DNA of 34,765 nucleotides from Sphaerobacterales bacterium (GTDB lineage Bacteria > Chloroflexota > Chloroflexia > Thermomicrobiales > UBA6265). The notes under the pieces are model-generated. The model was not told the origin of the DNA, did not search any database, and saw nothing but the letters and a program-made list of their open reading frames with translations. The first letter of the stretch is position 1; each line of letters begins with the position of its first letter. Location of the stretch: the NCBI GenBank assembly GCA_040376155.1, contig JBEIRG010000003.1, positions 1-34,765 of the forward strand, written 5' to 3'. Shown here in pieces: positions 1 to 34,765 of this stretch. The translations under genes were made by a program, and so were the position numbers.

Positions 1-244
1 GCCCCCGCCGGCGCCCTCGCCGGACCGGGTTCTGCCGCGCGCATCTACCCCCGGTGTTTGCGCGGTGGAACCCGGTCCGGCGGCGGAGCCGGCACGCGAC
101 GCGGCCGCACGCCGCGGACGCGGGACCTCCCCGCCTGATCGTCATGGCCACGCTCGCCAGTATGCCCCCCACTGGCGCGGGATGGTGTCGGCGGCCCCTG
201 CTTCGGCGGGGGCCGCCGGCGTTTTCGGGCACGGGCGGGCCGGG

Positions 245-2569
245 CTACCGGAGCGTCGCTCCGGACAGGCCGGGAATGTCGAGGAGCGCGCCCTCCCGGC
301 TGGCGTCGCGGAGCGCGGCGAGGCGGTCCGGGCCAAGGAGGCCGGAGAGGGTCTCCTCGAGGTGGGCGACCGTCGTCTCCCAGTAGGGCCCCCAGGCGAG
401 GCCCTGCCCGCGGACGATCTCCTCCGCCGCGGCGAGTGCGGCCGCCGCGGTCTCCTGCCGAACCGGGTCGCCCGAGCGGGCCCCGGCCATCGCCAGCCCG
501 AGCAGGGGGAAGAAGGCAACCCCGGGAAGCCCGAGGGTTCGGGAGATGTCCAGCGCCTGGGTGAAACAGGGCAAGGCTTCATCGTCTCGGCCGAGATCGA
601 GGAGGGCGAGACCGAGCCGCGCGAGGGGAACCGGCAGGTCCAGCGCGCGCCCGGCGGCGGCGGCGCTGTCGCGGGCGTTTTCAAGGAGCGGCAGGGCGGC
701 CGCGGCGTCCCCGCGCTCCTGCAATTCGACTCCGAGCAGCAGGGAGAGGGCCCCGGCGATGAATCCGGTGCGGCGCTCGCCCAGCGCGGACAGGCCGTGC
801 CGCAGGAGGGCCTCGCCGTTGTCGCGGGCGGCGGCTGAGCCGGCGTCCCGGCCCCACTGGAGGAGGTCGGCGCGGGCGGTCCATTCGGGATCGCCGGATT
901 CGGCGGCGAAGGCGCGCAGGCGAGCGATGCCCGCGCTGGCGGCTGGCTCATCTCCGAGGATGTTCGCGTGGTAGGCCGCCCAGAAGAGCGCCTCCAGCAC
1001 CGCCGGGTTCTCCGCACCGGCCGTTGCCGCGATGGCCGTCTCCAGCATGATCCGGTGTTCCGAGCGGTACCCGCGGCTGTCATAGAAGCGGTGCAGGCCG
1101 GTGATGACCGGGAGCGCGGCCAGGGCGTCCCCGCTTGCGTAGGCGTGGGCCATGGCGGCGTGGAGGTTGGGGAGATCGCGTTCGATCGCGTCGAGGGCGG
1201 GAAGGGGGGCCGGGCCGTCCAGCACGGGCAGTTGACGGCGCGCCCAGCCGAGGAACCAGGTGGCGTGCGCGTCGCGAGCCGCTTGCAGGCCGCCAGACGC
1301 GCGCAGGAGGGCGAGAGCGAACATGCGGATCGGTTCGAGCAGGCGGAAGCGGCCGCCCGGCCCGTCGTGCTGATGCTGGATCAACTGGGCATTGATGAGC
1401 GCCGGCAACAGCCGGATCAGGCCGGGCGCGCCGAGGGAGGCGGCGATGTTGGCCACCGCTTCGGTGGTGAAACCTCCCTGGAAGACGCCAAGCATGCGAA
1501 GCAGCCGTTCCGCGTCGGGGGGCAGGAGGGCGAGGCTCCATGCGATCGCCGCTTCCATGGTGCGGAAACGGCCGGGGCCGTCGCGGCGTCCGCGCGCAAG
1601 AGCGGCGAGCCCGGCGGCCTCGAGCAGTCCCGCGATGGTCTGGCGCGGCAGATGGGCCGCCTGCGCGCCGGCAAGCTCGAGGGCGAGCGGCAGGCCGTCG
1701 AGCAGCCGCGCGACCGCGGCCGCCTCCTGCAGGGCGATGACGTCCTGACTGCTGGCATCCGCCGGGTTGCCGACGGCGCGGAGGTAGAGGGCGACGGCGG
1801 GGTTGGCTGCGATACGGCCGATGCTGGCGGTCTTCTGCGGGAGCGGAAGAGGCTCGATCGGGAGGACGCGCTCTCCGGCGATGCGCAATTCCTCGCGGGA
1901 GGTGACCAGCAGGGTCAGACCGGGAGCGGCCTTGAGCAGCGCGGGAAGATCTGCAGCGGCCTCGAGGACATGCTCGGCGTTGTCGAGGACCGCGAGCATG
2001 GCGCGCCCCGCGAGGGCTTCGGCGATCCTGCTGATCGGGTGGGCGCCGCCTTCGCCTGCGCCGCAGGCGCGGGCGAGCGCGGGCAGCACGGCGGCGGGTG
2101 AGGATAGCCCGTCGAGCGCGACCCAGACGACGGCGCCCGGGCGCGCGTCCTGCGCCTGCGCGGCGACGGCGGCGGCGAGGCGCGTCTTGCCCACGCCGCC
2201 GGGGCCGATGAGGGTGACGATCCGCTCGCTGCCGAGAAGATCCTCCACGCCGGCAATCTCCCGCTCGCGCCCGAGGATGGGAGCGGCGAAGATGGGAAGC
2301 GGCGCGGCGGCGAGGGCGGCGATGGCCACGGCAGCCCGGCCGCGCGGCAACCGCTGGCTGCGAATGACGGCGAACCAGGCATCGCGCGCCGCCCCGCTCA
2401 GGCCGAGCGCGTCGGCCAGTTGCCCTGCCGGGGCAGCCTGCGGGGTGGTGCGTGCGCCGCGTTCGAGGTCGCTGATGGAGCGGACCGAGATGCCGGAGGC
2501 CTCGGCGAGCTCTTCCTGGGTCATCCGGGCCGCGAGCCGGTGGCGGCGCAGATGCTCGCCAAAGGCCAT
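245..2569 (-). CDS. XRE-family HTH + NB-ARC-like (STAND) ATPase + helical/TPR-like transcriptional regulator
   Basis: N-terminal HTH FGEHLRRHRLAARMTQEELAEASGISVRSISDLERG; Walker A GPGGVGKT; Walker B LAVLDNAEH; LDGLPLALELAG motif; helical C-terminus. The start is placed at ATG 2569 (2605/2614 possible). The ORF-track extension to 3910 is antisense to the next gene. Confidence 0.9.
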   Translation of the reverse strand: MAFGEHLRRHRLAARMTQEELAEASGISVRSISDLERGARTTPQAAPAGQLADALGLSGAARDAWFAVIRSQRLPRGRAAVAIAALAAAPLPIFAAPILGREREIAGVEDLLGSERIVTLIGPGGVGKTRLAAAVAAQAQDARPGAVVWVALDGLSSPAAVLPALARACGAGEGGAHPISRIAEALAGRAMLAVLDNAEHVLEAAADLPALLKAAPGLTLLVTSREELRIAGERVLPIEPLPLPQKTASIGRIAANPAVALYLRAVGNPADASSQDVIALQEAAAVARLLDGLPLALELAGAQAAHLPRQTIAGLLEAAGLAALARGRRDGPGRFRTMEAAIAWSLALLPPDAERLLRMLGVFQGGFTTEAVANIAASLGAPGLIRLLPALINAQLIQHQHDGPGGRFRLLEPIRMFALALLRASGGLQAARDAHATWFLGWARRQLPVLDGPAPLPALDAIERDLPNLHAAMAHAYASGDALAALPVITGLHRFYDSRGYRSEHRIMLETAIAATAGAENPAVLEALFWAAYHANILGDEPAASAGIARLRAFAAESGDPEWTARADLLQWGRDAGSAAARDNGEALLRHGLSALGERRTGFIAGALSLLLGVELQERGDAAAALPLLENARDSAAAAGRALDLPVPLARLGLALLDLGRDDEALPCFTQALDISRTLGLPGVAFFPLLGLAMAGARSGDPVRQETAAAALAAAEEIVRGQGLAWGPYWETTVAHLEETLSGLLGPDRLAALRDASREGALLDIPGLSGATLR

Positions 2570-2666
2570 GTTCGAGCCAGTTTCGGCTGTCGGCCGATCG
2601 TTCATTGCGGGCATGGAACGGAAGGTAGCACATGATGCCGCGGGATGCATGAAGGGTGGGTCGCCA

Positions 2667-2697
2667 TTCCGGTGGGTATTCCGGTTGGTGTTCCGGC
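2667..2697. promoter_or_regulatory. Three TTCCGG(T/C) direct repeats at 12-bp period; candidate operator
   Basis: TTCCGGT at 2667 and 2679 and TTCCGGC at 2691, in the divergent intergenic region between the regulator and the 2804 gene. The same motif and period recur at 4280/4292. Confidence 0.6.
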
Positions 2698-2803
2698 GTG
2701 GCATGGCGCCCCGTTCGCGGCCACAGTTTGAGGTGAGATGCAGGCGCATCGACATCGAGGGGCAGGCGTCTTTGGGCGCCGAACCCGCTGGAGGGGACAT
2801 CTC

Positions 2804-4177
2804 GTGGATCAGCACGCATTCGACCAGATGGCGCGATTGCTCGGTGGGGGGACCACCCGTCGCGCCGGGGTGACATCCGCGCTTGCCGCGGCGATCGGAT
2901 TCGCCGTTGTCCGTGATGGAGACGCCGTGGCCGGGCGGCCAGGCGCGGGCCATGGCGCGGGCCGGCGCCCCGGCTCCGAGGGCCCATGCGGCAGCGGTTC
3001 GCGCAAGGACAACAGCTGCACGAAGGACAGCCAGTGCTGCACCGGCTATTGCCAGCTGAACCTGAAGAACAAGGACCGGAAGGGGCGGTGCCGCTGTATT
3101 CGGAAGGGCAGATCCTGCACCGCGAAGCAGACGTGTTGCGGCGCCCTGACCTGCACCAATGGTGTCTGCGGCGGGAGCGCTCCGGAGGTCTGCGATGTCT
3201 GCCTTGCCGGGTGCGCGTATTCGGCGATCCAGCCCGCGGTCGCGGCGGCGGCGGCTGGCGCGACGATCAGGATCGGCGGGGGAACCTACCGCGAGACCGT
3301 GACGGTCGACAGGAGCCTGACGCTGAAGGCCTGCAACGGCGAAACCGTGACCTGGCACAACGGGACGGACGGGCAGCGGGCGCTGGTCGTGCCCCGCGCC
3401 GATCCCGGCCATGAGGTGGTGATCGACGGCATCACCTTCACCTCCGACACCACCAGCGGCGGCGGCATCTGGCAGTGGAACGGGTCGTTGACCCTCAGCG
3501 GCACGACGACCGTCACCGGCTGCACGGCGGTCAAGGGCGGCGGCGTGCAGTTCGGCGACGGCAAAAAAGGCGGTGCGCTCGTCCTGGAGGACACCGCGCT
3601 GGTGACCGCCAACACGTCCGATTCCTATGGCGGCGGCATCTTTCTCGACAGCTATGCCACGCTCGAAATGCGGGGCAACGCGGCGGTCACGAACAACACC
3701 GCCGGCAATGATGGCGGTGGAGTCATGGTCTACTACGGTTCGTCGATGACCATGCGGGATGATGCGACCGTCTCGGGCAATACGGCGAGCGGCAGCAGCA
3801 ACGGCGGCGGCATCTACATCTACGGCGGCGGCGTGGCGGCCTTCCTCGAAATGCACGACCGGAGCCGCGTGACCGGGAATGCCTCCGAGGGAAGCAATCA
3901 GACCTTTCACGGCGGCGGCGGCATCTATGTGTCGTCCGGGTCCACGATGACGATGGATGGCGACACGGTCATTTCCGGCAACACGGCGGCCGCGCCGGGC
4001 GGCGGCGTCTTCACGGAGGCGCCGGTGACGATGTCCGGGAACGCCTCGATCACCCAGAACACGGCGACCAGCGGCGGCGGCATGTCCGGCAAGAATTCCG
4101 GCGCCCTGACGAAGACCCCTCCAGCCTCGATTACCGGAAACACCCCCGATCAGTGCGGCGGGACGATCTCCTGCTAG
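2804..4177 (+). CDS. Secreted protein: Tat-like leader, double cystine-knot-like module, right-handed parallel beta-helix (pectin-lyase-like/Pmp GGG-I repeats)
   Basis: GTG start after GGAGGGG RBS; leader MDQHAFDQMARLLGGGTTRRAGV; Cys module 2981-3169; CAYSAIQPAV...GATIRIGGGTYRE beta-helix cap; repeated N-x-A-xx-GGG(I/V) turns. Confidence 0.85.
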   Translation: MDQHAFDQMARLLGGGTTRRAGVTSALAAAIGFAVVRDGDAVAGRPGAGHGAGRRPGSEGPCGSGSRKDNSCTKDSQCCTGYCQLNLKNKDRKGRCRCIRKGRSCTAKQTCCGALTCTNGVCGGSAPEVCDVCLAGCAYSAIQPAVAAAAAGATIRIGGGTYRETVTVDRSLTLKACNGETVTWHNGTDGQRALVVPRADPGHEVVIDGITFTSDTTSGGGIWQWNGSLTLSGTTTVTGCTAVKGGGVQFGDGKKGGALVLEDTALVTANTSDSYGGGIFLDSYATLEMRGNAAVTNNTAGNDGGGVMVYYGSSMTMRDDATVSGNTASGSSNGGGIYIYGGGVAAFLEMHDRSRVTGNASEGSNQTFHGGGGIYVSSGSTMTMDGDTVISGNTAAAPGGGVFTEAPVTMSGNASITQNTATSGGGMSGKNSGALTKTPPASITGNTPDQCGGTISC

Positions 4178-4205
4178 CTCGTTTCACCGGCGAGCGATCG
4201 CGATA

Positions 4206-4250
4206 GCAAACCCGCCCACGCCCGGGAGGTGTGGGCGGGTTTGCGTTTTG
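4206..4250 (+). terminator. Rho-independent terminator
   Basis: GCAAACCCGCCCAC...GTGGGCGGGTTTGC stem followed by GTTTTG, 29 nt after the stop at 4177. Confidence 0.8.
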
Positions 4251-4279
4251 GGGTCGTTGCCGGAGCTACGAGCGCTCAA

Positions 4280-4302
4280 TTCCGGTACACGTTCCGGTAC
4301 AC
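4280..4302. promoter_or_regulatory. TTCCGGTACAC x2 direct repeat at 12-bp period; candidate operator
   Basis: Exact 11-mer duplicated at 4280 and 4292, about 90 nt upstream of the ATG at 4383; matches the 2667-2697 motif. Confidence 0.6.
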
Positions 4303-4382
4303 AAACCCGCTTCCCAGACGCTGAGCGCTCCTCTGGGATCGAGACAGGTGATTTCTGGACGGTGCATGCACTGGAGGGCTCG

Positions 4383-5725
4383 ATGGATCATGCGGCGTTC
4401 GACCGGATCACGAGGACCCTCGGAGCGGCGCCACCCGGCGTAGTGGGGTGAAGGCGGCTCTTGGGCTTGGGGCGGCACTTGGGTTGGGTGCGTCGGATGA
4501 CGTGGCGGCGAAGCTGCGGCCTGAGGGGCCCTGTGGGAAGGGTGGACGGAAGGACAACGCTTGCACGAAGGACAGCCAATGCTGCACCGGCTACTGCGAG
4601 CGGAACCTCAGGAACCGGGACAGGAAAGGCCGGTGCCGCTGCATCCGCAAGGGGCGGCCGTGCACTGAGAAGCAGACCTGCTGCGGCAAGTCCACGTGTG
4701 CCAGCGGCGTCTGTGGCAGCGGGCTGCCCGCGGAGATCTGCGACGTGTGTAGCAGTGGCTGCGCCTATTCCACGATTCAGCCAGCGGTCGCGGCGGCGGC
4801 ATCCGGGGCGACCATCAGGATCGACGCCGGCACCTACCGCGAGGACGTGACGGTCGACAAGAGCCTGACCCTGAAGGCGTGCAACGGCGCGACCGTTACC
4901 TGGTACAACCTGACCGACGGCCAGCGCGCCCTGTTCGTGCCCCGCGCCGATCCGGGCTACAACGTGGTGGTCGAAGGCATCACCTTCACCTCCGACTCCA
5001 CCAGCGGCGGAGGAATCCACCAGGAGAACGGAGCGTTGACGCTGAGCGGTTCCACGACGGTCACCGGCTGCAAGGCCGGGTATGGCGGCGGTGTGCATTT
5101 CGGCGACGGGAACAGCAATGGGGGCGTGCTCGTGCTGCAGGGCAGTGCGATCGTGACGTCGAACAGCAGCGACAGCTACGGCGGCGGTATCTACATGGAT
5201 AGCTACACCACGCTCGAGATGCGAGGAACCTCTGCGGTCACAAACAATGTCGCCAGCGGCCAAGGCGGTGGCGTGTTTACGCAGAGTTACTCGTCCATGA
5301 CCATGCGTGACGATGCGTCGGTCACAGGTAACACGTCCACAAGCGTTACGGGAGGAGGCATTGGAGTCTACGGAGGTACGGGGGCCTTCCTCGTGATGCA
5401 TGACCGGAGCAGCGTGAGTGGCAATAGCTGTCAGGGAAGCACGCAGTACGACGGCGGCGGTGGCGTAAGCCTAGGCACTCCCGGGTACCTGACAATGGAC
5501 GGCGATACCATCATTTCCGGCAACGCAACGACAGCATCTGGCGGTGGCGTTCGCACCAATGGGCAGGTGACGATGTCTGGAAATGCCGCAATCAAGCAAA
5601 ACACTGCGACGGGCGGCAGTGGTGGCGGCATCTTCGGTGCGGCCGCCGCTGCACTGACGAAGAACGCGCCGGCCACGATCACCGGCAATTCCCCGGATCA
5701 GTGCGGCGGGTCGCTTTCCTGCTGA
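4383..5725 (+). pseudogene. Tandem paralog of 2804-4177 with a 1-nt frameshift in the leader (pseudogene or sequencing error)
   Basis: ATG 4383 after GGAGG RBS reads MDHAAFDRITRTLG and stops at 4451. Restoring one base near 4422-4430 gives ...ATRRSGVKAALG, in frame with the 4448-5725 ORF, which aligns end to end with the upstream paralog. Confidence 0.75.
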
Positions 5726-5778
5726 CCCCATAGCGTCGTATGGGCGTTGTTATTGCCGCCGCAATGCGATGCGAGTGC

Positions 5779-5830
5779 ACCGCCCGCGGGATGGACGCGA
5801 GTTCATCCCACGGGCGGTTTCCGTTTCCGG
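5779..5830 (+). terminator. Probable terminator hairpin
   Basis: ACCGCCCG-c-GGGATG...CATCCC-a-CGGGCGGT stem followed by TTCCGTTT, downstream of the stop at 5725. Confidence 0.55.
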
Positions 5831-6264
5831 TGATTGCACCCCGGCGGTCTCGCCGGACGAGTGGGCAGGTCGTTGCCTTGCAGGTGGCCAAAGCGTTCGC
5901 GTGGGCGGTGCTGCTCACGTGTGGCCGATGGCCCCGGGCCGCAGCCGGCCTCGCCTGATGCCGATGGCCGCGAATGTCCCGGATGGAGCACGGCGGCGGG
6001 TACTGCCGGGTGTCCGGTAAGCCGCCGGGCAGGGCCAGGATGAACACCGCCGGCTGGGTTTCGCGTTGAATGAGAGGCATCGCGCCAGTCTGTCAGCGAT
6101 GCTTCGCCGAATTGCGCGAAATGTTGTGCCGGCAACTTCGGGATGCCGCGTTGCCGATGCCGCCACACATTACCGCCACGCGGAGATGAGAACTCACAGC
6201 GTACGTACATGCCGGGGGCGGTGATCCCCGCGGGCGGACGTTGCCGGGATCGGGGCAGGCAGCG

Positions 6265-6645
6265 ATGAACGGTCAGGGTGTCACGGGGCCGTCCGCGACG
6301 GCGGGGGAACGGATTACGCGGAGGCAGGTGGTCGGGGAGGCGAGCGGCGGATTGCTTGCGGCCGCGGGCATTACGGTGGCGGCGGCGAGCGAGCGCCCGA
6401 GCCGCGGGAAGCGTCCTGGTGGGGACGCGCGATTGTTGCCCGCTGACCGCTCCTTCGGCTGGAAGCCGCTCGCGGCGGAGGAGCATGACCGGCGGTTGCG
6501 AGGGCCGCAGGCGATGCTGCCCGCTGCCGCGCCGGTGATCGCCGGGCTGCCGTGGTACGAGGGGTTCGGCTGGCTGGTGGAGCGGGATGGCGCGCGCGGC
6601 CCTGCTCGCGCGCTGAGCGGCCAGCCCCGCTCTATCCGCCGATGA
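6265..6645 (+). CDS. Small hypothetical protein with possible Tat motif
   Basis: ITRRQVVG followed by GGLLAAAGITVAAA; aromatic motif LPWYEGFGWL; fills the gap before the convergent mqnA-like gene. No family recognised. Confidence 0.4.
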   Translation: MNGQGVTGPSATAGERITRRQVVGEASGGLLAAAGITVAAASERPSRGKRPGGDARLLPADRSFGWKPLAAEEHDRRLRGPQAMLPAAAPVIAGLPWYEGFGWLVERDGARGPARALSGQPRSIRR

Positions 6646-7411
6646 ACCGCCAGGCGGGCTTGATCGGGTAGTCCGTGCCCTTGCCGCCGTGAGAGAGCAG
6701 GGCTGTGAGCGCTTTCCCGTCGTCCGGCGCGAGGGAGCGGCGCATCGTGCCGAGCAGGGAGTCGAGGCGGTCGCGGGGGACGGCTTCCCGATCGCAGTAG
6801 GGCTGCCGCCATTCGCGGCGGCGGCGTTCGGCGGCGGCGGCGAGGTCGTTCAGGAACGAGACGAGCGGCGCGACCCCCGCGATCTCCGTCCCCCCCGGCG
6901 CGACCAGCACGTGGGAGACGAACGGCAGGTCGGTGAAAATTTTCCACGCTCTCGCGAGGTCCTCGCTGAACCCGGCCTCGACCGGGCGCAGCGCCTCCGC
7001 GCCCTCGACGACGACGACTTCGGCGGCGGCCTCCTCGTCGCGGGTGAAGCCTGCCGCGTCGATGCCGTAGAAGTTGCGGAGGAGGCCGCGCGCGAGCAAT
7101 TCCCCGGCGCTCGAGCAGTCGATCAGCCGAACCGGCGTGCGGGCGATCTCATCGGGCCGCACGGGAGTGCGCAGCGCGACCGGGCCCTCGTTGTCGAAGA
7201 CCGCCGCTGCCGTCGGGACGATGACATGGGAGCCGATCAGCCGCGCCGCTTCCGGGGAGGGCAGGAGGGCGAAATCATCCGGCCGGAGATCCGCCGCCGC
7301 CAGCGTCGCCCGGCGTTCGACGTTCCACCCTTCGGGCGGGGCGATCCACCCTTCGGCCAGGGGAACGGTCCACGGCAGGGTGGCGAGGGTCTCGTGCAGG
7401 ATCAGGCGCAT
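6632..7411 (-). CDS. MqnA/MqnD-family (futalosine menaquinone pathway) substrate-binding-fold protein, MqnA-like
   Basis: DLARAWKIFTDLPFVSHVLVA resembles the MqnA DLGxxWxxxTGLPFVFAVW motif; ATG 7411 after GGAGGA RBS; length about 260 aa fits. Confidence 0.6.
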   Translation of the reverse strand: MRLILHETLATLPWTVPLAEGWIAPPEGWNVERRATLAAADLRPDDFALLPSPEAARLIGSHVIVPTAAAVFDNEGPVALRTPVRPDEIARTPVRLIDCSSAGELLARGLLRNFYGIDAAGFTRDEEAAAEVVVVEGAEALRPVEAGFSEDLARAWKIFTDLPFVSHVLVAPGGTEIAGVAPLVSFLNDLAAAAERRRREWRQPYCDREAVPRDRLDSLLGTMRRSLAPDDGKALTALLSHGGKGTDYPIKPAWRFIGG

Positions 7412-7589
7412 GGGTCCTCCGGGGGTGTCGGGCATCGGGCGTTGGCTGCCGGGATGTGGGTATGGGCTCTTGGCTATCGCTTTTCGGGTTTCGGGCTGGG
7501 CAGGCGACCCGCGTTTGCGGTGGACGTTCGGGGCATACGGTAGCCGATAGCGCGGTTGCCGATGCTGGAGGGGCCTTCGGCCTGTTCTC

Positions 7590-7660
7590 CGTCATCCCGA
7601 CGAAGGAGGGTTCTCGGCACACGGGTTGGTTGGAGAGATCCCTCCTTCGTCGGGATGACG
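7590..7660. repeat. REP-like palindromic element
   Basis: 26-bp arms CGTCATCCCGACGAAGGAGGGTTCTC / GAGATCCCTCCTTCGTCGGGATGACG with one mismatch. Confidence 0.85.
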
Positions 7661-7685
7661 ACATGGCCTTCGGGAACTGCGCAAA

Positions 7686-7748
7686 CCGACAGCCGACAGC
7701 CGACAGCCGACTGCCGACAGCCGACAGCCGACAGCCGATTGCCGGCTG
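7686..7748. repeat. Heptamer tandem repeat (CCGACAG)n
   Basis: Nine 7-nt units, six exact plus CCGACTG, CCGATTG and CCGGCTG variants; directly after the pheA stop. Confidence 0.95.
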
Positions 7749-7755
7749 CCACCCC

Positions 7756-8595
7756 TCACCCTCGCACCCGTTCCAGCGGGAAGCGGGGGTAGGAGCCGAA
7801 AACGGTGAAATAGAGGCAGCGGGAGCGGGCGGTGGCGAGGGCTGCCGCGACGTTCGGGTCCTTCTCGTGGCCTTCGATGTCGATGAGGAAATAGTACTCG
7901 CCGAGGGTGTGCTTGATAGGCCGGCTCTCGATGCGGGTCAGTTGCAGGCCAGCGTCGGCGAAGACGGTCAGCACGCTGTGGAGCGATCCGGGCATGTTGG
8001 CGTGGGTCGTGAAGCAGATGGAGGTGCGGTCGTCGCCCGTCGGCTGGGTGTCGCGGTAGGCGAGAGCGATGAAGCGGGTCATGTTGGAGTTGTCGTCCTG
8101 CAAGTTCTCCGCGAGGATCTGCCCGCCGTACAGTTCGGCAGCGCGGCTGGTGCCGATCCCGGCGGTGGTCCCGTCGCCCTTCGCCGCTTCCTCGACGGAT
8201 GCGGCCGTGCTCAGAGCCGCCATCTGCTCAGCGTTCGGGAGATGGCGCTGCAGCCATCCGCGGCACTGCCCGAGCGCCTGCGGGTGAGAGGATACGATGC
8301 GGATCCGGTCGAGGCTCGCCCCCGGCGCGCTCACGAGGACATGCCGAACCGGCAGGACGACCTCGCCGCAAATGCGCAGCGGCGTTCCCTGGATCAGCAG
8401 ATCGAGGGTCGCGCTGACGCCGCCCTCGATGCTGTTGTAGATCGGAACGATGGCGGTGTCCGCCTCGCCGCGCTCGGCTGCTGCTGCTGCCAGCGCGAAG
8501 TTGGCGAATGGCAGCAACTCGGCATCCGGGCCGGACCATGCCACTGCCGCTTCTTCCGTGAACGTGCCGCGTGGTCCGAGAAAGGCGGTCTTCAC
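7756..8595 (-). CDS. pheA: Prephenate dehydratase
   Basis: AFLGPRGTFTEEAA, PIYNSIEGGV, SHPQALGQC, NMTRF catalytic motif, ACT domain LTRIESRP; GTG start after AGGAG. Confidence 0.95.
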   Translation of the reverse strand: MKTAFLGPRGTFTEEAAVAWSGPDAELLPFANFALAAAAAERGEADTAIVPIYNSIEGGVSATLDLLIQGTPLRICGEVVLPVRHVLVSAPGASLDRIRIVSSHPQALGQCRGWLQRHLPNAEQMAALSTAASVEEAAKGDGTTAGIGTSRAAELYGGQILAENLQDDNSNMTRFIALAYRDTQPTGDDRTSICFTTHANMPGSLHSVLTVFADAGLQLTRIESRPIKHTLGEYYFLIDIEGHEKDPNVAAALATARSRCLYFTVFGSYPRFPLERVRG

Positions 8596-8760
8596 CGGGC
8601 GTGCTCCTGCGCTGGCGGCCAAAGGCCATGGGTCATCGGCCATCGGCTCGCGGGTGTCGGCTTTCGGCTGGCAGCGATCGGGGGCAGACCGGGAGACAGC
8701 GGAACCAACCCTGTCAGAAGGTCCCCGTTAGCGGATGGCAGACAGCCGACGGCCAACTCA

Positions 8761-8802
8761 CGATGCCCGATGCCCGATGCCCGATGCCCGATGCCCGATG
8801 CC
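8761..8802. repeat. Heptamer tandem repeat (CGATGCC)6
   Basis: Six exact units in the pheA/thpR divergent intergenic region. Confidence 0.95.
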
Positions 8803-8812
8803 CTGCTCCTCA

Positions 8813-8818
8813 TATACT
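8813..8818 (+). promoter_or_regulatory. -10 box of a probable leaderless transcript
   Basis: TATACT 6 nt before ATG 8825, with no Shine-Dalgarno sequence. Confidence 0.55.
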
Positions 8819-8824
8819 ATCCCC

Positions 8825-9505
8825 ATGAGCCCACGAAAGGCGCGTCCCGCGAAAACCCGTGCAGCCGATCCCCACACGGTTGATGCGCCGTGGCGGGTCT
8901 TTCTTGCCGCGCCAATGCCGTCCGAGGCGCGGGATGCCGCGGCTCGGGTGGTGGATGACCTCCGTCCCCTCGACTGGCCGGTACGGTGGACCAGCCAGGA
9001 GAACCTCCACCTGACGCTCCATTTTCTCGGGGAACAGCCGCGCGAGCGGGTGGAGTTGCTGCGGATGGGGCTTCCGCCGGTCGTGGCCGCGCACGACGCA
9101 TTCACCTTGCGGACCGGGAACCTCGGCGTCTTTCCAACGATCAAGCGCCCCCGCGTGCTGTGGCTCGGACTCCATGGCCCCGCCTACCGGCTCGAAGCCC
9201 TCTACGCGGCGCTCGGGGCGGCGCTGCGGGAACTCGACTTCGCGGTTGAAACGGAAGCGTTCCATCCCCACGTCACCCTTGGGCGCGTCCGGAACCAGGG
9301 GACGCCCAAGGTCGCCCTGCGCGACTTGCCCGATGTCATGAAACGCCGCCTTGCCGACCCCGCCAACGGGGTGATGGCGGGGCCGCCTGCCGTGTCGATT
9401 CCGGTCGATCAGGTCCAGTTGATCCGCTCCCACCAGAGCCATGAAGGCTCCCGCTACGAGGTCATTGCCGCCTTCCCCCTCGCCCGGCCGGAGGGGGCGG
9501 GATGA
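8825..9505 (+). CDS. thpR: RNA 2',3'-cyclic phosphodiesterase (2H phosphoesterase, 2'-5' RNA ligase family)
   Basis: RVFLA start, NLHLTLHFLGE and FHPHVTLGR 2H motifs, RPRVLWLG. Confidence 0.92.
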   Translation: MSPRKARPAKTRAADPHTVDAPWRVFLAAPMPSEARDAAARVVDDLRPLDWPVRWTSQENLHLTLHFLGEQPRERVELLRMGLPPVVAAHDAFTLRTGNLGVFPTIKRPRVLWLGLHGPAYRLEALYAALGAALRELDFAVETEAFHPHVTLGRVRNQGTPKVALRDLPDVMKRRLADPANGVMAGPPAVSIPVDQVQLIRSHQSHEGSRYEVIAAFPLARPEGAG

Positions 9506-10029
9506 CGGACGCCGCCCCGCGCGCTCGCCGCCTCCAGATCGCCGTCAGCGCGCCGGGGGACGCCGATCCTGCGGTTATGGCGCTTGCCGAGGCAGTCGGG
9601 CGAGAGATCGCGCAGCGGGGGTGCGTGCTGGTCTGCGGCGGGCTTGGCGGCGGGATGCGCGCGTCCTGCGCCGGGGCGAAAGCCGCGGGCGGGACGACGA
9701 TCGGCATCATCCCCGGCTACGAGGCGACGGCCGCGAACGAGCATCTCGATCACGTCATCAGCACCGGCATGGGGCAGGCGAGGAACACCCTCGTCGCGGC
9801 GAGCGGCGACGCGATGGTCGCGGTTGGCGGCGGGTTGGGCACGCTCTCGGAGATCGCGCTGGCATTGCGGTTGAACCGGCCGGTCGTCGCCCTCGGCGGG
9901 TGGGCGCCGATGCTCGCCACCCCGGAGGCGCGAGCGATGCTCGCCGGTCTGCCCGGTCGCCTCTCGCTGGCCGACAGCCCACAGGACGCGGTCCGCGAGG
10001 CCGTGCGGCTCGCGGCAGGGGCCGGCTGA
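9502..10029 (+). CDS. TIGR00725 / LOG-like (SLOG) nucleotide-binding protein
   Basis: LVCGGLGGGMRA, TIGIIPG, TGMGQARN, GGGLGTLSEIALA; ATGA overlap with thpR. Confidence 0.88.
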   Translation: MTDAAPRARRLQIAVSAPGDADPAVMALAEAVGREIAQRGCVLVCGGLGGGMRASCAGAKAAGGTTIGIIPGYEATAANEHLDHVISTGMGQARNTLVAASGDAMVAVGGGLGTLSEIALALRLNRPVVALGGWAPMLATPEARAMLAGLPGRLSLADSPQDAVREAVRLAAGAG

Positions 10030-10052
10030 TCGCGCAACCGGGTCCCGCCGCG

Positions 10053-11555
10053 TCAGGTCGCCGGGATGACCTCGGGCATCGGCGCTGACTCGGCGGGGGC
10101 GAGCGGGTCGATCTGCCGCGCGGCCCGCAGGCCGCTCTCGATGGCGCCCTCGACCCAGCCGCTCTTGAGGGTGGTGAAGTCGCCGGCGAAATGGATGCGA
10201 TCCTCGGGCCGGGTCCACTCGGCGATCATCCAGCCGCCTCCCGGCGGGAGATCGCCGAAGGACCCCTTGATCCACGGTTGCGCCAGCCAGTCGAAGGTCT
10301 CGGTGTGAATGACCTCGCCCAGGAGGCCCGGCATGTCGGCCTCGAACATGGCGACGAGATCCCGCTCGCGGGTTGCCGCCGGCATCGCGCGGTAGGCGTC
10401 CGAGTTCGGCCCATTCATATAGAAGAAGGTATTCCCGTGCCCACCCGGTTCGTTGCCGGTGATGTCGATCAGGCGTTCCCATGGGCGGTCTCCGCCCGCC
10501 ATTGGCCAGCCGTGCACGCCCTGCGTCAGCCATTGCGGCGTGCGGGTCTGGACGACCAGCTTGACGGTCCTGCTCCAGACCATCTCCTCCAACATCCTCG
10601 CCTTGCCCGCGGACCACGCGGGACGGACCTCGACCTCCGGGAGGACCGAGAAGGGAATGGTCGAAATGACCGCATCGCCCGCGAATTCGCGGCCACCTTC
10701 GGTGACGACGCGGACGCGCTCCCCGGTCTGGTCGATCAGGGTGACCGGAGCGTCCAGCACGACGCGGTCGCCGAGTTCCTCCGCGATCGCTTGCGGCAGC
10801 CGGTCGTTGCCGCCAGCGATGCGGTAGAGCGCCTGATCGCCGAAGTGGTAGGCGAGATCGCCCTCGATGGTGAGCGCGCTGGCGTCGCTTTCGAACAATC
10901 CGCCATGGGCGCTGAGCAGCTTGAGGAACATCTCCGAGCCGCCCGCGCTGAGGACCAGATCGGCGACGGTAAGCGGATCGAGGTGGGCGAGCATCTCCGG
11001 GTCAGGCCAGTTGGGGTCGATCACACTGGTATTGTCTATGTGATTGAGGAGCAGATAACGGTTCAGCGTCGCGGCGACCGTGACGTTGCGCTCATGCGGC
11101 AAGAGGTCCCACGGCCACGCGCCGGGACTCGCGCCGTCGCCGTACTTGCCATCGACGAGGTAGCGGGGGAGCCCATCGTTCATGCTGAGAATCGGCAGGT
11201 CGAACCTGAGGACGTAGTCCATCAGCGTGGTCATGTTGGCGCGGAAGTGGCCGCCGCCAGCCTCGGAGAACTGCCCATCCTGGAGCGGAATCGAGAGCAG
11301 CCGCCCCCCCACCCGGTTCTGGTGCTCGATCACCGTGACGTCATGCCCGCGGCGATGCAGCGCGAGCGCGGCGGTCAGGCCTGACATGCCGGCCCCCAGC
11401 ACCAGCACCTTCCGGGGGGAGGCCGCGTATGTGGTGGCAGAGGCCGTGTCCTGCGCTCGAGCCCGGATGAAGGGCGCGGTGGCGAGCCCCGCCCCGACGG
11501 CCCCGGCAAGCAGCGAACGTCGATTGATCGTGCGGTGGGAACGAGACGCCATCAT
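10053..11555 (-). CDS. Tat-exported FAD-dependent amine/amino-acid oxidase (flavin monoamine oxidase family)
   Basis: INRRSLLAG Tat motif and ARA cleavage site; VLGAGMSGLTAA, RVGGRL, IAGGNDRL, IHFAGDFT...GWVEGAIESG. Confidence 0.9.
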   Translation of the reverse strand: MMASRSHRTINRRSLLAGAVGAGLATAPFIRARAQDTASATTYAASPRKVLVLGAGMSGLTAALALHRRGHDVTVIEHQNRVGGRLLSIPLQDGQFSEAGGGHFRANMTTLMDYVLRFDLPILSMNDGLPRYLVDGKYGDGASPGAWPWDLLPHERNVTVAATLNRYLLLNHIDNTSVIDPNWPDPEMLAHLDPLTVADLVLSAGGSEMFLKLLSAHGGLFESDASALTIEGDLAYHFGDQALYRIAGGNDRLPQAIAEELGDRVVLDAPVTLIDQTGERVRVVTEGGREFAGDAVISTIPFSVLPEVEVRPAWSAGKARMLEEMVWSRTVKLVVQTRTPQWLTQGVHGWPMAGGDRPWERLIDITGNEPGGHGNTFFYMNGPNSDAYRAMPAATRERDLVAMFEADMPGLLGEVIHTETFDWLAQPWIKGSFGDLPPGGGWMIAEWTRPEDRIHFAGDFTTLKSGWVEGAIESGLRAARQIDPLAPAESAPMPEVIPAT

Positions 11556-11700
11556 CGGTTCTCCCGGCCGTTCGCAGCGACGAAGGTTGGCGCGACGATG
11601 AACCGCGCCCAGCCACCCGGGCAGGGCGGGTTCTCGAGGATTTGATCCGGTACGATAGCCGAATAGGGGTACAACAGCCATACCGTCACGGGAGAGCATC

Positions 11701-12927
11701 ATGAGCGACCGCGAGACCAGTCCCGGCCGTCCCGTCATGGGGCGCGCTACCCGCCGAGCCGCAATGGGCGGGCTTGCCGCGAGCGGGCTTGCGATGGCCG
11801 CGGCGGGCATCACCCGAAGCCGCGGCGCCTTCGCGCAGGAGGCCACGCCGGTGTCGGCTGCCGACGGCATGGCCCACGGGGATGCGCCTGCCCGTTTCGC
11901 GCCGGAACCGGGCGCGCCGCTGCTGGCGCGGAAGAGCGTCGCCGCGCTCACGCCGCAGGAGCGCACGGATTACGTGAATGCCGTGCTTGCCCTGAAACGG
12001 AAGCCCTCGCCGTGGGCGGATGGCCTCAGCGTCTACGACACCTTCGTGATGTGGCACCGGGATGCCTTCGGCTGCGCGGTAATGGCTGGTCACATGGGGC
12101 CGGCCTTCATGCCGTGGCACCGCGTGCTGCTGCGCCTGTACGAGGAGCAGCTGCGCGATGTCGATCCCGAGGTGACGCTGCCCTACTGGGACTGGACGGT
12201 GGACAATGGGACCGGGGCGCCGGTCTGGACGGACGACTTCATGGGTGGAAATGGCGACCCCGCCACGGGGATGGCCGTGACGACCGGGCCGTTCCGAAAG
12301 GGCGCGTGGGAGATTCAGATCTTCGATTACAACGACCGGGTGCGCTCGCCGTTCATCGTACGCGGGCTCGGTTCGGGGTTCCTGGCGACCGCCTTGCCGA
12401 CCGCCGAAGAAGTCGAGGCCGCGCTCGCCATCGAGACCTACGATGCCGCGCCGTGGAGCACGCTGGTCTCCGCAAAGCGGAGTTTCCGGCAGAATCTCGA
12501 GGGATGGCGCAACTGCGTGGAGGAAACGTGCGATCCGGAGAACGGCATGTCGCCCACCTGCACCGGCAGCCATGACCTGCACAACCGGGTCCATCTCTGG
12601 GTTGCAGGTGAGGCTGTGTTTGCCGAGGAGGGGCCTTCCGACGACGATCCCGCCGAGACCCCCTGCACGCATCCGGCGACCGACCTGATGGGAACGATGG
12701 CCTCCAACAGTTCGCCAAACGACCCGGTCTTCTGGCTGCACCACGCAAACATCGACCGAATCTACCAGATGTGGCTGGATCGCCACGGCCCGAACTATCA
12801 ACCCGTATCCGGCGGCCCATGGGGGCATAACCTGAACGATTCCATGTGGCCGTACAACCATATCGGGCTGCTCGCAAGCCCGGCGATGACCTTCAGCACG
12901 GAGGCGATGGGGTACCGGTACGAGTAG
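11701..12927 (+). CDS. Tat-exported tyrosinase (type-3 copper protein)
   Basis: ATRRAAMG Tat motif and AFA-QEATP; CuA WH...HMGPAFMPWHR, LPYWDWT; CuB HNRVH and SPNDPVFWLHHANID. Confidence 0.93.
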   Translation: MSDRETSPGRPVMGRATRRAAMGGLAASGLAMAAAGITRSRGAFAQEATPVSAADGMAHGDAPARFAPEPGAPLLARKSVAALTPQERTDYVNAVLALKRKPSPWADGLSVYDTFVMWHRDAFGCAVMAGHMGPAFMPWHRVLLRLYEEQLRDVDPEVTLPYWDWTVDNGTGAPVWTDDFMGGNGDPATGMAVTTGPFRKGAWEIQIFDYNDRVRSPFIVRGLGSGFLATALPTAEEVEAALAIETYDAAPWSTLVSAKRSFRQNLEGWRNCVEETCDPENGMSPTCTGSHDLHNRVHLWVAGEAVFAEEGPSDDDPAETPCTHPATDLMGTMASNSSPNDPVFWLHHANIDRIYQMWLDRHGPNYQPVSGGPWGHNLNDSMWPYNHIGLLASPAMTFSTEAMGYRYE

Positions 12928-12968
12928 GGGGTTCACCCCACGCTCAGGGCAATCATCGACCCGCGGAC

Positions 12969-12997
12969 TTGCCGCTACTACGGCGTAGCCGTAGTAT
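12969..12997 (+). promoter_or_regulatory. Sigma70-type promoter with overlapping palindromic operator (toxin-antitoxin operon)
   Basis: TTGCCG-17 nt-TAGTAT; perfect inverted repeat TACTACGGC-gta-GCCGTAGTA at 12976-12996. Confidence 0.7.
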
Positions 12998-13022
12998 GGT
13001 TTGAGGTGACAACGGAGCATCG

Positions 13023-13304
13023 GTGGACTTCGAATGGGATGCGGCGAAGGATGCGGCAAACCAGGAGAAACACGGCATCGCCTTCGCGAGAGCCGTGGCT
13101 GTGTTCACGGACCCGTTCGCGATCGACGAGGACGGCACGACTCCGGAACATGGCGAGAATCGCCGGAAGGCCGTCGGCCGGGTCGGCGCTGAGTTCGTGA
13201 CGGTGATCTATACGGACCGACCCAATGCACGCCGAATTCTTTCCGCCAGGAGGGCGCGTCGAAATGAGCGAGTCAAATACCATCAGGGTTCGGCTTCTGG
13301 ATGA
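13023..13304 (+). CDS. BrnT-family (DUF497) ribonuclease toxin
   Basis: FEWDAAKDAANQEKHGIAF...VF.DP, GENR, VIYT, RILSARRA; GTG start after GGAG. Confidence 0.92.
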   Translation: MDFEWDAAKDAANQEKHGIAFARAVAVFTDPFAIDEDGTTPEHGENRRKAVGRVGAEFVTVIYTDRPNARRILSARRARRNERVKYHQGSASG

Positions 13305-13677
13305 CGGCACGGTCTTGCAGATCCATGAGAACGGGACGTCGACGCCGGTCGTCGATACGAGCGACTGGGCGCGCGTGGCGGCGATGACCGAGGACGAAAT
13401 CGAGGCCAACGCCCTCGCCGACCCCGACAACCCTCCCATTTCTGACGAGGAACTCGCGCGGATGCGATGGTCGATGGACCCGCGTGCGGTGAGAGGCCGG
13501 CTGAATCTGACGCAGGAGCAATTCTCCGAACGTTTCCGGATTCCCCTCGGCACCCTGCGCGACTGGGAGCAGCAGCGAAAGGAACCCGAAGGGGCAGCCA
13601 AGGTCCTGTTGCAGGTGATTTCCGTCCACCCGGAGGCAGTCGTGGATGCGCTTCGGTACCGGCCGGTAGACAACTGA
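13264..13677 (+). CDS. Cognate antitoxin with C-terminal XRE/Cro HTH
   Basis: DWARVAAMTEDEIEANALADPDNPP N-terminal part; LNLTQEQFSERFRIPLGTLRDWEQQRKEP HTH; overlaps the toxin by 41 nt. Confidence 0.85.
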   Translation: MSESNTIRVRLLDDGTVLQIHENGTSTPVVDTSDWARVAAMTEDEIEANALADPDNPPISDEELARMRWSMDPRAVRGRLNLTQEQFSERFRIPLGTLRDWEQQRKEPEGAAKVLLQVISVHPEAVVDALRYRPVDN

Positions 13678-13825
13678 GCTCCGGTGCATCGTGTGTCCGA
13701 CGTTCGCAGACCTTGATCTGTAAAGGGTAATCGGTACCGGCAACATCGCAGGTGTGGTTGCGGCCCCGCCACCAACGGGTGATGTGGCCGTTTGATCCGG
13801 GTTCAGGTGGACCGGGAGGCCTGCC

Positions 13826-14623
13826 CTACGCCCCGCTGACCGGCGTTCCCGCCACGGGAGGCTCGATCGTCACCGGGGCGTCGAAGGCCGTGAGATCGAG
13901 GCGGCGGATGACGCCAGCGTCCTCGCCGGGGAAGATCGGGCCTTCGAGTTCGATCCGGCGTGGGCGGTTCATCGCGTCGAACCAGATCGAGGCGGGGAGC
14001 GGGTCGGGCACGAGGTTCGCGGGGAGCGCTCCATCCGTGGCGGCTCCGGCGGCGTCCGCGATGCGTCGAAGGTCGACGACGCCGTCGATCCGGCGCACCG
14101 GTTCGCCGTCGATGCTGCCGTCCGGGCCGAGGACCGGGTCGGTGAGGACCGAGAGGGCGGCGAGGAAGATCAGATCCGGGTTCGCGAGCAGGGCGAGGAT
14201 GTCGCCCGCGCCGGGGGAGTCCGCCTCCTCGCCGGAGGATGTCTCGATCCAGTCGTTCCCGCCGGAGCGGGGGTCGGACACCCAGAGGCGGTCTCCCACG
14301 CCGATCACGGTCACGGTGAGATCCATGATGGCGGCGGCAGTGGCCTCGATCCGGGCTTCGAATCGGTCGGGACGCAACACGTCGCCCTCGATGGCGCGCA
14401 GGGTGAGGGCGTTCAGCACGGAGGTGCGGCCCTGCGGGGTGGTCAGCGAGAAATGGAAGGAGGCGAGCGCCGCCAGAGCCTCCGCGCCGGCGCGGAGCAG
14501 GCCGGATGCATCCTGAGCGGCTGCGGCGCGGGGGCGCGTCGAGCGCCCGAGGCTGGCGAGCGCCGCGGCGACGAGGACTGCGCGGCGGGTGCGTGTGGCC
14601 GGGTCTGGAACGGGTGGTGTCAT
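13826..14623 (-). CDS. LppX/LprAFG-family exported lipid-carrier-like protein
   Basis: TRRAVL leader; LASFHFSL, IEGDVLRPDRFEA, C-terminal LTAFDAPVTIEPP typical of this family. Confidence 0.7.
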   Translation of the reverse strand: MTPPVPDPATRTRRAVLVAAALASLGRSTRPRAAAAQDASGLLRAGAEALAALASFHFSLTTPQGRTSVLNALTLRAIEGDVLRPDRFEARIEATAAAIMDLTVTVIGVGDRLWVSDPRSGGNDWIETSSGEEADSPGAGDILALLANPDLIFLAALSVLTDPVLGPDGSIDGEPVRRIDGVVDLRRIADAAGAATDGALPANLVPDPLPASIWFDAMNRPRRIELEGPIFPGEDAGVIRRLDLTAFDAPVTIEPPVAGTPVSGA

Positions 14624-14805
14624 CTGCGCTCCCGGGGGGATGGAAATGGCGGCGCCTCAGCCGCCGGCGCGCCCGGAACGGCGATGCAGGATCGCCGTAA
14701 TGGTAGCCGCGCCGCTGCCCCGGGAGTATGCTGCAAGCGAACAGGGGGTGGCCCCGCGCGCGGTCTGGCCGGCGGCGGCGGGCCGTCCCGCGACGGAGTT
14801 CTCGC

Positions 14806-16263
14806 ATGATTCCCACCATCGCATCCTCCCCGAGCGTCGTCGTGCTGGGCGGCGGCATTTCCGGGCTGGCCGCTGCGTACCGGGTGCTGCAACGCGCGCC
14901 GGGGGCGCGGGTCACCATTGTCGAGGGGGAATCCCGGCTTGGCGGAAAGATCGCCACCGAGCGGGGCGACGGTTTCCTGATCGAATCCGGGCCTGACTCC
15001 TTCCTCGCGGCGAAACCGCGCGGTGTGGGCTTGTGCGAGGAGCTCGGGCTGGGGCCGGAGTTGCAGGCCATCACCCCGCGACCGCACCGGGCGTACGTGT
15101 TGCGCGGGAGCCGGCTGCTCGAACTGCCGGAGGGCCTTACCGGGCTGGTGCCGACGAAACTCGGGCCGCTCGCGAAAACCCCGCTCCTCTCCCCGCGCGG
15201 CAAGGCGCGGATGGCGCTGGACTACGCCATCCCCGCCCGCACGGACGGGGAGGATGAGCCGCTCGGCGGGTTCATCCGGCGCAGGCTGGGGGACGAGGCG
15301 TGGGAGCGCCTCGTGGAACCGCTGATGGCGGGCATCTACGCCGGGGACGGCGACCTGCTCAGCGTGATGGCCACCTTTCCCCAGTTGCGGCAGGGGGAGG
15401 CCGCGCATGGTGGCCTCATCCGGGGCGTGCTGGCGGCGAAGGCGGCGAGCGCGGCGGGGTCCGGTCCCGCGAAACCGGCATTTCTCACGCCGCGCGAGGG
15501 GCTTGGCCGTCTGGTCGAGAGGTTGGAGGCGCGGCTTCGCGCGGCGGGCGTGGAGATCCGGTTGGGGGTCCCGGCGCGGCAGGTGCGGGAGCGGGCTGGG
15601 GGCGCGGAGGTCGTTCTGCGTTCGGGCGAGACACTGGCCGCCGATGCGGTGATCGTCGCGACGCAAGCGTGGGCGGCGGGGGAGTTGCTGGCCGGGGTGA
15701 GCGAACCGCTCGCCGCCGATCTTCGCGCGATTCCCTACGCGTCGAGCGCCATTGTCTCGCTGGCGTGGCCGCAGGCGGATGTGCCCCGCGTGCTGGAGGC
15801 GCATGGCTACCTGAATCCGAAGGTGGAGAACCGGGCCGCGCTGGCGTGCACGTGGACCTCGCAGAAATGGGCGGGCCGCGCGCCGGAGGGCCACGTGCTG
15901 ATGCGCATCTTCATCGGGCGTTTCGGGCGGGAGGAGTTGCTGGCCGGAGACGATTCCGACCTCGAGCGGATCGCGCGGGATGAAGTGCGGGAGCGGCTGG
16001 GCATCACCGCCGCGCCGGAACTGGCGCGGGTGCAGCGCTGGCCGCAGGGGATGCCGCAGTTCCTGCTCGGCCATCCGGAGCGGGTGGCGCGGATCGAGTC
16101 GGAGGCGGCCGGCATCCCGTGGCTGGCTATTGCCGGCAATGCCTACCGGGGCGTCGGGTTGCCGGACGCCATCGCGTCCGGGGAGGCGGCGGGGGAGCGG
16201 ATCGCCGCGCTGCTTCGCCGCCGGCAGGCCGGGGAACCCGCCGGGACGGGGGCCGGTCTGTAA
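14806..16263 (+). CDS. hemY: Protoporphyrinogen/coproporphyrinogen III oxidase
   Basis: VVVLGGGISGLAAAY, RLGGKI, IESGPDSF, LVEPLMAGIYAGD, RWPQGMPQF, GNAYRGVGLPDAI. Confidence 0.93.
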   Translation: MIPTIASSPSVVVLGGGISGLAAAYRVLQRAPGARVTIVEGESRLGGKIATERGDGFLIESGPDSFLAAKPRGVGLCEELGLGPELQAITPRPHRAYVLRGSRLLELPEGLTGLVPTKLGPLAKTPLLSPRGKARMALDYAIPARTDGEDEPLGGFIRRRLGDEAWERLVEPLMAGIYAGDGDLLSVMATFPQLRQGEAAHGGLIRGVLAAKAASAAGSGPAKPAFLTPREGLGRLVERLEARLRAAGVEIRLGVPARQVRERAGGAEVVLRSGETLAADAVIVATQAWAAGELLAGVSEPLAADLRAIPYASSAIVSLAWPQADVPRVLEAHGYLNPKVENRAALACTWTSQKWAGRAPEGHVLMRIFIGRFGREELLAGDDSDLERIARDEVRERLGITAAPELARVQRWPQGMPQFLLGHPERVARIESEAAGIPWLAIAGNAYRGVGLPDAIASGEAAGERIAALLRRRQAGEPAGTGAGL

Positions 16264-16427
16264 CGATCGTACAAATCATTCGCCCCGCATGGCGTGGTAC
16301 CCTCAGGGGACGGGAGCGCTGCCCGGTTGGCGTGGCCTCCCGTTCCTGTTTGATTGCCGTGCCGCCGCCGCCCGGGCGGTTCGATGCAGGCGCGCGCCGC
16401 GCCAGTTCCCGAGGAGCATCCTGTCTC

Positions 16428-18605
16428 ATGGTCAATGTCGTCGCGCGCCCCCAGATCGAACTCCCGGAGCGGATCTACCGGCTCGATGAACTCGGATCCA
16501 ACCTGTGGTGGTTCTGGCATCCCGACGCGGCGTGGCTGTACCGGAGTCTCGACCAGATTCTCTGGGATACGGTCGAGTGGAACCCGGTCCTCTTTCTCCG
16601 CTACGTCAACCCGGACCGCTTGCACGAGGCGGCGGAGGACCTCCATTACGGCGCGGTCTACGACCGGGTGATGGAGCGGTTCGACCGGCTCACGCAGGAT
16701 GCCAGCACGACCTCCTGGGTCGGCCGCAACGAGCCGACCCTGATCAGCAGGCCGGTCGGCTACTTCTCGGCCGAGTTCGGGCTCCATCCCTCGCTGCCGA
16801 TCTACTCCGGCGGTCTCGGCGTGCTGGCCGGGGATCACATCAAGACCGCCAGCGATCTCGGGCTGCCGCTCTTCGCGATCTCGCTGCTCTACCGGCAGGG
16901 GTATCTGCGACAGATGCTCGACGCCAGCGGGTGGCAGCAGGACGTCGTCGCCAACCTCGAGCCGTGGGCCGAACCGACCACCCTGATGCAGGGCAAGGAC
17001 GGGCGGCCGCTGATCGTCGAGGTGCCCTTCGAGGACCCGGCGAACCCGATCAAGCTCGCGATCTGGAGCGTGATGGTCGGACGCGTGCCCCTGTTCCTGC
17101 TCGATGCCGACGTCGAGGGCAACCCGGAGTGGACCCGGACGGTCTCCTCCCGGCTCTATGGCGGCGATGTGGAGCATCGGCTACGGCAGGAGATCATCCT
17201 CGGCATCGGGGGAGTCCGCGCGCTGCGCGCGGTCGGCCTGAAGCCTGCCTACTGGCACGCGAACGAGGGCCACGCCGCCTTCTCCATGCTGGAGCGGGTG
17301 CGCGAACTGGTGGCGGCGGGAGAGTCCTTCGACGACGCCGCCGAGCGGGTGAAGCGGACGACGGTCTTCACCAGCCATACCCCCGTACCCGCGGGGCACG
17401 ACGTCTTCTCCTACGAGTTGATGGACCGCTACTTCTGGCACTACTGGGGCCAGCTTGGACTCGACCGCGAGCAGTTTCTCGCGATCGGGCGACATGGCGC
17501 CCAGCCGAGCTTCAACATGACCGCGCTCTCGATGCGCCTCGCCGATCATCGCAACGCCGTGAGCGAGAAGCATGGCGAGGTCACCCGGCAGATGTGGCAC
17601 GATCTCTGGCCGGGCATCCCGGCCGATGATGCGCCGATTACGCACATCACCAACGGCGTCCACCTGCCGACCTGGATCAGCCCGGCCCACCAGGCGCTGT
17701 TCGACCGCTACCTCCCGGCCGACTGGCGCTACCGGCAGGAGGATCCCGAGGTGTGGGACGGGATCGCGAACATTCCCGACCGGGAGATGTGGGACCTGCA
17801 TCTTGCCGGCAAGAACGATCTGCTGGAGTACCTGCGCGAGTACACCCGGCGCCGCTGGGCGGGCGGGGAACTCGATCCGGGGCAGGTGATGGCCTCGGGG
17901 ATCTTCCTCGAGCCGGAGTTCCTGACCATCGGCTTCGCCCGCCGGTTCGCGACCTACAAGCGCGCAACGCTCATCTTCAGCGACATCAACCGCCTCGCCC
18001 GGATCGTGAACAACCCGGAGCGGCCGGTCCAGCTCGTCTTCGCCGGGAAAGCCCACCCTGCCGACGATGGCGGGAAGCACCTGATCCGGGACATTTACTG
18101 GAAAGCGCGCGATCCGCGCTTCAACGGCCGCATCGCCTTCGCGGAGAATTACGACATGGCGGTCGCCGCGAAGCTGTACGCCGGGGTGGATGTCTGGCTG
18201 AACAATCCGCGCGCGCCGCTGGAGGCGAGCGGGACCTCGGGCATGAAGGCGGCCGCCAACGGCGCGCCGAACCTGAGCATCCTCGACGGCTGGTGGATCG
18301 AGGGATGGGACGGTCAGGATGGCAACGGCTGGGGCATCCATCCGCACGTCGGCGATGAGGCCAGCCAGAACCGCGCCGAGGCCGAGGCGATCTACGACGC
18401 GATCGAGCATGACATCGTGCCACGTTACTATGATGGCTGGAGCGACCGCGGCGTGCCCGAGCGCTGGGTCGCGACCATGAAGGCGGCGATCCGCACCAAC
18501 GCCCCCGCCTTCAGCGCGCAGCGGATGGTGATCGACTACATCCGCAAGCTCTACCTGCCCGCGTCGCGCGGCGCGGAGCAGTCAGGCGAGAAAGCCTCCC
18601 GGTAG
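16428..18605 (+). CDS. glgP: Alpha-glucan (glycogen/maltodextrin) phosphorylase
   Basis: YFSAEFGL, YSGGLGVLAGDH, NEGHAAF, ITNGVH, FARRFATYKRA, PLP site EASGTSGMKAAANG; ATG after GAGGAG. Confidence 0.96.
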   Translation: MVNVVARPQIELPERIYRLDELGSNLWWFWHPDAAWLYRSLDQILWDTVEWNPVLFLRYVNPDRLHEAAEDLHYGAVYDRVMERFDRLTQDASTTSWVGRNEPTLISRPVGYFSAEFGLHPSLPIYSGGLGVLAGDHIKTASDLGLPLFAISLLYRQGYLRQMLDASGWQQDVVANLEPWAEPTTLMQGKDGRPLIVEVPFEDPANPIKLAIWSVMVGRVPLFLLDADVEGNPEWTRTVSSRLYGGDVEHRLRQEIILGIGGVRALRAVGLKPAYWHANEGHAAFSMLERVRELVAAGESFDDAAERVKRTTVFTSHTPVPAGHDVFSYELMDRYFWHYWGQLGLDREQFLAIGRHGAQPSFNMTALSMRLADHRNAVSEKHGEVTRQMWHDLWPGIPADDAPITHITNGVHLPTWISPAHQALFDRYLPADWRYRQEDPEVWDGIANIPDREMWDLHLAGKNDLLEYLREYTRRRWAGGELDPGQVMASGIFLEPEFLTIGFARRFATYKRATLIFSDINRLARIVNNPERPVQLVFAGKAHPADDGGKHLIRDIYWKARDPRFNGRIAFAENYDMAVAAKLYAGVDVWLNNPRAPLEASGTSGMKAAANGAPNLSILDGWWIEGWDGQDGNGWGIHPHVGDEASQNRAEAEAIYDAIEHDIVPRYYDGWSDRGVPERWVATMKAAIRTNAPAFSAQRMVIDYIRKLYLPASRGAEQSGEKASR

Positions 18606-18774
18606 CGGGCTCCGGCCGCCGACCGCGCGCCCCCCGCCGCCGCTGCCGCGGGCAAGGCACGTGGCAACCCGTTGCGCCGCTCGCCGGCGCAGCGGGTTTC
18701 GTGTTGCTCCCTGCCGTGCGGACGCGCCGGGCACTGCGGTCTCCGTGGCGGCCACGATCGGTCAATCGGGGGCA

Positions 18775-18821
18775 TACCCCTGACGACGAGGGGTGTCCGA
18801 CACCCCTGATGCAAAGGGGTG
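18775..18821. promoter_or_regulatory. Two tandem ACCCCTGA-N5-AGGGGTG-type near-palindromes; candidate operator
   Basis: TACCCCTGACGACGAGGGGTGT and ACACCCCTGATGCAAAGGGGTG upstream of the MalT-like gene; the same motif occurs at 22057. Confidence 0.7.
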
Positions 18822-19048
18822 GCAGTTCACCGGGGTTTCCCCCATGATTCGGGTGGCCAGTACCCGAGATGCGCCGGGCGGATCATCTCGCGGGTGGTTG
18901 TCGGATTGGCCACAGGTCAGCCCGTGTGGCTGAGCTGGCATGGGTCCATACCTGGGTCGCACGCGGCGGCGAAACCGCGGCCGGATGGGTGGGTTACCTG
19001 GCGGAATGCTCGTGGTCGTTGCGCCGGTGATCGAAACAGGCGGGGGCC

Positions 19049-21742
19049 ATGCACCGGGAAGCTCGCAGAATCAAGCTGCTGCCGCCGCGCCGGCCGACCG
19101 GCGCCATCACCCGCGCCGACCTCGAGGAACGCCTCGAATGGGCGGCGGACCTCCCGCTGACGCTGGTGATCGCGCACGCGGGGTATGGCAAGACGACCCT
19201 GCTCTCCTTGTGGGCGCTGCGGACGCCGCGCCTCGTGGCGTGGCTGTCGCTGGATGCGCTCGACAGCGGGTTGCGGCCGTTCACCTCGAATCTGATCGCG
19301 GCGATCCGGCGGGTTGCGCCGGATGCCGCGCCGTCGATGGACGATCTCCTCGGGGGAACGCGGGAACTGACGCCGGATCTGATCGCGCAGGTGCTTGCGG
19401 ACGATCTCCTCGAATTGCCGGAAGAACTCGTGCTGGTGATCGACGACCTGCACACCGTCCTCGATGAGGAGATCGCGGCGTTGCTGGCCGCGCTGTTGCG
19501 CTATCCGTCCCCCACCCTGCGCCTTATCGTCAGTTCAAGGACCGAGCCCGCCGGGTTGCCGGTGGAGCGGTTGATTGCGCTCGGGCAGGCCCACATCATC
19601 ACCGAGGAGGATCTCCGCTTCACCCTCGAGGGGACCCGCGAGGCGCTGCCCGAAGGGTCGCCGCTGACCGCCGAGGAGGTGCTGGAGCGCACCGACGGCT
19701 GGGCCGCCGGGGTGCGCGCGCTCTCGCTGGCCCGGAGTTCCGACGCGCCGCTGCCGGAAAGCGTTCGCGCCTATCTCGCGGCCGATGTGCTCTATGGCCT
19801 GCCCACCGACATGGTCGCGCTGCTGCGGAGCGTCGCGGTCGCGGAGCGGGTGAGCCCGGCGCTCGCGGTGGCGATGACCGAGCGCGCGGTCACGCATGAG
19901 GAGGCGGCGCGGTTGCTCGCCATCGCGGAGCGGCGCGGGCTCTTCGTGACCCGGCTGGACGACGCGGGCAGCCAGTGGCGGGTGCACCCATTGCTCCGGG
20001 ATGTGCTGAAGGAGGAGATCGGGCGGGAGGGCGGCGCCGAGGCGATCCGGCGCAGTCACGAACTGGCCAGCCGGTGGATGGCGGAGAACGGCCTCATGGC
20101 GGAGGCCGTCGATCAGGCGCTGGCGGCGGAGCTGCCCGACCTGGCGGCGGAGCTGATCTCCACCCGCGTGATGGACTGGCTCGCGAGCGACTGGACCGGC
20201 TCGCTGGACTGGGTGGACCGGCTGCCGCTCTCGGCGCTCCGGTTGCGGCCGGAGTTGCAACTGGCGCGGGCGATCAGCCTGTTCACCCAGTCCAACCTGC
20301 CAGCCGCCCTCGCCCTATGCGACGAGATCGACCGGGAGCTGGTCCGGCGGAAGCCGGGCGCCGATCCGCTCTTCGACAATGCCATCCGGTGGGATGTCCT
20401 GCAGATCCGGGCGTCGATGGCGCACCAGGGCGCGCCGAACACGGTGACGCTCGACCAGTTGCGGGAGCTGATGGACGGCCCGCCCGGCGTGCGCCGGCAG
20501 ACCCGCGCCTACGGCGTGACCCAGTGGGCCATGCGGATGACGGTCAATGGCCGCTGGGCCGAGGCGCGCCCGGAGGTCGAGCGGATCGCCCGGGAAAGCC
20601 TCGCCGATGCCGACGATTTCGCCTTCCAGGTGTGCTGGTCGCTCGCGGGGTTGCAGCTCCGGGAACTCGATCTGGCGGCCTGCAACCAGTGGCTGACCCT
20701 GGCCGAGCGGATCTGCGAGAGCGGTCATCACGAACTCCGCAGCCACTGGATGGCGAACCTGCGGGCCACGTTCCTGTTCGAAACGGGTGATCCGGAGCGC
20801 GCGGTGGCGATCGCGCGGCGGACGATTCCCCTCTCGCCGGGCCAGTTCATCCTCCCCAAGAGCCAGATGGCCCTGATGGTGGCCCGAGTCCTGATGGACC
20901 AGCGGCGGTTCGAGGACGCGCGCGCGATGATCCTGGCGGACCGGAAGCGGCTCGAGGTTTCGGGCGCGCTGCACCTCCTCTGCCTGTCGGACGCGGCGGA
21001 GGCGGATCTGGCGCTGGCCGAAGGAAACCGGCGGGCCGCCTACCGCTGGGCGGACATGACGCCGGTGCGGTACCCGCCCGACGTGCTCTGGACGGGGGAA
21101 CACCCGATTCAGGTGCAGGCGCGCATCTGGCGTTCCCGGCGAGCGGCGGGCGACGTCGACCAGGCCATTGCCGCGCTTGCCGGATTGCGGGATCACACGA
21201 TCGCGACCGCTCACCTGCTCGGGCTGGCGAGGATGCTGCCGTTGCTGGCGGGGGCGCAGGCCGCCGCGGGAGACGCCGCGGCGGCGCGGGAGACGATGCG
21301 CGCGGCGCTCGAAATCGAGCCCGGGGCGATGACGCACCGGTTCGCGAAAGCCGGGCCGGATGCGGGCGAGGTGCTGGCGGAGATCGCCATGGACAGCCAG
21401 GACCCGCTTGCGTCGCGGGCCGCCCGGATGCTCGACATGATCGGCATCAGACGCGTGGCGGCCGTGCCGATCGAGGAGGACAATCCGCTGACCGCTCGCC
21501 AGATGAGCATCGTGGCGCTGATGGCGCAGTGGAAGACGGACAAGGAAATCGCAGCCGAACTGGACATCTCGCCGTATACGGTGACCGAGCACGTCCGGAA
21601 CATCATGCGGCGGCTGAGTGTGTCTGATCGCCGGTCGGCCGTCGCGGCGGTCATCGAAGCCGGATGGAACGTCGAGGGACACGCCCCCGGCGCGGGAGCG
21701 GGCGCCGGGTTCGGGATGGGGTCGGCGAGCGCCAAGCGCTGA
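19049..21742 (+). CDS. MalT-like (LAL) STAND ATPase transcriptional activator with C-terminal LuxR HTH
   Basis: KLLPP start, AHAGYGKTTLL, AWLSLD, LVIDDLH, TDGWAAG; LTARQMSIVALMAQWKTDKEIAAELDISPYTVTEHVRNIMRRL. Confidence 0.92.
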   Translation: MHREARRIKLLPPRRPTGAITRADLEERLEWAADLPLTLVIAHAGYGKTTLLSLWALRTPRLVAWLSLDALDSGLRPFTSNLIAAIRRVAPDAAPSMDDLLGGTRELTPDLIAQVLADDLLELPEELVLVIDDLHTVLDEEIAALLAALLRYPSPTLRLIVSSRTEPAGLPVERLIALGQAHIITEEDLRFTLEGTREALPEGSPLTAEEVLERTDGWAAGVRALSLARSSDAPLPESVRAYLAADVLYGLPTDMVALLRSVAVAERVSPALAVAMTERAVTHEEAARLLAIAERRGLFVTRLDDAGSQWRVHPLLRDVLKEEIGREGGAEAIRRSHELASRWMAENGLMAEAVDQALAAELPDLAAELISTRVMDWLASDWTGSLDWVDRLPLSALRLRPELQLARAISLFTQSNLPAALALCDEIDRELVRRKPGADPLFDNAIRWDVLQIRASMAHQGAPNTVTLDQLRELMDGPPGVRRQTRAYGVTQWAMRMTVNGRWAEARPEVERIARESLADADDFAFQVCWSLAGLQLRELDLAACNQWLTLAERICESGHHELRSHWMANLRATFLFETGDPERAVAIARRTIPLSPGQFILPKSQMALMVARVLMDQRRFEDARAMILADRKRLEVSGALHLLCLSDAAEADLALAEGNRRAAYRWADMTPVRYPPDVLWTGEHPIQVQARIWRSRRAAGDVDQAIAALAGLRDHTIATAHLLGLARMLPLLAGAQAAAGDAAAARETMRAALEIEPGAMTHRFAKAGPDAGEVLAEIAMDSQDPLASRAARMLDMIGIRRVAAVPIEEDNPLTARQMSIVALMAQWKTDKEIAAELDISPYTVTEHVRNIMRRLSVSDRRSAVAAVIEAGWNVEGHAPGAGAGAGFGMGSASAKR

Positions 21743-22056
21743 CCCGGCCGCGACCCCGGCGTACCCGCCGCGGCGCATCACCCGATCGGCGCGGCCGTAC
21801 CCCGATGGTCCTCCCTGCGGATGGCATCCTCGTAGCCCCGGGGCGTCGCGCCGCGTTGTCGCTGGCGACGCGGGAGCCGTGCAGGGAGCGGGGGGCTGTC
21901 CGCCTGTCACCCTGCCTCCGGGGAACGCGATCCGGCGCTCACGGTGGAGCGCATGGGGCGTGGGACCGATGGGTGAAACCCGCGGATTCACCGGCAACCA
22001 CGGGCGGGGAAGGGCGTGAATCCGGTGCCGGGGGGTCACCGTTCCCCTTTTCGGAC

Positions 22057-22079
22057 ACACCCCTGACGATCAGGGGTGT
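22057..22079. promoter_or_regulatory. Perfect palindrome ACACCCCTGA-cga-TCAGGGGTGT; candidate LuxR/MalT-like operator
   Basis: 10-bp arms, about 137 nt upstream of the 22216 start; matches the motif at 18775-18821. Confidence 0.75.
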
Positions 22080-22215
22080 CGGGCATACCAGATCGTGCGG
22101 GGTTCCCTCCAAACCGTCGAATCCGCATCCTTATAGCAGTCTGGCGCGTTGCCAGGCTCATCAGGATGCCCCATCCCGTGTTGGGGGGAGGTAGCGATGG
22201 ACGGAGGCGAAGTGG

Positions 22216-23955
22216 ATGGACGATCGGCGATTTGATGCGCTGACGCGCGTGCTTGGGGCGGTAACCGACCGCCGCGGAGGCGTGCGGGCCGCGATCGGGG
22301 CAGCCTTCGGGCTGGCCGCGGGCGGCTCCGCGCTGGCAAAGGAAAGCGGCAAGGGCAAGGACAAGGGCAACGGCAAGAGCGGCGTCCGCGCCGCGGGCGA
22401 AGTCCAGCCGCAGGGGCCCTGCAAGTCCACCCGCCGCAAGGACAACGTCTGCACCGCCGATGGCGAGTGCTGCAGCAAGTTCTGCGACAAGGGCAAGGGC
22501 AAGACCAACAAGGACAGCAAGGGCCGCTGTCGCTGCAAGAACCGCAACGATGAGTGCAACCTGGACATCAACTGCTGCAAGCGCGGCGGGCAGCAGATGT
22601 CCTGCAACAAGGGGCGCTGCAGCGAGCTGATCCCGACGACCATGCGCTGCAAGGTCGGCGGCTGGGCCTGCAAGGACAGCCTCGCGACCTGTACGAGCTA
22701 CATCGCGGGGGTTCCGTACGGGCTCTACTGCCTGTTCGGCGTGAACCAGCAGTGCACGAACGATGCCCAGTGCACGACCGGGTTCTGCTCGAACGGCATC
22801 TGCAAGTACCAGCTGACGGAGATCTGCGGCACCGCTGGCGCGAACACCTGCGGCGACCGCCGGGCGTCCTGCACGACGTACCGCTTCGGGTCTGACGTGT
22901 CTGCCCGCTGCCTGCTCCCCGAGGGGCAGTCGTGCGGCGCCAATGCCGAGTGCGTGACGAGCGCCTGCGTCGGCGGCTTCTGCGTCGAGGGCGTGCCCAC
23001 CAGCGTGAGCTGCCTCGGCGATCCGAAGGACTTTTGCGCCAACCCGGACGCGTACTGCAGCACCTACAACAACCTCATCAACGGCCAGGGCACCTACTGC
23101 CTGCTCGAAGACGGGTACGAATGCACCGAGGATGCCGAGTGCCTCAACGCGTACTGCGACGCCGGCACCTGCCAGACCTGCGGGCTCGGCCAGACCGGTG
23201 AGAGCTGCGATGTCGACAGCGACTGCTGCGACGGCTTCTGCAGCGTGATCGAGGGTTCGGGGCGCTGCATCGGCAAGAAGACGGTGTGGGCGCATCTGAC
23301 ATGGACCACGACGCCGCACCCCGATACGACGAAGGCCACATTCGACACCTGGATCTGGATGCCGCAGACGGTTCCGCAGGAATCCGCCGACAACAACCAG
23401 TATCCCGACTTTTACAACGGCGGCGATGTCGTGAGTTACATGGCGAACTGGTATCCGTGGGACACCATCGCTGATCCGAACACCGAAGTGCCGGATGTTT
23501 GGATTGACGTGGACGGCGTCTCTGCTCCGGGCAGCGAGCGTGCCATGTGGTTCTACCCGGTGCCAAAGGGAACCTACCGGTACGCGATCAAGAACTGGGG
23601 CTTGTGCCCGTCCGACAACGGTTCCACCACCACCTGCGGAATGACCGGATCAACCGACGACTGGAGCGGCATCGACGACAGTTATGCGCCGTTCAGCAAC
23701 CCGTCGTACGACACCCAGGTCATCTTCTACGAGTACAACAAGCAGATTCGCAAGTTCGTGCTCCCGTGGGGCGTGACCTCGAGCCACTACTACTGGTGGC
23801 AGGTGACCGACCTGACGTTCGATGAGAACGGCTGGTTCAAGGAATTCACCACGGCTTCAAGTTCGGTCAATGGGATCATCCGCGACTGTGCGCCGGCGCT
23901 CTACCCCGGCAACGTTGGCGGCGAGACCTCGAACATCTGCCCGTACACGAACTGA
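22216..23955 (+). CDS. Secreted Cys-rich protein: Tat-like leader, double knot module, three 8-Cys repeats, an extra knot, and a YfaP/DUF2135-like C-terminal domain
   Basis: MDDRRFDALTRVLGAVTDRRGGV leader after GGAGG; Cys module 22414-22620; C-terminal LTW...FDTWIWMP...IDVD...PGSE...GTYRYAIKNW recalls YfaP-like domains (tentative). Confidence 0.8.
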   Translation: MDDRRFDALTRVLGAVTDRRGGVRAAIGAAFGLAAGGSALAKESGKGKDKGNGKSGVRAAGEVQPQGPCKSTRRKDNVCTADGECCSKFCDKGKGKTNKDSKGRCRCKNRNDECNLDINCCKRGGQQMSCNKGRCSELIPTTMRCKVGGWACKDSLATCTSYIAGVPYGLYCLFGVNQQCTNDAQCTTGFCSNGICKYQLTEICGTAGANTCGDRRASCTTYRFGSDVSARCLLPEGQSCGANAECVTSACVGGFCVEGVPTSVSCLGDPKDFCANPDAYCSTYNNLINGQGTYCLLEDGYECTEDAECLNAYCDAGTCQTCGLGQTGESCDVDSDCCDGFCSVIEGSGRCIGKKTVWAHLTWTTTPHPDTTKATFDTWIWMPQTVPQESADNNQYPDFYNGGDVVSYMANWYPWDTIADPNTEVPDVWIDVDGVSAPGSERAMWFYPVPKGTYRYAIKNWGLCPSDNGSTTTCGMTGSTDDWSGIDDSYAPFSNPSYDTQVIFYEYNKQIRKFVLPWGVTSSHYYWWQVTDLTFDENGWFKEFTTASSSVNGIIRDCAPALYPGNVGGETSNICPYTN

Positions 23956-23964
23956 TCTGACCCT

Positions 23965-23991
23965 GCCGGGGCTGCTGCCAGCAGCCCCGGC
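23965..23991 (+). terminator. GC-rich hairpin after the stop (terminator or stabiliser)
   Basis: GCCGGGGCTGCT-gcc-AGCAGCCCCGGC; no U-tract. Confidence 0.5.
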
Positions 23992-24329
23992 GCCCCGGAC
24001 CAGTCCCGACCGCCCAGGCGGCCGGGGCTGGCCCGGACGGCTGCCCCCCGACCCGGGAGTCGAGAACGCGTCCTCGCGCACCCGGGCCTCGCCGACGTTC
24101 ACCCCCTGACGGCGGCGGGACCCGGATGCGCGATGTCGGTTCGCGTGGCGGATGTGGACAACGCATCGCAGTATCGCGGTGCGTGTACTCGTTGCCGCTC
24201 GGTGGGAGCCGGGTCGCGCTGGATGCCACCGGGGTTCTTCGGGGGAATGGCGTCCTGCGTTGTGGCGAGCGGGTGTTGTCGCTTGCCGGGGTCGTTGCCA
24301 TTGTCGCCGGATGGTGACAGGGAGAAAAC

Positions 24330-27041
24330 ATGGACAAGGAGTGGCTTGGTCGCATTGCGCCTGCGTTCGCCTCGGCGATGGATCGCAGGCAGGGGGTACG
24401 GGCGTCGGTCGCGGGGGTGGCGGCGGCGCTCGCCGCGTTCAGCGCCGGGGCCGAGAAGGGCGGCAACCGCGACAACCGCGCCGAGCGGCGCAAGGACCGC
24501 CGCGTCGAGGATCGCCGCGACCGCCAGCGCGAGCGCCAGGCGGAGGATCATGACGCCGCCAATCCCGCCACCCCGGATGGGCCGGGTGGCGACGGGTCGG
24601 GAGCGACCGGAGCAGCGGATCGCGCCGCCACCCGGGGGAACCCGGGAGCGGCAGGGCCCTGCGGCGATGGGTCGGTGCAGCAGAACCGCTGCACGAAGAA
24701 CAGCGACTGCTGCACCGACATCTGCGAACGGGACCTCACCAACAAGGACAAGCTTGGCCGCTGCCGGTGCAAGCGGGTCAACGACAGTTGCGTGTCGAAC
24801 GCGAACTGCTGCGCCGGATCCTCCTGCAAGCAGGGCGTGTGCCGCAACAACGGCACGCCCTCCGGCCCGAGCGGCGCCGGGGGAACCGGCCCGACCGGAC
24901 CAGTGGGAGCGCCGTCCATCATCCGTGGCAGCGTGGCGAACCCGGGACAGCTTCCCGCGAGCGGGAGCGCGGGCGACGGGTGGATCGACCAGTCGACCGG
25001 GGATCTCTACACCTGGGACCCGGCGACGGCGCAGTGGGTCAACGTGGGCAGGATCGCCGGGGTGACAGGCCCGACTGGCGGCGGCCCGACCGGGGCCGCG
25101 GGCGCGCCGATGGTGATCCAGGGAAGCGTGGCCAACCCGGGCGCGCTGCCGGGGAGCGGGAATCCGGGCGACGGGTACATCGACGAAAGCTCGGGCGACA
25201 TCTACACGTGGGACCCGGTAGGGGCGACGTGGGCGGATGGCGGCCGGATCGTGGGCGATACCGGGCCGACGGGGATGACGGGTCCGGTTGGCGCACCGGT
25301 GGTGATCCAGGGAAGCGTGGCCAACCCGGCGGCGCTGCCGGGGAGCGGGAATCCGGGCGACGGGTACATCGACGAGAGCTCGGGCGACATCTACACGTGG
25401 GACCCGGTGGGAACCACGTGGACGGATGGCGGCCGGATCGTGGGCGATACCGGGCCGACGGGGATGACGGGTCCGGTTGGCACCGGTCCCACCGGGACAA
25501 CCGGCGCCACGGGACCATTCGGGACTGGTCCGACCGGCGCGACCGGGCCGACCGGCAGAACGGGGCCGACCGGGGCAGCCCCGGGGCCGACGCTGCCGAC
25601 GGGCGCCATCCAGTACAACCGTGACGGGTCGTTCTACGGGGAACTGCCGCTCCGCTGGTTCCACCAGGGCGAGGCCTACCGGCTGTGGGTGAGCAACTCC
25701 GACGGGCCGACGGGGGCGGCAGTGGTGGGTCTGCAGGCGGCGACCGGGCAGACGGGGCCGTTCATCCGGATGGAGAATTCCGGTTCGGCGGAGTTGATGA
25801 GGATTCACGCGCCGGATAGCTCTTCAGTCCACATCGGAAAAGAGACCGGCAGATACAACACGGGGACCGAATCGGTCGCGGTGGGGCGAAACGCGCTGGA
25901 AAACGCGACCTCCTGGTACAACACGGCAATCGGCGCTGGCGCGATGCGGACGAGCACCAACGGGTCCGGCACGGCGATCGGGTACAACGCCCTGACATCG
26001 CTGACGAGTGGGAAAGCCACTGCAGTTGGGACCAACGCAGCCCAGTCTCTCACGACGGGCGATCGCACCGTGGCGGTTGGCAACGACGCCCTGTCCAGTA
26101 TGACGACCGGTCGAATGAACACGGCCATCGGCGACTCGGCGTTGTACGCCGGCACCACAGGATGGGAATCGGTCGCGATCGGATACCAGGCACTGGCGGC
26201 CGTGACGACCGCCGGCAGCAACACGGCGGTGGGATCGAAATCCCAGGCTGTCTCCACCGGACAAAGCAATACCTCTCTCGGCTATCACTCGCTGTTTTCC
26301 TTGACCACTGGCGAAAACAACACCGCGGTGGGAACCGGGAGCATGGATTCCGCGACGAGCGGGTCCGGCAACACGGCCCTCGGGCAGGGTTCGCTCTACG
26401 CCACGTCAGGCAGCAATAACGTCGCCATCGGGAAGGGCACCGGAAGCCTCATCACCACTGGGTCCGCCAACGTGGTCATCGGGTACGACTCGGAGCCGGC
26501 TTCTGCCACCGACAGCAACCAGTTGTGCATCGCCAACTTCATCTACGGAACGGGACTCAGCACGACGCAAGGCGATGTCGCCAACGCCAAGATCGGCTTT
26601 GGCGTGAAAGCCCCGGCGGAGACCCTGCATGTCGGAAGCGAAGGCGGCGGCAACGCGACGGTCCGCATCAATTCGCTGGCGGGGACGGGCAACCGCGCGG
26701 TCTACTCCGACGCCAACGGCACGCTGACGAACACGTCGTCCGACGCGACGCTGAAGACCGATGTCGCGCCGATCGCGGCGGGGTTGGCGGCGGTGACGGC
26801 GCTGAACCCGGTGAGCTTTGCGTGGAAGGACACGGCGCGGTTCGGGCCGCAGCGGGAAATCGGCCTGCTGGCGCAGGAGGTGAACGCGGTCGTGCCGGAG
26901 GTTATCGGGGTCAACGCCGACGGCACGCTGTCGGTGGACTACCCGAAGCTGATCGCCCCGGTGATCCGGGCGATCCAGGAGCAGCAGGCGCAGATTGCGC
27001 TGCTGGTCGAGCGGGTGCGGCAGCTGGAGAGCGGCCAGTAA
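24330..27041 (+). CDS. Secreted fibre protein: leader, double knot, collagen-like G-P-T repeats, YadA-head-like beta-roll repeats, peptidase S74 intramolecular chaperone and coiled coil
   Basis: [23 protein letters not shown] leader; Cys module 24654-24842; GPTGxT triplets; NTA(I/V)GxxAL repeats; [10 protein letters not shown]...LNPVSFAWK...IGLLAQEV...[21 protein letters not shown]. Confidence 0.88.
24905..25484 (+). repeat. Three intragenic ~63-aa repeats (189-bp period for the near-identical pair)
   Basis: GGTGATCCAGGGAAGCGTGGCCAACCCGG at 25112 and 25301, with a more diverged copy near 24917; unit [33 protein letters not shown]. Confidence 0.92.
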
Positions 27042-27236
27042 CCAACCGCGCGAGCGGAGGAAACGGCCCGGAGCGCCCGGTTGGCGATGGATTCGCCATC
27101 CGGGCGCTCCGTCTCACGTGCGGGGGCGGCGCCCGGGCTGAAGCCGCGGGGGTGAGGCGCGACGCGTACCCAGGGATCGCGGGGTAGGATGACCGGGTCT
27201 GCGGCGTGCCGTGGGCGCTCGCGGAGGATACCGGTC

Positions 27237-27728
27237 GTGGACGACGAGCGCGCCATCCCGATCAGAGCGGCCGGAGCGGCAGACTGGCCCAGGCTGTGCG
27301 CCATTTACGAGGCGGCGCGGCAGGAGGAGGGTGGCGGCCCGGTCGCGCCCGATCCGGTCCTGATTCCCAAGGACGCGGCGGAGGCCGATGGGCTGCTCGA
27401 CGGGAGCGTGCTGGTGGCCGAACTTGGCGGCGAGGTGGCCGGGTTCGTTGCCGTGGATGGCGACGAGATCACCTGGCTCTACGTCGATCCCGCCGTTCAC
27501 CGGCGAGGGGTGGGGCGGGCGTTGCTGCGCCGGGCCGTCCCGCTGTGCGGCCCGGCCGCGTGGGTCGAGGCGCTTGCCGGGAACGAGGCGGCGATCGGGC
27601 TGTATGAATCCGAGGGTTTCCGGGCCGTCGAAACCACGTCCGGCCCGGTTCCGGCCTGCCGGATGCGGCGGATGGCGGAGTCGTTCGCGCAGCCCCCGGC
27701 CGCCTCCCAGCGGGCGCCTGGCCCGTAG
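27237..27728 (+). CDS. GNAT-family N-acetyltransferase
   Basis: LYVDPAVHRRGVGRALL (acetyl-CoA motif A) and NEAAIGLYESEGF; GTG start after GGAGG. Confidence 0.9.
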   Translation: MDDERAIPIRAAGAADWPRLCAIYEAARQEEGGGPVAPDPVLIPKDAAEADGLLDGSVLVAELGGEVAGFVAVDGDEITWLYVDPAVHRRGVGRALLRRAVPLCGPAAWVEALAGNEAAIGLYESEGFRAVETTSGPVPACRMRRMAESFAQPPAASQRAPGP

Positions 27729-27766
27729 CCGCAGGAGACGGGGCATTGGCCTTGCCGTCGCGCCCT

Positions 27767-27799
27767 CGACGTCATCCCGAGGAACGGGGGATGACGTCG
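27767..27799. repeat. Short REP-like hairpin between convergent genes
   Basis: CGACGTCATCCC-N9-GGGATGACGTCG; shares CGTCATCCCGA...GGGATGACG ends with the 7590 element. Confidence 0.7.
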
Positions 27800-27831
27800 G
27801 GGCGGGATGTCCAGCGCGGGAATGCGCGGCG

Positions 27832-28371
27832 TCAGGCGAAGAGCGCGCCGAGATCCAGCGAGAAGCCGGGGAGGACGTCGCCGCCGTCGAGGGTGTCGGC
27901 GGCGGTCAGCCATCGCGTCGCGCCACCGTGCGCGTATTCGGCGACGGTGTTCCTCGCCGGGTCGACAATCCAGATCAGCCGGACGCCAGCATCGAGGTAG
28001 ATGCGGATCTTTTCCTGCATGTCGCTGGCGCTGTTCGACGGCGAGAGCACTTCGACAGCGAGGTCGGGGGCCAGCGAGAGGTAGCCCGGTGTGCCTTCAG
28101 CAGGCGCCTGGTCCGCCTGAATGAAATGGATGTCAGGGGCGAGCACGGTATCGGGATTACGCATCAGGATGAATCCAAGTTCGCCGCCGACGACCCCCGC
28201 GTGCTCGGCCGCCGCCCAGTTGCCAAGGGCAAGCACCAGGCGATGGGTCAGGCGAGAATGGATGTATCCGGTAGGAGACATTGGCTGCAATGCTCCCCTG
28301 ACGAGTTCGCCCTGCTCGGATTCGGGCAGCAGGAACAGTTCTTCAGCGGTGAGGAGTTGGGTGGCGACCAT
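27832..28371 (-). CDS. Uma2 (DUF820) family PD-(D/E)xK endonuclease
   Basis: ELVRG, LAPDIHFI, APDLAVEVLSPSN, KIRIYLDAGVRLIWIVDP, VLPGFSL; GGGAGG RBS. Confidence 0.92.
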   Translation of the reverse strand: MVATQLLTAEELFLLPESEQGELVRGALQPMSPTGYIHSRLTHRLVLALGNWAAAEHAGVVGGELGFILMRNPDTVLAPDIHFIQADQAPAEGTPGYLSLAPDLAVEVLSPSNSASDMQEKIRIYLDAGVRLIWIVDPARNTVAEYAHGGATRWLTAADTLDGGDVLPGFSLDLGALFA

Positions 28372-28446
28372 GAGCATCCTCCCGGCGGCGACCATCGGCA
28401 AGCTCACCTGAATCATACGCCACCTCGGGATGGCGGCGGCCCCGGC

Positions 28447-28986
28447 TCAGGCGAAGAGCGCGCCGAGATCCAGCGAGAAGCCGGGGAGGACGTCGCCGCC
28501 GTCGAGGGTGTCGGCGGCGGTGAGCCAGCGGGCTGCGCCGTCCGGGGCGTATTCGGTGAGGGTGGAGGTTGCGGGATCGACGATCCAGACAAGCCGGACG
28601 CCGAAATCGAGGTACATGCGCACCTTGTCGAGGATGTCGCTTGCCGAGTTCGACGGGGAAAGAACCTCGACCGCCAGATCGGGCGCGATCGGCAGGAATC
28701 CAGGGGCGCCGCGGGGCGGAACCCGATCGGCGGCGATGAAGGCGACATCCGGGGCAAGCACGGTGTCGGGGTTGCGACCGACGATGAATCCGAGTTCGCC
28801 GCCGACCGGCCCGGCCCGTCGGGGCGCGGCCCAGCGATGAAGCTCCCCGATGAGGCGGCCTGTCAGGAGAAAGCGGTCGAGGCCGGTTGGCGACATCGGC
28901 TGCAATTCTCCCCGGATGAGTTCGCCCTGCTCGGATTCAGGCAGCGCCAGCAGATCTTCAGCGGTCAGGAGTACTGTGGCGGCCAT
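28447..28986 (-). CDS. Uma2 (DUF820) family endonuclease, tandem paralog
   Basis: ELIRG, LAPDVAFI, APDLAVEVLSPSN, KVRMYLDFGVRLVWIVDP; same 540-bp length as its neighbour. Confidence 0.92.
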   Translation of the reverse strand: MAATVLLTAEDLLALPESEQGELIRGELQPMSPTGLDRFLLTGRLIGELHRWAAPRRAGPVGGELGFIVGRNPDTVLAPDVAFIAADRVPPRGAPGFLPIAPDLAVEVLSPSNSASDILDKVRMYLDFGVRLVWIVDPATSTLTEYAPDGAARWLTAADTLDGGDVLPGFSLDLGALFA

Positions 28987-29057
28987 TGGCTTCCTCCCGG
29001 CGGCGGGAATCACGCAGCGTTGATCGGATGATACGCCCGGCATGGGCTGGTGGGTAG

Positions 29058-29093
29058 CCGACGGCCCCGGCGAATGGTCGCCGGGGCCGTCGG
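29058..29093. terminator. 16-bp perfect hairpin after the subtilisin stop
   Basis: CCGACGGCCCCGGCGA-atgg-TCGCCGGGGCCGTCGG. Confidence 0.7.
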
Positions 29094-29112
29094 TTTCGAT
29101 GTTCGATGCGGA

Positions 29113-31023
29113 TTACTTCTTCCCGTGCTTCACGATGGTGATGACCTGCTTGCCGGATTCCACGCTCGCCTTGCCGGCCTTCGCGTTCTTCCCGCCGCGG
29201 TCCTTAGCCGGGGCGTTGCGGACAGTCCCGGACTTGCTGACGGTGATCGTCCGGTGGGCGGACTCGCCGCGGTTGCCGGCCTTGTCGTAGGCCACCGCGT
29301 AGAGCTCGTAGACGCCAGCGCTGCCCTTGACGTTGATGCTGTACGGAGCGGTCGAATCGCTGCTGATCTTGGCGCAGGCGCCGGAGACGCAGTACCAGAA
29401 CTCGACCCGGGCGATGCCGGAGGCGTCCGTCGCGTTAGCCTTCATGGTGAAGGTCTGCTGGACCGAGCTGGTCGGGCTGGTGAGGGTGACGCTCGGCGCG
29501 GTGGTGTCGGGGCCCGGGGTCGCGGTCGCAGTCGGTGACGGCGTCGCGGTTGCGGTCGCGGTGGGGCTCGGGCTTGGCGTCGCGGTCGGGCTGGGGCTGG
29601 GGCTCGGGGTCGCGGTCGTGGTCGGGCTGGGCGACGGCGACGCGGTGGGGCTCGGGGTCGGCGTCGGGCCGCTGCCGTTCAGGTTGCGGACGTTGAGAAC
29701 GCCCTCGTTGATTACGTCCTTGTCGCCGATGAGGGCGATCTGGTCGCGGTTGGCCTGGAGCGCGGCCTTGACCTGGGCCGGGGTCGCACCCGGGTTCTGG
29801 GCGAGGTAGAGGGCGGCCGCGCCGGCGACGTGCGGGGACGCCATGCTGGTGCCGCTCATGGTGCCGAGGGTGTTGCCCGGCATGGTCGACCTGACGGAGA
29901 CGCCCGGAGCGGCGATGTCCACATCCGCGCCATAGTTGCTGAAGGAGGCCAGCGCGTCGCCTGCCGAAGTGCCGTCCGTGTCATTCAGCGCCGAGACGGT
30001 GATCACCTCGTCGTACTGGGCGGGAACGTAGCCCTTGGAATCCTTGGCGGAGTTGCCGGCCGCGACGACCACGGTGACGCCCGCGGCCACGGCCCGGCAG
30101 ACGGCGTTGTGCATGACATCCCGGCCGCCGCAGGCGCTTTCGTAGGTGGCGGCGCCGCCGAGGCTCATGTTGGCGACGTCGACCTTTGCGGCCGCCGCGG
30201 CATCGAGGGCGCAGGCGATCCAGGAGTCGTAGGCGCCGCCGTTCTGGAAGACGTTGACCGACCAGATCCGGGCGCCGGGGGCGACGCCGACCACGCCCGT
30301 GCCGTTGTCGATGGCCGCGATGGTGCCCGCGACGTGGGTGCCGTGGCCGATGCCGAGTTCGTTGCCGCTGACGGACCCATCCACGCAGTCGGCGCGGGAG
30401 ACGACGTTGAGGTCGGGGTGGTAGTCGACGAGTTCGTCGATGACCATCACGTCCGCGTCGACGCGCTCATCGATGCCGTCGATCTTGGCGAGGGGATTGG
30501 AGGTGGCCTGGATGCGGGTGATGCCGAGCGGCGTCACCTGGGCGTCGAGGAACACCTTGCGAGCGGCCTCGACCGAGACCACCTTCGGGTCCTTCGCGAC
30601 CTTGCGGGCCTGCTCGGGGGTCATCTTGCCGGCGAACCCCTTGAAGAGGTTGCGGTAGACGTGGGTCGGCTTGAACCCCTGCGCCTTCGCGAGGTCGAGC
30701 GCGGCGGCCTTCGGGTCCTTCACGCCGGTCTTGAAGATGACGTTGTATAGAAGGGCGCCCGTCGGCTCGGCCGGGGTGACTTCCTTGATGACGCCGGTCT
30801 CGATCGGGCGCTGGCGGTCCTTCCGGGCCGCTTCCTCAGCGGTCAGGAGGCCGGTCTGGGCGCCCTGCGCCGAGCGGGGCGCGGCCTGTTCGCGGGCCAC
30901 CCGCTCGTGCTTCTTGCCGCTGCCCGCGGCATTGGGGTTGCCGGCCCGGTCTCCAGCGACCGCGGGTATGACCGTCGAGCATGCCAGCAGCAACGCGAGA
31001 AGGAAGGTGAATCGTGACCGCAT
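29113..31023 (-). CDS. Secreted S8 subtilisin-like serine protease with I9 propeptide, Pro/Thr linker and Ig-like (Big) domain
   Basis: Sec signal MRSRFTFLLALLLA; I9-like HVYRNLFKGFAG; triad VMVID / HGTHVAGTIAA / GTSMASPHVAG; (TPSP)n linker; DTTAPSVTLTSP...ATDASGIARVEF...AVAYDKAGN. Confidence 0.93.
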   Translation of the reverse strand: MRSRFTFLLALLLACSTVIPAVAGDRAGNPNAAGSGKKHERVAREQAAPRSAQGAQTGLLTAEEAARKDRQRPIETGVIKEVTPAEPTGALLYNVIFKTGVKDPKAAALDLAKAQGFKPTHVYRNLFKGFAGKMTPEQARKVAKDPKVVSVEAARKVFLDAQVTPLGITRIQATSNPLAKIDGIDERVDADVMVIDELVDYHPDLNVVSRADCVDGSVSGNELGIGHGTHVAGTIAAIDNGTGVVGVAPGARIWSVNVFQNGGAYDSWIACALDAAAAAKVDVANMSLGGAATYESACGGRDVMHNAVCRAVAAGVTVVVAAGNSAKDSKGYVPAQYDEVITVSALNDTDGTSAGDALASFSNYGADVDIAAPGVSVRSTMPGNTLGTMSGTSMASPHVAGAAALYLAQNPGATPAQVKAALQANRDQIALIGDKDVINEGVLNVRNLNGSGPTPTPSPTASPSPSPTTTATPSPSPSPTATPSPSPTATATATPSPTATATPGPDTTAPSVTLTSPTSSVQQTFTMKANATDASGIARVEFWYCVSGACAKISSDSTAPYSINVKGSAGVYELYAVAYDKAGNRGESAHRTITVSKSGTVRNAPAKDRGGKNAKAGKASVESGKQVITIVKHGKK

Positions 31024-31234
31024 CGCAGGTCTCCCGTTCGCAGGTTCCATGGGCCCGGCGCCTCCGGGGCGGCCATGGCCTGCGTTGATGGATCAAGTGT
31101 GTGCTATCGCGGACGCGCCGCAATCGTGGAATTGACGGATTTTCCCCTACTCCAAAACAGGGAAGCAACGCTGACAGACATGGTGCGCGGTCTGCGCCTC
31201 ATGTGCCGGTCGCCTGCGCCACGCCGCCAGCGGG

Positions 31235-32539
31235 TCACGCCGGGACGAGGAAGGCGGCCTCGTGCGGCTGGAGCGTGAGATCGCCCGGGACCGGCGACGG
31301 ATCGAGCCGCCACCCGACGGGGATCGCGCCGTCTGCCGGGAGGTTGCCGCCGCCGCTGGGGATCAGGCGGTTCATCGGGGCGGGAGGGGTCCACGTCGCC
31401 GGGGCGTCGCCGGGGTTGACGACGACGGCGCCGCCCTGGAACCGGCGGACGTAGAGATCGCCCTGCCGGAAAGCGTCGATGGTGGCAGGCAGCGGGTCGA
31501 TCGCGGCGCCGGTGGGAAGATCGTATTCCGGGAACCAGGCGGGGGCGAATCCGGTTTCGAGGTTCACGAATGCATGATCGCCGCGCACCAGCAGGTAGGA
31601 GCCGACGATGAACATCCGCGCCTGCACATCGCCCGCCCCGGGATAGGACTGCGCGATGAGCACCCGGCCGATGGTGGTGATGCCGAGCGCGCGGTTCATC
31701 TGCAGCGTCCAGTCGCCGGTGGCGAAGGTCGAACCGGAAGCCGGCTGGGCGAAACCCTCGATCATGACGCCGGTTGCGCCGCGGTAGTCGGTCGTGTCGC
31801 GGGAGGTGACCCACCAGCCGGCGTTGGCGATGACCGGAATGTCGAGGCGCGTGCGGACCCACGGCAGCCAGCGCTGGATGCGAGCGCTCCACGCCTGCTC
31901 GAACGATGGGGCGTAGGCGGCAATCGGGGGGGAGAAGGTCCCGAGCTGGTTCGGGACCGAGACGGAATCGAGGAAAAGCGCGTCCGCGTCGTTGTCTGCG
32001 AGTTGCGCGCGGACCTGCTTCGACCACCACGACCGCCAGGAGGCGCGATCGGTGTTCACGAGATACCAGCCCCAGTCGCAGAGATAGCGGCGCGCCTTGC
32101 CGGGGGCGGCGCCCTTGAACCAGTCGGGATCGATGTCCGCCGCCCGCGGCCATTCGCGGATCCAGCGGTTGCCATCGATGATGCGAATCCACTCCCCGGC
32201 GGCGTTGCACCCCGCGGTCGACGCCCGGTAACCAAGCCCGAGCCCGACCCGGTAATGCATCACGATGAAGGACGGATTGGCCCGGTGCAGGCGGTCCGTG
32301 AAGGCGCGGGGAACCTTCTGCGCACCATCCATATGGGAGGTCACGAAGTCGAGCTGGGCGTCGGAGATATTGGTGTCCAGCTGGTCATCGAAGACGTGAA
32401 TGCGGTCGCGGGTCAACGGGAAGGCAGATGCGCCGAAGTCGTCCACCGCGCAGATTGCGGCGGGAAGCAGCGAGCCTGCGACGAGCGCGGCGACCGCGAG
32501 CAGACCTGCCAGCCGGGAGCGGCGGACGACCGGGCGCAT
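31235..32539 (-). CDS. Secreted putative glycoside hydrolase (TIM-barrel, GHL15-like)
   Basis: Signal peptide; ADALFLDSV and GVMIEGF acidic motifs; C-terminal LYVRRFQGGAVVVNP typical of hypothetical GH families. Confidence 0.6.
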   Translation of the reverse strand: MRPVVRRSRLAGLLAVAALVAGSLLPAAICAVDDFGASAFPLTRDRIHVFDDQLDTNISDAQLDFVTSHMDGAQKVPRAFTDRLHRANPSFIVMHYRVGLGLGYRASTAGCNAAGEWIRIIDGNRWIREWPRAADIDPDWFKGAAPGKARRYLCDWGWYLVNTDRASWRSWWSKQVRAQLADNDADALFLDSVSVPNQLGTFSPPIAAYAPSFEQAWSARIQRWLPWVRTRLDIPVIANAGWWVTSRDTTDYRGATGVMIEGFAQPASGSTFATGDWTLQMNRALGITTIGRVLIAQSYPGAGDVQARMFIVGSYLLVRGDHAFVNLETGFAPAWFPEYDLPTGAAIDPLPATIDAFRQGDLYVRRFQGGAVVVNPGDAPATWTPPAPMNRLIPSGGGNLPADGAIPVGWRLDPSPVPGDLTLQPHEAAFLVPA

Positions 32540-32551
32540 GGCGAGCCTCCG

Positions 32552-34765
32552 TCAGGCAGGGACGATTTCGAGACGGACGCCGCTCTCGGTCACCGGCACG
32601 CCGCGGATGACGAGCAGGCCGTCGCCGTCCGGGGTCACCGTTCCGGTGTCGATCTGCCCGTTGCCGGAGACGTTGCGCGTCGTCCAGCGATAGGTGCGGC
32701 CAGCCTGGATGTCGAAGGTCTGCACCCGGCGCGGCACGACGGTGACGACGTGATCGACCCCGTCGATGCTGCGCAGGGAGATGCGCCAGCGGGTTGTCTC
32801 GTCGACGGGCGCGCCATCCCATGCCATCCACGAGGAGGACCATTGAAGCCCGAGACGCCAGCTCGCTTCGTGATCCGGCGCGGCCCGGAAGGAGACGCGC
32901 GGGCAGGTTCCGGTGCAGGGGGCGCACTTCTTCTTCTGGGCTTTCTTGCCCTTCCTGCCCTTCTTGCCTTCGCAGACGTTGGAGCAGCACTGGCTGCCGC
33001 GGGTGCAGCGACCGCCGGAGGCGCGGCAGGTCGAGCCGCTGCCGCCGCCGCCGTTCCCGCCACCGCCATCATTGCCGCCATCATTGCCGCCATCATTGCC
33101 GCCATCGTTGCCGCCATCGTTGCCGCCGCCGCCACCGCCGCCGGATGGATCCTGATCGTCAGCGGCGATGCCGGGGACGGTCTCCGAGAGGACGGCGCGG
33201 AACGCGGCGAAGGGCACAAGCGAGTCGTCGACGCCGAAGTTGCGCTGCAGGCCATTCCAGCCGGTCCACGAGTGGCCCATGTCGATGGTGACCCCGCCGA
33301 TGGCCTGCCCCGCGCCTTCGAGACTGGTGTAGAAGGGACGGCCTTGCGTGGGCCATTCGATGATGTCGTCCTGCAGGCCGTGGGCGACGCCGAAGGGAAC
33401 CATGTCATCGCGGCGGCGGCGCAGGAGCTGGGCGGTGTGATCCTGCCAGGTCCAGACGCCGGTCCCATCGTATCGCTGGAGATGATCGGCCCAGCCACGG
33501 GGGGCGCGGATCGCGACGGGAAGATCGAGATCGATCGCCCCCCATTTCCAGGCGACGTCGGTGCGCCAGTCGGCGCCGCCGCCGTCGCCGGAGGTGGCGT
33601 AATCGGTCATCGGTTCGCCGGCATAGGCGGCGGCAAAGGGTTTCGGATAGCGGGTCGCCATGGCGAGGGTGCCGGAGCCGCCCATCGAGCTGCCATAGAG
33701 ATAGACCCGCTCGGGGTCGATGCGGGAGCCGAGGACCGGGTCGCGGAGGGCGTCGTGAACCATCCGCAGGAGGCGCTGCTCGGTGAAATTGGCGATGCGG
33801 TCTCCGTTGGCGGGGGCTGCGCCGGTGCGGAAGTCGCAATCCTCCGCGAAACCGAACCACCAGGTCTGGGCAGTGTCGATCGGCCGAACCTCCCAGCCGC
33901 AGAAGTAGGGCGAGCGGTTGAGGTCGCGGCCGTTTGCGTCGCCGGACCAGCCGTGCAGCGAGACGTGGAGCGGCATCACGGTGGGCACGATGCCGTCGCG
34001 GCAGTTGCCGGGATTGGGTGCGGCGATGACGAAGGTGTAGGCGTAGGCGAGGGCGTGGTCGAGGCGTGGATCGGTCTCCGAGAGGCCGAGGAGGCGATTG
34101 TCGACGGTGGTTGGAGCATGGAAGGTGGGGTTCCAGGTGTGGAGGTCCATGTACTGGATGTAGACGCGCACGTCGCCGCTCGCTTCGGTGCGGGCGAGAA
34201 CGGGCCGAGGGTCGGCGACCGATTCCGCGACCGGGCCGGTCTGCTGGGGCGTCTCGGGCGCGCCGGCGGCGGGAACGACGACGACGGCATAGTGGGCATT
34301 CGCGGCGAGGTCGATCTCATGCTGGTCGGGAGTCCAGACGAGGAGGCCCGTGCCGTCCGCGAGTTGGGAGCCGCCGTTCTCGATGACGGCGCGCTCGACG
34401 TAGCGCCACTGCCAGTCGTAGTCGCTGCCGCCGTTCTTGAAGCGCTCGGTCCAGATGCAGGATGACCCGGGCCCGACCTCCGCGAGAAGCTGGGCTTGCG
34501 CGAGGTTGCCGGAGGTGATCGCCACGGAATGGCGGTAGACGCGGTACCGCTCGCCGGTGAGATCGGCGCGTTCGGTCCAGGTGATGAAGGTCTGGCCGTT
34601 GCGATGGGCGGCAGACGGGGCAGCCAGCGGGGAGATGCGAGTGGACATCCGCGGGTTGGACCGGGTTCGGACGCGGCGGTTGCGCCCGGCGCCCGACGCA
34701 GCCGCTGTGGCAGATGACCGCGCGGCCCTGGCGGCAAGCGGCGCGGCGATCAGCGCCGCACGTCC
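32552..34765 (-). CDS. Alpha/beta-hydrolase-fold protein (5'-partial) with an inserted Gly/Asn linker and Cys-knot-like module
   Basis: VSLHGW and IDPERVYLYGSSMGGSG nucleophile elbow, HGLQDDII, MGHSW. The frame stays open from 34648 to the window edge (GRAALIAAPLAARAA...), so the true start probably lies outside the window. Confidence 0.75.
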   Translation of the reverse strand, partial: GRAALIAAPLAARAARSSATAAASGAGRNRRVRTRSNPRMSTRISPLAAPSAAHRNGQTFITWTERADLTGERYRVYRHSVAITSGNLAQAQLLAEVGPGSSCIWTERFKNGGSDYDWQWRYVERAVIENGGSQLADGTGLLVWTPDQHEIDLAANAHYAVVVVPAAGAPETPQQTGPVAESVADPRPVLARTEASGDVRVYIQYMDLHTWNPTFHAPTTVDNRLLGLSETDPRLDHALAYAYTFVIAAPNPGNCRDGIVPTVMPLHVSLHGWSGDANGRDLNRSPYFCGWEVRPIDTAQTWWFGFAEDCDFRTGAAPANGDRIANFTEQRLLRMVHDALRDPVLGSRIDPERVYLYGSSMGGSGTLAMATRYPKPFAAAYAGEPMTDYATSGDGGGADWRTDVAWKWGAIDLDLPVAIRAPRGWADHLQRYDGTGVWTWQDHTAQLLRRRRDDMVPFGVAHGLQDDIIEWPTQGRPFYTSLEGAGQAIGGVTIDMGHSWTGWNGLQRNFGVDDSLVPFAAFRAVLSETVPGIAADDQDPSGGGGGGGNDGGNDGGNDGGNDGGNDGGGGNGGGGSGSTCRASGGRCTRGSQCCSNVCEGKKGRKGKKAQKKKCAPCTGTCPRVSFRAAPDHEASWRLGLQWSSSWMAWDGAPVDETTRWRISLRSIDGVDHVVTVVPRRVQTFDIQAGRTYRWTTRNVSGNGQIDTGTVTPDGDGLLVIRGVPVTESGVRLEIVPA
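33063..33122. repeat. 12-bp tandem repeat encoding (NDGG)5
   Basis: CCGCCATCATTG x3 followed by CCGCCATCGTTG x2. Confidence 0.9.

Follow-up and report, generated by a model that had tools for sequence, protein, structure and literature searches.

A tandem twelve-cysteine module, probably of inhibitor-cystine-knot type, behind Tat-like leaders in proteins of a freshwater Chloroflexota genus

The stretch of DNA analyzed here (the window, 34,765 nucleotides) contains four tandem 12-Cys modules, one in each of genes A to D, and two single six-Cys units besides, making ten six-Cys units in all by six-frame regular-expression (regex) scans. Gene A (2804..4177, plus strand; 457 aa) reads in translation as a leader, a linker, the module and a right-handed beta-helix. 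Its Tat-like leader (2804..2911) combines an N-region of the form xDxxxFDxxxRxLG, twin arginines at residues 19-20 and an Ala/Gly-rich hydrophobic stretch, and the Gly/Arg/Pro-rich linker (2912..2986) ends in a conserved xGP ahead of the first cysteine (Cys I). Unit 1 (2987-3091), C-x9-C-x5-CC-x3-C-x12-C with a variable, Lys/Asn/Asp-rich last loop, is joined by a single Arg to unit 2 (3095-3169), C-x6-C-x5-CC-x4-C-x4-C. The passenger (3170..4174) carries GGG(I/V) PMP-like repeats and appears to be a right-handed parallel beta-helix: Pfam gives weak NosD/PMP matches, and the gene A AlphaFold (AF2) model (pLDDT 95.5) has beta-helix proteins as its structural neighbors, with the AlgE6 epimerase 5lw3 as the top Foldseek match of the passenger (E 9.3e-4) and pectate and alginate lyases, pectin methylesterases, and tailspikes next. 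Database protein P0005, whose start corresponds to 2804, is 100% identical to gene A over the queried module region and 99.1% identical over the full length (BLASTP).

Gene B (4383..5725, plus strand), a paralogue of gene A at 64.8% identity, has its module at 4532-4714 (units 4532-4636 and 4640-4714); its leader frame is broken near 4429-4451, where a relative's contig, with an additional base behind 4429, keeps the frame open. Gene C (22216..23955, plus strand; 579 aa, 46 Cys), which matches no Pfam family, encodes a leader, the module (22420-22620; units 22420-22530 and 22534-22620), three repeats with 8 Cys each (about 22648-23175), a single unit (23179-23268, plus strand) and an unannotated C-terminal domain. 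In gene D (24330..27041, plus strand; 903 aa), a divergent leader and a long charged linker precede the module (24660-24842; units 24660-24764 and 24768-24842), after which come GPTG collagen-like repeats and, at residues 804-858, a Peptidase_S74 chaperone domain. Gene E (32552..34765, minus strand) is an ORF open at the contig end, with an alpha/beta-hydrolase, a Gly/Asn/Asp linker, a very basic six-Cys unit (32924-33028) and a C-terminal domain. The unit that a preliminary description had placed at 32903-33028 is real, but it lies on the minus strand inside the hydrolase gene, and a C-x2-C-x3-C tail after the sixth Cys brings the range to 8 Cys. Elsewhere the regex scans recovered the unit coordinates of that description, except that its starts had included the conserved Gly-Pro ahead of Cys I.

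Such units are not expected by chance. Two hundred within-ORF shuffles of the window gave a mean of 0.39 units (maximum 2) and no tandem module; across the genome, 294 units and 83 tandem modules were observed, against 15-30 units and no tandem module in five shuffles. The division of the 12-Cys module into two six-Cys halves, proposed from the first inspection, is borne out by an hhalign comparison of unit 1 with unit 2 (probability 92.9%, E 3.7e-7) and by the occurrence of each unit singly.

The module belongs to a large family that no Pfam or NCBIfam model covers and of which a literature search found no description. An HMM places it in 92 ORFs of the 4.1-Mb genome, and a sister genome has 131 matches; in a set of 1.84 billion proteins the family counts 509 cluster representatives. 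None of the 12 Cys varies in the aligned paralogues (64 of 64), and 221 of 333 domain matches keep 12 of 12. The genomes concerned are poorly assembled because contigs break within the repeated module DNA. When gene A was the query, the related-locus search found no relative; a tighter alignment gave 26 loci, of which 25 lie on contigs from one other Chloroflexota MAG record; the remaining one, a match of only 12 residues in a Thermoanaerobaculia record, was discarded. A survey of neighboring genes turned up STAND-type regulators only, with no recurrent maturation or anchoring partner, and no RNA holder is listed for the stretch.

Module-bearing proteins are typically 300-1000 aa long, and the module begins within 150 residues of the start in 145 of 147 database proteins. 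Downstream passengers are typically beta-helix, NHL-propeller or collagen/tail-fiber-like domains; partners identified among 154 relatives include beta-helix/NosD/PMP (27), NHL/SGL propellers (12) and Peptidase_S74 (5). This architecture bears on the idea that the proteins are precursors and that cleavage sets the double knot free as a cationic peptide, antimicrobial or toxin-like. Being cationic and disulfide-rich, the module does resemble defensins and knottin toxins; there are short relatives of 128-190 aa, and DkTx and a remipede toxin, both double-knot toxins, are among the structural neighbors discussed below. Many of the short entries derive from short contigs, however, and exactly one full module stands ahead of a large domain in 220 of 225 proteins. 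Release by cleavage just before GPC, as first suggested, finds no counterpart in the sequences: what follows the module is a variable Gly/Pro/Thr-rich linker and then a large passenger, and no cleavage site is conserved there. We consider a free peptide highly improbable; the module is more likely a sticky anchor than a toxin.

A Tat-like leader precedes 187 of 225 full modules, so placed that the module is almost always the first domain of the mature protein, with a median of 39 aa between the twin arginines and the module. The tripeptide ahead of Cys I is EGP in 126, AGP in 47, QGP in 22 and SGP in 9 (n = 225). A lipobox at GPC was considered and rejected, the Cys lying a median of 39 residues after the twin arginines, past the hydrophobic stretch and outside any Leu-x-x-Cys context. 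The leaders have the twin arginines and the moderately hydrophobic Ala/Gly-rich region of Tat signals, and the genome encodes TatC (190.7 bits); the curated models Pfam TAT_signal and TIGR01409 do not match genes A to D at E<=0.1. A tyrosinase in the window has a signal comparable to the module leaders. The genome also encodes a DsbA-like oxidoreductase; searches of it (80% complete) found neither VKOR nor SLH domains, and the module proteins have no sortase-type C-terminal end.

Export of a 12-cysteine domain by a Tat-like route is a puzzle in itself. Proteins that take a Tat-type route have normally folded beforehand, in the reducing cytoplasm, and on that ground a cofactor domain fits better than an oxidatively folded one. 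The cysteines might accordingly bind Zn, Cu or an Fe-S center in the cytoplasm, the loaded domain being exported folded; the leader together with TatC makes this slightly more plausible, and the composition (20.6% Cys, much Lys and Gly, aromatics and His almost absent) is metallothionein-like. Against metal binding, the Cys spacing matches ICK and Dickkopf domains instead of known metal motifs, Cys are lost as I+IV pairs (see below), six Cys per autonomous unit misfit Cys4 sites, and the same leader also tags NHL propellers and a protease. Matches of the module in Pfam, NCBIfam and the PDB include no metallothionein, Zn ribbon or Fe-S family. Metal loading seems very unlikely to us.

Each unit is probably an ICK-type (knottin-like) disulfide mini-domain, the pair forming what the model and the sequence comparisons suggest is a compact domain of the Dickkopf-CRD1/colipase kind, here with three predicted cystines in either half. 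Conotoxins of framework VI/VII and the knottins of spiders, scorpions, plants and sponges are ICK peptides, and both units share their C-C-CC-C-C framework with loop lengths inside the ICK consensus ranges. In the AF2 model of the module (pLDDT 87.1, pTM 0.68), DSSP assigns strands or bridges at residues 13-14, 25-26 and 36-38 of unit 1 (Cys at 14, 25 and 38) and at 46, 60 and 63 of unit 2 (Cys at 47, 59 and 64), so that in each unit of the model beta-bridges adjoin Cys II, V and VI, as in the small antiparallel sheet of an ICK. With a single-residue linker, the two units probably make up a single rigid domain and not a pair of tethered heads.

Modeling followed by comparison with known structures, the check proposed at the outset, gave a confident prediction; its neighbors, with few exceptions ICK toxins, colipase or Dickkopf, all fell short of significance. 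ICK-type toxins or inhibitors make up 18 of the 31 Foldseek rows, and colipase, Dickkopf or MIT1 another 7; nothing appeared at E<=0.001 (best E 0.38, best ICK toxin E 0.97). Modeled local superpositions on ICK peptides reach 1.3-1.8 Å over 24-31 columns (protoxin-1: 28 columns, 1.3 Å). VIA-align placed 2 of 48,161 chains at Z>=2; colipase 1eth_B has a weak score (Z 3.5, rmsd 4.6 Å over 52 residues), and MIT1 has Z 2.7. The best ESM Atlas score, 0.76, is a lead only.

Sequence comparison points the same way. A family profile searched against the PDB ranked Dkk4 CRD1 first (E 0.0017; profile positions 7-61, every Cys aligned), a marginal match for a compositionally biased sequence, and the module as a single sequence found nothing there at E<=0.001. 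Among 64 modules, sub-cut-off Pfam contacts were made with Dickkopf_N (53), Conotoxin_I2 (41) and Toxin_12 (29). The toxin families (Conotoxin_I2, Toxin_12, Toxin_29) all stay below their cut-offs (best E 0.00021, Conotoxin_I2); no significant similarity to a solved ICK or to a curated toxin family was found. For Dickkopf_N (PF04706; 53 of 64 modules at E<=1, best E 0.00025), the window module scores 20.4 bits against a cut-off of 25; three relatives exceed it through extra downstream units, for example P0018 (41.5 bits, profile positions 21-51).

Natural variation offers a further clue to disulfide pairing. Cys I and IV are replaced jointly in unit 2 of C383_9575, C266_3557 and P0015, in unit 1 of C302_1354 and in the third unit of C19, that is, in five proteins of at least four lineages, against three units with an odd Cys count: C345_5753 (Cys I to Phe, IV kept), P0112/27-51 and P0109/355-374. 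The 8-Cys "CTTY" repeats and the P0124, P0112/117 and C277 units were rejected as further cases of joint loss; they are ambiguous because a Cys lies at or near position I or could be the previous unit's last. In Dkk4 CRD1 the mapped disulfides are C1-C3, C2-C4, C5-C8, C6-C9 and C7-C10, in our unit numbering II-V and III-VI followed by I-IV, II-V and III-VI (PMC6078440). From that alignment we infer I-IV, II-V and III-VI pairing in each unit, with the joint losses also arguing for I-IV. Pfam neighbors below threshold, ICK superpositions, the Dkk4 alignment and the paired losses all favor the knottin-like reading of the unit made in the preliminary description.

The nearest known domain, judged by profile and model, is Dickkopf CRD1/colipase and not a venom family. 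Like Dkk4 CRD1, the module consists of two tandem subdomains with a joint of one or two residues; each of the 10 Dkk4 cysteines falls on a module cysteine in the alignment, and the loops of unit 2 (C-x6-C-x5-CC-x4-C-x4-C) are identical in length to those of the Dkk4 C-subdomain. It differs in having 12 Cys (6+6) rather than 10 (4+6), the additional two being the I-IV pair of unit 1; variants without Cys I and IV of unit 1, such as C302_1354, reproduce the Dkk pattern. It also differs in being bacterial, behind a Tat-like leader, fused to beta-helix, propeller or collagen-like passengers, and outside any Wnt-pathway context. The colipase fold (colipase, MIT1/prokineticin, Dkk CRD2) provides the best whole-module structural neighbor in the model comparison, with weak scores; its members have 10 Cys with one inter-subdomain disulfide, unlike the module, and colipase has hydrophobic finger tips where the module is polar and basic. 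Free ICK peptides are 30-40 aa long, whereas the module is a domain of large proteins and falls in no venom family. As in DkTx, the remipede Xibalbin and the SCREPs of ScrepYard, two homologous disulfide-rich units stand in tandem in a secreted polypeptide, an architecture for which the SCREP papers note many uncharacterized bacterial examples; unlike in those proteins, the linker is one residue and the module is only an N-terminal tag of a larger protein.

Net charge (K+R-D-E) is +10 in gene A and +11 in gene B, in keeping with the first description of the 2804 and 4383 copies as cationic, +10 in gene C and +3 in gene D; 82 of 83 modules are net positive (mean +6.9), and the remainder of the same proteins is acidic, at an average of -4.1 per 100 aa. 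The last loop of unit 1, 4-15 aa long, has a mean charge of +2.6. Aromatic residues are scarce (Y 0.8%, F 0.6%, W 0.1%), in which known small carbohydrate-binding knottins differ. Hevein/CBM18, fungal CBM1 and SLH are small appended domains that tether an enzyme or adhesin to a polymer surface and bind by way of aromatic platforms or particular glycans; the role proposed here for the module is similar, except that it lacks aromatics, would bind by charge, and matches none of these in sequence or fold.

The best overall explanation, which we put forward tentatively and at somewhat less than even confidence, is a disulfide-knotted cationic anchoring or binding head. The Tat-like leader with its family-specific N-region would export the protein, leaving the module as the first folded domain, 10-20 residues from the mature N-terminus or, if the leader stays uncut, from the membrane. 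There it would most likely serve as a protease-resistant, electrostatic head that keeps an acidic passenger attached to an anionic surface, be it the envelope of the producing cell or a matrix of extracellular polysaccharide. The passengers so held would be polysaccharide-active or adhesin-type beta-helices, NHL propellers, and collagen/tail-fiber-like rods. The anchoring or binding function taken by itself is possible, and we hold it with a little more reserve.

A different kind of binding should be weighed. Colipase binds lipase, and ICK toxins bind channels. Dickkopf binds beta-propellers (PMC6078440), and the Dkk4 CRD1 surface described there is, like that of the module, charged, with a large basic patch. 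The closest known domains thus all act by protein binding, and the module might be a specific recognition domain docking its passenger onto a defined protein partner on the same or another cell, in place of a general affinity for polyanions. The charged, length-variable loop of unit 1 could tune specificity, and tail-fiber-like and tailspike-like passengers suggest cell-surface recognition. Yet about 90 paralogues keep near-identical conserved residues, mostly Gly, Asn, Asp and Thr of structural look, the nearly uniform positive charge looks generic, and no recurrent partner gene lies nearby. We regard specific docking as unlikely.

It is also conceivable that the module has no ligand and serves as a rigid, protease-resistant N-terminal cap or stalk, or as an export or folding aid to the special leader. 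It is always the first domain after that leader, and in gene A the beta-helix starts about 8 residues after it. Within the genome the leader N-region occurs mainly on Cys-rich cargo (70 module ORFs and 30 others with at least 5% Cys), with about 8 plausible other ORFs among the 23 rows listed. A pure spacer, though, would have no need of a strong positive charge that is conserved and opposes the charge of its passenger, and gene E has a single unit internally, between enzyme and C-terminal domain. This seems to us unlikely, and the cationic binding head stays the preferred account.

The lineage of the fold raises broader questions. ICKs are listed from animals, plants and fungi, and not from bacteria, in PMC6078440, whose authors postulate a single-subdomain ancestor, later duplicated, for Dkk. 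The module could represent the "complete" bacterial form of the Dickkopf/colipase domain, with two full ICK knots, used by one freshwater Chloroflexota genus as a universal cationic surface-targeting tag. By the same reading it would match the postulated duplicated ancestor, the tag would sit on about 2-3% of genes, and a dedicated leader would mark cysteine-rich cargo. As a whole this reading is doubtful; were it true, the family would be a new class of bacterial anchoring domain. To our knowledge, ICK and Dickkopf-type knots are regarded as eukaryotic inventions; if the homology is genuine, the fold either predates eukaryotes or has crossed domains of life. Ideas on where the Dickkopf/colipase/ICK fold came from can be put to the test on this family. 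One bacterial genus has spent some 90 genes on a single, probably knot-type domain, in the same place and behind the same unusual leader. About 500 cluster representatives make up a small, very stable and naturally diversified scaffold and a candidate new surface-anchoring or binding module in an uncultured, abundant freshwater lineage.

A six-frame scan recovers every six-cysteine unit of framework C-C-CC-C-C that the preliminary description placed in the window, where paired units form tandem 12-Cys modules (units 1 and 2, with cysteines numbered I-VI in each). On the plus strand, gene A (2804-4177) carries unit 1 at 2987-3091 and unit 2 at 3095-3169, gene B (about 4383-5725) at 4532-4636 and 4640-4714, and gene D (24330-27041) at 24660-24764 and 24768-24842, with no other units in these three; gene C (22216-23955) has unit 1 at 22420-22530, unit 2 at 22534-22620 and a single unit at 23179-23268. 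The unit described at 32903-33028 is present, with the amendment that it lies on the minus strand within an alpha/beta-hydrolase gene (gene E, 32552-34765); this gene has no unit pair, its single unit occupies 32924-33028, and two further cysteines reach 32903. The window holds 10 units and 4 tandem modules, against a mean of 0.39 units (maximum 2) and no tandem modules in 200 within-ORF shuffles, so chance does not explain them.

The module is a genome-wide family. In the surrounding genome (4.1 Mb, 492 contigs, 67% G+C; the window is contig C23), a regular expression finds 83 tandem modules, against none in five shuffles; an HMM made from the genome's tandem modules matches 92 stop-to-stop ORFs, and a separate genome search gives 95 matches. 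All 12 cysteines are invariant across 64 aligned paralogues (the 4 window modules and 60 of the other 79), with the consensus xGP-CGxGxxKxNxCxxDxxCCTGxC-(variable basic loop)-GRCRCxxxGxxCxxxxxCCxxxxCxxGxC. Of 1.84 billion cluster representatives, 509 match the family profile at E<=0.001, and 120 of these reach E<=1e-10; every named match is a MAG protein of a 'Chloroflexota bacterium' whose annotation reads hypothetical or beta-helix. Among 40 relatives examined, expansion is confined to the genus: all five genomes of the same genus have matches (131, 14, 13, 3 and 3), other genera of the family have 1-4 weak matches each in 9 of 19 genomes (7 of 17 when the unpublished genomes G011 and G015 are left aside), and the order's other four families have none in 16 genomes. 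On the module, no model from either Pfam or NCBIfam passes its cut-off, and literature searches turned up no account of the family; the SCREP papers describe bacterial tandem disulfide-rich proteins as numerous and mostly of unknown domain type.

The division of the module into two six-Cys units is borne out by hhalign (probability 92.9%, E 3.7e-7 over 19 columns), by which units 1 and 2 are homologous to one another. On the earlier proposal that they are bacterial knottins, the fold evidence points the same way, though indirectly. A 64-residue model of the module, built on an alignment of 64 sequences, scores pLDDT 87.1 and pTM 0.68, with short strands or bridges beside Cys II, V and VI in both units. 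Its Foldseek neighbors are mostly ICK-type, yet none reaches E<=0.001 and the top match is colipase at E 0.38. The 31 rows do not look like a random draw: by title they comprise 18 ICK-type toxins or inhibitors, 4 colipase, 2 Dickkopf, 1 MIT1, 1 fungal protease inhibitor and 5 other Cys-rich domains; they include the double-knot toxin DkTx, a remipede double-ICK toxin, protoxin-1 (28 columns, rmsd 1.3 A, 39% identity) and maurocalcin (28 columns, 1.7 A). Of the 48,161 chains compared by VIA-align, just two reach Z>=2, namely colipase (Z 3.5, with rmsd 4.6 A over 52 residues) and draxin (Z 2.5), and a second comparison adds MIT1 at Z 2.7; such scores, like those from Foldseek, are weak, and small domains seldom score high.

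Profile comparison with all PDB sequences ranks cysteine-rich domain 1 (CRD1) of Dkk4 first (5o57_A, E 0.0017, 21.8 bits), aligned over profile positions 7-61 with all ten of its cysteines on module cysteines. Next, at E 0.04-0.3, come matches of single units to proteins that include omega-atracotoxin, maurocalcin and DkTx. When the 64 modules are scanned individually, 53 touch Pfam Dickkopf_N below cut-off (best E 0.00025); other matches below cut-off are Conotoxin_I2 (41), Toxin_12 (29) and UPF0506 (21), and almost every family that recurs in two or more modules is an ICK-type toxin family, every match again below cut-off. General background used here comprises the consensus for ICK loop lengths and for the Tat motif, what colipase and ICK toxins do, and hevein, CBM1 and SLH as comparators. 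Recognition of a specific protein, in the manner of Dickkopf or ICK toxins, ranks first among four alternatives to the anchoring role set out below.

The alignment with Dkk4 also bears on disulfide pairing. In PMC6078440, the Dkk4 disulfides are mapped as C1-C3, C2-C4, C5-C8, C6-C9 and C7-C10, all three of the C-subdomain lie at ICK positions, and Dkk and colipase domains are proposed to be duplicates of a single ICK-like subdomain. On this basis unit 1 would pair II-V and III-VI, and unit 2 I-IV, II-V and III-VI. The two cysteines that bacterial unit 1 has beyond the ten of Dkk4 CRD1 are exactly positions I and IV. Natural variants that lose I and IV together support this pair in both units: unit 2 of the genome ORFs C383_9575 and C266_3557 (both collagen-type) and of the database relative P0015, unit 1 of ORF C302_1354, and the third unit of C19, each with close paralogues that retain all six cysteines. 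Against it stand three odd-Cys units, in C345_5753 (Cys I replaced by Phe, IV kept), P0112/27-51 and P0109/355-374. No variant jointly loses II and V or III and VI, and each unit also stands alone (20 unit-2-only and 2 unit-1-only among 333 hits), so the disulfides are most likely intra-unit. Four more unit-2-only hits have a non-Cys residue at the position aligned with the last cysteine of unit 1.

Genes A-D and most paralogues share a leader in which M(D/E)xxxFDRxxRxLGxxx(T/S)RR runs into a hydrophobic stretch rich in Ala and Gly; in the window leaders lie at 2804-2911, 22216-22340 and 24330-24450. The leader precedes a full module in 187 of 225 proteins or ORFs (median RR-to-module distance 39 residues), Cys I is preceded by EGP, AGP, QGP or SGP in 204 of 225, and 220 of 225 have exactly one full module. 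Among 147 database proteins, the module starts by residue 150 in 145 (median 61). Invariant twin arginines, TatC in the genome and a similarly shaped classic Tat signal on the window tyrosinase make the leader look Tat-type; curated Tat-signal models do not match the leaders of genes A-D. The N-region (MDxxxFDRxxRxLG before RR) is additional to the Tat-like RR and hydrophobic stretch. In this genome it is largely limited to Cys-rich cargo: 70 module ORFs, 30 more in which Cys makes up 5% or more, and roughly 8 plausible others judged manually from the listed rows, among them one protease-like and one solute-binding-like protein. It is absent from ordinary Tat substrates such as the tyrosinase. 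A chaperone or a dedicated targeting step may recognize this N-region. That the module is a ligand-free cap or export aid ranks second among the alternatives. Metal binding by its cysteines, suggested earlier, ranks third; the Tat-like route keeps it alive at low odds. Directly after the module comes a variable Gly/Pro/Thr linker. Nothing in linkers or architecture favors the suggested release as free peptides, which ranks last.

Passengers, the domains after the module, were surveyed in 154 database relatives (E<=1e-4): Beta_helix/NosD/Chlam_PMP in 27, NHL/SGL/lactonase-type propellers in 12, Peptidase_S74 in 5, Dickkopf_N (on extra downstream units) in 3 and pentapeptide repeats in 1, with no family assigned to most of the rest. 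Single-linkage BLAST of 80 C-terminal parts in the genome places 61 in one cluster and 5, including gene D, in a collagen/S74 cluster. Mature gene A (pLDDT 95.5, pTM 0.85) has right-handed beta-helices as structural neighbors: the mannuronan epimerase AlgE6 (E 9.3e-4), pectate and alginate lyases, pectin methylesterases, chondroitinase B and phage tailspikes. In gene D the module is combined with collagen-like GPTG repeats and a Peptidase_S74 intramolecular-chaperone (tail-fibre) domain, a phage tail-fibre-like layout in a gene that carries a secretion leader and has no phage genes beside it; the genome has five such paralogues. Gene E places one extremely basic unit between hydrolase and C-terminal domain. 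Gene C also encodes three copies of a distinct 8-Cys repeat (22648-23175; C-x6-C-x6-C-T-[ST]-Y...Y-C-L...C-x5-C-x4-C-x4-C), which recurs in relatives P0013, P0015 and P0102, and a 220-aa Trp/Tyr-rich C-terminal domain (23269-23952) that matches nothing in Pfam or NCBIfam.

STAND-type regulators adjoin module genes: within 4 kb lie 14 ORFs on 12 distinct contigs, namely 10 of HTH-AAA-TPR type (HTH_XRE-AAA_16-TPR), spread over 9 contigs, and 4 of AAA-LuxR type, in which AAA_16 is joined by a LuxR/GerE domain, on 4 contigs, with two on C154 and one of each type on both C23 and C455. One is directly upstream of gene C (19049-21742); others are at C154:211-2592, C215:6949-9453, C101:16706-18853 and C200:6625-9324. 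Relative P0051 combines a module (residues 53-118) with MalT-like TPR and GerE domains and may be a fused gene call spanning a module gene and its adjoining regulator. Elsewhere in the window, the Tat-signal tyrosinase (11701-12927) is flanked by flavin amine oxidases (10053-11966, minus; 14728-16263, plus) and an LppX_LprAFG-like lipoprotein (13826-14623). The group (10053-16263) is a possible cluster for secreted oxidation of phenols or amines. Two Uma2-family putative endonuclease genes sit side by side at 27832-29043 on the minus strand.

Contigs from four freshwater and lake metagenome runs, X1-X4, span the stretch of genes A and B; X2 and X3 share the same figures and are possibly a single data set, and X1 may be the window's own source. 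The leader of gene B (ATG at 4383) meets a stop at 4449-4451, with RR, hydrophobic stretch and module in the next frame. The X2/X3 contig has 22 base differences over gene B and one extra G behind 4429 that puts leader and module in one frame; window and X1 lack it. The break may be genuine, marking a pseudogene or a strain variant, or it may stem from a consensus error. In the four runs depth climbs at 2987-3045, where many short contigs stop: module DNA behaves as an assembly repeat, and the family likely lies behind the fragmented assembly. Some metagenome contigs link the module of gene A to that of gene B, and many contigs of the genome begin or stop inside modules.

The cationic character proposed for the 2804 and 4383 copies extends genome-wide: 82 of 83 modules are net positive (mean +6.9, range 0 to +20), against an average of -4.1 per 100 residues in the remainder of the same proteins. 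Cys makes up 20.6% of the module, Gly 12.7%, Lys 10.4% and Arg 9.6%, and there are hardly any aromatics; the one loop that varies in length (4-15 residues) is rich in Lys, Asn and Asp. The genome has a DsbA-like protein, no SLH domains were found in it, and sortase-type C-termini are absent from the family. The fold class is already known. Three things appear to be new: a bacterial Dickkopf-like form with 6+6 cysteines, its use as a fixed N-terminal tag behind a special leader, and its growth to about 90 copies within one genome. The module is a rigid, basic, conserved domain heading acidic secreted proteins whose passengers are adhesin-like or polysaccharide-active. Taken with the DsbA-like protein and the SLH and sortase results, these features are best explained by a putative electrostatic head for anchoring or binding, which would hold its passenger on an anionic surface. 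The chief oddity is the Tat-like route.
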